From Candidatus Pacearchaeota archaeon UBA284 (lineage in GTDB: Archaea > Nanobdellota > Nanobdellia > Pacearchaeales > UBA284), in the NCBI GenBank assembly GCA_002499185.1, contig DAKN01000010.1, positions 4,546-35,389 of the forward strand: a stretch of DNA of 30,844 nucleotides. Direction: 5' to 3'. How positions within the stretch are numbered: position 1 is the first letter of the stretch; every line of letters starts with the position of its first letter. The notes below the pieces were generated by a model. The model was not told the DNA's origin. It saw only the letters and a list, made by a program, of their open reading frames with translations, and searched no databases. Positions 1 to 30,844 of the stretch are shown here, one piece after another. The position numbers and the translations under genes are program-made.

Positions 1-614
1 AAGTCTTCCCAAAACCAAATTTTCTTATTATATTTCGGAGTGTATTTTGTTCCGAGAAGAGAATTGCTTAAATGAATATTTCCGCCAATTAGCATGCCCC
101 TCGCCTTCCCTTTTTTAATAATTTCTATTTTACCTGGGAAAACGTAATCTTTCTTTTTTTCTGTTAGTATCTCGAATAAGAATTCTTTTGCTTTTTTATC
201 TAACTTTTTTAAACTATGAAGATTTGGACCATGGAAAGTAATAAGTCCTGTTTTGCTATATATAGCTAATAACAATACGGTTATATCGCTGTAGCCTATG
301 AATATTTTCGGATTGTTTTTAATTGATTCATAATCAATCAAATCAAGCAATTGATTAGATGCTGCCCCTCCAGAGGCACACATAATTGCTTTAACCTTTT
401 TATCTTTAAACATTGCATTTAAATCAGATGCTCTTTCTTTAGCGCTGCCCGCGGAGTAATAAGACTTTTTGTATAAATTTTTGCCAAGCTTAACTTTGAA
501 CCCCCTATCTTTTAATATTTTTATGCAAGGCAATATTTCCCTTTCGTTAATTGGGCGAGATGGAGCAATCACTCCTATAGTGTCCCCTATTTTTAGTTTT
601 TTTGGTTTAATCAT
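1..614 (-). CDS. LD-carboxypeptidase-like (peptidase S66, LdcA family); 3' end lies beyond window start
   Basis: Absent from the ORF track because it runs off the window edge. Reverse-strand translation from ATG (612-614): MIKPKKLKIGDTIGVIAPSRP...KVKAIMCASGGAASNQLLDLIDYESIKNNPKIFIGYSDITVLLLAIY...TFHGPNL... The GYSD[IV]T nucleophile elbow and overall layout are typical of LdcA. No stop was met down to position 1. The start lies 5 nt downstream of the stop of the upstream minus-strand gene. Confidence 0.6.
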   Translation of the reverse strand, partial: MIKPKKLKIGDTIGVIAPSRPINEREILPCIKILKDRGFKVKLGKNLYKKSYYSAGSAKERASDLNAMFKDKKVKAIMCASGGAASNQLLDLIDYESIKNNPKIFIGYSDITVLLLAIYSKTGLITFHGPNLHSLKKLDKKAKEFLFEILTEKKKDYVFPGKIEIIKKGKARGMLIGGNIHLSNSLLGTKYTPKYNKKIWFWED

Positions 615-618
615 GATT

Positions 619-1197
619 TTAAAATCTTTTAATCATTCCTTTAAAGGTTATTTCTTTATAATCAAGTTCGTCTATGCCTTTTAATTTGTAAACCTGATTA
701 GTTGAAAATATTTTCTTATCTTCAGGATTTAATCCAAGTAGTTTTATGCCGTCGTCTATTTTCCCCCACGATGGAGCTTCAATTTCTAAATAAGGATCTA
801 ATTGAGGCCAGAAATCTATATCAAATTCAATGTCTTCAAGTAAGTATCTTATTCTTTTGTTTTCTTCATAGAATTTTTCAATAAATCCCATCCGATTTAA
901 TAATTCTGCTGTTTTTGTAAAATCACTTACTATAATTTCAACTTCTTCCATTGAATCATCGTTGGTTTTTCCATCAAAAGTTTTCACCCCAATTCTTTCT
1001 TTATAAGTAAGCGTGACTTTTTCTCCCTCATCTCTAAGTCTAATCCAAGCTCCCTTTTTATGTAACCTTAAATCCGGATAATCAAATGTCTTTCTCTTGT
1101 AAAGCTTTTCAAATATTTTTTTAGCTCCAATAGCTTTAAGCTTATTTTCCATTAAAACAGAATCTATATTCAAAAATTTAACTTCTATTTCCTCCAT
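619..1197 (-). CDS. CYTH-domain protein (class IV adenylate cyclase / triphosphatase fold)
   Basis: 192 aa ORF. The N-terminal MEEIEVKFLNID matches the CYTH signature ExExK. The acidic/basic beta-barrel pattern continues through the protein. Confidence 0.55.
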   Translation of the reverse strand: MEEIEVKFLNIDSVLMENKLKAIGAKKIFEKLYKRKTFDYPDLRLHKKGAWIRLRDEGEKVTLTYKERIGVKTFDGKTNDDSMEEVEIIVSDFTKTAELLNRMGFIEKFYEENKRIRYLLEDIEFDIDFWPQLDPYLEIEAPSWGKIDDGIKLLGLNPEDKKIFSTNQVYKLKGIDELDYKEITFKGMIKRF

Positions 1198-1419
1198 ATT
1201 TTTATATTTTAATCTTTAAAAGATTATATCTCTAAAAAACAAAAAACACCAACAATGGCATTATAATCGGAAGGTCTAGAACCACTATTATCCAAGCAGT
1301 GCAAGGGTTCTTTTGGGGTTTTGGCGATAACCAATTTAAGGTGTTGAGGTCTGGGTAAAATGAGGCAAATGAGACAGTAATAAAAAATATGTCTTTAAGA
1401 AAAAGATCAGTGGCGCTAT

Positions 1420-2037
1420 CTAAATTTTATTTTCCGCTTTTATAATTGCCCAAACATCTTTGACAATTTGCTCTTGATTTTTTGCTAAAACTGTTTTCAT
1501 TCCTAATTTTTCAGCTGGCAAAAGATTTTCTTCTTTGTCATCAATAAAAAGACACTCTTGTGGCCTAACATTCATTTCCCTAGCTACTAATTCGTAAAAT
1601 TCCAAATCAGGTTTTTTAAGTCCCCTTTCGCAAGAGAAAAAAAGATCATCAAATAAAGAGCATCCATTTATTTTTTTAATTATTTCTGCCTGATAAGGAA
1701 ACATATTAGATAAAATTGATAATCGAAATCCTTCGATTTTTAATTTCTCAATTAACTCAATTACTTCAGGAAAAAATACAAATTTATCCTTGTACATTTT
1801 TTTAGCCTTCTCTCCACATTTTTCCGGCATAACCTTACCCAGTGCCTCGGAAAATTCTATCCAAAATTTTTCCTCGGTTACGAGGTTTTTATCAAATTTT
1901 TCTATAATTGGCTTTAAGCGAGTGAAATTTTTTTCGTATTCTTCAATAGAAATTTTGTATAAGTCAATAATGTCTAGGGATAATTTCTGAGATTTTTTCA
2001 CCACGCCATCATAATCAAATATAATCGTTTTTATCAT
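1420..2037 (-). CDS. HAD-superfamily hydrolase (subfamily IA-like)
   Basis: 205 aa. Motif I IIFDYDGVV (DxDG). A C-terminal FIDDKEENL acidic motif (motif IV). Confidence 0.75.
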   Translation of the reverse strand: MIKTIIFDYDGVVKKSQKLSLDIIDLYKISIEEYEKNFTRLKPIIEKFDKNLVTEEKFWIEFSEALGKVMPEKCGEKAKKMYKDKFVFFPEVIELIEKLKIEGFRLSILSNMFPYQAEIIKKINGCSLFDDLFFSCERGLKKPDLEFYELVAREMNVRPQECLFIDDKEENLLPAEKLGMKTVLAKNQEQIVKDVWAIIKAENKI

Positions 2038-2317
2038 ATTTTTTTTGTTTAATTTTTACCATGCCTTTTAAATTAAAGATCTATTTTTTTGATTACTAAC
2101 CAGTAATGTTATAGACTTTTATTGCTTATGCGAAAGTTTTTGTTTTCCTCGTATATATTGTTATTATATCAAATATATTTCTTTGACTCAAGCCAATTTT
2201 TTCATTAAAAAATCCACGTCCTCCCATTAAGGTTAAACCCTATCAATATACTTTTGTCCTTTAATATGGTAAAATTTTTAATGTAAAAATGTATTTAAAT
2301 AATTATTATAACTATAA

Positions 2318-3403
2318 ATGAAAAATTTAGATTTAACAAAAATTATCAGAAAAGACATATTAAAAATGGCAACTTATAAGCCAGCTCCTTATTTGTTAGA
2401 CCTTGAAGAAAAATATAAACATTCTAAAAATGAAATAATAAAATTAGATCAAGGAGAAAATCCCTATGGCTCACCTACTGTGGTTAGAGCAGCACTTATT
2501 CGAGCTAAAAATATTTTCAATCTCTATCCTGATCCTGAATACAAAAAATTAAGATTGGCTATATCTAGTTATGTAGGGATGAACATAAAACATATTATGG
2601 TTGGATCAGGATCAGATGAGCTATTGGATTTGGTTTTAAGGATGGTGATTAATGAAGGAGATGAAATTATAAGTTGCCCACCCACCTATGGAATGTACCC
2701 CATGCTTATCAATTTGAATAAAGGGAAAAATGTTTTCATACAAAGAAATACTGATTACACATTGAGAATTGAGGAAATATTAAGCAAAATAACTAACAAA
2801 ACTAAAGCTATACTCATCTGTTCACCGAATAATCCAACAGGTAATGTCGCCACCGAACAAGAGATTAATATCCTGTTGAATACTGGAAAATTAGTTATTG
2901 TGGATGAGGCCTACTTTGAATTTTGTAATAAAACATTTATTTCAATGTGTAGGAAATATAATAACCTTATAATTTTGAGGACCCTGAGTAAGTGGGCCGG
3001 CTTGGCTGGTTTGCGGTTGGGTTATGTAATAATGTCCCCCCTGCTCATTAATGAGATTATAAAGATAAAACTTCCTTTTAATGTTAATTTATCAGCGGAA
3101 ATTGGAGGTATTGCGGCATTCAATAATATCTATTCTATTCAAAAAACAATTAAAAAAATCGTAAGCGAACGGGAAAGGGTTTATAATTCCCTAAATAAAC
3201 TTCCATTTCTTAATGTATATCCTTCTGAAGCAAATTTTCTGTTTATTAAAATTAATGGAAGTTTGTCGAAAATGAAAAATTATCTAGACAAAAATCTAAT
3301 ATTTCCTCGATATTACGACGAAGAAAATTCCTTAAGACTAACAATCGGAAAACCAGAACAAAATGATAAAATTATTATTTGTCTTAAATCCTTTATTAAA
3401 TAA
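2318..3403 (+). CDS. hisC: histidinol-phosphate aminotransferase (class II PLP aminotransferase)
   Basis: 361 aa. KLDQGENPYG, GSGSDELLDL, CSPNNPTGN, VIVDEAYFEF, and the PLP-lysine region LRTLSKWAGLAGLRLGY. Confidence 0.85.
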   Translation: MKNLDLTKIIRKDILKMATYKPAPYLLDLEEKYKHSKNEIIKLDQGENPYGSPTVVRAALIRAKNIFNLYPDPEYKKLRLAISSYVGMNIKHIMVGSGSDELLDLVLRMVINEGDEIISCPPTYGMYPMLINLNKGKNVFIQRNTDYTLRIEEILSKITNKTKAILICSPNNPTGNVATEQEINILLNTGKLVIVDEAYFEFCNKTFISMCRKYNNLIILRTLSKWAGLAGLRLGYVIMSPLLINEIIKIKLPFNVNLSAEIGGIAAFNNIYSIQKTIKKIVSERERVYNSLNKLPFLNVYPSEANFLFIKINGSLSKMKNYLDKNLIFPRYYDEENSLRLTIGKPEQNDKIIICLKSFIK

Positions 3404-3971
3404 AAGGTTTTACAAATGGAAGAATGAAAGGTTTATTCTTGTCAGCAGATTCTATTAACAAATTAGTTGCCTCTAGTAAGCTCTGACCAATAGTCACAAC
3501 TCCGTGGTCTTTTAGAAAAATAGTACTTGTTTTTTTAAATAGAGGTATCATGCCGTAGCCTAGCTCAATTGTCCCGTACGGTATTTCTTTTGGAGTTGAT
3601 GGAATATTCTTGTCTTCCTTCGAGCCAACATTAACATGGGCTATAGCTTTTACATCAGGCATTTCTTTATATATAGTCCAGTGATTAATAGACTCCGAAG
3701 ACGGACCTTTTGAGCCCCAAAAATAAACTTTTTCACGATTTGCCTCTGCTACAAAAATAATTTCGTTTGAATGCAAGTTATCCAACGCTGACCCCGTGGA
3801 TGTAACTAATATACCTCCGGGAACCTTGATGCTTAAATTTCCGCCACTCCCGACTGCTAATCCGTTTTTACCTATTAGTTTACCACAATCTATAAATTCC
3901 TGGGCATATTTGTCTATTAATGCTTGTATATTTATTGAATCTGGTCTTGTCGCTCCATCTTCGTATTTCAT
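3396..3971 (-). CDS. class II aldolase/adducin-family protein (fuculose-phosphate aldolase / MTRu-1-P dehydratase-like)
   Basis: 191 aa. GSGGNLSIKVPGGILVTSTGS, PSSESINHWTIY, HVNVG (His cluster), LGYGMIP, KDHGVVTIGQSLLEA. Its 3' end overlaps hisC convergently by 8 nt. Confidence 0.7.
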   Translation of the reverse strand: MKYEDGATRPDSINIQALIDKYAQEFIDCGKLIGKNGLAVGSGGNLSIKVPGGILVTSTGSALDNLHSNEIIFVAEANREKVYFWGSKGPSSESINHWTIYKEMPDVKAIAHVNVGSKEDKNIPSTPKEIPYGTIELGYGMIPLFKKTSTIFLKDHGVVTIGQSLLEATNLLIESADKNKPFILPFVKPFI

Positions 3972-4238
3972 CTTATTTAGACTGCAAAATAGATAATCTA
4001 TTTTTTAAGCCGATTAATAATATTTTTAATAATTTTTTGAAAATTAATTTTAGCACAATTAACCAAGAAATGCTTGTCTGGCCCACATTCACGAGACCAT
4101 TATAACTACGCAACCATCTGAATAAGTTATTGATGATTTTACATTACTACTTTTATTATTTTTATCAATAGGTAAAATCAATCGCTATTAACAAGAAACC
4201 AAAAAATTAATTTCGGTATTTTTTCGGAATAAAAAAAG

Positions 4239-4269
4239 AACCCCAGATGCAAGATGCAAAAAGGGGTTT
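4239..4269 (-). terminator. rho-independent terminator after kinase/methyltransferase gene
   Basis: Minus-strand read AACCCC-tttttgcatcttgcatct-GGGGTT followed by CTTTTTTTATT. It sits immediately 3' of the stop at 4280. Confidence 0.6.
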
Positions 4270-4279
4270 TATGTTGATA

Positions 4280-5518
4280 TTATTTTTTAAATCCATAGGT
4301 GGTTTTATGTTGCGGAAATTCAGTTACAGTTTTATATCCGAATTTTCTCAAAATATTTTCCACATCTATTGATGTTTCTTCGCCATTTATAATATGGTAG
4401 GAAGCTATCGCAAGATTAACATTGTTATCCATTAAAACTTTCTTTGCGCCTTCTATTGCTCTAACTTCTGAACCCTCAATGTCCATTTTAATGAAATTAA
4501 CCTTGTTTATTCCTAATCTTTCCAACTCATTATCAATCGAAACGGCGGATATCTCTACGGCATGAGGACTTGCATTAAAGAAAAAAGATGCTCCAGCTGT
4601 GTGTTTGTTATTAAACTTGAGTGTTTTGTCTTTATTCCACAATGCTTTGTTTATGATTGTTACGTTTTTCAATCCATTTAATCTAATATTGCTTTCTAGT
4701 TTTCTGCAATTTTCCGTGTCAGGCTCAAATACAATGACTTTGCCTGTTTCTCCAACGACTTTTGCTGCATAAACAGAAAATGTTCCTTCGTAACCGCCCG
4801 CATCAATTACAGTATCACCCTGATTCAAATCGTAATGTTTTAAATAACCCAAATTTTCTTTATGAAATGAAGTTCTCCATGGCTTATACTCCATATCATA
4901 CGGTGTTAAATTATCACCAGACCAACTATTGAATTTTAATTTCTGACCATTAAAATTTATTTCTACGTAATCATTATGCCAAATTCTTTCCAACATTAAT
5001 TTTTGTAGATTTATTTTGATATCCTCGTCTGATAAATTTTCATTGTCTAAAATAATGTCGTAATCAAGGCAAATTTTCTTACTGTCAGCATAAATTTTGT
5101 CCAATTCTTTCTTCGTCCAGCTCACATGCGTACTTTTTGGCCTTTGTTCAAATCTTCTATGAACCAAGTTAATGGGGGCGTCGACATAGATTATCCTGAC
5201 ATCAGAAATTTGTTGAAGTTTTCTCAGAATATCTAAAGCATATGGCCTATTCATTGTATTTTCAAAGCAAATCTTTCCTTTTTTATCTAAAAATTCAAAA
5301 ATAGCTTTTTCGGCCAAAGGCTCAGCCAGTTTTAAAAAATCATTGGAATGACCTTTTTGTTTTTCAATAAAAATTTCTTCATATTCAAAAAAAGGAACAT
5401 CGAAATGATTTTCAATTAACCTGCCTATATGAGACTTGCCAGCAGCTATTGGGCCAACTAAAACAAAAGCTTCATTCATTCTGGATTTCTCAAGTTCCTC
5501 GCGAGACCCTGTCTCCAT
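4280..5518 (-). CDS. fusion protein: N-terminal P-loop nucleoside/nucleotide kinase-like domain + C-terminal FkbM-family methyltransferase domain
   Basis: 412 aa. Walker A VLVGPIAAGKSHIG. The C-terminal half VIDAGGYEGTFSVYAAK...VIVFEPDTENCRKLESNIRLNGLKNVTIINKALW fits the FkbM SAM-methyltransferase pattern. Confidence 0.55.
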   Translation of the reverse strand: METGSREELEKSRMNEAFVLVGPIAAGKSHIGRLIENHFDVPFFEYEEIFIEKQKGHSNDFLKLAEPLAEKAIFEFLDKKGKICFENTMNRPYALDILRKLQQISDVRIIYVDAPINLVHRRFEQRPKSTHVSWTKKELDKIYADSKKICLDYDIILDNENLSDEDIKINLQKLMLERIWHNDYVEINFNGQKLKFNSWSGDNLTPYDMEYKPWRTSFHKENLGYLKHYDLNQGDTVIDAGGYEGTFSVYAAKVVGETGKVIVFEPDTENCRKLESNIRLNGLKNVTIINKALWNKDKTLKFNNKHTAGASFFFNASPHAVEISAVSIDNELERLGINKVNFIKMDIEGSEVRAIEGAKKVLMDNNVNLAIASYHIINGEETSIDVENILRKFGYKTVTEFPQHKTTYGFKK

Positions 5519-5620
5519 TAGGACACCTCTTTTTTATGGAATATTATTAAAGCGAGGAAGTTTTCTACTTCTCCAACGAGCATGTTTGCTTTCTTGCTAA
5601 TATCGATAATGTTAGGTGGT

Positions 5621-5767
5621 TTAATTCTGACATTTATCATCTTTACCTCCTGGGTCTCGATGTGATGGAGGATAGGCTCCATCGCTCCTCGTCTTTACAA
5701 ACGATCCGCGGACTTTGGCATATCCGTCCTTCTTTAATGCGTGTTGAGTTTTTTCTTGTTTTGTCAT
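5621..5767 (-). CDS. possible small basic protein (48 aa), unannotated; alternatively a non-coding GC-rich element
   Basis: ATG at 5767-5765 preceded by GGAGAAACAACG (SD GGAG). It encodes MTKQEKTQHALKKDGYAKVRGSFVKTRSDGAYPPSHRDPGGKDDKCQN. It is too short for the ORF track. The segment is locally GC-rich compared with its flanks. Confidence 0.25.
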   Translation of the reverse strand: MTKQEKTQHALKKDGYAKVRGSFVKTRSDGAYPPSHRDPGGKDDKCQN

Positions 5768-5899
5768 CGTTGTTTCTCCATATTTTAATTGTCAAAGAAC
5801 CCGCTCTGACAACAATACTATACAATAAATTTAATAATTAAGCAATATCTTCCAGTTTTACATATTTGTCGTGTAATTTACCTTAAACGACTTTAATTT

Positions 5900-5930
5900 T
5901 AAAAAGAAAGGCTCCCATAAGGGAGCTTAG
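5900..5930 (-). terminator. rho-independent terminator after pheT
   Basis: Minus-strand read AAGCTCCC-ttat-GGGAGCCTT followed by TCTTTTTAAAA. It starts 2 nt after the pheT stop. Confidence 0.6.
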
Positions 5931-5931
5931 T

Positions 5932-7899
5932 TTAAATAATATTCGATCCAAAGGTTTTAAGGTGAGTATCTTTTGCTTCTTTATCTGATAGTTCTTCGTA
6001 AGTCACTCTTAAGGTATATCTTTTCTTTTCTTCCATCTGATAGATATCTGCGATATTAATACTCCAAATATTTTTTTTGTTTATCTTCTTTTCTAAATTG
6101 TCTAAATATTCAAAGATTGAATCTTTTTCATCTAATTCAATGTTTACATCCAAAGGAATTAATTTTTGAGTTAATTCTACTACCGGGTTATTGTCTACGC
6201 TGGTTAATAGTTTAGTAATTTTTTCAATATCAATTTCAGCAAAATAGATATTTAGCTTTGTTTCAGATGGAGTTAGTTTATAGAGAATGCCGATATTTTG
6301 ATTATTAACAAAGATATCCCAGCAAGATTCAGGATTAGATATTCTCGGTTTTAATTTAGATTCAAAGTATTTAACATTTTCAAATCCGAGTAATCTTAAT
6401 AATGATTCAACTTTGTCTTTGAATTGAGGTAAATTATTGTTTTTTGTTGCTGACAATATTCCCAATGACTCGTGCTCTAAGTAGTTTTTGCCGCTCTCTC
6501 CGAAGACCTTCCCTATTTCAAAGATGTCTATATATTCAACTCCTTTTTTGAAATATTCAGTCATTTGATTCAATAGTCCGGCGGCAATTGATTGTCTTAA
6601 ATGAGGAAACAAATCATTAACCGAATTCTGAGTAGTTATTTCTTTTAAATCAGAATAATTGAACTTGTCATTAATTCCCTTTTGAGTTAACGGCCAAGAT
6701 AATGTTTCGTCAAATCCCAAAGAGGTTAAAACGTCTCTTATCTTTTCCGCTAAAACAATATTCTTAGGAGTGATGTTTTTAACTATTTCCAAACAAGGAG
6801 TTTCATTGGTTGGAATATGATTATATCCGTATATCCTTATCACCTCTTCGGCCAAGTCTTCGGGTAAAGATACATCCATTCTTGAAGTCGGAGGAGTAAC
6901 TGTTAGTTTGTTGTTTTTAGAAATAACCTGGAAATTCAATCCTTTCAATATTCTTAGCGTATCTTTCGGGCTTATTTCAATTCCCGCCAATTTACTTGGC
7001 AATTCTTTATCAAATTGAATCTTCAGAGAAATGTATTTTTTAGGATAATAGCTAAATAAAGAACTGGCAACTTGTCCTCCGGCATATTTTAAAATCAAAG
7101 CAACCAGCATTTTCATGGCATAATCGGCTCCGTTCGGATCAAGGTCTTTTTCCAGTCTTCGGCTGGCTTCGGTTGTAATACTCAGGCTTCTTGAATTTTT
7201 TCTAATGATTGAACGGTCGTAAATGGCGATTTCAACAATAATTGATTTTGTCTTAATATCAATGCTGTCGGTTTTCCCGCCGATGATTCCCGCTAAAGCT
7301 AAAACACTATTATTGTCTCTAATAATGATTTCATTATTATTTAGTTTGGTAACCGAACCCAATAAGGTGGTTATTTCTTTAAAGCTGTTGTTTATAGACC
7401 AGCAGATAGATCCTTCTGTCTTATCAAAATCAATCAAGTGAGATGGATATCCGGTCATCATCATCACGTAATTAGAAAGGTCGACTAATAGTCCGGCACT
7501 GTTTAAGCCGTAAAAAGACATATAGTCTTTAAGCCATTCTGGAGATTCAATATTCTTAACATTATCAATCTTAATTGCTAATACTCTTTTTGTTTCTTTT
7601 TTAGTCTCAATTTTAATATCAAGCTTTTTAGTATTTTTACTGATTGGCTTTACTGTCGGAATATTTAATTTCAAATTGTAATAAGCGGCTACTTCTTGGG
7701 CCAGACCGATAACGGAAAGGCAATCAGCGCGATTCTGCCTGATTTCCAAGCTTAATAAATAATCTTTCTTCCCTTTATACGAAACTTCGGTAAAGCCATC
7801 CATCATGAATCCGGTCAAAGTTAAAGCCTCCCCTACTTCTTTAGGGCTGGCTTTTAATCTCGGAACTAATTCTTTTATTTCGCTATATAATACTTTCAT
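5932..7899 (-). CDS. pheT: phenylalanine--tRNA ligase beta subunit, compact form lacking the N-terminal OB-fold tRNA-binding domain
   Basis: 655 aa. EIRQNRADCLSVIGLAQEVAA (B3/4 region) appears near residue 50 instead of ~150. B5 and the C-terminal catalytic-like domains are present. The start overlaps the pheS stop. Confidence 0.85.
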   Translation of the reverse strand: MKVLYSEIKELVPRLKASPKEVGEALTLTGFMMDGFTEVSYKGKKDYLLSLEIRQNRADCLSVIGLAQEVAAYYNLKLNIPTVKPISKNTKKLDIKIETKKETKRVLAIKIDNVKNIESPEWLKDYMSFYGLNSAGLLVDLSNYVMMMTGYPSHLIDFDKTEGSICWSINNSFKEITTLLGSVTKLNNNEIIIRDNNSVLALAGIIGGKTDSIDIKTKSIIVEIAIYDRSIIRKNSRSLSITTEASRRLEKDLDPNGADYAMKMLVALILKYAGGQVASSLFSYYPKKYISLKIQFDKELPSKLAGIEISPKDTLRILKGLNFQVISKNNKLTVTPPTSRMDVSLPEDLAEEVIRIYGYNHIPTNETPCLEIVKNITPKNIVLAEKIRDVLTSLGFDETLSWPLTQKGINDKFNYSDLKEITTQNSVNDLFPHLRQSIAAGLLNQMTEYFKKGVEYIDIFEIGKVFGESGKNYLEHESLGILSATKNNNLPQFKDKVESLLRLLGFENVKYFESKLKPRISNPESCWDIFVNNQNIGILYKLTPSETKLNIYFAEIDIEKITKLLTSVDNNPVVELTQKLIPLDVNIELDEKDSIFEYLDNLEKKINKKNIWSINIADIYQMEEKKRYTLRVTYEELSDKEAKDTHLKTFGSNII

Positions 7900-8917
7900 T
7901 TTCGTAATATTTATATCCTAAGTTTCCTCCGAGCAAAGTTCTGATGTCGGTAATTTTGTATTTGGCCATTACCCAACGATCAAGTCCTAATCCGAAAGCA
8001 AACCCAACATATTTTTTAGTATCAATCCCAGCCATTTTCATCACATTGGGATGGATGATTCCCGCTCCTCCCATTTCAATCCAGCCGACGCCTTTGCATA
8101 GCGGGCAACCTTTGCCGTGGCAATTAAAGCATTGCATATCCGGTCCTACCCCCGGTTCAACTTCAGGATAGTATTTGTTTCTGTATCTGGTAACCACATC
8201 TTCGCCGTACATTTTTTTAAATAGAACTTGAAAGGTTCCGAATAGGTCTTTCATGTTGGTTCTTTCGGTCACGACTACACCCTGATATTGATGGAAGACA
8301 AAATGATTACTTTTGTTAACACTTTCGTTCCTATATGATTTTCCGGGACAAACAATCTTAAAGGGAGGTTTGTATTTAGCCAAAACCTGAGCTTCGATTG
8401 AAGAGGTTTGAGTTCTTAATAAAAAATCAGGTTCTTTGATATAGATAGTATCTTGCATGTCGCGGGCCGGATGGTCAGCGGGAACATTTAATCTTTGGAA
8501 ACAAAATTCATCGGTTTCTATTTCCGGGCCGTCCATGATGCTGAAACCCATACTGGTAAACAGTTCATTCATTTCTCTGATGGTTTTTGAGATGGGATGC
8601 AAATGCCCTATTTTTGGAGCAATTAGATTAATGTCTTCTGATTGAGATTTAATGTTTCCTGACATCTCCCCTCCTTTAATTGATTTCTCTTTTTCGGTAA
8701 ATAATTCTTGAGCTTCTTTATATGCTTGTTGGATAATTAAAGCAGTTGTTTTCTTTTCTTCGGCTGGTAAATCTTTTATCTTTTTTATTAATAACTTAAA
8801 AGATCCAGTATCACTGAAATACTTATGCCATAGCTTTGTTGTGGCAGTAGAAGACTCGGCTGATTCTAGGTCGCTCTTTAATTCTTCCAATAGTTTTTTT
8901 ACTTGTTCCTCAGTCAT
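7883..8917 (-). CDS. pheS: phenylalanine--tRNA ligase alpha subunit
   Basis: 344 aa. FQRLNVPADHPARDMQDTIYI (motif 2 region) and GFAFGLGLDRWVMAKYKITDIRTLLGGNL (motif 3). Contains an unusual CFNCHGKGCPLCKG insertion. Confidence 0.9.
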   Translation of the reverse strand: MTEEQVKKLLEELKSDLESAESSTATTKLWHKYFSDTGSFKLLIKKIKDLPAEEKKTTALIIQQAYKEAQELFTEKEKSIKGGEMSGNIKSQSEDINLIAPKIGHLHPISKTIREMNELFTSMGFSIMDGPEIETDEFCFQRLNVPADHPARDMQDTIYIKEPDFLLRTQTSSIEAQVLAKYKPPFKIVCPGKSYRNESVNKSNHFVFHQYQGVVVTERTNMKDLFGTFQVLFKKMYGEDVVTRYRNKYYPEVEPGVGPDMQCFNCHGKGCPLCKGVGWIEMGGAGIIHPNVMKMAGIDTKKYVGFAFGLGLDRWVMAKYKITDIRTLLGGNLGYKYYENESII

Positions 8918-9157
8918 GATATTAATATCTTAACAAAATATGGTAAATGTTTAAATATTGACAAAACACGCGAAATAGTGTTTTTTATAAAAACGTAAAT
9001 GATAAATTGTCTACTTATTATATCATGAGAGAAGTAAAATAGACATTTTGAGTTGTTTCATGTAGAAAGCGATAGAAAAGGATAGATACAACAATTTTAA
9101 ATTGTTAGTTAAATAGTTCGACAAATTATCAAAAACAAGATAAAATAAGTATAAATT

Positions 9158-9706
9158 ATGGAAAAGATATATTTAATTAGTAAAAATAAGGTTAAAATTG
9201 CATCTGCTCAAAGCGTATTTAATAAATATGGGATTGAGCTAATTCCTCTTGAAAAAGATTATCCAGAAATACAGGCTGATACAAGCTTAGAAATAGCTAG
9301 AACTGCTGCGCTTCAAGCAGCTAAAGAGGTCAATAGTCCAGCTATAAGAGAGGATCATAGTTTATATATCCATTCTTTAGGTATTCCTGGTCCATATACT
9401 CATTATATCGAAAAGATGTTACCCGTTCAAAAACTTCTAAAATTAATTAATCAATTTGAAGACAGAACAGGACATTTTGAAGCAGCCATTGTTTATGCTG
9501 AACCAAACGGAAAAACATTTGAATATGTATTCCATGTTCCAGTTAAGTTTTCAAAAGAAATTAAAGGTGACTCCCCTGCTTGGGATAATATATTGATGAT
9601 GGAAGATGAAACAAGAACATTTTCTGAGTATCCGCAAACAGGAAGAATTAATTATTGGACGAAAGGACATGAGGAGGTCGTAAAGTATATCAAAGAAAAC
9701 ATCTAA
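9158..9706 (+). CDS. Ham1/ITPase-like non-canonical NTP pyrophosphatase family protein (divergent)
   Basis: 182 aa. N-terminal LISKNKVKIASAQSVF, EIQADTSLEIARTAALQAAK, AIREDHSLYIHSLGIPGPY. This resembles the Maf/Ham1 fold pattern (xTxN-xK...E-Q/E...EDS-L). Confidence 0.45.
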   Translation: MEKIYLISKNKVKIASAQSVFNKYGIELIPLEKDYPEIQADTSLEIARTAALQAAKEVNSPAIREDHSLYIHSLGIPGPYTHYIEKMLPVQKLLKLINQFEDRTGHFEAAIVYAEPNGKTFEYVFHVPVKFSKEIKGDSPAWDNILMMEDETRTFSEYPQTGRINYWTKGHEEVVKYIKENI

Positions 9707-9726
9707 TAGTTTAGATGTTTTTATTT
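9697..9726 (+). terminator. AT-rich hairpin terminator after the Ham1-like gene
   Basis: AAACATCTA-atagtt-TAGATGTTT (perfect 9-bp stem) followed by TTATTTAT. The stop codon sits inside the stem. Confidence 0.4.
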
Positions 9727-9820
9727 ATAGAGCTTTATTGTTATCCTATTTCTTGAATAAGAGAGTTTCTATATAGTCTATTTTATAGGTATATTTTAAC
9801 AATAATTAAATTTTTGTAAT

Positions 9821-9880
9821 TGTTTTGAGAGAATTTATCAATTCTTCTTCAAGTTGTTTTATATCTTTGCGATATATTTA
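9821..9880. repeat. direct repeat copy A (~57 bp), includes last 7 codons of AstE/AspA-like gene
   Basis: tgttttGagagaatTtatcAattcttcttcaagttgtTttatatctttGcgatatatt. About 90 percent identical to 10651-10710. Confidence 0.7.
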
Positions 9881-10602
9881 CCCTTAAATCCAAAATAATT
9901 TTTGTAATTTTTTTCTCCAAAAAGAACAGGATAGAAATTTTCATCCGCTAATAACTTCTTGTTTTTATTGGTAGCATAAGTAGTCCCCTTTTTAACTAAC
10001 GTATAGTTTTTAATTTTATTGAGTAGTTTATATCCTTTTGGCTTTGAAACAATAGAAGTAACGTTAAAGTATTTTGTTGAGGTCTTGTTTTTGGGCAAGC
10101 TTATTTTAATTAGCCCGAAATGATTTAAAAGTTTTTTAATATCTAAAACAATTTTCTTTAAAGCAATTATGCTGTTATCTTTTCCATACTCAAAAGATAT
10201 TCCTATTTTTGCTTGAGAGATTAGAGAGTTTTTTGATTTCTCCATTATTATTACATATTTAGGCTGAATTGATTTTATATATTCCAACATTTCTTTATTA
10301 AGCTTGCTAACAATCAAAGTGTCTTTTATATTGCTTGTGGTTGAATGAATGTCGATAACAAGATCAGCCGATTTAATAATAGGACTTAATTCAAAGGCTC
10401 TTCTTTCTTCGTAATTACCATTTCTTTTCCCGGGGAAAGATCGATTTAAGTCTTGATCTATATATCTTTTGTTCAACTTTAAAGCTTTTTCGTTTCCTAT
10501 TTTAACAATGAGATTATCAATGTGTAATTTTTCTATTTCTTTTACTACTTTAAGGCCAATTTTTTCATTGCCGTGAGTAGCAATAACTAATAATATTTTC
10601 AT
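9859..10602 (-). CDS. succinylglutamate desuccinylase/aspartoacylase (AstE/AspA) family zinc hydrolase
   Basis: 247 aa. ILLVIATHGNEKIG (HGNE zinc ligand), DQDLNRSFPG, VIDIHSTT. Confidence 0.7.
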   Translation of the reverse strand: MKILLVIATHGNEKIGLKVVKEIEKLHIDNLIVKIGNEKALKLNKRYIDQDLNRSFPGKRNGNYEERRAFELSPIIKSADLVIDIHSTTSNIKDTLIVSKLNKEMLEYIKSIQPKYVIIMEKSKNSLISQAKIGISFEYGKDNSIIALKKIVLDIKKLLNHFGLIKISLPKNKTSTKYFNVTSIVSKPKGYKLLNKIKNYTLVKKGTTYATNKNKKLLADENFYPVLFGEKNYKNYFGFKGKYIAKI

Positions 10603-10650
10603 AGCAATAGTCTTAATATTTATTTTGAATAGAAATTAACTTTTAACGGC

Positions 10651-10710
10651 TGTTTTAAGAGAATCTATCCATTCTTCTTCAAGTTGTCTTATATCTTTAC
10701 GATATATTGT
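10651..10710. repeat. direct repeat copy B (~57 bp) upstream of AstE/AspA-like gene
   Basis: tgttttAagagaatCtatcCattcttcttcaagttgtCttatatctttAcgatatatt. A further inverted fragment of 14 nt (tatcgcaaagatat) lies at 10868-10881. Confidence 0.7.
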
Positions 10711-11013
10711 TTTAATTTTTAATAAATTAGAGGTTACGGTATTTTTTCTTGAAGTATTCTTATAAAGACGTTTAAAATTATTTTTACCATATTTTTTTAT
10801 TAAAAATTTAGTAAATGATCCTGATTGGAGATATATAATAGTCGGCTTTATATTCTTCTAATTGTTATTATCGCAAAGATATTTAATGAGATAAAGATTG
10901 TTATTTTTGTACCAAGAGATGTTTTATTTGTATTCCATGTTTTTAATATACCATAAAGATAAATATTAAAAAAATAATCTAGTTATTGGTTATTTATAAT
11001 TAAGGATTATCAG

Positions 11014-11709
11014 TCATTTATTAATGTTTTTTATTAATTGCTTCTTGCGCAATATTTTAAAAAAAACAATAGCCTCTTTTAATGAGGAGAGTATTCTGTC
11101 TGCGTTTGAAAAATTTTGAGTTGAAGTATATTCATTTGGAATAGAAAAACATTTAGCTCCAGCTGTTTTTGCAGACATTAATCCATGCTGAGTATCTTCA
11201 AAGGCTAAGCATTCTTTAGGTTTTAATCCCATTTTTTTAATAGTTAGTGAATAAATATCAGGACTTGGTTTTCCCCTTTTAACCTCATCGTCAGAAATAA
11301 TTATCGAGAAATATTTTAAAAAGTCATTATTTTTTAATTTTGCTATAGTTTCTTTCTTGTTTCCTCCAGAACATAAAGCAACGATAAAGTTAGAATTATT
11401 AGCAAAAAATTCTACAGATTCTCTACTGTAAGGCATTAATTCTAATTTTTTTTCATTAGCCCATTTTTCTATTAATTTTCTTTTGGCTTCCAATAGAACC
11501 CCATTTTTTATTTTTAAATTATAGTCTTTTATTAGTTCTCTTTCTACTGTTTTTCTATTTTTTCCAGCATAGCGACAATAAGCTTTTTTAGTTAATTTAA
11601 TGCCTAATTTTTGTAACGGCTTTGCCCATGCTTGCCATTGGTAATACTCGCTATTAAATAACGTCCCGTCTAAATCAAAAATTATACCTCTTATTTTATC
11701 TTTTTTCAT
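11014..11709 (-). CDS. HAD-IA hydrolase, beta-phosphoglucomutase-like
   Basis: 231 aa. GIIFDLDGTLFNS (motif I), AFEDTQHGLMSAKTAGAKC (motif III/IV). Confidence 0.8.
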   Translation of the reverse strand: MKKDKIRGIIFDLDGTLFNSEYYQWQAWAKPLQKLGIKLTKKAYCRYAGKNRKTVERELIKDYNLKIKNGVLLEAKRKLIEKWANEKKLELMPYSRESVEFFANNSNFIVALCSGGNKKETIAKLKNNDFLKYFSIIISDDEVKRGKPSPDIYSLTIKKMGLKPKECLAFEDTQHGLMSAKTAGAKCFSIPNEYTSTQNFSNADRILSSLKEAIVFFKILRKKQLIKNINK

Positions 11710-11711
11710 AG

Positions 11712-12737
11712 CTACTTTATTAAATATTTTTTAGGATTAATATATTTATTTTGTTTATTAGAAGTATAAACTGATTCGATAAAAGCCATATGGTTTAAAT
11801 GGAATTTTGGATTATTAGTATCTTCCCGGTTTTCAATTATTTTTAAAAAATATTCTAATTGATTTTTGTATGACGATATCCAATTATCTTCCCCAATAAA
11901 ATGTTTTTTTAATTTTCCGATAGGAGATAATAATTTAATTTTTCCCCTTTCAATACAGATGGTTCCTTTTGTCCCATACACATTAAAACATTCTTGTTTT
12001 GGAAATATGGTTTTTGATATTAGAGCTGATCCCCAAAATTTATTATTATCATTTTTATACTCAAACATAATTTTTGCAGTATCTTCCGTGTCGTATACAG
12101 CATTTTTTTTACCATTAAGAGATGTTTTAGCGATAATACTATCCGGTAATCCAAAATACCAAATTAACAAATCAATCATATGGTAGCCCATATCAATAAC
12201 GCACCCCCCTCCAGCTAATTGTTTATTGTTTCTCCAGTCTTTGGTTTGTTTTTTTGTAAATAAAGTATATTTTATATCAACATAAAATACTCGTCCTATT
12301 TTATTAATTAATTTAAAAAAAATAGAATATGCTGGATGAAACTTCCTTTGCGTGACTGTTAATAAGTGAATATGTTTTTTTCTAGCGAGTTCTTCTAATT
12401 TTTTCCCCTGTTTTAAAGATATAGCAAAAGGCTTCTCTTTTAAAATATGTAATCCTCTAGAGATAGATTTTTTAGATATTTTATAATGAGAGTCGTGTGA
12501 AGTAGAAATAATAATAAAGTCAATGTCTTTGTTGTTTTTAATAAATTCGTCAAAATTATTATAACCTTTTATATGTTTGTTATTTTTTAAAAAATAATTT
12601 AATTTGTTTTTATTTTTTTCGATTACACCTATTAATTTTATATTAGAAAAACTTTCAATAGTTTTAATATGAAAATTTAATGTTTGGGCGCCTATTCCAA
12701 AAATAGCACATTTATATATCCTTTTTTTCTTTATCAT
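11712..12737 (-). CDS. Gfo/Idh/MocA-family NAD(P)-dependent oxidoreductase
   Basis: 341 aa. Rossmann N-terminus CAIFGIGAQ, the EKP motif LKEKPFAIS, and a C-terminal alpha/beta domain. Confidence 0.8.
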   Translation of the reverse strand: MIKKKRIYKCAIFGIGAQTLNFHIKTIESFSNIKLIGVIEKNKNKLNYFLKNNKHIKGYNNFDEFIKNNKDIDFIIISTSHDSHYKISKKSISRGLHILKEKPFAISLKQGKKLEELARKKHIHLLTVTQRKFHPAYSIFFKLINKIGRVFYVDIKYTLFTKKQTKDWRNNKQLAGGGCVIDMGYHMIDLLIWYFGLPDSIIAKTSLNGKKNAVYDTEDTAKIMFEYKNDNNKFWGSALISKTIFPKQECFNVYGTKGTICIERGKIKLLSPIGKLKKHFIGEDNWISSYKNQLEYFLKIIENREDTNNPKFHLNHMAFIESVYTSNKQNKYINPKKYLIK

Positions 12738-13236
12738 GTTTTTTAGATAGAGAGTAAGCGTATCTCATTGTATATTCCATTAAATCACTCCAATTATGGT
12801 GAATTTTTTGAATAGAGTTTAATTTCTGTAATTTTCTATCAGTGGCTTCGAATTTATTTTCTAATGGTCCAATTTTGAAATCTGTAGATAGAAATGCGGC
12901 AATTGCACTAATCTTAGGGTATCTTTTATTTTTTTTATTTTCTTTTAATTTTAGTAATTTAAAATAGCCAATAAATTTAGCTGTTATTAATTTTGCACCA
13001 GTTTCTTCTTTTGTTTCTCTTTTAGCAGTTTCTAATAATGTTTCACCATTTTCTATGTGACCAGTGGGTATATCCCATCCCCTCGGTACTTTAGTTAAGA
13101 GAATTTTTTCGTTTCTAAAAATAAACATTTTAATTGCCGTGAAATGAATGTTTTTTGGTATTAAGCTGGTAGGAATAAACTCAATAGAGCTTTTGGTTTC
13201 CATCCAGAAATCTTTTGGAAATTTATTGGAGTTCAT
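12712..13236 (-). CDS. NUDIX hydrolase
   Basis: 174 aa. Nudix box GHIENGETLLETAKRETKEETG. Confidence 0.8.
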   Translation of the reverse strand: MNSNKFPKDFWMETKSSIEFIPTSLIPKNIHFTAIKMFIFRNEKILLTKVPRGWDIPTGHIENGETLLETAKRETKEETGAKLITAKFIGYFKLLKLKENKKNKRYPKISAIAAFLSTDFKIGPLENKFEATDRKLQKLNSIQKIHHNWSDLMEYTMRYAYSLSKKHDKEKKDI

Positions 13237-14491
13237 TTATTAATTTTTTATTATAGACTAATTCAGGAAACAGTGAGTTAATTTCAAAAATAACTTTATG
13301 TATCTTTTTAGTTATTTCATGATTTTTTAATATTTTTTCTATGATTTTAAGCTGTTGTGAAAAGTTTTTTTCTACTTTAAACGTAGTTTGTATTCGTACG
13401 CGTTTATCAGAAGAAAGAGGTAGTTTTGACATATCTTCAACTCGAGCAGAAATTATCCATTTATATTGCTTTAATTCATTTACCATTTTTTCTGCTTGTT
13501 TAATATTTTTTTTGAAAACAGGTAGTTGTATTACTACTCGATGGTTATTTTTTTCTGGTTGCCATTTTTTATTATCAATATATTGAAATATTGCATTAAA
13601 AGCATTGAATGGATAGCATGCTGCATTTATCATTGGATAACTACCAGTAAATCTAGTCATTGCCTCCATAATTTTCCATTTTTTATTATGTAAATCATAG
13701 AGTATTCCCTCGGTGGCAAAGTAGCCATTTATTTTATATTTTTTTGCTATAGACACAACTTCATTATAAATTGGTTTAATTGGTTTAAGATAGCCACATA
13801 TTTTTATCTTACTGTCGCCATGATCTAAAGACAAATTTGTACTTTCTTTTATCGACATTGGTAGCATAAGTAATTTGTTGCCCAAAGACAATAATTCAAA
13901 GGATATTTCTGGACCCTCTAAATATTCTGTTAAGATAGATTCCTTTATCCCTTGTTTTATCTGAGATTTATATTTAGAAAAAATATTTCTTCTTTTTTTT
14001 ATTAAATACATGCCAATTCCTCCAGTTAGATTGGTAGCTTTTAATACTGCTGGCCAGGAGTTTTTAAATTCTTTATTGATTAAACATTTTTTAGTAATCT
14101 TTATTGTATCTAATACATTATAACCATCGGACTTTAATTTTTTTGTTGCTGTCCATTTATTGGAAAATAATTTTGCCGAATGAAAAAATGGTCCTATAAA
14201 TTTACAGTTTTTAAATTTTTTATCGGCTGATAATAAATCAAATGTTTTTGCAATATTTTCTACACTATTGCTGACTGTATTTCTAGCAAAAGAAATTAAC
14301 GCTATTGGTCTATTTTTTGTGTTTTTCAAATAAAAATAAATTTCCTTTTTAATTTTAATAGAGCTTTTACATTTTTTATCTTTAATATCATCATCAATAT
14401 GGATAATTTTATATTTATGGTCGCGTGGAATAATTTCACAAAAAAGTTTACTATTTTTTCTGCCCCCAATTGTAAATATTATGTTTTCCAT
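13223..14491 (-). CDS. ATP-grasp domain protein (putative sugar/glycan-modifying ligase)
   Basis: 422 aa. WPAVLKATNLTGGIGMYLI (ATP-grasp glycine-rich loop), EYLEGPEISFE, FATEGILYD. Sits inside the sugar-modification operon. Confidence 0.5.
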   Translation of the reverse strand: MENIIFTIGGRKNSKLFCEIIPRDHKYKIIHIDDDIKDKKCKSSIKIKKEIYFYLKNTKNRPIALISFARNTVSNSVENIAKTFDLLSADKKFKNCKFIGPFFHSAKLFSNKWTATKKLKSDGYNVLDTIKITKKCLINKEFKNSWPAVLKATNLTGGIGMYLIKKRRNIFSKYKSQIKQGIKESILTEYLEGPEISFELLSLGNKLLMLPMSIKESTNLSLDHGDSKIKICGYLKPIKPIYNEVVSIAKKYKINGYFATEGILYDLHNKKWKIMEAMTRFTGSYPMINAACYPFNAFNAIFQYIDNKKWQPEKNNHRVVIQLPVFKKNIKQAEKMVNELKQYKWIISARVEDMSKLPLSSDKRVRIQTTFKVEKNFSQQLKIIEKILKNHEITKKIHKVIFEINSLFPELVYNKKLINELQ

Positions 14492-14494
14492 TTA

Positions 14495-15772
14495 TTATTT
14501 TTTTGTTGAATTATTTAGCAATTCGTTAAAGTTATTGTTTACTTTTTTAAACGCATCAATATATTGGTTAATTATATTTTTTGATTTTTTCCAATCCGTA
14601 AAAGTTGGTAGAGAAAGTCCTCTATTTCCAAGATATTCAGCATTGGGAAAGTCTCCGATTCGATAAGTTTTCTCGTTTTTTCTATTTTTAAACATTTTAT
14701 TTTCTTGTAAAGTATATAGTGGTAATGTAGATAAAGAATCTGATTGGGGTATTTTAATTTCAACCCCCTCTGCTTTTAGGGCTTCAACGTATTTTTCTCT
14801 GGGAATATTGTGAAATTTTTCTGGATTATATAATGGTTTGAATCCATACCAAGCACCCATATCAATATTTTTAGAAATATAAGGAACTGTAATCTCTGGA
14901 AATTGTTTTAATTTTTTTAAAAAATAATTTAAACATTTTTTTCTAGATATTAGTCTTTTTTTGAGTGCACATAGAGAATAAATAGCTGTGATAGCATTAT
15001 ATGGTGACATTCTTAATTTTAAACCATAGCCAGTAAACCAAAATTGTTGATAGAAATCATTAATGACATCGTTTTTAGCTCTATCACGATAATGGCCTAA
15101 AAGAATAGCTCTATCATTATATTCACTAGAATTAGTTACCAGTATTCCTCCTTCTCCAGCAAAAACTATTTTATTCGCCTGAAGGGAGAAAATTGCAATA
15201 TCTCCAAAAGTTCCAACCAATTTACCTTTATACTTACTACCATGAGCATGCGAACAGTCTTCAATTACCTTTAATTTATATTTTTTAGCAATAGACATTA
15301 TTTTATCCATATCTGCAGGGTGACCCCATTGATGGACAACAGTAATAACCTTTGTTTTATTTGTAATATTTTTTTCAATTAGGTTTGGATCTATACACCA
15401 AGTTTTAATATCAACATCTATAAGAATAGGGTTAGCTTTTAATATAAATATAGGGCTGATAGCTGCGTGATAGGTAAAAGCCGGAGCTATAATCTCATCG
15501 TCTTCGTCGACTCCTAAGGCAAAATATGCAGCTAATAATGCGGAAGTTCCTGAATTAAAAGTAATAGCATATTTTACTTTATTTTTAAGAAATTTTTTAA
15601 ATTTTTGTTCTAGTTCTAATATTGGCCCAGAGCTTCCTTTAATTGATATGTCTTTATCTCTTTGTAGCCCGAGAACTTTTTTTTCTTTTTTGTCTGATTT
15701 TGGGGGCCATACAAAATGCGGCTGACTAATTTTTACCGCCATAGGGCCGCCATTTATTGCTAGTTTGTTCAT
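14495..15772 (-). CDS. DegT/DnrJ/EryC1/StrS-family PLP-dependent sugar aminotransferase
   Basis: 425 aa. DDEIIAPAFTYHAAISPI, IEDCSHAHGSKYKGKLVGTFGDIAIFSLQANKIVFAGEGGILVTN (the SLQANK lysine is the PLP site). Confidence 0.85.
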   Translation of the reverse strand: MNKLAINGGPMAVKISQPHFVWPPKSDKKEKKVLGLQRDKDISIKGSSGPILELEQKFKKFLKNKVKYAITFNSGTSALLAAYFALGVDEDDEIIAPAFTYHAAISPIFILKANPILIDVDIKTWCIDPNLIEKNITNKTKVITVVHQWGHPADMDKIMSIAKKYKLKVIEDCSHAHGSKYKGKLVGTFGDIAIFSLQANKIVFAGEGGILVTNSSEYNDRAILLGHYRDRAKNDVINDFYQQFWFTGYGLKLRMSPYNAITAIYSLCALKKRLISRKKCLNYFLKKLKQFPEITVPYISKNIDMGAWYGFKPLYNPEKFHNIPREKYVEALKAEGVEIKIPQSDSLSTLPLYTLQENKMFKNRKNEKTYRIGDFPNAEYLGNRGLSLPTFTDWKKSKNIINQYIDAFKKVNNNFNELLNNSTKK

Positions 15773-16713
15773 AGTGATATGCTATTTATGCCGTTTATTA
15801 TTACTTTTAATGTTTGCAAATCATCATCCATATTATAAGTTTTGTTAAGTATTTTTTCTATAGTTGATTTTAGCTGTAAGTAGTATAGTTCTTTTTCAGA
15901 AATATCTGTTTCATAAGATTTTTCAATGTCATTAATTCTCAAGACAAGTTTTTTTCTATTTAATAATAGCCTGCCATTTTTGTAATTAACTATAATTTCT
16001 TCTGATTTTGGCTCTATACAACTTACGTGAACTGTTCCATTTAATTTATTAATTATAATGGCTGCCGTGGCAGAGTGGTCTGTTTTGTAATCCCAAGGTC
16101 TTTTACCTCCAATTTCCCATTTTAATTTAATATGATCTATTGTTCCGATAAGCCATTGTAATACTGTTATTGTGTGCCATCCCATATTTATCCAACATCC
16201 CCCACCAGCGGCTTCAATGTCCCAATACCAACTATTTTTATTATCGTCTATTGTGAATGTATACGAAAAAAATAAAGGTGAACAAAGTTTATCAATTTCT
16301 TCTTTAGCTTTTAAAAATAAAGGATTATACTTTCTTTGTTGTAGTGTTGCAATAAATAAATTATGTTTTTTAGCAAGATTAATAATTTTTTTTCCATCTC
16401 GATACGTTAAGGCAAGGGGTTTTTCTTTAATGATATTTATCTTTCTATTTAAAGCTTCAATAGATATTTTTTCATGAAGATAGTTTGGAGTTGCAATAAT
16501 GACGATATCTAATTCTGTGGACAATAGTAATTCTTTATAATTTGTAAAAAAGGGCACACCCTTAATGGCGGCCCCAGCATTAGTATCGCAGATAGCGACT
16601 ATATTAACTATATTTTCTTTTTCTAATTCGAAAAGCGCCTCTAAGTGTTTTTTACCCTGGTTCCCTACTCCGATTAAGCCTATTCTCAATGGTTTATCAG
16701 TGGAATTTAACAT
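15769..16713 (-). CDS. Gfo/Idh/MocA-family oxidoreductase (first gene of sugar operon)
   Basis: 314 aa. RIGLIGVGNQGKKHLEAL, EKP motif IKEKPLALT. The -10 TATAAT (16720-16725) ends 6 nt before the ATG, so probably leaderless. Confidence 0.8.
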   Translation of the reverse strand: MLNSTDKPLRIGLIGVGNQGKKHLEALFELEKENIVNIVAICDTNAGAAIKGVPFFTNYKELLLSTELDIVIIATPNYLHEKISIEALNRKINIIKEKPLALTYRDGKKIINLAKKHNLFIATLQQRKYNPLFLKAKEEIDKLCSPLFFSYTFTIDDNKNSWYWDIEAAGGGCWINMGWHTITVLQWLIGTIDHIKLKWEIGGKRPWDYKTDHSATAAIIINKLNGTVHVSCIEPKSEEIIVNYKNGRLLLNRKKLVLRINDIEKSYETDISEKELYYLQLKSTIEKILNKTYNMDDDLQTLKVIINGINSISL

Positions 16714-16719
16714 GATGAT

Positions 16720-16748
16720 ATTATAATAATTTAAAAAAATTTGTCAAG
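16720..16748 (-). promoter_or_regulatory. sigma70-type promoter of the sugar operon (TTGACA-16-TATAAT), -10 abutting the ATG
   Basis: Minus-strand read TTGACAaatttttttaaattatTATAATatcatcATG. Confidence 0.5.
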
Positions 16749-16753
16749 CTATA

Positions 16754-16782
16754 TTGACAAAAATATACAAATAGTGCATAAT
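16754..16782 (+). promoter_or_regulatory. sigma70-type promoter TTGACA-17-CATAAT for the SPFH-like gene
   Basis: TTGACA (16754-16759), a 17-nt spacer, CATAAT (16777-16782). Its -35 is separated by 5 bp from the -35 of the divergent minus-strand promoter, forming the palindrome TTGTCAAgctataTTGACAA. Confidence 0.55.
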
Positions 16783-16872
16783 AATAGTGTTCTTTGGCGG
16801 AGCCAAAGGATATTACGTTTACGTAATTTGAATCCTTTACATTTAAATATTCAGTTTACAGGAGTGAAAGAA

Positions 16873-18174
16873 ATGGCAAGCGAGATAAAAAAAGATAATG
16901 TTGTTAAGGAAAACGAAAAGAAGGTTAACCAACTCGGACCATTTTTAGTTGGGCTGGGTGCAATTTTATTAGTAGTAATTTTTTCTATTTTTATTCTTCC
17001 CCACTTCATCGGTCTATTTGCAATAATTTTGTCGCCGATAATTATTTTAACGGTCGCATTTCTTGTTTTATGGTTTATCTGGGCACCGAATATGGTGATC
17101 GGAACATTTATCCCAGAAGGATATTGCGTAATAATAACCAGAGGACAAGAGGAGGGCCAATTCGTTAAGGCGATGATAAAATGGAAAGGATGTACTATTG
17201 ATGGCAAATACAATATTATCGAAATGAAGCCTGGAGAAAAAGAAATGGACTACGTTGGCTTCTGGAGCAGAAGCCATATTGGTATGAATTTTTATTTTTG
17301 GCCATTTGATAGGATCTTTGCGTATGACCTCAAATGGAAACAATTTACCCATGACGAGAAGGTTGTGGACAGAGATGAACATCTCTATCGCGTCCTTTTG
17401 AAGCCTTATGTCTATTACATCGACATTAAAAATGCCGAAGATAAGGACAAGGTACCTCAAAACATGGGTATTGTTGCAGAGATGAAGATAGTTAATCCCT
17501 ATAAGGCAACATTCAAGATTCAGAACTGGTATCGTGCAGTTTCCAATCTCATCATCGGAGACCTTCGTGACTTTATCAGAACCAAGTCCTATGAAGAGCT
17601 TATTAATTCTGAAAAGAGCAAAGACTCTTTAAATGATATGATATGGAAGCAGAGAATCGAGATTGGTTTGGCAAAAGAAATAGAAGAAAACTACGGAGTC
17701 AAAATTATTAAACTTACCGTTGTTGAGATAAGTCCAGCCGATCCGGAGTATTCCAGAGCCACACTGAGAAAAATTATTGCCGAGAAAAACAAAGCGGCAA
17801 TTGAAGTTGAAGCTGATGCTGAGGCAATCAAGAGATCCAAGGAAACTATGGGCTTGGCTACAAGGATGTTTCTTGACCATACTAAAATGAAAGAACAAAC
17901 CATGGTGGACCTCATTTCCAGCAATCCAGAAGAGTTTGAGAAAAAGTACGGCAAGATGTTCAATAAATGCCTTGACCTTGTTCAAAGGGAGATGGCACTT
18001 GCCAAAGGTCGGTTAATTGATGTAAGGACTGATACTGCTGGAATAAAAGGAGGAGATCCCCTACTTACACTGATTGCAGCCAACAGTATGTTCAATAATC
18101 AGTCTAGTGGTGGAAAGTCAACGTCTAAGAAAAGAAATAAAGACAATGACGATGAAGAGGAATGTCCATTCTAA
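16873..18174 (+). CDS. membrane-anchored SPFH (band 7/stomatin/flotillin-like) domain protein
   Basis: The track ORF begins at TTG 16741 inside the promoter. The likely true start is ATG 16873, preceded by AGGAGTGAAAGAA. Two N-terminal TM helices, then FIPEGYCVIITRGQEEGQFVKAM (SPFH-like core), and a C-terminal Ala/Glu-rich helix AEKNKAAIEVEADAEAIKRSKE. Confidence 0.5.
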   Translation: MASEIKKDNVVKENEKKVNQLGPFLVGLGAILLVVIFSIFILPHFIGLFAIILSPIIILTVAFLVLWFIWAPNMVIGTFIPEGYCVIITRGQEEGQFVKAMIKWKGCTIDGKYNIIEMKPGEKEMDYVGFWSRSHIGMNFYFWPFDRIFAYDLKWKQFTHDEKVVDRDEHLYRVLLKPYVYYIDIKNAEDKDKVPQNMGIVAEMKIVNPYKATFKIQNWYRAVSNLIIGDLRDFIRTKSYEELINSEKSKDSLNDMIWKQRIEIGLAKEIEENYGVKIIKLTVVEISPADPEYSRATLRKIIAEKNKAAIEVEADAEAIKRSKETMGLATRMFLDHTKMKEQTMVDLISSNPEEFEKKYGKMFNKCLDLVQREMALAKGRLIDVRTDTAGIKGGDPLLTLIAANSMFNNQSSGGKSTSKKRNKDNDDEEECPF

Positions 18175-18196
18175 ATAATGGAAACAGCCTCTTTTT

Positions 18197-18571
18197 TTAT
18201 TTCTTGTTTATTATCGTAGAGAATATAGACTTTTTGTTAATTTCAGCAGAATTTTCTTTTTCTTCTCTTCCCTCAATGTTATTTTCGGTAATAACTTCCT
18301 CTTCAGAAAGAACAGTTTTAATTTTTTCAGTAATTTCGATAGCCAAGTCTTCAGAAATTTGTAGTTTATCTTTTATTATTGGCTTTAAATTAGTCAACGA
18401 GATTTTTTCGTTAATTAAATTATTACAAATATCTATTAGGTAATCTAATCTATTTTTTTCAATATCACTAAATTCTTTTTCTTCCAAGTCAAAACAGTCA
18501 GTTACTCCAAGATTATTGGTTTTTATAAAATCAATAGCGGTATTTATTAAATCTATTTTTTTAGCAATCAT
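18197..18571 (-). CDS. hypothetical acidic protein (124 aa), co-transcribed downstream of the VirB6-like gene
   Basis: Starts 2 nt after the stop of the upstream gene. Glu/Asp/Ile-rich with no recognisable motif. Confidence 0.4.
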   Translation of the reverse strand: MIAKKIDLINTAIDFIKTNNLGVTDCFDLEEKEFSDIEKNRLDYLIDICNNLINEKISLTNLKPIIKDKLQISEDLAIEITEKIKTVLSEEEVITENNIEGREEKENSAEINKKSIFSTIINKK

Positions 18572-18573
18572 AA

Positions 18574-20649
18574 TTAATTTAATTTACCTGCCCATGCTTC
18601 ATTGGATAGATTTTCTATTGCTTGAGCCATTACTTTATCTTCTTTATTTGTGCTTGTTTTTAATGATGTAATTACATTTTTAACAGCTGTTCGATTTAAT
18701 TTATCTCTAGTGAAACCCCTTAAATCTTTAACATCAATAGTTGCAGTAGGAAGATGCTGTTTTATTAAATTAGCATAACCATTTTTAATGTTTTCTATGT
18801 CTTTTGCTGTTCCTTTTTTTAATTTTTCTTGTATTATTTTTATATTAGGGCCAGCAATAGATGATAAAATTTCAGGATTTAGATATGCTGAGGAATTTAT
18901 TATTTTTCCTCTTTCAGCTGGCGACATTGCTCCCATAACTTCAGAAGAGCTTTTGTTGATTAATTTTTGAGCATAATCTGGTCTAGCATTTGCAATATCT
19001 TTTATTTTAACATTAAATGTTTCGGCCCAATTTTTATTGCTAGCCAAATATTCTAATTCAGGTTTATCTAATTCTCCTCTTTTATTTAAAGCGTTAAAAG
19101 CAGCGGCTTTATCAATATTATTTGCTCTTGTTTCTGTTCCTGAAGTAGTGATTTTTTTAAGCTTATCATTAGAGAGATTTTCGAGTCTTTTCTGTGCCTC
19201 TTCAACTTCGCCGCTTATCTTAGCGTCGTATTCTCCACGTCTTGTAAAGCCGATGTTTTCTTTTATTTCAGATATTCTTTTGGCTGCTTTTTCTCTTCCC
19301 TCGGCTCCTAATCCTCCCATTGCTGCTCCGGTTAATCCTCCCATTGCTGCTCCTCTTATTCCAGCATCAGAATATCCTTGACTGATACCAGAAAGTCCGC
19401 CAACTGCGGCACCAGCAACCGTTCTTTTCCCTCCTTCAACCATCCATTCTCCGCCTGCTACCGCAGTTTCTTTTGCTTTACTTATAGCCCTGCCTCCAGT
19501 TCTTGCCCAAGCACCTTTGGCGAGACCCTCAACAGTCGAACCGATTTGTCCTCCCGCAGAGATAGAGATAAAGAATCCAGCGATTAAAATAATGAAGGGA
19601 GTAAGACACTTAATGGCTGAATTAACTAAGCTACCAATAATAGAGGTAAGACTTGTTGGATCAATAGTAAAGGTTATCGATGGAATTAGCATATTTGCGA
19701 GATAGATAGACATTCCAGCTGGTATTCCGATTACACACCATTGCATAAAACTTTCCCACCAGTCATCCCAATAAAGAACGCTGGGAAATATTTTTTTAAT
19801 ATAGTTTGACTGAGGAAATACTTTTGTTGCAAAAGCTATGGGAGAAGCTATTACTAATAGCCATAGAATTATAGATCTACCAAGAAAAAGTAATGCATAA
19901 AGAATGTAAATAAAGAAACTAATAAGGGCAAACATTAAAAATGCAAGTGATACAGCGAAAGAATTTAATATACTTAGAGTTGATGTTCCTATTGCATTGA
20001 CAAATTCTTTTTCTGCGACAGCTGTTACGGTAGTATTTATTCCTCCAGAAACAAAAGACTTTGTTAAAATATTTGATCCATCTATAATAAATCCACAAAT
20101 AATAGGGGTAAAATTAATCAAAAGAGCAATAATTATAAAATTGATTAAAGTTTTTTTAGCTTTATTTTCTTCTCTTCCTAATATTATGTTAATAGCTATA
20201 ATAACTAATCCAATAACTAATGCTGCGTTGGCTACGTTTCTTACTACTCCCCATCCAGTCGCTACAACTTTATTATATGTTTCACTTGCTGGATCAAAGT
20301 CTGTTGGACTTAGCCATGTTGATGTTGAATCTATAACCGTAGACAATATTACTTGTCCAAGATTTATAATTGTTGAACCAGCCATAGTTATCAGAGATCT
20401 AGCTGCTGTTATTATGCTATTGGTAATAACAGCGGTGGGGTTGTCAAGAAGATTATTAGTTGCATCTAATCCTAATAATTTTGAAATTTCAAGTGCTCCG
20501 GCTAATGGCCAAGTAGTAGGATTAGAAAGTAATAATATTTGAAGAGGATCAATAATATCTTCAGCAAAAACATTTCCCATTGGCGAAAGAAGAGTTAAAA
20601 AAATAAAAAGAGAACAAGCTATAATTTTTAATTTTTTAAAATTAAACAT
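18574..20649 (-). CDS. VirB6/TrbL-like polytopic membrane protein with Gly/Ala-rich C-terminal tail
   Basis: 691 aa. Signal peptide MFNFKKLKIIACSLFIFLTLLSPMGNVFA. A ~100-aa extracytoplasmic segment, then at least 5 TM helices in residues ~135-370 with a conserved-Trp loop (YWDDWWESFMQW). Then a ~320-aa hydrophilic tail containing GGLSGISQGYSDAGIRGAAMGGLTGAAMGGLGAEG and a 24-bp tandem duplication at ~19311-19358. Confidence 0.5.
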   Translation of the reverse strand: MFNFKKLKIIACSLFIFLTLLSPMGNVFAEDIIDPLQILLLSNPTTWPLAGALEISKLLGLDATNNLLDNPTAVITNSIITAARSLITMAGSTIINLGQVILSTVIDSTSTWLSPTDFDPASETYNKVVATGWGVVRNVANAALVIGLVIIAINIILGREENKAKKTLINFIIIALLINFTPIICGFIIDGSNILTKSFVSGGINTTVTAVAEKEFVNAIGTSTLSILNSFAVSLAFLMFALISFFIYILYALLFLGRSIILWLLVIASPIAFATKVFPQSNYIKKIFPSVLYWDDWWESFMQWCVIGIPAGMSIYLANMLIPSITFTIDPTSLTSIIGSLVNSAIKCLTPFIILIAGFFISISAGGQIGSTVEGLAKGAWARTGGRAISKAKETAVAGGEWMVEGGKRTVAGAAVGGLSGISQGYSDAGIRGAAMGGLTGAAMGGLGAEGREKAAKRISEIKENIGFTRRGEYDAKISGEVEEAQKRLENLSNDKLKKITTSGTETRANNIDKAAAFNALNKRGELDKPELEYLASNKNWAETFNVKIKDIANARPDYAQKLINKSSSEVMGAMSPAERGKIINSSAYLNPEILSSIAGPNIKIIQEKLKKGTAKDIENIKNGYANLIKQHLPTATIDVKDLRGFTRDKLNRTAVKNVITSLKTSTNKEDKVMAQAIENLSNEAWAGKLN

Positions 20650-20660
20650 ATTTTTATTAT

Positions 20661-20688
20661 ATTATAGCAACTTATTTTTATATGTAAA
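20661..20688 (-). promoter_or_regulatory. putative promoter of VirB6-like gene (TTTACA-16-TATAAT), -10 only 11 nt from ATG
   Basis: Minus-strand read TTTACAtataaaaataagttgcTATAATataataaaaatATG, with no SD. Confidence 0.4.
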
Positions 20689-20704
20689 TGCTGTTTACAA
20701 CAAA

Positions 20705-20739
20705 TAAAAAAACCGGGGATATTTTTAAATCGTCCCCGG
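20705..20739 (-). terminator. rho-independent terminator after small 2-TM gene copy 1
   Basis: Minus-strand read CCGGGGAcgatttaaaaataTCCCCGG followed by TTTTTTTATTT. The stop codon lies in the loop. Confidence 0.65.
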
Positions 20740-21027
20740 TCGTCGCGCATTCCCCATTGAGGGAGTGCGACGATAGTCGTATGCTCCTACCATTATTATC
20801 ACTACTCCAAAGATAATGATTATCATAGGAGTGGGCACTGAAGGAATTGCCGCTCTTGAAGTTCTTTGCTGTAAATCGTTTTCCAGTATTTTAGATGTTC
20901 TTTCAATGCCTGATGTGGTGGAAGCAGTAGATTTGTTGTCTTCAATCTGTGCAGTGTTCATGAATACGATACCGCCGATGACTGCGATTGCAATCCCGAT
21001 AATAATCAGAATGGTTGAGTTCTTCAT
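20725..21027 (-). CDS. small two-TM membrane protein, paralog copy 1 (true start MKNSTILI, not the TTG-initiated MRCLQ extension)
   Basis: ATG at 21027-21025 preceded by GAGGTG with a 7-nt spacer. Sequence MKNSTILIIIGIAIAVIGGIVFMNT, a polar linker, then a second TM IIIIFGVVIIMVGAY and an RR tail. The 5' ~130 nt are about 88 percent identical to 28758-28890. Confidence 0.6.
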   Translation of the reverse strand: MKNSTILIIIGIAIAVIGGIVFMNTAQIEDNKSTASTTSGIERTSKILENDLQQRTSRAAIPSVPTPMIIIIFGVVIIMVGAYDYRRTPSMGNARRPGTI

Positions 21028-21097
21028 TTGTAAACACCTCAATATGTAATTGTGATGAACTTTATAGTCTCTCCGAGGCTATTTAGGTTCTTTATAT

Positions 21098-21126
21098 ATT
21101 ATAATACCTATATTAAAATTTGTCAA
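21098..21126 (-). promoter_or_regulatory. consensus sigma70 promoter (TTGACA-17-TATAAT) for copy 1
   Basis: Minus-strand read cTTGACAaattttaatataggtatTATAATatat. Confidence 0.6.
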
Positions 21127-21128
21127 GA

Positions 21129-21157
21129 TTGTATGCTTCAAGCCAATAAAGTATAAT
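21129..21157 (+). promoter_or_regulatory. promoter TTGTAT-17-TATAAT for the pilin-fusion operon, -10 ends 8 nt before ATG
   Basis: TTGTAT (21129-21134), a 17-nt spacer, TATAAT (21152-21157), ATG at 21166. The -35 lies 2 bp from the -35 of the divergent copy-1 promoter. Confidence 0.5.
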
Positions 21158-21165
21158 TTAATTGT

Positions 21166-21501
21166 ATGTTTAATATTAAATTTACTCCCGAAACTTTTTT
21201 CATGCTTCCCTTCGCACTCGGACTTGATTTGATAGGAATTATTTTGGTTTGTTTCGGTTTAGATGATTTCGGAATAACAGATATCATCGGAATTGCATTT
21301 ATTAATACTTGGTTATTATTAAGAGGAAAAAAAGTTGTGCATCAACAAGGTAAAAAAGGAGCGATAAGTAGCATTAAAAAAGCTTTTACCGGCAAAACAA
21401 GTAAATTCTTTGCTGCACCGTTTCTAGAGTTGATTCCCTATGTAGGTTGTCTCCCCTTTTGGACAATATCGGTAATATTAAATTTAGACGAAGAACAATA
21501 A
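21166..21501 (+). CDS. small polytopic membrane protein (3 predicted TM), first gene of operon
   Basis: 111 aa. Hydrophobic segments FFMLPFALGLDLIGIILVCFGL, IIGIAFINTWLLL, FFAAPFLELIPYVGCLPFWTISVILNL, with a Lys-rich loop. Stops 2 nt before the next gene. Confidence 0.5.
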   Translation: MFNIKFTPETFFMLPFALGLDLIGIILVCFGLDDFGITDIIGIAFINTWLLLRGKKVVHQQGKKGAISSIKKAFTGKTSKFFAAPFLELIPYVGCLPFWTISVILNLDEEQ

Positions 21502-21502
21502 T

Positions 21503-24193
21503 ATGGCATTTTCAGAAGCTGTAATCTATCTCTTCAATTTTTCTCTGGGCATGGCCGCTGTTTTAGCTTTCATTGTTATCGTTGCCGCCGGAATAAAAAT
21601 GGTTGAATCGCGTGGTAATCCTTCGGAAACACAAGATGCCAAACAAAAAATCATTAATTCTCTTCTCGGTTTAACAATTCTCCTAACTTCATATATTCTT
21701 CTAACAACAATTAATCCCGATTTGGTAAAAATCGAGAATATTTCTTTGGGCACGACCGGAATAACTATCCCTATAATTACCCCAGGTGATAATCCGGAAG
21801 ATGCCAAGAATTATCAGTTTGAAGAAATACCGATCGGAACACTAACCGAAGCAATCTTAATTGGTACTTCATCAACCAAGAATAAGGTCCCCTGTTACGA
21901 ATACGAGCATGAAGCTTACGATGATGACGGCCAACTAATCATCGCTAATACGGTTGATAAAAACAAAGACGGAAAGATAACCGAAAAAGATATTATTCTT
22001 AACAAGGACATGTTCTATTGCATCAAACTTTTAGATGATGCGATTAAGAAAAAAATAGAAGTTCATTTGAATACTTTGGTTGCTGGACAAAAACAGTTGG
22101 ATGCTTTAATGAAAACTAACTGTACCTGCAAGAGAGCGTATTACAGCTATCTTCCTCCCAATAAAGAAGAATACAAAATTGAAGGAACAGACTGTTCCGA
22201 TACCGGTTGCTACAGAGGCACTACTTACTGTCAGTGTTGTGGAGGCGCTAAGACCGGCTGTTCAAGACTAGACCCGTACAACACTTCCTGCAGTTCTTCG
22301 TCTGCGAATCCCTGTGAAATTGTCGGATACAATAACGGTAAAGAAGTTAAACAGTATCAATACGATACTTGTGATAATAGATTAGCGATAGAATGCAAAA
22401 AACAGGAAATAAAACAATTGATGGACGGTACCAAGCCGGATCAAATTTGCTACGAAGAAGTCAACGGTGCTCCCCCATTAATAGAAAAGGAGCAACCGTT
22501 TAATCTTTTCACCATTAAGTTAGGAATCGAAAGATTGCAAGAATTCAAGGATTATTATGACGATGAAATCAAGGCGCTGGAAGAAGCAGAATTGAAAACA
22601 AAGGAATACGGAGAAAAGCTAACCTTAGCCGAAGTATATAATAATGTTCAAACAAAAGACGATGTTACTGTCGGTGTGAAAGAATTTGAAACCGAAGTCT
22701 ATTACAATATTTCCAGGTATTGCCGAACCGCTAACTGCACAAAATCAGGATATGATCCTAAGCTTGGATATGTTTGTCCGGAAGAAGACAATGAATACGA
22801 GATGAGCCTTAAAAAGAGGGTTTGCAGGATGGATGTAACAAAAGAAGATGTTGAATCTGGTGATGTTTTTGCCGCAAGCTGTGAAAAAGCAACCGGACTT
22901 TTCGAGCTTGATGCATGCAAGGAATTTTATTCATATGCCGGAGATCCAGCAACCTTCTATTACAGTGAAAAATACAATTCTGATTATAAGGGAGAAAATC
23001 AGGTAATCGACAGTAGTGATAATAAATGTAACCTTGAAACTCAGATTATTGAAAATGAAATGTACGGAGGAGTCATCCGTATCGGAGAAACGGTTGATTA
23101 TACTCAAGCCTGGGGCAAAGAAGTTTCAAGAAGGATAGAAAAGCTTAAAGAAGAAGTTCAGGGAATGTTTAATACGGGTATGGCCATATCTAATTTTCCC
23201 GACAGCTGCAGCGCCGGAAATTGTACAAACAGCAGTCCCGACAAATTGAATATTTGTACTCATCCGAAATGTGATTGCGAGGGCGATTGCTGTTGCGCTT
23301 CTGTTGAAGGAACATCTTGCCAGTCCTGCGAACCGGCTGAAACTGTTTGCGAGGATCCGGAAGAAGAATTAATGGACCAAATGGGACATGCGAGCACTTG
23401 TAACGAAAAAGAAACAAAGGCGTACGGAGGCTGCAGTACTTGTTGTGAAGGTATTTGTCCGGAAGTTCCCCTGCCCGAAGAAGACTACTGGACCTGCCCT
23501 TACAGAAACCTCTGTAATTTAATGAAGAATCTATACCAAAGAAGGTCCATTCAAAGGTCTTGCCTTGAAGAGACAGAAAACACCAATGAAGAGAAATCAA
23601 GAGAGATTATGGAGAGTAAGGTAGGATACGTTCAGAAGATGGAAATGAGAGAAGTGATATTATTCGAAATGGCCCAGGTTAAAGAGATAAAGGACGATGT
23701 AGAATATGAATATGTTTCGACCACAAACTTAATTAGTCTTGTCTGTCCCAGTTATTTGCTTTGGGATCTTACTCCTCTTACCTGTAACGTGAGCTTGAAT
23801 AAGAAGCTTAACATTGAAAAGAGGTTTGATTTGTTTGATATGCTTAAAGATTCAAGAGAAAGACTGAACGGATGTGTTAAAGGATATACTATTCCCTACA
23901 AGCAGACCGCCGATAACGTCAGAGTTTTGAGCTGTTACGAGGCTTCTAATACTTCTAATACCGGACTGGTTGTTATTCCCGAATTCCCCTTCCTTAAATT
24001 AGGAGACCCAGTAGACGAAGATATTGCTGAAGGAATCAAATATATTAATTGTTATCCTTACAATAGCGATAATTTAACCGACCAAGAAAAGGAAGTCTGT
24101 TTCTATAACATCAATCGTACGGGAACCGCAGAGAATCCGGGCTGTTTAACAATTACTAAAAATTATATGGATAATTATTATTGCTGCCAATAA
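21503..24193 (+). CDS. VirB2/TrbC-pilin-like N-terminal helical hairpin fused to ~800-aa cysteine-rich extracellular domain
   Basis: 896 aa. N-terminus AVLAFIVIVAAGIKMVESRGNPSETQDAKQKIINSLLGLTILLTSYILLTTINPDL is shared with the next two genes. About 50 Cys, including CQCCGG, KCDCEGDCCCAS, CSTCCEGICPE. An EF-hand-like loop DKNKDGKITEKD. Confidence 0.6.
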   Translation: MAFSEAVIYLFNFSLGMAAVLAFIVIVAAGIKMVESRGNPSETQDAKQKIINSLLGLTILLTSYILLTTINPDLVKIENISLGTTGITIPIITPGDNPEDAKNYQFEEIPIGTLTEAILIGTSSTKNKVPCYEYEHEAYDDDGQLIIANTVDKNKDGKITEKDIILNKDMFYCIKLLDDAIKKKIEVHLNTLVAGQKQLDALMKTNCTCKRAYYSYLPPNKEEYKIEGTDCSDTGCYRGTTYCQCCGGAKTGCSRLDPYNTSCSSSSANPCEIVGYNNGKEVKQYQYDTCDNRLAIECKKQEIKQLMDGTKPDQICYEEVNGAPPLIEKEQPFNLFTIKLGIERLQEFKDYYDDEIKALEEAELKTKEYGEKLTLAEVYNNVQTKDDVTVGVKEFETEVYYNISRYCRTANCTKSGYDPKLGYVCPEEDNEYEMSLKKRVCRMDVTKEDVESGDVFAASCEKATGLFELDACKEFYSYAGDPATFYYSEKYNSDYKGENQVIDSSDNKCNLETQIIENEMYGGVIRIGETVDYTQAWGKEVSRRIEKLKEEVQGMFNTGMAISNFPDSCSAGNCTNSSPDKLNICTHPKCDCEGDCCCASVEGTSCQSCEPAETVCEDPEEELMDQMGHASTCNEKETKAYGGCSTCCEGICPEVPLPEEDYWTCPYRNLCNLMKNLYQRRSIQRSCLEETENTNEEKSREIMESKVGYVQKMEMREVILFEMAQVKEIKDDVEYEYVSTTNLISLVCPSYLLWDLTPLTCNVSLNKKLNIEKRFDLFDMLKDSRERLNGCVKGYTIPYKQTADNVRVLSCYEASNTSNTGLVVIPEFPFLKLGDPVDEDIAEGIKYINCYPYNSDNLTDQEKEVCFYNINRTGTAENPGCLTITKNYMDNYYCCQ

Positions 24194-24194
24194 T

Positions 24195-25517
24195 ATGAAT
24201 ATTAAAACAATAATCACTACATTATTTTTATTTCTTATTGCTTTCCCTGCTTTGGCGGCGATGCAATATCCGGAAATCGGCGGGATAACAATTTCCGAAT
24301 CAACCACGGCTGCCCAATACATTGTTTATTTCTTTAATTTAGCGATTGCTCTAGGTGCTTTTGCCGCCGTTATCATGATGGTTATGGCCGGCATCGAATG
24401 GGTTACCGCTGCCGGAAATCCGAGCAAGATAGAATCATCTAAAGGAAAGATTGCCAATACCCTTTTCGGGGTAGCCGTCCTCGTTGGCTGTTATTTGATT
24501 CTTAATACTATTAATGACCAACTGCTTACCATTAAAATAGATGATTTGAAATGTGAACACGGTATAACAGTCTCAGTCAAACAGGCTTCCGATGATAAAG
24601 TAAAGCAGAAATGTATCGATGCGAGTCAGACAAATATCGAGGACACGATTATAAGCACTTTGAGCTGGAATTTTCCCGAAGATTATTTACTAAGAGTTTA
24701 TCTCTATTCTGAACCGGACTATAAAGGAACGATAACTCAAATTGATTGCAAGAATGGTCCTTGTGATGGGAGTATTTCCGGAGCAAAATCACTTTATTTT
24801 TTACTGAACAACGCCGGAATTTATTTGTATGACGACAACAGTTATACCCCGAGGGTAAAAAGTTATCCCCTTTTTACTTCGACCAGCATATCTGATTTAT
24901 CTAAAACAAATAGCTTTGATAATTTTACCAGGTCAATAGAAATAATTAATCCCGATCAAGACAAACAGCAGCTTCAATATTCCGCTATTGTTTTTAAAGA
25001 TCAAAACTATCAAGGAAGATGTGCTTTTGTCGGTCAGTCTGTTCCTGATATGGATACTGGATATAGCGGATATTACACTGATGCTATAGGAGATGATGAA
25101 ATTTCTTCAATTATTGTGGCAAAATCTAACTTAAACCAGGAAGCAATCAGCCAAAAGAGAGGAGAAATCATATTGTACACCAAGGTTAATTGTGGAAAAT
25201 CAGATACCGACCCAACTAAGCAAATCAAGGCTTGTCATATACCGATAACCAGTGTTGCCAGTGGTCAGGTGGATATTTCTGAAAGTTGTTCTAATTTTGA
25301 GTCTGGCGATGAAGTAATGTCTTTTGAAATCACTGGTGCAGCCGGATTAATTCTAAGTACTTCCAAGAAACAAGCGGGAGACGAAAAAACATACTGTATG
25401 TATTTCAATAAAGAATCTTTAGGAGGAGGAACCTGTTTGTCTTCAATATTGGATACCCATATCTTTACGGTCGGAGGAACGACCCCGCAATCATATATAA
25501 TCGTACCGGAAAACTAA
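24195..25517 (+). CDS. secreted/anchored paralog: signal peptide + VirB2/TrbC-like module + beta/gamma-crystallin-like (Greek-key) ectodomain
   Basis: 440 aa. Signal peptide ...FPALA|AMQYPEIGG. Module LGAFAAVIMMVMAGIEWVTAAGNPSKIESSKGKIANTLFGVAVLVGCYLILNTIN. Ectodomain motifs VYLYSEPDYKGTITQI, SAIVFKDQNYQGRCAFVG ... DDEISSIIVA. Confidence 0.6.
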   Translation: MNIKTIITTLFLFLIAFPALAAMQYPEIGGITISESTTAAQYIVYFFNLAIALGAFAAVIMMVMAGIEWVTAAGNPSKIESSKGKIANTLFGVAVLVGCYLILNTINDQLLTIKIDDLKCEHGITVSVKQASDDKVKQKCIDASQTNIEDTIISTLSWNFPEDYLLRVYLYSEPDYKGTITQIDCKNGPCDGSISGAKSLYFLLNNAGIYLYDDNSYTPRVKSYPLFTSTSISDLSKTNSFDNFTRSIEIINPDQDKQQLQYSAIVFKDQNYQGRCAFVGQSVPDMDTGYSGYYTDAIGDDEISSIIVAKSNLNQEAISQKRGEIILYTKVNCGKSDTDPTKQIKACHIPITSVASGQVDISESCSNFESGDEVMSFEITGAAGLILSTSKKQAGDEKTYCMYFNKESLGGGTCLSSILDTHIFTVGGTTPQSYIIVPEN

Positions 25518-25518
25518 A

Positions 25519-26625
25519 ATGAAAAATATTAAAACAATAATTTGTCTTTCTTTATTTGGAATATTATTCATCTCCCCTGTTTTGGCAGCAATACAATATC
25601 CGGAAATCGGTGGCGTTAATATTAATGAAGAAGGAACTTCAGCGGCCACCTACGTTGTTTATCTTTTTAATCTATCTATTGCGGCTGGAGCTTTTATTGC
25701 CGGAGCGGTTTTGTTTGCAGCCGGAATTGATTACGTTTCTGCTCGTGGAGAGCCGGCCAAGCTTGATAGCGCAAAAAACAAAATAAAGAATGCCTTTTTG
25801 GGATTAACGATCCTTCTCGCTGCTTTCATGATTTTAAACATTATCAATCCTCAATTAACGAGCATTAAAATCAGCCAATTGGAAAAAACACCGGAAAAGG
25901 AAATAGTCATTCCCGAGGGTTCTGGTATTTATTTATATGATTTAACTAATTACGCTTCCAGTGAAAATGAAGAGCCGGTAAGGGTTACTAAAACCATGGG
26001 GGGCTTTTTAGAAAGCAATTTTAGTAATAAAGCTGAATCAATTAAATTCAATAATCCGACTGAAGAATTCAGCTTCGGCGCCGTTCTTTACGCTGCCAAA
26101 GAAGACAGTACTGAAGGTTCTGGCTCTGATTTAAGAGGAAATTGTTCGTATACACTCAGTAATGTTCCTGACTTAGACGTTGCGGTTAACGACAAGGAAA
26201 ACTATCCTCCGATTGGCCGGGATAAGCTGGCTTCAATGCTTGTTTTTAAAACTGATGGTGGTTCGGGAAGTATCAAGATTTATAATACTATTAATTGCAA
26301 AGACAGGACCGATGAATACGGGGTAACCTGTAAAAAGAAGAAATACGATGATTGCGAGATTACTGGTGGCAGCGGATTCAAAAATCTTAAAGAAGCTTGT
26401 CCTGATTTCAAGGGAGACATCATGTCGATAGAAGCCGGAGACAGTTTGGGTATATTATTCAAAGCCACAGGTGCTCAGGAAGCTGGAAGATGTCACTACA
26501 TTGAAACCAATGATACTGGCTGTGTTAATGTGGTTAAATACAGCTATGTTTTTAATATCAACGACAAGAAATACGAATCTAATTTTACCCCCAAATCTTT
26601 TGTAATCTTTTCTTTAGTAAAGTAA
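25519..26625 (+). CDS. secreted/anchored paralog: signal peptide + VirB2/TrbC-like module + divergent ectodomain
   Basis: 368 aa. Signal peptide ...SPVLA|AIQYPEIGG. Module AGAFIAGAVLFAAGIDYVSARGEPAKLDSAKNKIKNAFLGLTILLAAFMILNIINPQL. Shares SGIYLYD..NY with the previous gene. Its 3' end overlaps the convergent ksgA remnant by 41 nt. Confidence 0.6.
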   Translation: MKNIKTIICLSLFGILFISPVLAAIQYPEIGGVNINEEGTSAATYVVYLFNLSIAAGAFIAGAVLFAAGIDYVSARGEPAKLDSAKNKIKNAFLGLTILLAAFMILNIINPQLTSIKISQLEKTPEKEIVIPEGSGIYLYDLTNYASSENEEPVRVTKTMGGFLESNFSNKAESIKFNNPTEEFSFGAVLYAAKEDSTEGSGSDLRGNCSYTLSNVPDLDVAVNDKENYPPIGRDKLASMLVFKTDGGSGSIKIYNTINCKDRTDEYGVTCKKKKYDDCEITGGSGFKNLKEACPDFKGDIMSIEAGDSLGILFKATGAQEAGRCHYIETNDTGCVNVVKYSYVFNINDKKYESNFTPKSFVIFSLVK

Positions 26626-27418
26626 ACAGAGATTCCCATTGGGACAAAGACAATACTTCTGCTCTCTCCCCTGGCTTGAGATTATTATCTTCAAGCCATT
26701 TTTTTATTATCTCTTTATCTATTTTTAATTGGCTGTATAAGTTTCCGATTAACTGTTTTCTCGGATGAGAAAACCCGGCTTTAATTAATTTAAAGAATTC
26801 ATCGTTTTTATCAACTCCCTTCGGAGTGATGCGGATAAAAACACTGTCTATTTTAGGAGAAGGTAAAAAACAGCCTTTGGGAACGGTGAACAATATCTTG
26901 GGGTTGGCATAATACTGGACGGCAATAGACAAGATAGACATATCGCCCGGCTTGGCACAAATACGTCTCCCCTACCTCTTTTTGAATCATTAAAAAGATA
27001 TCTTCGGGCTGGTTTTTGATTTCTAATAAGTTCCTGATTAAAACCGAAGTTAAGATAATAAGGAATATTGGCGACAATTTTGTATTTTTTAATCTTTAAC
27101 ATTCAGTTTGTCATTATTAAACAGCTTAAGGATGTCTTCATTGATAATCTCCACGTTTTTAATGTTTTCCTCTTTGAGTTTTTGATTTAAAGCTATAACC
27201 ATTTCCTGGTCCTTTTCTATGCAAACAACAGCCTTGGCAACTTTTGCCATTTCTAGGGTGATCGCTCCTAATCCCGGTCCTATTTCCAAGACCGTGTCAT
27301 TGGGAGAAAGGTTAATCGAAGCCATAATCTTCCTAATCTGGTTCAGGTCTTTTAAGAGGTTTTGACCTAATCCTTTTTTGAGTCTAACAGTATTCATAAG
27401 TGCATTATACCTGACCAA
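26585..27418 (-). pseudogene. rsmA: 16S rRNA (adenine1518/1519-N6)-dimethyltransferase RsmA/KsgA disrupted by three frameshifts
   Basis: Frame 1 27418-27089: GQNLLKD...VLEIGPGLGAITLEM...VVCIEKD (SAM motif). Frame 2: KYKIVANIPYY. Frame 3: LIRNLLE...FLMIQKEVGETY. Frame 1 again 26941-26585: SILSIAVQYYANPKILFTVPKGCFLPSPKIDSVFIRI. The conserved order is preserved, but the frame changes 3 times within 26940-27100. Confidence 0.6.
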
Positions 27419-27460
27419 ATTGATTAATAAAAGGGTGTTGATTTCATGTGGAAAGATTTC

Positions 27461-27488
27461 TTGACATATGGGTGGATAGGTCTAAAAT
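27461..27488 (+). promoter_or_regulatory. promoter TTGACA-16-TAAAAT for the M23 peptidase gene
   Basis: TTGACA (27461-27466), spacer tatgggtggataggtc, TAAAAT (27483-27488). Confidence 0.5.
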
Positions 27489-27535
27489 ATATGGTATCCA
27501 GATAGATTGTCTGGAATTATGAATTATTAACTTTT

Positions 27536-28654
27536 GTGGGATTTTTAATAGAAACCCTGCAACTCTGGATTATTCTTATTCAAAAAAAAATTAAGAAAAC
27601 TATCGGCAGAATCGGTAAAAAAAGGCTCTTTTTGGCCTTTTTCGTCCTTTTTTGCGTCTGGGGTAATGTTTTCCTTAATCAGGATATAAACACCTCTAAA
27701 ACGAGCGTTTCTAAGCTTCAGAATAGCTTCTTGAGTCTTGAATCAGCCTTCCAACCGATTACCAACAATCTAATCTTTGAACAGGGAAAAATCCTATCAG
27801 CTTTGCCCTCTCCCCTGTTTGTTTCATCAGAGACCTTGGGGTCTTTGTTTGATGAAGAGACAGCCAGCAAAGATATTATTAAACACATCGTGGAAAAAGG
27901 AGAAACCTTGTCTTCAATCGCTGAGTTGTACAATATTTCAATTGAAACCCTTCTCTTGGCTAACGAATTGGATACCACCAAAATCCAACCCGGCCAAGAG
28001 CTTTTAATTTTACCGGTTAACGGCATTATTCACATGGTGGAAAAAGGAGAAACTATTGCCGCCATTGCCAAGACATATAGTGCTGACAAAGAAGAGATTA
28101 TCAGCTATAACAGTCTATCTTCTTCTGGAGAAGTATATATCGGAGATGTTTTGATTATTCCTAACGGCAAGATGCCCAAACAGTCTACCCCGACAACCAA
28201 TACCACAACTCAAAGCTATGCCCAGGTTGTTTTACCGAATTCTTATTTAATTGTTCCGACAGTAGGAACGATTACTCAGGGAGCTCATTATTCATACAGT
28301 TCCAGCGGAAAGGCTTATTATACAGCAGTAGATATTTCTAATGCGATTGGAACGCCGGTAGTGGCGGCTGCAGGAGGACAGATACAGATTGCCAAGAATA
28401 AATGGCCTTACGGAAACTATATTACTATTCTTCACCCGAATGGAGTGGTAACTCTTTATGCCCATCTAAGTTTTATTGCTAGAGGAATAGAATCAGGAGT
28501 GACTGTTTCTCAGGGACAAGTTATCGGATATATGGGTAATACCGGCCGAACCGTCAGAGGAGTGGGAGGAACCGGATCTCATTTACACTTTGAAACCAGA
28601 GGTGCAGCTAATCCGCTAACCGCTTACGGACGAGGCAGCAAGATTTCTTACTAA
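27536..28654 (+). CDS. LysM-LysM-M23 family peptidoglycan endopeptidase
   Basis: 372 aa. The start is uncertain: the ORF begins at GTG with no SD, and the N-terminal signal anchor is KKRLFLAFFVLFCVWGNVF. Two LysM repeats (HIVEKGETLSSIAELYNISIETLLLAN, HMVEKGETIAAIAKTYSADKEEIISYN). M23 domain YTAVDI...GTPVVAAAGG...ILHPNGVVTLYAHLSF...GYMGNTGR...GSHLHFE. Confidence 0.8.
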   Translation: MGFLIETLQLWIILIQKKIKKTIGRIGKKRLFLAFFVLFCVWGNVFLNQDINTSKTSVSKLQNSFLSLESAFQPITNNLIFEQGKILSALPSPLFVSSETLGSLFDEETASKDIIKHIVEKGETLSSIAELYNISIETLLLANELDTTKIQPGQELLILPVNGIIHMVEKGETIAAIAKTYSADKEEIISYNSLSSSGEVYIGDVLIIPNGKMPKQSTPTTNTTTQSYAQVVLPNSYLIVPTVGTITQGAHYSYSSSGKAYYTAVDISNAIGTPVVAAAGGQIQIAKNKWPYGNYITILHPNGVVTLYAHLSFIARGIESGVTVSQGQVIGYMGNTGRTVRGVGGTGSHLHFETRGAANPLTAYGRGSKISY

Positions 28655-28662
28655 TTAATTAA

Positions 28663-28686
28663 GCCGAACAAGAGTTCGGTTTTTTG
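28663..28686 (+). terminator. rho-independent terminator after M23 peptidase gene
   Basis: CCGAAC-aaga-GTTCGG followed by TTTTTTG. Confidence 0.7.
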
Positions 28687-28700
28687 ATATAAGCATTGTA

Positions 28701-28729
28701 TTGACATAATAATTAATATATATTATAAT
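28701..28729 (+). promoter_or_regulatory. perfect consensus sigma70 promoter TTGACA-17-TATAAT for copy 2
   Basis: TTGACA (28701-28706), 17-nt spacer, TATAAT (28724-28729). About a 58-nt leader with GAGGTG 7 nt before the ATG. Confidence 0.65.
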
Positions 28730-28787
28730 AAGAATCAATAATCTTAAAAGGTTATCAAGCTCATTACAATTATTGAGGTGTTTAAAA

Positions 28788-29075
28788 ATGAAGAACTCAA
28801 CCATTCTGATTGTTGCCGGGATCGTAATCATGGTCATCGGCGGTATCGTATTTATGAATACGTTTGCGGAAACGCAAAAGAAAACTATTAATGCTGATCA
28901 TCCTCTAAATAAATTAATAGAAAAACAAAAGCAGATGATGAAGATTGATGAGCCTAAAAATAATCCTTTCGTTTTTCCTCTCATAATAATTATGTTTGGA
29001 GTAGGATTAATTGGAGTTGGATTCTTCAGTTCTCGTCGTGCGTCCTCAACCGAACAAGAAAAATCACCGAGATAA
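28788..29075 (+). CDS. small two-TM membrane protein, paralog copy 2 (true start MKNSTILI)
   Basis: 95 aa. MKNSTILIVAGIVIMVIGGIVFMNT, a polar linker, then a second TM LIIIMFGVGLIGVGFF and an RR tail. The TTG-initiated MRCLK extension in the track was rejected. Confidence 0.6.
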   Translation: MKNSTILIVAGIVIMVIGGIVFMNTFAETQKKTINADHPLNKLIEKQKQMMKIDEPKNNPFVFPLIIIMFGVGLIGVGFFSSRRASSTEQEKSPR

Positions 29076-29090
29076 CAATATCTCGGTTTT
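29067..29090 (+). terminator. rho-independent terminator after copy 2
   Basis: CCGAGATA-acaa-TATCTCGG followed by TTTT. The stop codon lies in the hairpin. Confidence 0.6.
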
Positions 29091-29102
29091 CATATCTCTG
29101 TA

Positions 29103-29136
29103 ATAAAAAAGAAAGGGTTATTCCCCTTCTTTTTTG
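29103..29136. terminator. bidirectional terminator hairpin between convergent genes
   Basis: AAGGG-ttattc-CCCTT, flanked by aaaaaagaaa upstream and cttttttg downstream. It overlaps the stop of the DksA/TraR gene. Confidence 0.45.
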
Positions 29137-29513
29137 CAGTTACATTCGTTGTTTTTGCAGTTGCAAGTATTACAGGTTTTAGCTTCGGGTAAGGCAATCA
29201 ATCTTTCTTCTGGTATTTCGCATTCGCAGCCTGGGCATCCGCAGTCGCATTTGCCATATGTCCCCTGCTCTATCTTCTCTAAGGCCAGGTTCACATCTCT
29301 TAGACTTTCTTCTAAAGAATGTTCAACCGGTAAAAGATTTTCATATTCCTCTACCTCATCAACTTTATCTTCCGGAGTGTCGGTAAGTTGAGGGAATTCT
29401 GTTTGCCAATTATCTTCACTGGTTTTCTTGGCAAAAGTCTTTAATTGTTCTTCGATGCTTGCTTTCTTTTTCTCTAAATCTTCTTTTCTTTGAGCGATAA
29501 ATTCTGGTGTCAT
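29118..29513 (-). CDS. DksA/TraR-family C4-type zinc-finger protein with extra Cys-rich tail
   Basis: 131 aa. N-terminal coiled coil, then LEKIEQGTYGKCDCGCPGCECEIPEERLIALPEAKTCNTC (DksA/TraR C4 signature), followed by the additional tail NCKNNECNCKKEGE. Confidence 0.65.
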   Translation of the reverse strand: MTPEFIAQRKEDLEKKKASIEEQLKTFAKKTSEDNWQTEFPQLTDTPEDKVDEVEEYENLLPVEHSLEESLRDVNLALEKIEQGTYGKCDCGCPGCECEIPEERLIALPEAKTCNTCNCKNNECNCKKEGE

Positions 29514-29622
29514 ATTATATTTAATAATTTAAGAATGGCTGCAACTACCACGAAAAATATTATTGCTATTACCAGCCTCACTAATATTTTAGAAGTCGGG
29601 GTTTGTTTCTTGGCCATGTTTA

Positions 29623-30844
29623 TTATTTTATCTTCTGTTCAATGCTTATTAACTCGTCCTTGATTTGTCTAATCTGGGCTGAAACTTCCTGGTACTTTTC
29701 TTTAATGATTTTTCTGGTTGTTTCAAAGTCCCTTACCTTATCCTCTATTTCCCAGCGATCTTTCTCTAGGGCTCTTCTTTTTTCTTCGTTAGTTCTTCTT
29801 CTTAATTCGATATCTCTTAAAATAACCTCATCGGTTGTTTCGCCTTGTCTTCTTTCGAGAATCTTGATCTCGTCTTCGGTGGCTTTTTCCTTTAAGGCAA
29901 TATCGGCCAGCATTTTGTCTGACTTGTCTCTCTGCTTGGTATTCTCAAACATTTCTTTTTTAATATCTTCAACCGACTGATTTAATGGTTTCAATCTTTC
30001 TTCCAAATCTTTTTTTGTTCTTCCGAGAACAATTCTGTTTTTGTCTCTCTTTAATACTTCTAGCTGTTGAAGAGTGTCTTTTTCTTTTGCCATTACTTTT
30101 TCTGCATTCAAATCGCACTCCCTTATCTGAAGTCTTAATGATTTGATTTCATCTTCTTTTTCGTACTTTTCTTTTTCAATATTATTTCTTTCGTCTTCTA
30201 CTCTCCACCTTTCTTTTTCGACAGCTCTTTTTTCTTCCGGTGTCTTGGCCAGACCTTCTTTTTCTTCCAGGTCTTTCTTTATCTCATCGGCTCTTAACTT
30301 TTTTTCAAGAACCAATTCCAATTTTTTTTTAATATTTTCTATTTCTTCTTCAATCTCTTTTTTTCTTTGTTCGAAAGGAGCCTTTTCTTCATTTACATCC
30401 TTTAAAGCTTCTTCTAATTCAAGAGTTTGTTCATCAATTCTGGCTAATTTTTCTTCATTTTCATCAATCGCCACTAACTCTTCTTCTTTTTGTTTCGCTT
30501 CTTCTAGGCCCAACTCTTCGGCACTGGGAATTCTTTCTGCTTCTTCTAATCCCAATTCTTTTGCGCTGGGTATTTTTTCCGGTATTTCCAATTCAAGCTC
30601 TTTCTCAATTGGAGTAGGTTCTTCTTCAATAGGTAAAGTCTCGGGAATTTGTTCTTCCAATGGTTTTTCCGGTTCAGGTTCTGGCTCTGGTTCAGGTTCT
30701 GGAGGATTCATAAAGGCGACCGGAGCTTCTTCGGTTGGAGCAACCGGTCCTTTCTCTTCAATCACCTGTTTTACATTATCCTCGCTTTTGTTTGTTGAGA
30801 GAGCTAGTTCGTAAGCAAAATCCTCGGCTTTTTTAGTTTCTTCT
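29623..30844 (-). CDS. E/K-rich coiled-coil protein with (PE)n tract; 5' end beyond window
   Basis: The track ORF starts at GTG 30765, but the frame stays open upstream to the window edge (…EETKKAEDFAYELALSTNKSEDNVKQVIEEKGPV…). Contains PEPEPEPEPEPE, repeated EELGLEEA units, and two EEKRxxEKxRWxxED…QIRxxxxE modules. Confidence 0.5.
   Translation of the reverse strand, partial: EETKKAEDFAYELALSTNKSEDNVKQVIEEKGPVAPTEEAPVAFMNPPEPEPEPEPEPEKPLEEQIPETLPIEEEPTPIEKELELEIPEKIPSAKELGLEEAERIPSAEELGLEEAKQKEEELVAIDENEEKLARIDEQTLELEEALKDVNEEKAPFEQRKKEIEEEIENIKKKLELVLEKKLRADEIKKDLEEKEGLAKTPEEKRAVEKERWRVEDERNNIEKEKYEKEDEIKSLRLQIRECDLNAEKVMAKEKDTLQQLEVLKRDKNRIVLGRTKKDLEERLKPLNQSVEDIKKEMFENTKQRDKSDKMLADIALKEKATEDEIKILERRQGETTDEVILRDIELRRRTNEEKRRALEKDRWEIEDKVRDFETTRKIIKEKYQEVSAQIRQIKDELISIEQKIK

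What the first reader, a model, noticed from the sequence alone, without database searches (positions are those of the whole stretch)
18574..20649. VirB6/TrbL-like channel protein without a VirB4/VirD4 ATPase in the window
The 691-aa protein has the VirB6/TrbL architecture: a signal peptide, an extracytoplasmic N-domain, five or more TM helices with a Trp-rich loop, and a long hydrophilic C-terminal extension with Gly/Ala-rich repeats (GGLSGISQGY...GAAMGGLTGAAMGGLGAEG). A perfect 24-bp tandem duplication (aatcctcccattgctgctcc-ggtt/tctt) encodes the AAMGGL repeat and could be length-variable. The gene lies next to the pilin-like operon but has its own promoter and terminator. No VirB4, VirD4, VirB11, relaxase or coupling protein occurs within 10 kb on either side. 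Either the ATPases are encoded elsewhere, or this is a pared-down, non-canonical apparatus.
Basis: partly seen in the sequence, partly recalled or inferred. Interest (0 to 1): 0.7.

Follow-up and report, generated by a model that had tools for sequence, protein, structure and literature searches.

The report
VirB6-like subunit of the known Patescibacteria T4SS
The 691-residue membrane protein is very probably the VirB6-type channel subunit of the chromosomal type IV secretion system already described in ultra-small Patescibacteria (CPR) bacteria. Its "missing" VirB4 ATPase lies about 4.7 kb beyond the left edge of the window, so this is an ordinary member of a known system.

Summary
The ORF at 18574-20649(-) is real. 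It has a signal-peptide-like N-terminus, about six transmembrane (TM) helices, an invariant Trp-rich loop, a Gly/Ala-rich disordered linker and a helical C-terminal domain.

Evidence that it is VirB6-like:
- Precomputed Pfam hits to TrbL_3 (PF19590).
- Conserved linkage to a VirB3/TrsD/VirB4 module, on the same strand within 9 kb in 45 of 51 related species with enough flank.

Local hmmscan and hhalign against canonical VirB6 and PrgH did not reproduce the sequence link.

No ATPase lies inside the window. However, a contig of the same population carries the identical gene and matches window 1-11197 at 99.99%. It has the four-gene module (157-aa protein, PrgI/VirB3-like, TrsD/TraC-like, VirB4-like) 3.2-6.5 kb past the window's left end. 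jag-yidC-rnpA-rpmH-dnaA follow it.

About 20 kb of housekeeping and sugar-modification genes split the locus in this lineage. No VirD4, VirB11 or relaxase homologue was found near the gene in 86 loci.

This matches the published Patescibacteria T4SS (PMC12102498): new member of a known kind, low interest. In passing: strain-level mosaicism of the pilin-like genes, with a sharp breakpoint at 21139.

The parts
18574..20649 (-). Extended VirB6-like (Pfam TrbL_3) polytopic membrane protein, 691 aa. Signal-peptide-like res 1-29; acidic N-domain 30-125; TM core 126-366; Gly/Ala linker 367-454; helical C-terminal domain 455-691.
19552..20274 (-). Conserved TM core (res 126-366), including the invariant Trp-rich loop (res 289-304).
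   Evidence: Mean column identity is 0.64 here against 0.35-0.36 in the N- and C-domains. Invariant residues include W294, W297, W304, P270 and R258. A core-only HMM hits all 83 related loci searched.
19288..19551 (-). Gly/Ala-rich, predicted disordered linker (res 367-454).
   Evidence: pLDDT is 28-43. Gly plus Ala make up 46% of residues 362-455, and that stretch is 61-103 aa long in the first 30 of the 58 aligned homologues.
19309..19356 (.). Tandem duplication of 24 nt (22/24 identical) encoding GAAMGGLT/GAAMGGLG.
   Evidence: Degenerate versions of both copies occur in P0002, P0008 and P0014. The gene is identical in four assemblies.
18577..19287 (-). Family-specific alpha-helical C-terminal domain (res 455-691).
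20661..20688 (-). Promoter-like site TTTACA-16-TATAAT with an extended TG. The -10 hexamer ends 11 nt before the ATG, which implies a very short leader.
   Evidence: 11 of 12 matches. Sequence.
18197..18571 (-). 124-aa acidic soluble protein that starts 3 nt after the VirB6-like stop codon; probably co-transcribed.
   Evidence: A gene of 124-151 aa occupies this position in L004-L006 and L013.
16774..18174 (+). SPFH/Band 7 membrane protein, convergent with the VirB6-like operon. It is a conserved neighbour lying between VirB6 and the ATPase module.
   Evidence: PF01145, E 3e-10. Present in 37 of 80 related loci at this position.
20725..21042 (-). Small two-TM membrane protein (p105) with its own perfect-consensus promoter (21126-21098) and a hairpin plus U7 terminator (about 20712-20741).
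   Evidence: Homologues sit upstream of VirB6 in L013 and L014.
21166..21501 (+). 111-aa membrane protein (p111) that heads the pilin-like operon.
   Evidence: Conserved directly upstream of the pilin-like genes in most related loci.
21503..24193 (+). 896-aa protein with an N-terminal VirB2-like T4SS_pilin domain and a large Cys-rich C-terminal region.
   Evidence: PF18895, E 3.5e-5, just below the gathering score. NCBIfam Mbov_0395 pilin-like family, E 6.5e-5.
24195..25517 (+). 440-aa protein with an N-terminal VirB2-like pilin domain.
   Evidence: PF18895, E 4e-5. Conserved array in relatives.
25519..26625 (+). 368-aa protein with an N-terminal VirB2-like pilin domain.
   Evidence: PF18895, E 9e-5. 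NCBIfam pilin-like family, E 6.7e-4.
27536..28654 (+). LysM-LysM-Peptidase_M23 cell-wall hydrolase, a candidate functional analogue of VirB1.
   Evidence: LysM E 1e-24 and M23 E 2e-24. A conserved neighbour in most of the related loci. The literature link to VirB1-like proteins in Paceibacteria is in PMC12102498.
28773..29075 (+). Paralogue of p105. Its 5' 91 nt form an inverted repeat with 20954-21044.
   Evidence: Absent from L001, which has a 416-nt indel here.
29118..29513 (-). DksA/TraR-type zinc-finger protein, a conserved neighbour at the edge of the locus.
   Evidence: PF01258, E 0.003. Conserved in many of the related loci.

Best explanation
The gene encodes the VirB6-type polytopic membrane subunit, of the 'extended VirB6' kind, of the chromosomal Patescibacteria-type type IV secretion system. 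The host is a Paceibacteria/Minisyncoccales (CPR) bacterium.

Shown:
- The protein has a VirB6-like helical membrane core.
- Across dozens of related species its gene belongs to a conserved locus. The usual order is DksA-like zinc finger, LysM-M23 hydrolase, ksgA (in the loci where genes were called), VirB2-like pilin-domain genes, p111, VirB6-like, a small acidic protein, SPFH, a ~150-aa protein, PrgI/VirB3-like, TrsD/TraC-like, VirB4-like ATPase. In the three loci that extend that far, jag-yidC-rnpA-rpmH-dnaA follow.
- In this lineage the locus is split. PheST, a low-GC sugar-modification cluster and other housekeeping genes (about 20 kb) lie between SPFH and the ATPase module. That puts VirB4 just outside the window.

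Inferred:
- As in R388, where TrwI/VirB6 forms the membrane-embedded base of the stalk above the VirB4 hexamers, this protein would form the cytoplasmic-membrane channel or platform. Through it, VirB4-powered pilin extraction and substrate passage would occur.
- The pilin-domain proteins would build or decorate a surface filament that contacts the host cell. The LysM-M23 enzyme would open the wall.
- With no relaxase or coupling protein nearby, the machine probably serves the epibiotic lifestyle (effector delivery to the host, or uptake of macromolecules from it) rather than conjugation.
- The role and the sidedness of the C-terminal helical domain are unknown.
For: (1) Homologues number 172 or more. 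Nearly all those that carry a source name are labelled as CPR (a few as Pacearchaeota, Caldisericia or Tissierellia), they are mostly 600-730 aa, and many carry precomputed PF19590 TrbL_3. The query's own hit is unmarked, meaning E<=1e-5.

(3) Synteny. VirB4 is on the same strand within 1.4-9 kb (median 3.3 kb) in 45 of 51 GTDB species loci that have at least 8 kb of downstream flank. Called-gene Pfam assignments in L005 and L006 show PrgI, TraC-like and DUF87/AAA_10/P-loop_TraG.

(4) Same population. L007 is 99.99% identical to window 1-11197 and its contig carries the identical VirB6-like gene. At L007 14405-17710 it has the 157-aa, PrgI-like (E 1.9e-5), TraC-like and VirB4-like (P-loop_TraG, E 2.9e-28) genes. 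These are followed by jag, yidC, rnpA, rpmH and dnaA.

(5) pCF10 PrgJ (an MPF_FATA VirB4) hits the VirB4-like ORFs in 55 loci down to E 1.8e-47. R388 TrwK reaches only 4.8e-11.

(6) The literature describes exactly this system and context (PMC12102498; PMC12857230). It reports that T4SS genes are essential in a Saccharibacterium.
Against: - Local hmmscan against Pfam-A and NCBIfam found no TrbL/VirB6 family for the protein or for 58 homologues. Only 3 of 58 gave weak TrbL_4 hits at E 0.008. The precomputed PF19590 assignment could therefore not be reproduced here.
- hhalign of the family profile against pCF10 PrgH and against a 32-sequence TrwI/VirB6 alignment was not significant. A profile search of PDB sequences found nothing.
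- A simple count of six TM helices after a signal peptide would put the basic C-terminal domain outside the cell, unlike A. tumefaciens VirB6. Topology is unresolved.
- The ATPase module comes from another assembly of the same population, not from the window's own record.
Confidence: 0.85

Rival explanations
1. The gene is part of an ordinary conjugative element (ICE or plasmid) whose remaining T4SS genes, coupling protein and relaxase lie just outside the window.
For: A VirB4 module does lie just outside the window. The VirB4 is most similar to the conjugative MPF_FATA type.
Against: - The locus is embedded among core genes: pheST, ksgA, and yidC-rnpA-rpmH-dnaA.
- Much the same arrangement is conserved across most of 80 species-level genomes.
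- phmmer with VirD4, relaxase and VirB11 queries from pCF10 and R388 found nothing within about 10 kb in 86 loci.
- No integrase or relaxase domain appeared in any Pfam scan.
- The literature reports that relaxases are absent from most Patescibacteria T4SS clusters.
Confidence: 0.03
2. The protein is an unrelated polytopic membrane protein, for example a CPR-specific transporter or envelope protein. It would merely sit next to T4SS genes, and the TrbL_3 label would be an over-extension.
For: No local Pfam or NCBIfam hit. hhalign against PrgH and TrwI profiles was not significant. The Foldseek E-values are not significant.
Against: Two structure-comparison methods independently put TrwI/VirB6 at the top among natural proteins, covering 85% of the solved chain. 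Precomputed TrbL_3 hits exist for the query and for many homologues. Co-orientation and co-occurrence with VirB3/TrsD/VirB4 are tight. No other VirB6 candidate was identified among the genes scanned in the locus.
Confidence: 0.07
3. The VirB6-like and pilin half of the locus has been uncoupled from the ATPase half by insertions. It is decaying, or it has been repurposed to work without VirB4.
For: About 20 kb of unrelated genes separate the halves here, against a median of 3.3 kb in relatives. ksgA inside the locus carries three single-base insertions in the window.
Against: All T4SS ORFs are intact in the window and in L007. The VirB6-like gene is nucleotide-identical in four assemblies. Relatives show graded spacing (L013 6.6 kb, L014 7.5 kb, L023 9.0 kb), so separation is tolerated. 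Dispersed T4SS genes are known elsewhere, for example in Rickettsia (cited).
Confidence: 0.05

Closest known systems
Patescibacteria (CPR) chromosomal T4SS, VirB6 component (Quinonero-Coronel et al. 2025, PMC12102498; Wang et al. 2023 Cell, cited therein)
   Same: The gene set matches: VirB4 of the MPF_FATA-related clade, TrsD, PrgI/VirB3, VirB6, VirB2-like pilin genes (PF18895) and LysM/M23 wall hydrolases in Paceibacteria. The chromosomal context matches too (dnaA, rnpA, rpmH, ksgA), and no relaxase is nearby.
   Different: Here the locus is split by about 20 kb, so VirB6 and the pilin-like genes lie far from virB4, probably outside the paper's +/-20 CDS neighbourhood. The pilin-domain proteins are large fusions of 368-896 aa rather than small pilins. 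Whether the paper's VirB6 HMMs detected this particular family was not checked.
TrwI/VirB6 of plasmid R388 (PDB 7o3v, 8rt9, 8rtd; Pfam TrbL PF04610)
   Different: Identity is 12-15%. No sequence-profile similarity was detectable. TrwI is 342 aa and lacks the Gly-rich linker and the 240-aa helical C-terminal domain. R388 is a diderm conjugative system with VirB5, VirB7-11, VirD4 and a relaxase.
'Extended VirB6' proteins, with C-proximal hydrophilic domains as defined in the review PMC12857230. Monoderm examples such as TcpH of pCW3 are recalled from memory and were not tested.
   Same: The architecture matches: five or more hydrophobic helices plus a large C-proximal hydrophilic domain (for the definition; for this protein).
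   Different: The C-terminal domain here has no detectable relatives beyond this protein family, apart from three shorter proteins that may be fragments of it. No sequence comparison with TcpH or the Rickettsiales VirB6 paralogues was made.
PrgH of pCF10 (the MPF_FATA VirB6 analogue)
   Same: Its role and gene position are the same: directly upstream of PrgI and the VirB4 homologue PrgJ. The associated VirB4 is closest to PrgJ.
   Different: PrgH is 266 aa. hhalign gave only a 30-column match at E 0.096, which is not significant.

Membership tests
VirB6/TrbL superfamily | Polytopic cytoplasmic-membrane protein with five or more hydrophobic helices | tested here: met
   About six hydrophobic segments lie between res 133 and 367, plus an N-terminal signal-like segment. 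The AlphaFold model shows long helices with pLDDT 85-93.
VirB6/TrbL superfamily | Significant match to a Pfam TrbL-family profile (PF04610, PF19478, PF19590, PF19597) | tested here: inconclusive
   Precomputed annotation gives PF19590 TrbL_3 for this exact protein (unmarked, E<=1e-5) and for many homologues. Local hmmscan of the protein and of 58 homologues returned no PF19590 even at E<=10. Only 3 of 58 hit TrbL_4, at E 0.008. The local library may lack that model.
VirB6/TrbL superfamily | Profile-profile sequence similarity to canonical VirB6 (TrwI family) or to PrgH | tested here: not met
   hhalign of A1 against A3 (32 TrwI/VirB6 sequences) gave E 0.23. A1 against the single pCF10 PrgH sequence gave E 0.096. 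The PDB sequence search found no VirB6. The reference profiles were shallow (50% identity or more, or a single sequence), so this is a weak negative.
VirB6/TrbL superfamily | Fold similarity to a solved VirB6 | tested here: met
VirB6/TrbL superfamily | Genetic linkage to virB4 and virB3 | tested here: met
   45 of 51 related loci with enough flank have VirB4 downstream on the same strand, preceded in nearly every case by PrgI-like and TrsD-like genes, at a median of 3.3 kb. In this population the distance is about 23 kb.
VirB6/TrbL superfamily | Conserved, functionally important Trp in an extracytoplasmic loop (recalled from work on A. tumefaciens VirB6; a lead only) | tested here: inconclusive
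   W294, W297 and W304 are invariant in 58 homologues. No alignment to VirB6 could be made to show positional equivalence.
VirB6/TrbL superfamily | Assembles as an oligomer at the base of the stalk, above the VirB4 hexamers | not testable with these tools
   This needs cryo-EM or multimer modelling.
Patescibacteria-type T4SS (PMC12102498) | VirB4 related to the monoderm MPF_FATA class | tested here: met
   phmmer with pCF10 PrgJ hits the VirB4-like ORFs in 55 loci down to E 1.8e-47, against 4.8e-11 for R388 TrwK. No phylogeny was made.
Patescibacteria-type T4SS (PMC12102498) | TrsD-like and PrgI/VirB3-like genes adjacent to virB4 | tested here: met
   In L007 the order is PrgI-like (PF12666, E 1.9e-5, just under the gathering score), then a 210-aa protein with precomputed PF26593 TraC-like, then VirB4-like. 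L005, L006 and most related loci show the same. The equation of TraC-like with TrsD is my inference.
Patescibacteria-type T4SS (PMC12102498) | VirB2-like pilin genes (PF18895) in the locus | tested here: met
   Three consecutive genes have N-terminal PF18895 matches at E 3.5e-5 to 9e-5, all 2-4 bits below the gathering score. Precomputed weak or unmarked hits occur in relatives.
Patescibacteria-type T4SS (PMC12102498) | Chromosomal location near dnaA, rnpA, rpmH and ksgA | tested here: met
   ksgA lies inside the locus at window ~26585-27418. jag-yidC-rnpA-rpmH-dnaA lie directly after VirB4 in L007, L005 and L006.
Patescibacteria-type T4SS (PMC12102498) | No relaxase or coupling protein in the cluster | tested here: met
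   None appeared in the Pfam scans of the window and L007. phmmer with two VirD4, two relaxase and one VirB11 query gave no hit in 86 loci. These were single-sequence queries, so distant homologues could be missed, and the rest of the genome was not available.
Patescibacteria-type T4SS (PMC12102498) | Required for epibiotic growth | not testable with these tools
   Shown only for Southlakia epibionticum, as cited.
Conjugative MPF_FATA element (ICE or plasmid) | Relaxase plus type IV coupling protein, and a mobile-element context | tested here: not met
   See and the housekeeping context.

The most novel reading that the evidence does not exclude
The fast-evolving, family-restricted helical C-terminal domain, tethered by a length-variable Gly/Ala linker, could be a Paceibacteria-specific innovation. 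It might take over a function that has no detected gene in this T4SS, such as substrate reception or coupling (VirD4-like) or a VirB8/VirB10-like scaffold reaching the wall or the pilin-fusion proteins. If so, this VirB6 would be a multifunctional hub in a minimal, non-conjugative T4SS. Its locus also undergoes strain-level exchange of pilin-gene haplotypes, with a shared breakpoint at 21139.
Probability: 0.1. Interest if true: 0.55.

Novelty: new member of a known kind. Interest (0 to 1): 0.2.

Why it matters
Mainly as a correction. The apparent "T4SS without an ATPase" is an effect of the window edge together with a lineage-specific split of a locus that is contiguous in most relatives.

The system itself has drawn recent attention: the Patescibacteria T4SS is essential in a Saccharibacterium and its substrate is unknown. 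But it has already been described at phylum scale.

This locus adds modest details:
- VirB6 and the pilin-like genes can lie more than 20 kb from virB4, probably beyond the +/-20 CDS neighbourhood used in the published survey.
- The Paceibacteria VirB6 is an "extended" form with a domain private to the family.
- The pilin-domain genes are strain-variable while the VirB6-like gene is invariant.

Tried and rejected
- Local hmmscan of the protein and of 58 homologues against Pfam-A and NCBIfam found no TrbL/VirB6 family. This contradicts the precomputed PF19590 assignment, and I could not resolve why; the model may be missing from the local copy.
- A profile search of PDB chain sequences gave only chance coiled-coil and S100 hits to the C-terminal domain.
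- hhalign against the single pCF10 PrgH sequence and against a TrwI/VirB6 alignment was not significant. The TrwI alignment came from a database search that returned only homologues of 51% identity or more, so the profile was shallow.
- The AFDB Foldseek library was unavailable.
- Looking up the coiled-coil protein at the right edge, in order to walk rightwards, failed because the gene runs off the window. The right flank beyond 30844 was therefore not examined.
- NCBI accessions for the protein could not be recovered, so I could not check whether it appears in the supplementary tables of PMC12102498.
- I asked whether the 157-aa and 124-aa neighbours could be the missing VirB8. From their sequences, both look acidic and lack a TM segment, so I rejected that.
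- I considered repeat-mediated length variation of the AAMGGL repeat. No variation was seen among four assemblies.
Full report
**Observation**

The ORF at 18574-20649 on the minus strand encodes 691 aa. Hydropathy analysis shows:
- an N-terminal signal-peptide-like segment (res 1-29);
- an acidic region, res 30-125, with 9 D+E against 2 K+R;
- about six hydrophobic helices between res 133 and 367.

The loop between the first two helices (GREENKAKK) is basic, which fits an N-out topology. In an alignment of 58 homologues (A1) the invariant positions cluster in the TM core. They include W294, W297 and W304 of the Trp-rich loop.

Res 367-454 are Gly/Ala-rich. AlphaFold predicts them with pLDDT 28-43, so they are probably disordered. 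Res 455-691 form an all-helical domain with pLDDT about 90.

The DNA repeat at 19309-19356 consists of two 24-nt units that are 22/24 identical, not perfect. It encodes GAAMGGLT/GAAMGGLG. Degenerate versions of both copies exist in homologues of about 44-66% identity, and residues 362-455 correspond to 61-103 aa in the first 30 aligned homologues. The gene is 100% nucleotide-identical in three other assemblies, so I saw no copy-number variation.

A promoter-like site with 11 of 12 matches and an extended TG lies at 20688-20661. Just upstream is a hairpin plus U7 that ends the preceding small gene (-15.6 kcal/mol, z -2.4). A 124-aa ORF starts 3 nt after the stop codon, so the gene has no terminator of its own.

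**What the protein is**

Database homologues number 172 or more. Nearly all those that carry a source name are labelled as Paceibacterota, Minisyncoccales or Parcubacteria MAGs (a few as Pacearchaeota, Caldisericia or Tissierellia), and most are 600-730 aa. Many, including the identical database entry P0001, carry a precomputed Pfam hit to PF19590 TrbL_3.

I could not reproduce that hit. Local hmmscan against Pfam-A and NCBIfam found no TrbL/VirB6 family for the protein or for any of the 58 homologues, apart from three weak TrbL_4 hits at E 0.008. The following were also negative:
- a profile search of PDB sequences;
- hhalign against pCF10 PrgH;
- hhalign against a 32-sequence TrwI/VirB6 alignment.

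**Context**

Inside the window the neighbours are:
- a small acidic protein (18197-18571);
- an SPFH/Band 7 protein on the opposite strand;
- two small membrane proteins (p105 and p111);
- three consecutive proteins whose N-termini match the VirB2-like T4SS_pilin family PF18895 just under the gathering score;
- ksgA;
- a LysM-LysM-M23 peptidase;
- a DksA/TraR zinc-finger protein.

The remaining predicted genes in the window that have Pfam assignments are housekeeping or sugar metabolism: PheS, PheT, Ham1, HAD, GFO/IDH/MocA, DegT, ATP-grasp, NUDIX, an FkbM methyltransferase, an aldolase, an aminotransferase and CYTH.

**Where the ATPase is**

In relatives L005 (42% identity) and L006, the gene is followed by a conserved series. 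First come the small protein and SPFH, then a ~150-200-aa protein. After that come a PrgI-like (VirB3-like) protein, a TraC-like 211-aa protein and a ~592-aa ATPase with DUF87, AAA_10 and P-loop_TraG domains. Last come jag, yidC, rnpA, rpmH, dnaA and dnaN.

I fetched 80 species-level loci from GTDB genomes and searched their ORFs with HMMs built from these components. Of the 51 loci with at least 8 kb of downstream flank, 45 have VirB4 downstream on the same strand. The distance is 1.4-9.0 kb, with a median of 3.3 kb.

For the window's own population I looked up the CYTH protein at the window's left end. This returned ENA contig k141_437579 (L007). It is 99.99% identical to window 1-11197, and its other end (L002) carries the identical VirB6-like gene. 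On this contig the module sits at L007 14405-17710, that is 3.2-6.5 kb beyond the window's left edge and on the same strand as the VirB6-like gene. It comprises a 157-aa protein, a PrgI-like protein (PF12666, E 1.9e-5), a TraC-like protein and a VirB4-like protein (P-loop_TraG, E 2.9e-28). jag-yidC-rnpA-rpmH-dnaA follow.

The VirB4 gene is therefore about 23 kb from the VirB6-like gene. The closest GTDB relative (L013, 66% identity) has only PheS and PheT between SPFH and the module. The window strain additionally has a low-GC (25-30%) sugar-modification cluster and other genes there. The locus has thus been pushed apart by insertions.

phmmer with VirD4, relaxase and VirB11 sequences from pCF10 and R388 found nothing in 86 loci. 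pCF10 PrgJ hit the VirB4-like ORFs down to E 1.8e-47, and R388 TrwK only to 4.8e-11.

**Comparison with what is known**

This is the system described by Quinonero-Coronel et al. 2025 (PMC12102498). Its published features are:
- a Patescibacteria-specific VirB4 clade related to monoderm MPF_FATA systems;
- TrsD, PrgI/VirB3, VirB6 and VirB2-like pilin arrays;
- VirB1-like hydrolases with LysM and M23 domains, associated with virB4 in Paceibacteria;
- proximity to dnaA, dnaN, rnpA, rpmH and ksgA;
- no relaxase in most clusters.

T4SS genes are essential for epibiotic growth in Southlakia epibionticum. The substrate is unknown; effector delivery and nucleic-acid uptake have both been suggested. 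A 2026 preprint reports tubular structures that may be T4SS pili at a Minisyncoccota-host interface.

The review PMC12857230 defines "extended VirB6" proteins as having five or more hydrophobic helices plus large central or C-proximal hydrophilic domains. This protein fits that description.

**The C-terminal domain**

A phmmer search of 1.84 billion representative proteins with res 455-691 found only 18 hits at E<=1e-3. Most are 611-694 aa with the match at their C-terminal end, and seven are VirB6-like proteins already listed. Three are shorter (260-445 aa) and may be fragments. A C-domain HMM detects it in only 35 of the 83 loci searched, whereas the core HMM detects all 83. ORF lengths (stop to stop) have a median of 686 codons.

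Most homologues are long enough to carry a C-terminal extension, but its sequence diverges fast and I found it in no other protein family. Whether it faces the cytoplasm is unresolved. It is basic, which argues for inside. A plain count of six TM helices after a signal peptide argues for outside.

**Mechanism (inferred)**

By analogy with R388, the protein would form the oligomeric membrane platform above VirB3/VirB4. Pilin-domain subunits and substrates would pass through or along it. The LysM-M23 enzyme would open the wall, and the large pilin-domain fusions would form or decorate a host-contacting filament. None of this was tested here.

**Verdict**

The VirB6-like call is well supported (confidence 0.85). 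The "missing ATPase" is explained by the window edge together with a split locus. The apparatus is the known non-conjugative Patescibacteria T4SS. It is a new member of a known kind, and interest is low.

**Seen in passing**

- The VirB6-like gene, the 124-aa gene and the SPFH protein are identical between assemblies. The pilin-like proteins differ by 9-12% between the window and L002.
- L002 is identical to the window up to 21138 and 80-90% identical after that. L011, from the same sample, is the reciprocal: 81-87% identical up to 21139 and identical after it. L001 and L003 carry the window's junction unchanged.
- A 91-nt inverted repeat formed by the two p105 paralogues flanks the 7.7-kb segment that holds the pilin-like genes, ksgA and the LysM-M23 gene.
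- ksgA in the window has three single-base insertions relative to L001 and L011.

Noticed in passing
window 21139 (intergenic, between the p105 promoter at 21126-21098 and the p111 start at 21166); segment 21140-28600: There is a sharp strain-haplotype breakpoint. Contig L002 is 100% identical to the window from 8501 to 21138, then only 80-90% identical across the pilin-like operon (proteins 88-91% identical). Contig L011, from the same sample, is the reciprocal: 81-87% identical up to 21139 and identical afterwards. L001 and L003 carry the window's junction unchanged. This suggests recombinational exchange of pilin-gene haplotypes next to an invariant VirB6-like gene.
   Followed up: partly
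window 20954-21044 and 28771-28861: A 91-nt inverted repeat (88% complementary) is formed by the 5' ends of two paralogous small membrane-protein genes: p105 at 20725-21042(-) and its paralogue at 28773-29075(+). Each has a similar TTGACA...TATAAT promoter. The repeat brackets the 7.7-kb segment that holds the pilin-like genes, ksgA and the LysM-M23 gene. The second paralogue is missing from L001, which has a 416-nt indel there. Inversion was not tested.
   Followed up: partly
window 26585-27418 (-), ksgA/rsmA: The 16S rRNA dimethyltransferase gene is broken into three ORFs by single-base insertions at 27093 (A), 27053 (T) and 26967 (G), relative to the intact genes in L001 (263 aa) and L011. 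The frame is restored after the third insertion. This is either an assembly or sequencing error or a compensated frameshift.
   Followed up: partly
window ~600-16700: About 16 kb of the window, plus about 3 kb beyond it, lies between the SPFH gene and the VirB4 module. It includes a low-GC (25-30%) sugar-modification cluster at ~11000-16700 with GFO/IDH/MocA, DegT aminotransferase, ATP-grasp, NUDIX and HAD genes. The closest relative, L013, has only pheS and pheT at this position. This looks like an insertion-prone site inside the T4SS locus.
   Followed up: partly
window 21503-26625 (+): The three VirB2-like pilin-domain proteins are large fusions of 896, 440 and 368 aa. The first has a very Cys-rich C-terminal region, and relatives reach 1200 aa (L006). 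The C-terminal parts have no Pfam match.
   Followed up: no
window 20649-20688 (-): The -10 hexamer of the promoter-like site ends only 11 nt before the ATG of the VirB6-like gene, and I see no obvious Shine-Dalgarno sequence in the stretch between them. This implies a nearly leaderless mRNA.
   Followed up: no
L007 14405-14878 and window 18197-18571: Two small, acidic proteins without a predicted TM segment (157 aa and 124 aa) flank the split locus at conserved positions. One lies before the PrgI-like gene and the other after the VirB6-like gene. Neither has a family match. Neither looks like the VirB8 homologue that the literature reports as missing from most Patescibacteria T4SS loci.
   Followed up: partly
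The precomputed Pfam annotations (PF19590 TrbL_3, PF26593 TraC-like) are not returned by the local Pfam-A hmmscan for the same sequences. The two resources appear to hold different model sets.
   Followed up: partly

What the first reader, a model, noticed from the sequence alone, without database searches (positions are those of the whole stretch)
20725..29075. Inverted paralogous small two-TM genes with nucleotide-conserved 5' ends bracket the 7.7-kb pilin-fusion/M23 module
Copy 1 (minus strand, 20725-21027) and copy 2 (plus strand, 28788-29075) point outward from the module. Their first ~100 coding nt plus ~30 nt of leader including the GAGGTG RBS align at about 88 percent nucleotide identity. 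Example from copy 1: gaggtgtttaCaaATGaagaactcaaccattctgatt...gtcatcggcggtatcgta. The 3' halves are conserved only at protein level (second TM plus RR tail). Each copy sits behind a perfect TTGACA-17-TATAAT promoter and ahead of a strong terminator. Such 5'-end homogenisation suggests gene conversion. Alternatively, the ~130-bp inverted repeats could mediate inversion of the intervening segment, swapping promoters and C-terminal halves between the two genes. That is the logic of some pilin or shufflon phase-variation systems. No site-specific recombinase is nearby.
Basis: seen in the sequence. Interest (0 to 1): 0.6.

Follow-up and report, generated by a model that had tools for sequence, protein, structure and literature searches.

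The report
Swappable hypervariable small membrane-protein genes
The two small inverted genes are real copies of a rare, extremely variable membrane-protein family in an ultra-small (Patescibacteria) bacterium; their variable middles are exchanged between the two sites by recombination, not by flipping the DNA between them, and they vary in step with the neighbouring secretion-channel protein.

Summary
Two outward-facing genes (20725-21027 minus, 28788-29075 plus) share a 91-nt inverted repeat at 88% identity. It covers the RBS and first transmembrane helix. Each gene has a perfect TTGACA-17-TATAAT promoter and a terminator.

The inversion/shufflon reading is not supported. In 15 related contigs spanning both flanks, and about 15 more covering one junction, the intervening module never appears inverted. 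No recombinase is present. Both genes already have promoters.

The gene-conversion reading is supported and extended. Promoters and tails/terminators are locus-specific. The variable loop "types" (A, B, D, E, F and others) occur at the left locus in one genome and at the right locus in another. The right copy is a derived 412-bp cassette, absent from a contig that is 100% identical to the window over its left 12 kb and from outgroups. In other strains it is expanded to 2-3 tandem cassettes.

The family is tiny: 31 clusters among 1.84 billion representatives. The left gene abuts a VirB6/TrbL-like protein whose three hypervariable segments co-vary with the small protein's loop type (Mantel r=0.78, p=2e-4).

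Linkage explains that co-variation. An exclusion or immunity-like specificity pair, with "orphan" alleles at the right locus, is the most interesting reading still open.

The parts
20725..21027 (-). Small two-TM gene, left copy (100 aa, loop type A)
   Evidence: ORF with GAGGTG RBS 7 nt before the ATG. Paralog and ortholog alignments. Hydrophobic windows at residues 1-28 and 58-86. AF2 helices 2-32, 42-56, 66-87 at low confidence.
21098..21126 (-). Left-type promoter, TTGACA-17-TATAAT
   Evidence: 12/12 consensus match. The -100..-41 segment is conserved at the left locus in L005, L007, L008, L088, L090 and L094 at 82-97%, whatever the loop type.
20706..20739 (-). Left-type terminator hairpin (CCGGGGA/TCCCCGG plus T7) spanning the stop codon
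   Evidence: Read from the sequence. The downstream 60 nt cluster by locus.
20954..21044 (.). Inverted-repeat arm 1 (leader/RBS plus TM1 codons)
   Evidence: 91 nt, 88%..
28771..28861 (.). Inverted-repeat arm 2
28693..29104 (+). Right cassette: promoter, small gene and terminator. A 412-bp insertion relative to empty-site genomes.
   Evidence: L097 aligns to window 8574-28692 and 29105-30843 with this block missing. Empty-site junctions in L097, L009, L010, L011, L014 and L093 join the M23 terminator directly to the ZnF131 terminator.
28701..28729 (+). Right-type promoter, TTGACA-17-TATAAT
   Evidence: 12/12 consensus match. Right-locus copies elsewhere are 80-90% identical here.
28788..29075 (+). 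Small two-TM gene, right copy (95 aa, loop type B)
   Evidence: Identical protein P0004 in L005. The same loop type lies at the LEFT locus in L088, L102 and L094.
29066..29087 (+). Right-type terminator
18574..20649 (-). VirB6/TrbL-like polytopic membrane protein (691 aa), immediately downstream of the left small gene. Hypervariable segments at residues 31-125, 206-240 and 321-350.
   Evidence: Precomputed PF19590 TrbL_3 on the identical protein P0010. AF2 pLDDT 76. Foldseek matches TrwI/VirB6 of R388 (8rt9_F, prob 0.99, TM-target 0.49). Segment variability and co-variation with the small protein.
21166..21501 (+). 111-aa membrane protein, first gene of the bracketed module
   Evidence: No family hit. 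Conserved position in all relatives.
21503..26625 (+). Three proteins with an N-terminal T4SS_pilin (VirB2-like) domain (896, 440, 368 aa)
   Evidence: PF18895 at E 3.5e-5 to 9e-5, just below the cut-off. NCBIfam pilin-like conjugal transfer protein.
26585..27418 (-). ksgA/rsmA (16S rRNA dimethylase), a housekeeping gene inside the bracketed segment; broken in the window
   Evidence: RrnaAD hits on two fragments. Three 1-nt insertions relative to 8 relatives.
27536..28654 (+). LysM-LysM-M23 peptidoglycan hydrolase

Best explanation
SHOWN. The two genes belong to a very small, lineage-restricted family in the Minisyncoccales/Paceibacterota group of Patescibacteria. Members are small, probably highly expressed membrane proteins with this layout: near-invariant N-terminal TM helix, a 40-55 aa hypervariable hydrophilic loop, a second TM helix, and a basic tail.

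The left gene is ancestral. It lies between a VirB6/TrbL-like gene and the pilin-like operon in most related species. The right gene is a derived, inverted copy of the whole ~400-bp cassette, dropped between two terminators. It is present, absent, or expanded to 2-3 tandem cassettes in close strains.

The conserved 5' inverted repeat marks the 5' edge of an exchangeable unit that runs from about -37 to the Arg-Arg codons after TM2.

INFERRED. Homologous recombination anchored in the conserved 5' (leader/TM1) and 3' (TM2/YDARR) segments moves loop cassettes between the two loci and between strains. This is gene conversion or allelic replacement. It explains why promoters and terminators stay locus-specific while loop types do not. 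It does not operate as an invertible switch.

INFERRED, weaker. The loop faces outward and is under diversifying or frequency-dependent selection. The left gene and the variable segments of the adjacent VirB6-like protein form one co-inherited haplotype block. This is most simply explained by linkage, and possibly by a cognate interaction.
For: Family size. Only 4 and then 9 hits in 5.8 billion proteins. 31 clusters at E<=1e-3 among 1.84 billion representatives, all with the MKNSTILIV..GG N-terminus and unrelated loops.

Synteny. The gene order VirB6L, small L, p111, three pilins, ksgA, M23, (small R), ZnF131 is conserved and co-oriented in all relatives.

Locus-specific flanks versus mobile bodies.
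- Promoter -100..-41: left copies are 82-97% identical to the window's left copy; right copies are 80-90% identical to the window's right copy.
- Type A: window left, L001/L002 right.
- Type A': L005 left, L006 right.
- Type B: window and L005 right; L088, L102 and L094 left.
- Type D: L008, L010 and L101 left; L008 right (R2).
- Type E: L007 left; L008 (R3) and L091 right.
- Type F: L007, L008 and L090 right; L090 left.

Quartet analysis, window versus L001. 20 of 20 informative sites in -100..-41 group by locus. The body groups window-left with L001-right. Four synonymous sites in codons 5-14 group by genome.

The TM1 variant (GIAIA versus GIIIM) is uncoupled from loop type.

The right cassette is a 412-bp indel.

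Tandem arrays fuse the ..YDARR codons directly to the next cassette's RBS.

Strain mosaics break at the left gene's 5' end. The window is 100% identical to L098 up to ~21100 and 100% identical to L005 from ~21140.

Independent assemblies agree: L001/L002, L008/L092, L007/L087/L089, L088/L103.
Against: - All comparators are metagenome assemblies, so strain mixing or chimeric paths at shared k-mers could create some mosaics. The window itself equals L098-left plus L005-right, and those two contigs come from one sample.
- Within the window pair alone, 5' synonymous divergence is not near zero (pS 0.26). Homogenisation there is modest, and purifying selection on the RBS, start region and TM1 contributes.
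- The four genome-specific synonymous sites are few (roughly p~0.02 on a crude Poisson estimate).
- No expression data exist.
- Loop orientation rests only on the positive-inside rule and a low-confidence model (pLDDT 61).
Confidence: 0.7

Rival explanations
1. Invertible-segment phase variation (shufflon or Mycoplasma vsa logic). The ~91-130-bp inverted repeats mediate flipping of 21.03-28.79 kb, exchanging promoters or gene halves.
For: A genuine 91-nt, 88% inverted repeat with perfect runs of 26 and 20 nt. RecA-type recombination between such repeats is physically possible. Some contigs break at or inside the small genes (L001 starts inside the left copy), which could reflect heterogeneity.
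Against: None of 15 two-flank contigs and about 15 single-junction contigs is inverted. No recombinase domain is found in the window. Both genes have 12/12 promoters, so there is no ON/OFF outcome. A 5' crossover would keep each 3' body next to its own flank, which does not match the swaps seen. A housekeeping gene, ksgA, lies inside the segment.
Confidence: 0.05
2. Plain divergence after one duplication. The 5' identity is only purifying selection on the translation start and signal/TM1, with no exchange between loci.
For: The N-terminus is near-invariant across the whole family, including species with a single copy. Codon usage is AT-biased. Window-pair pS at the 5' end is 0.26, not 0.
Against: This cannot explain the same loop type at opposite loci in different genomes, between locus-specific promoters and terminators. 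It cannot explain L001-right carrying the left-type leader, the TM1 variants uncoupled from loops, or the tandem arrays with cassette-precise junctions.
Confidence: 0.1
3. Assembly artefact. Co-assembled strains are stitched at the conserved 5' and TM2 k-mers, creating false mosaics and false locus swaps.
For: The window matches L098 at 100% up to ~21100 and L005 at 100% from ~21140, and those two contigs come from the same ENA sample. MAG GCA_049299875.1 holds two versions of the left region. Many short contigs end at these genes (L004, L006, L091).
Against: A locus swap needs two precise path switches. The same arrangements recur in independent assemblies and pipelines across NCBI, JGI, ENA and Logan (L001 vs L002; L008 vs L092; L088 vs L103; L007 vs L087/L089). 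L097 and L099, from other samples, carry the window's left block with a near-identical module.
Confidence: 0.1
4. Functional rival: exclusion or immunity-like specificity factor. The small protein's outward loop recognises the variable extracytoplasmic segments of a cognate VirB6-like protein, as YddJ does with ConG in ICEBs1. The left gene is the self allele. The right locus accumulates orphan alleles against other VirB6 types in the community.
For: The five closest small-loop pairs are exactly the five closest pairs in the VirB6-like variable segments. Mantel r=0.78, p=2e-4; partial on p111, r=0.79. Right-locus types A, A', B, D, E and F each have a left-locus counterpart paired with its own VirB6 type in another genome. 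Types co-occur in the same samples (JGI 3300037067: L099 with type A, L102 and L094 with type B). The precedent is that exclusion specificity maps to a ConG (VirB6) loop and to YddJ (bioRxiv 10.1101/2021.01.25.428195). The Patescibacteria T4SS derives from the monoderm MPF-FATA class (PMC12102498).
Against: The two genes are adjacent, so linkage alone predicts the correlation. The conserved blocks of VirB6 also travel with the type. There is no sequence similarity to any exclusion protein. The role of this chromosomal T4SS is unknown. No interaction evidence exists.
Confidence: 0.2

Closest known systems
Gene-conversion cassette families with conserved ends and variable middles (Neisseria pilE/pilS, Borrelia vlsE; from my own knowledge)
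   Same: A conserved 5' segment (leader plus signal/TM) and a conserved 3' segment flank a hypervariable middle. Middles are exchanged between loci by homologous recombination. Alleles are mosaic.
   Different: Both loci here are complete, promoter-bearing and terminated genes, with no silent donor archive. There are only 1-4 copies per genome. Much of the exchange appears to be between strains. The product is a ~100-aa two-TM protein, not a pilin or lipoprotein.
Invertible multigene switches (R64 shufflon/Rci; Mycoplasma pulmonis vsa/HvsR; from my own knowledge)
   Same: Inverted repeats located in the 5' coding ends of paralogous surface-protein genes.
   Different: No recombinase, no alternative orientation in any related contig, and no promoterless cassettes. 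Inversion would not change expression.
T4SS exclusion pairs: YddJ-ConG (ICEBs1), Eex-TraG (SXT/R391), TraS-TraG (F)
   Same: A small membrane-associated protein encoded next to a VirB6-family gene. Both are polymorphic, with matched allelic types. The ICEBs1 precedent for VirB6-loop specificity is in bioRxiv 10.1101/2021.01.25.428195.
   Different: No sequence homology. The setting is a chromosomal T4SS-like cluster without a relaxase, in a host-dependent bacterium. There is a second locus with orphan or tandem alleles. Function is untested.
Patescibacterial VirB2-like pilin arrays (PF18895) described in PMC12102498
   Same: Same gene neighbourhood, and a comparable picture of tandem, highly divergent paralogs (average 25% identity within arrays).
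   Different: The small genes are not PF18895/PF04956 members. They have a 40-55-aa loop instead of a short hairpin loop. They flank the pilin-like genes rather than being part of them.

Membership tests
Site-specific invertible switch / shufflon | Dedicated recombinase (Rci, Hin/Gin or HvsR type) encoded nearby | tested here: not met
   Pfam scans of all substantial ORFs in the 30.8-kb window found none. The only hit was a sub-threshold HTH_7 match lying under a LysM domain.
Site-specific invertible switch / shufflon | Both orientations of the segment occur in populations or strains | tested here: not met
   15 two-flank contigs plus about 15 single-junction contigs all show the window's orientation. 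Read-level data are not available.
Site-specific invertible switch / shufflon | One expression site serving promoterless alternative cassettes | tested here: not met
   Both genes have 12/12 consensus promoters and their own terminators.
Gene-conversion cassette system (pilE/pilS-like) | Conserved flanking segments with a hypervariable central cassette shared between loci | tested here: met
Gene-conversion cassette system (pilE/pilS-like) | Silent (promoterless, truncated) donor copies | tested here: not met
   All copies are full ORFs. Single copies carry promoters. Tandem copies are operonic with intact RBS.
T4SS entry/surface exclusion protein | Small membrane or lipoprotein encoded beside a VirB6-family gene | tested here: met
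   The left gene lies 75 nt upstream of a protein with a precomputed TrbL_3 hit and a VirB6-like fold. My own hmmscan did not reproduce the Pfam hit.
T4SS entry/surface exclusion protein | Allelic specificity matched to variable regions of the VirB6-family partner | tested here: inconclusive
   There is a strong correlation, but it is confounded by physical linkage.
T4SS entry/surface exclusion protein | Homology to known exclusion proteins, or demonstrated exclusion activity | tested here: not met
   No Pfam, NCBIfam or PHROG family is consistently hit. Activity cannot be tested with these tools.
VirB2/TrbC-type T4SS pilin (PF04956/PF18895) | Profile match, and two hydrophobic helices joined by a short loop | tested here: not met
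   No hit, while the neighbouring genes do hit PF18895. The loop is 40-55 aa.
Class II holin | Two-TM small protein in a lysis cassette with an endolysin; family profile match | tested here: not met
   Only one copy gives a weak PHROG holin hit (E=0.0018, no stretch passing). The other copy hits a spanin family. The ancestral locus is next to VirB6-like, not M23. The context is chromosomal and conserved.

The most novel reading that the evidence does not exclude
The small proteins are allele-specific partners of the hypervariable outward segments of the VirB6-like channel protein. Together they would form a self/non-self (exclusion or immunity-like) recognition system for the chromosomal type IV secretion apparatus of Patescibacteria. 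The left gene would be the cognate allele. The right locus would be a recombination-fed array of orphan alleles collected from co-occurring strains.
Probability: 0.2. Interest if true: 0.8.

Novelty: new variant of a known kind. Interest (0 to 1): 0.55.

Why it matters
Patescibacteria depend on contact with other cells. Their chromosomal T4SS genes are essential for epibiotic growth in the one system tested (as summarised in PMC12102498), yet what the machine recognises is unknown.

This locus shows a compact, unannotated specificity-like module:
- a ~100-aa protein with about 30 unrelated loop types in a narrow clade;
- co-inherited with matching variable segments of the VirB6-like protein;
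- with a second site that gains, loses and stacks alleles.

If the pairing is functional, it gives a direct handle on strain-level recognition in these organisms. If it is only linkage, the locus is still a clean natural example of cassette exchange between inverted, fully expressed paralogs. It is also a warning that gene callers miss the gene: in related contigs they annotate an antisense ORF instead.

Tried and rejected
- RNA element in the conserved leader. There are no Rfam hits at gathering score over the window, or at E<=1 around copy 1. Leader folds are unremarkable (z -0.8 and -0.1). The UUGAG/CUCAA stem around the start codon is not kept in other members.
- Known protein family for the small genes. 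Only scattered sub-threshold TM-driven hits appear, and they differ between members.
- Structure of the small protein. AF2 gave pLDDT 61, too poor for fold search.
- Sequence-level VirB6 assignment with my own scans failed. The assignment rests on precomputed PF19590 hits and a Foldseek match with high probability but weak E-value.
- Reciprocal swap (double inversion) between window and L001. The 8 'cross' sites in +61..+110 are about what chance gives once A=A is fixed, so reciprocity is not claimed.
- Window-pair dN/dS as proof of conversion. The counts are too small.
- Diversity-generating retroelement. No reverse-transcriptase domain turned up in the window scans, and the loops are unalignable rather than A-mutated. 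This was considered but not formally tested.
- Mobile element at the right cassette. No long direct repeats or IS features appear at the 412-bp junctions; there is only TA(A) microhomology.
Full report
OBSERVATION

The window holds one outstanding inverted repeat. Its arms are 20954-21044 and 28771-28861: 91 nt, 88% complementary, 7726 nt apart. The next best repeat is 34 nt at 71%. A 39-nt core spanning the RBS, the start codon and the first eight codons occurs exactly twice with no mismatch, and never in 100 shuffles.

The repeat sits at the 5' ends of two outward-facing ORFs, 20725-21027 (minus, 100 aa) and 28788-29075 (plus, 95 aa). They are 43% identical (E=6e-18), and each has two strongly hydrophobic stretches. 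Both follow 12/12 TTGACA-17-TATAAT promoters. Copy 2 is followed by a scanned terminator. Copy 1 is followed by a 7-bp GC stem with a 13-nt loop and a T7 run (read).

- The ungapped repeat is 91 nt, or about 115 nt with a 4-nt indel.
- Nucleotide conservation ends near coding nt 75.
- The second TM block is also partly conserved at nucleotide level (20/22 nt).

CONTEXT

The window is a low-GC (~0.33) chromosomal stretch of a Patescibacteria genome. The closest records are Minisyncoccales/Paceibacterota MAGs.

The bracketed segment is not a coherent mobile module. It holds the following:
- a 111-aa membrane protein;
- three proteins with an N-terminal VirB2-like T4SS_pilin domain;
- the housekeeping rRNA methylase ksgA, on the opposite strand;
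- a LysM-M23 hydrolase.

Immediately downstream of the left small gene lies a 691-aa polytopic protein. The identical database protein and most of its homologs carry precomputed PF19590 (TrbL_3) hits. An AF2 model (pLDDT 76) matches TrwI/VirB6 of the R388 T4SS (prob 0.96-0.99, TM-target ~0.5) but with weak E-values. My own hmmscan and PDB sequence searches did not recover this. I therefore call the protein VirB6/TrbL-like with that caveat.

Chromosomal T4SS genes and variable VirB2-like arrays are a described feature of Patescibacteria (PMC12102498).

NO INVERSION

The order VirB6-like(-), small L(-), p111 and three pilins(+), ksgA(-), M23(+), [small R(+)], DksA/TraR-like ZnF(-) recurs in the same relative orientation in every related contig:
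- 15 contigs cover both flanks: L005, L007-L014, L016, L090, L093, L094, L097, L102.
- About 15 more cover one junction.

No recombinase domain is present. Both genes own a consensus promoter, so a flip would switch nothing. A crossover in the 5' repeat would leave each 3' body beside its own flank.

CASSETTE EXCHANGE

Aligning all copies shows a mosaic.

The promoter/5'-UTR (-100..-41) and the tail plus terminator are locus-specific. Left copies are 82-97% identical to the window's left promoter, whatever their body. Right copies are 80-90% identical to the right promoter.

The loop between the TM helices falls into unrelated types, and each type turns up at either locus:

| Type | Left locus | Right locus |
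|---|---|---|
| A | window | L001/L002 |
| A' | L005 | L006 |
| B | L088, L102, L094 | window, L005 |
| D | L008, L010, L101 | L008 (R2) |
| E | L007 | L008 (R3), L091 |
| F | L090 | L007, L008, L090 |

L001's right copy has right-type promoter and terminator, but the left-type leader (with the ACAT insertion) and an A body. This implies a tract from about -30 to the Arg-Arg codons.

In the window/L001 quartet:
- 20 of 20 informative sites in -100..-41 group by locus.
- The body groups window-left with L001-right.
- Four synonymous sites in codons 5-14 group by genome. This is suggestive of intragenomic homogenisation, but the sites are few.

The TM1 variants (GIAIA versus GIIIM) are themselves uncoupled from loop type.

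In tandem arrays the upstream cassette ends right after ..YDARR and runs straight into the next cassette's RBS. This delimits the same unit.

Within the window pair alone the signal is modest: 5' dS is 0.32 against 0.80 in TM2, on small counts.

ORIGIN AND POLYMORPHISM OF THE RIGHT COPY

L097 is 100% identical to the window from about 8.8 to 21.2 kb and 82-100% identical across the module (98.5% overall over the aligned 20 kb). It lacks window 28693-29104 precisely.

The same empty site, with the M23 terminator abutting the ZnF terminator, is found in L009, L010, L011, L014 and L093. The right copy is therefore a derived 412-bp inverted duplicate of the whole cassette.

It is single in the window, L001, L005 and L007. 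It is double in L090 and L102, and triple in L008/L092.

The left gene is present in most species of the group, with very different sequences.

POPULATION MOSAICS

Three comparisons show the pattern:
- Window versus L005 is 100% identical from ~21140 to ~29850, apart from a patch in ksgA. It drops to 76-90% across the left small gene and the VirB6-like gene.
- Window versus L098, from the same sample as L005, is 100% identical from 8.4 kb to ~21100 and ~85% beyond.
- L097 and L099, from other samples, share the window's left block.

Breakpoints thus coincide with the conserved 5' segment. This reflects either real recombination or, for some contigs, assembler path-switching. Recurrence of the same arrangements in independent assemblies argues that most of it is real.

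FAMILY SIZE AND DIVERSITY

Word-seeded searches of 5.8 billion proteins find 4 hits with one sequence and 9 with the family alignment. An exhaustive HMMER pass over 1.84 billion 50%-identity representatives finds 31 clusters at E<=1e-3. All have the near-invariant N-terminus and unrelated loops.

No curated family matches.

Gene callers in related contigs annotate an antisense 77-aa ORF instead of the left gene. This explains why copy 1 is absent from the protein database.

LINK TO THE VirB6-LIKE PROTEIN

Among close relatives the VirB6-like protein alternates two kinds of segment. TM blocks are highly conserved (residues 126-205 and 241-320; 74-98% identity). Three segments are hypervariable (31-125, 206-240, 321-350).

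Identity in the three hypervariable segments, by small-protein type:

| Comparison | 31-125 | 206-240 | 321-350 |
|---|---|---|---|
| A vs A' | 86 | 71 | 80 |
| D vs D | 73 | 60 | 52 |
| B vs B | 76 | 60 | 80 |
| Different types | 22-45 | 13-34 | 13-57 |

Genomes sharing a small-protein type share these segments. L101 adds a further D/D pair.

Over 12 genomes the five closest small-loop pairs are exactly the five closest pairs in the VirB6 variable segments. The Mantel r is 0.78 (p=2e-4). The partial r controlling for the adjacent p111 gene is 0.79.

The first segment follows a signal peptide and is acidic. The second follows an in-to-out helix. Both are plausibly extracytoplasmic, but this is inferred.

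Because the two genes are adjacent, linkage is the null explanation, and the conserved blocks also travel with the type.

The pattern nevertheless parallels exclusion systems, in which a small protein's specificity maps to a loop of the VirB6 homolog (YddJ-ConG; bioRxiv 10.1101/2021.01.25.428195). It would make sense of a second locus that accumulates alleles whose cognate VirB6 types occur in co-resident strains. JGI 3300037067, for example, holds both A-type (L099) and B-type (L094, L102) left blocks.

VERDICT

The conserved 5' inverted repeat is the shared anchor of a recombining cassette family, not a switch. Gene conversion or allelic exchange is well supported by comparative data. Inversion is unsupported.

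The family is undescribed and narrowly distributed. Its coupling to VirB6-like variable segments is shown as a haplotype association, and a functional pairing remains a hypothesis.

Noticed in passing
window 26585-27418 (minus strand), near 26967, 27052 and 27093: ksgA/rsmA carries three single-base insertions within ~125 nt that are absent from all 8 relatives checked. They break the frame for about 42 codons and then restore it. This is either a sequence error or a recent pseudogene of a normally universal gene.
   Followed up: partly
window 20816-21049 (+): A 77-aa antisense ORF overlapping the left small gene is what gene callers annotated in three related contigs (L097-L099). As a result the real small gene is missing from the protein databases.
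   Followed up: partly
window ~10600-16750: A sugar-modification island (two GFO/IDH/MocA oxidoreductases, a DegT aminotransferase, an ATP-grasp protein, NUDIX, HAD) is absent from close relatives L088/L103, L102 and L093. In those, the PheRS side joins the VirB6 side more directly. This looks like a strain-variable glycosylation island.
   Followed up: no
window 18574-19530 (C-terminal half of the 691-aa protein); P0022, P0026, P0030, P0033: The VirB6-like protein's C-terminal hydrophilic domain exists in at least three unrelated forms. These are combined with different N-terminal types, for example D-type N-termini with two different C-termini. Modular shuffling therefore extends beyond the small gene.
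   Followed up: no
window 24195-25517: The middle pilin-fusion protein (440 aa) is much more variable between close strains (71-74% identity) than its neighbours (88-96%).
   Followed up: no
window 27206-27418: A ~210-nt patch at the 5' end of ksgA is only 77-87% identical to L005, inside an otherwise 100% identical 8.7 kb. This looks like a short recombination tract.
   Followed up: no
window 28655-29117 and the equivalent site in L012, L013, L015, L093, L094: The region around M23 is an insertion hot spot. The gap between the M23 and ZnF131 terminators is empty, holds 1-3 small cassettes, or holds an unrelated 114-116-aa gene (L012, L013, L015). L093 and L094 carry an AAA ATPase or a Fic gene between ksgA and M23.
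   Followed up: partly
L008 11265-12191; L090 1982-2574; L102 1307-1860: In tandem right-locus arrays the upstream cassette's C-terminal tail is encoded by the next cassette's RBS/leader (..YDARR-SLGVSK*, ..HRSLGG*). The array therefore reads as a compact operon.
   Followed up: yes
window 29623-30765 (minus strand), e.g. 30497-30580: A coiled-coil, Glu/Lys-rich protein with a PEPEPEPE stretch and 42-nt and 30-nt tandem repeats. It diverges from L005 beyond ~29850 and is only 80-92% identical to L097.
   Followed up: no

Follow-up and report, generated by a model that had tools for sequence, protein, structure and literature searches.

[quoted passage not shown] Southlakia these pilin arrays are essential (PMC10633639). 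Throughout the phylum, 'No adhesins such as PrgB were detected' (PMC12102498). In addition, proteins of the PF18895 family, putatively adhesion-related, rank with the extracellular proteins of unknown function that show the highest expression in co-cultures of Minisyncoccaceae parasitising methanogens (PMC10936435).

The operon analyzed here, from an ultra-small Patescibacteria (CPR) bacterium, lies in a window of 30,844 nucleotides (the whole stretch of DNA under study) and comprises four forward-strand genes, encoding a 111-aa membrane protein (21166..21501, from the ORF list) followed by three larger proteins of 896 aa (21503..24193), 440 aa (24195..25517) and 368 aa (25519..26625), which we propose to be modular pilins. 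A preceding sequence-only reading had already recognized these four tightly packed genes; the gaps of 2 nt that it gave are, however, spacers of 1 nt, every junction having the form TAA-N-ATG. The 111-aa protein, for which Pfam and NCBIfam returned no match, is hydrophobic over roughly residues 9-46 and 86-107 and contains the conserved motifs GLDDFG and PYxGxxPFWT, and in six loci an orthologue of 108-121 aa (alignment A5) is always found directly 5' of the giant pilin gene.

The three larger proteins have a two-helix module of ~80 aa in common, as indicated by BLASTP (E 1e-16 for 896 versus 440 aa; 2e-15 for 896 versus 368 aa; 3e-31, with 53% identity over 120 aa, for 440 versus 368 aa), and a six-frame scan of the window with a module profile retrieved exactly three copies and none besides. 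The module opens with YPxIxG, after which two helices flank a small basic loop (GNPSK...AKxKI), the second helix closing with INPxL; the features originally listed for it, namely two hydrophobic helices, a GNPSK/GEPAK loop, an AKxKI stretch and an INP/IND ending, were all found and are kept in 36 and 43 orthologues, respectively. All three proteins match PF18895 (T4SS_pilin) with E 4e-5 to 9e-5 and 22.9-24.2 bits (22.9 bits for the 368-aa protein), just under the gathering score of 26.6 bits, and two of the three match NF045849 ('Mbov_0395 family pilin-like conjugal transfer protein') with E 6.5e-5 and 6.7e-4 (the latter for the 368-aa protein) at 22.5 and 19.3 bits against a cut-off of 40. 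The majority of the orthologues do pass PF18895, and they bear the NCBI name 'pilin'. The Pfam search gave no direct PF04956 (TrbC/VirB2) match for the window proteins, nor did the module match solved VirB2/TraA structures at the sequence level; together with the PF18895 scores, these observations count against the modular-pilin reading.

Aligned by hhalign to a profile of six short pilins, each of which passes both PF18895 and PF04956, the module profile scored a probability of 99.5% (E 3.5e-22, 76 columns). Searching with the module profile returned 298 proteins, of which the best 120 are stand-alone pilins of 84-144 aa (E 2e-25 to 3e-13), four of them also carrying PF04956, and the layout of the short pilins matches that of the module, YPxIxG and INPDLV included. 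Judged by sequence, the module is thus a member of the known T4SS_pilin family PF18895, which at 50% identity and E <= 1e-3 comprises 53,700 clusters. The earlier interpretation of the module as a T4SS pilin is thereby borne out, whereas its remark that no described family was known does not hold.

As had also been noted, the 440- and 368-aa proteins start with a helix that resembles a signal peptide and closes with A-x-A; xQYPEIGG comes next. This leader is an ordinary Sec-type signal peptide of ~23 aa rather than the long VirB2-style leader first suggested. The 896-aa protein is devoid of a signal peptide, and its stop-to-stop ORF offers no space for one. QYPEIGG represents the local version of a family-wide motif, L(N/E)YPxIxG, which visual inspection showed in most of the top-scoring short pilins listed and which a strict regular expression matched in 26/120.

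Both proteins that were modelled, the giant 896-aa protein among them, gave confident models, and we regard the folds of the ectodomains as established. In the 896-aa protein, the hairpin (aa 1-72) and a low-confidence, variable linker (aa 73-98) are followed by a cysteine-rich ectodomain of ~800 aa (50 Cys), which was modelled confidently and had no match in the PDB. This ectodomain contains a putative EF-hand-type Ca2+ loop, DKNKDGKITEKD (21956..21991, +; aa 152-163), which fits D-x-N-x-D-G-x-I-x-x-x-D; its residues D152, N154, D156, G157, I159 and D163 are invariant or nearly so among the 896-aa orthologues (alignment A2), and Pfam EF-hand_1 matches weakly at aa 150-163 (E 0.16). The 440-aa protein comprises the signal peptide (aa 1-~23), xQYPEIGG, hairpin helices at 39-71 and 76-106 and an all-beta ectodomain (aa ~120-440) built of betagamma-crystallin-type domains. 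Its DDEISS sequence (aa 300-305; 25092..25109, +) conforms to the canonical Ca2+ pattern of microbial betagamma-crystallins, N/D-N/D-x-x-S/T-S, and may likewise bind calcium; it is kept across alignment A1, which also gives the aligned register of the 368-aa protein, as xGD[DN]xISSII, with S304 and S305 invariant or nearly so. The 368-aa protein comprises a signal peptide, IQYPEIGG, a hairpin (aa ~45-118) and an ectodomain (aa ~135-368) that lacks the first beta domain of the 440-aa protein and is homologous to the other two, which come last there. The two ectodomains share 24% identity over 252 aa (E 2e-15), so that the initial description of completely different ectodomains applies to the 896-aa protein but not to this pair.

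One may ask whether the three paralogues are interchangeable heads on the same pilin stalk, serving to widen the host range or to evade host defences, in parallel with proposals for the VirB2 arrays of Patescibacteria and the VirB2 paralogues of Bartonella and Anaplasma. Such variation has been proposed for arrays of 2-11 VirB2 genes averaging 25% identity (PMC12102498), and the modules in the window are 34-53% identical to each other and differ in the size of their ectodomains. However, each pilin type is represented by one orthologue, in kept order, in all six loci examined, at identities down to ~30%. Moreover, comparison with a 93%-identical strain yielded dN/dS values of 0.034-0.059 for the three pilin genes (0.034 for the 368-aa gene; 0.13 for the 111-aa gene), as low as that of pheS (0.039) and without excess in the ectodomains; the genes are therefore real and under strong purifying selection. 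Translational coupling by the 1-nt spacers implies co-expression rather than alternation, and the operon itself contains no switching element: the sole inverted repeat (91 nt, arms 20954-21044 and 28771-28861, 88% complementary) brackets the whole 7.7-kb block. Its arms are formed by the 5' ends of two paralogous genes (44% identity, E 4e-22) for two-TM proteins, one of 105 aa, divergent from the pilin operon (20725..21042, -, from the ORF list) and with an orthologue at the equivalent position in relatives, the other of 100 aa on the far side of the block (28773..29075, +). A perfect TTGACA-17-TATAAT sequence is present on the minus strand at 21126-21098. Taken together, the one-to-one orthologues, the dN/dS of 0.03-0.06 and a module more conserved than the ectodomains, with the linker as the most variable part, favour specialization over variation, and we consider a variation set improbable.

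We also analyzed the surrounding genes. Upstream of the operon, a polytopic membrane protein of 691 aa with a long hydrophilic C-terminal half (18574..20649, -) resembles VirB6/TrbL ('extended VirB6'). It remained without a match when searched locally against Pfam, NCBIfam and PDB profiles; the VirB6/TrbL-like assignment made in the first reading, unsupported by local Pfam, is nonetheless backed by a precomputed PF19590 (TrbL_3) match on the identical protein of strain L087, and the same match is found on the orthologues in L001-L003 and L005. Beyond it lie a conserved 124-aa protein (18197-18571, -) and an SPFH/Band_7 membrane protein (16741-18174, +; Band_7 E 3.2e-10), whose genes in relatives separate the VirB4 half of the locus from the VirB6-like gene, in an order repeated in L003, L005, L006 and L087. 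On the other side, a LysM-LysM-Peptidase_M23 cell-wall hydrolase (27536..28654, +; LysM E 1.2e-24, Peptidase_M23 E 2e-24) occupies the equivalent position in all relatives. As VirB1 homologues with M23/LysM domains and possible substitute hydrolases have been reported for Patescibacteria (PMC12102498), this enzyme is a candidate VirB1-type wall-opening enzyme of the system.

In the distant relatives L005 and L006, the same four-gene operon adjoins TrbL_3, PrgI, TraC-like and VirB4 genes beside dnaA, with the 691-aa orthologue sitting between the operon and PrgI/TraC-like/VirB4. The operon is therefore part of the Patescibacterial T4SS locus already described with its 'VirB2 arrays' (PMC12102498; PMC10633639; PMC12857230), rather than to the new surface appendage system that had been suspected, and the linkage of the VirB6/TrbL-like and M23 genes to the pilins recurs in relatives as one conserved locus. 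In the 93%-identical strain, VirB4, TraC-like and PrgI-like genes follow just past pheST on the same contig, and the near-identical strain L087 carries a canonical 141-aa TrbC/T4SS_pilin gene ~7.6 kb downstream. VirB4 was not found within the window, and the downstream small pilin is of a different subtype that lacks INPDLV; both observations weigh against the modular-pilin model.

Within such a locus, the three proteins could alternatively be cargo or effectors that the T4SS transfers into the host cell or onto it, for instance to form pores or to modify the host, with the hairpin inserting into the host membrane. A relaxase is absent from the Patescibacterial T4SS, for which protein transport or some different function has been suggested (PMC10633639; PMC12102498). 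A helical hairpin might conceivably enter a target membrane, and the giant 896-aa protein has an ectodomain of no known fold. On the other hand, two of the three proteins carry Sec signal peptides and all are homologous to ordinary pilins over the whole module, pointing to Sec-dependent insertion into the producer's own membrane. Pfam and NCBIfam searches detected no toxin or enzyme domain in the three proteins, and betagamma-crystallin domains typically occur in extracellular proteins with a structural, Ca-binding or adhesive function. We thus regard delivery as an effector as highly improbable.

The explanation we favour, and to which we give about an even chance, is that the three proteins are specialized, non-redundant 'modular pilins' of a Patescibacterial (Paceibacteria/Minisyncoccales-type) T4SS, namely minor or tip subunits presenting Ca-dependent surface-contact domains. 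Each comprises an entire T4SS_pilin/VirB2-like subunit with a large, predicted extracellular domain joined straight after helix 2. As suggested by the topology, the hairpin would reside in the membrane in the manner of VirB2/TraA, its basic loop facing the cytoplasm and its two termini the exterior, thereby placing the C-terminal domain outside the cell. The gene neighbourhood suggests that the VirB6-like, VirB3/PrgI-like and VirB4 machinery would treat these hairpins like an ordinary pilin and bring them to the cell surface, where they would be minor or tip components of a stalk or short pilus built mainly from the canonical 141-aa TrbC-like pilin, while the LysM-M23 hydrolase would open the wall locally. 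Folds and motifs suggest that the putatively Ca2+-stabilized betagamma-crystallin domains (440 and 368 aa) and the disulfide-rich ~800-aa domain with its EF-hand loop (896 aa) touch the host-cell surface. The ectodomains would then fill the role of a VirB5 or PrgB-type adhesin, none of which has been found in the phylum, making modular pilins candidates for the missing adhesins of the Patescibacterial T4SS.

A doubtful but serious alternative is that the hairpin is a generic two-helix insertion module by which structural coat proteins, wall-associated proteins or enzymes of the cell surface are held at the cytoplasmic membrane without entering a filament, in which case the betagamma-crystallin and Cys-rich domains could form a Ca2+-dependent surface layer similar to Protein S on Myxococcus spores. 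The family is indeed very large and diverse in architecture: among its best 139 newly listed representatives, 79/139 have at least two modules per polypeptide, 52/139 have one N-terminal module with a C-terminal extension of at least 100 aa and 5/139 are short. One member has about 11 tandem modules (P0226), another repeats a module plus ~250-aa domain three times over (P0215), and a third combines PF18895 with PF03734, which we take to be the YkuD L,D-transpeptidase family (P0051). Tandem modules in single polypeptides and enzyme fusions fit a membrane anchor and a pilin equally. In Patescibacteria a T4SS pilus has yet to be visualized, polymerization of the three proteins is a hypothesis, and a 250-800-aa domain on every subunit would be bulky and hard to pack on a VirB2-type filament, so that the modular-pilin model needs sub-stoichiometric or tip incorporation. 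Yet hydrophobicity alone would suffice for a generic anchor, whereas paralogues otherwise 30-50% identical retain both the loop (GNPSK, AKxKI) and the INPDL end, and the module is better conserved than the ectodomains. Across deep divergence, the operon also stays beside VirB6-like, PrgI and VirB4 genes. In the F and T pilus structures, both termini of VirB2/TraA lie on the outer surface, and C-terminal cargo or even concatenated subunits are therefore compatible with a pilus.

Modular pilins as proposed here share their design logic with modular type IV pilins (Streptococcus sanguinis PilB/PilC) and with minor pseudopilins that bear large heads in tip complexes (such as GspK in GspI-J-K), in which a globular adhesive or capping domain is grafted onto a filament module and a small fixed set of minor subunits, encoded together, is found at the tip, with the major pilin separate. 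Type IV pilins possess just one helix, at the N-terminus, mature through a prepilin peptidase and depend on PilB-type ATPases; the filament systems are unrelated and no homology is implied. The beta domains were compared to microbial betagamma-crystallins (Protein S, spherulin 3a, clostrillin, the Flavobacterium 'carbohydrate binding protein' 3hzb and DdCAD-1), from which they differ in being appended to a T4SS pilin hairpin; Pfam and PDB gave no sequence-level match to the betagamma-crystallin family, and in Pfam only the betagamma-fold inhibitor family I36 was faintly matched (E 0.2). The Mycoplasma ICE pilin-like proteins (NF045849), weakly matched by two of the three hairpins, are also two-helix proteins, from a monoderm MPF-FATA-type system, but measure ~80 aa without an ectodomain, and the window scores fall far under the cut-off.

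Similar to the TrbC/VirB2/TraA pilins of diderm T4SS (PF04956), the window proteins combine a Sec signal peptide (two of the three) with a pair of helices flanking a small basic loop, with both termini predicted to lie outside, and are linked to VirB3/VirB4/VirB6 genes. Support for homology is indirect, through the short Patescibacterial pilins passing PF18895 and PF04956, and the window proteins differ in lacking a direct PF04956 match, in their ordinary leader, in giving no sign of cyclization or acetylation, in being 3-8 times larger because of their C-terminal ectodomains, and in their monoderm envelope. The Patescibacterial VirB2-like arrays (PF18895; Wang et al. 2023, PMC10633639; Quinonero-Coronel et al. 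2025, PMC12102498) share with the window operon the protein family, the tandem paralogous pilin genes, the locus type with VirB4, PrgI/VirB3, VirB6-like, rsmA/ksgA and dnaA nearby, and a monoderm host without VirB5 or PrgB. In contrast to these arrays, a small canonical pilin has its own gene at another place in the locus, each member bears a folded ectodomain of 250-800 aa, a fusion not discussed in the literature searched, and the members form a fixed triad of ancient, individually conserved paralogues with a conserved 111-aa membrane protein in front.

The operon consists of four genes on the plus strand, encoding proteins of 111 aa (21166–21501), 896 aa (21503–24193), 440 aa (24195–25517) and 368 aa (25519–26625). 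Since at every junction a single base separates the stop codon from the next ATG, the four genes are translationally coupled. The sequence-only reading had described a module common to the three large proteins (hereafter the triad), and both the operon of four ORFs and this N-terminal two-helix hairpin of ~80 aa proved to be real, as pairwise comparison yielded E values of 1e-16 (896 versus 440 aa), 2e-15 (896 versus 368 aa) and 3e-31 (440 versus 368 aa, 53% identity over 120 aa). When all six frames of the window were scanned with a module profile, exactly these three copies and no further one were recovered. The N-termini of the 440- and 368-aa proteins are Sec-type signal peptides that end in A-x-A and precede xQYPEIGG, while the 896-aa protein begins four residues ahead of helix 1, with no room for a leader in the reading frame examined. 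Compared to L003, a related strain with ~93% identical proteins, dN/dS values of 0.038, 0.059 and 0.034 were obtained for the triad, beside 0.039 for pheS and 0.026 for the M23 peptidase, indicating that these are real, constrained genes. The 111-aa protein matched nothing in Pfam or NCBIfam, and its assignment as VirB3 was rejected, PrgI/VirB3 being a separate gene in relatives. Promoter and terminator scans gave counts not above those of shuffled sequence and nothing informative for this plus-strand operon.

Using a local Pfam search, we determined that the triad matches PF18895 (T4SS_pilin) with scores of 24.2, 24.0 and 22.9 bits (E 3.5e-5 to 9.1e-5) that fall slightly short of the 26.6-bit gathering threshold, and two of the three also matched NCBIfam NF045849, the 'pilin-like conjugal transfer protein' of Mycoplasma ICE. 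The majority of the homologues collected (51 for the 440-aa and 43 for the 896-aa protein) carry a precomputed PF18895 annotation; those held at NCBI are labelled 'pilin' and originate from Paceibacterota/Minisyncoccales MAGs. A profile of 21 window-type modules (alignment A3) recovered 298 proteins, the best 120 of which are stand-alone pilins of 84–144 aa (E 2e-25 to 3e-13), and four of these 120 match PF04956 (TrbC/VirB2) as well. When run against short PF18895 pilins, the same profile reached E values as low as 2.4e-25. The short pilins share a layout comprising a signal peptide, L(N/E)YPxIxG, helix 1, SAGNPSK, DAKDRI, helix 2, TINPDLV and 5–15 residues more. Set side by side with 25 short pilins and A3, the triad displays this family layout, from which the 896-aa protein deviates only by the absence of the signal peptide and of YPxIxG. 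Because the layout matches that of the short pilins, the window proteins are, judged by sequence, whole canonical Patescibacterial pilins to which a large C-terminal ectodomain is attached directly after INPxL.

The likeness to VirB2/TrbC pilins put forward from sequence inspection was therefore essentially right, as indicated by the PF18895 matches and by an hhalign comparison of A3 with an alignment of six short pilins (A7), each matching both PF18895 and PF04956 at E ≤ 0.01, which gave a probability of 99.5% and an E value of 3.5e-22 over 76 columns. One of these six, P0139, scored 29.7 bits for TrbC, above the cut-off of 27.9. Homology of the triad to bona fide TrbC/VirB2 members is accordingly supported through the short pilins and not directly: PF04956 matched none of the three proteins at E ≤ 1, and a sequence search against solved pilins gave no match. 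At 896, 440 and 368 aa, the proteins also fall outside the small mature size (~7–12 kDa) of PF04956 pilins. Hydropathy scan and AF2 agree on two TM helices around a short basic loop (GNPSKIESSKGKI), with hairpin helices modelled at residues 39–71/76–106 and 3–35/40–70, and the positive-inside rule together with the signal peptide suggests that both hairpin termini lie outside.

A small canonical pilin of 124–141 aa (PF04956 TrbC and PF18895) is conserved next to rpsO/pnp in relatives (19003–19428, minus strand, in the near-identical strain L087; 20443–20847 in L001; 22301–22675 in L006), its position in L087 corresponding to ~2.4 kb past the right end of the window. With its Cys-rich mature N-terminus (EECPECDTLVCCGNEGQAPC) and without the INPDLV ending, it represents another pilin subtype than the triad modules.

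The description of the ectodomains as unrelated failed for the 440- and 368-aa proteins, whose ectodomains align at 24% identity over 252 aa (E 2e-15) and are homologous; the 368-aa protein is devoid of the first beta domain of the 440-aa ectodomain and homologous over the rest. The AF2 model of the 440-aa protein (36 sequences) is all-beta with a pLDDT of ~90 over residues 120–440, and both ectodomains adopt the double Greek-key beta-sandwich fold of betagamma-crystallins. Greek-key signatures (Y/F/W-x-x-x-x-Y/F-x-G) are found as YSEPDYKG (171) and FKDQNYQG (267), and are conserved in the alignment of 440-aa orthologues. The canonical microbial Ca2+ motif (N/D-N/D-x-x-S/T-S) is present as DDEISS at 300–305 and kept in these orthologues, in which S304/S305 are invariant or nearly invariant; a second putative Ca site, DNFTRS at 242–247, is degenerate. 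Ca2+ binding by the betagamma-crystallin heads is predicted from these motifs. Searches of the two ectodomains against the Pfam Crystall family gave no match, just Inhibitor_I36 (betagamma fold) at E 0.2, and a PDB profile search gave nothing. The AF2 model of the 896-aa protein (43 sequences) is likewise confident (pLDDT 81.5, pTM 0.80), and this protein carries 50 cysteines, many of them invariant, and a nearly invariant EF-hand loop, D152-x-N-x-D-G-x-I-x-x-x-D163. Its conserved, confidently modelled ectodomain of ~800 aa has no structural relative in the PDB. That the ectodomains are extracellular is indicated by their even cysteine counts (50, 10 and 8), by the Ca motifs and by the signal peptides. 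Taken together, the triad is conserved and constrained, and its C-termini form folded domains of betagamma-crystallin type or of a novel, Cys-rich architecture.

The surroundings of the operon were compared among relatives. In L001–L004 and L087, an SPFH gene, a small protein gene, a 655–717-aa polytopic protein gene and a ~105-aa two-TM protein gene stand divergent to genes for a ~110-aa membrane protein, a giant pilin (813–896 aa), a ~440–466-aa pilin and a ~345–368-aa pilin, followed by rsmA, LysM-M23, a DksA/TraR zinc finger, a coiled-coil protein, pnp and rpsO. A small TrbC/T4SS_pilin gene (132–141 aa) ends the series in L001, L002 and L087, being visible only where the fetched DNA extends that far. 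In the distant relatives L005 and L006, the operon directly adjoins genes for VirB6-like, PrgI/VirB3-like, TraC-like (PF26593) and VirB4 (DUF87/AAA_10/P-loop_TraG) proteins, the VirB6-like gene lying between the pilin operon and PrgI/TraC-like/VirB4, and jag, yidC and rnpA are the neighbours of these T4SS genes, joined in L005 by dnaA. Linkage to VirB4/VirB3/VirB6, seen there as direct adjacency, is seen in L003 on a single contig, as a VirB4 search led to the same 154-kb contig as the operon; the gene series found on it (pheS, pheT, a 158-aa ORF, a 141-aa PrgI-like ORF, a 210-aa TraC-like ORF, VirB4, jag, yidC, rnpA, dnaA, dnaN) places the T4SS core ~8 kb from the VirB6-like gene.

The window itself holds, of these T4SS genes, the VirB6-like gene only, and VirB4/VirD4 were sought inside it and none was found. 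Its left part encodes CYTH, HAD, aminotransferase, aldolase and FkbM methyltransferase proteins and pheST, followed by a low-GC sugar-modification island that separates pheS from SPFH; since unrelated metabolic genes occupy the region beyond pheT, VirB4 lies outside the window.

For the 691-aa VirB6-like neighbour (18574–20649, minus strand), two Pfam annotation sources disagree. A precomputed PF19590 TrbL_3 match (E ≤ 1e-5 class) is recorded on the identical L087 protein and several orthologues, and for the polytopic protein in most of the L001–L004/L087 loci, whereas a local Pfam-A search with six orthologues returned no TrbL-type match even at E 0.1, and NCBIfam and PDB profile searches with the 691-aa protein were negative. 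The protein has ~6–7 hydrophobic segments in its N-terminal 370 aa and a hydrophilic tail after them, and is thus polytopic (at least five TM helices); in L005 and L006 it is encoded together with VirB3/VirB4. The precomputed TrbL_3 annotation and synteny are what argue for a VirB6 identity. The L087 genome also encodes a 440-aa protein identical to the one in the window.

Patescibacteria are known to encode VirB4, PrgI, VirB6 and arrays of 2–11 VirB2-like genes near dnaA and ksgA (PMC12102498), and Ca. Southlakia epibionticum requires its pilin array (PMC10633639); the Patescibacterial system is, according to a review, the first T4SS of the Gram-positive type that may assemble a pilus (PMC12857230). 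The operon matches this published locus: the triad is of the T4SS_pilin lineage and is encoded in a T4SS locus next to a VirB6-like gene. The suggestion of a new appendage or adhesin system was consequently not borne out, as the Patescibacterial T4SS and its VirB2-like pilin family are already known.

Several further features of the locus were observed. A 91-nt inverted repeat (20954–21044 / 28771–28861, 88% complementary) brackets a 7.7-kb block containing the pilin operon, rsmA and LysM-M23; its arms are the 5' ends of outward-facing two-TM paralogues of 105 and 100 aa (44% identity, E 4e-22). A second repeat of 30 nt (21097–21126 / 28701–28730) carries matching TTGACA...TATAAT promoter-like sites. 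These paired inverted repeats could reflect gene conversion or allow inversion of the 7.7-kb block. The comparison of window 16741–21042 with L003 2553–6847 revealed a sharp mosaic boundary: the pilins, pheS, M23 and DksA-like proteins are 93–97% identical, as against 50.8% for the VirB6-like protein (dN/dS 0.48), 50% for the 105-aa TM protein and 31% for the SPFH protein. The VirB6-side block thus seems to have undergone allele replacement or to have evolved rapidly, with the pilin operon staying fixed. The low-GC (25–28%) island between pheS and SPFH (window ~9100–16713) encodes Ham1, AstE/AspA-like, HAD, two GFO/IDH/MocA oxidoreductases, NUDIX, ATP-grasp and a DegT/DnrJ aminotransferase, a gene content suggestive of a role in modifying sugars or cell-surface glycans. 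L003 lacks the island, of which L087 has at least the right-hand end (ATP-grasp, DegT, GFO oxidoreductase). On the other side, a DksA/TraR-type C4 zinc-finger gene (131 aa, 29118–29513, minus strand; weak Pfam match, E 0.003) and a gene for an E/K-rich, highly charged coiled-coil protein (29623–30765, minus strand; 380 aa in the window, ~480 aa in relatives) come after the M23 gene in every relative and may be part of the same conserved locus.

VirB2 arrays have generally been proposed to serve variation. In the six loci examined, every member of the triad has a single orthologue and the gene order is kept, to as little as ~30% identity. Conservation decreases from module to ectodomain to linker, the homologue P0058 being 76% identical over the module, 60–62% over the ectodomain and 64% over the linker. 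Compared to L003, dN/dS of the ectodomains is 0.03–0.05, denoting selection as strong as on the modules, and at greater depth the ectodomains evolve only moderately faster than the module. A role of the ectodomains as fast-evolving host-range determinants is thereby rejected at strain level. This conservation and strong selection argue against the variation reading and favour three non-redundant subunits produced together over an antigenic or host-range variation cassette; both the variation-array and the effector readings are less likely. The VirB2 arrays of this phylum are thus not uniform, some being fixed sets of specialised subunits and not variation cassettes.

HMMER, run exhaustively over 1.84 billion cluster representatives, detected the module in 53,700 clusters at E ≤ 1e-3 and in 12,342 when the limit was set to E ≤ 1e-10. 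Among 139 newly listed best representatives, 79 carry at least two modules per polypeptide, 52 a single N-terminal module with a C-extension of at least 100 aa, and five are short, counts that are not population frequencies because ranking by score favours query relatives and multi-copy proteins. The 52 C-extensions fall into seven BLAST clusters, and most match one of the triad's two ectodomain families; in ten long members searched against Pfam, no domain besides PF18895 was detected. From these cluster counts and C-extensions, long, cargo-bearing 'pilins' are widespread in metagenomes, where they are already labelled 'pilin'. One homologue carries PF03734, which we take to be the YkuD family. 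Tandem modules were also observed: P0226 (1147 aa) has ~11, P0235 (1775 aa) up to 17 matched stretches, P0215 three repeats of a module plus a ~250-aa domain, and P0219 three modules and a C-terminal domain. The many multi-module and enzyme-fused architectures of the family would fit a hairpin serving only as membrane anchor for a Ca-dependent surface coat, the main rival explanation, which we regard as possible but less probable than the pilin-subunit model, as the loop and end motifs are conserved and the T4SS synteny is stable. Were the hairpin a plain anchor, the blanket 'pilin' annotation would have to be corrected across a large share of a very large family.

The nearest published account is that of Kuroda et al. 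2024, who found T4SS-pilin-domain proteins among the most highly expressed extracellular unknowns of Minisyncoccaceae, termed these domains adhesion-related, and list PF18895 on genes of ~410 aa in their annotation table (PMC10936435). In the searchable literature, we found no description of long or modular T4SS pilins or of large-ectodomain fusions. The pilin plus large ectodomain architecture, the conserved triad with its 111-aa partner, the betagamma-crystallin heads and the large ectodomain, for which the PDB offers no structural relative, therefore go beyond it.

Returning to the triad as pilin subunits, we propose a model in which the basic loop would be cytoplasmic and both hairpin ends would face outward, as in VirB2 and TraA, so that the ectodomains would lie outside the cell. 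The VirB6-like, VirB3 and VirB4 machinery would handle the hairpins as pilin. As a compact filament would not have space for bulky heads on all its subunits, the triad would provide minor or tip subunits, with the small TrbC-like pilin as bulk subunit. The Ca-binding heads would contact the host surface, and the LysM-M23 enzyme plausibly opens the wall. We give this mechanism, with the triad as minor or tip pilins bearing host-contact heads, an even chance. A wider proposal is more tentative: these might be the first recognised 'modular VirB2-type pilins', in which three pilin-adhesin fusions, two with Ca2+-binding betagamma-crystallin heads and one with a ~800-aa disulfide-rich domain of unseen fold, form the tip or surface of a monoderm T4SS pilus or stalk and act as host-recognition device of Paceibacteria parasitising archaea or bacteria, replacing the missing VirB5 and PrgB adhesins. 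If so, the wider family, with its polypeptides of up to ~11 concatenated pilin modules, would point to an unexplored mode of T4SS filament construction in which the subunits are covalently linked or carry cargo.

The T4SS is the only machine that a cultured Patescibacterium has been shown to require for living as an epibiont; it is mechanistically opaque as to substrate, pilus and host contact, and the main survey reports no adhesin found. If the triad are surface-displayed T4SS parts, they offer concrete, testable candidates for the device by which Paceibacteria/Minisyncoccales contact their hosts. As such candidates for a missing adhesin or contact device, they make the finding one of moderate to good interest.

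Large-headed minor pilins are found at the tips of type II and type IV filaments. Both these and VirB5, located at T-pilus tips, offer a parallel to the triad in working principle only.
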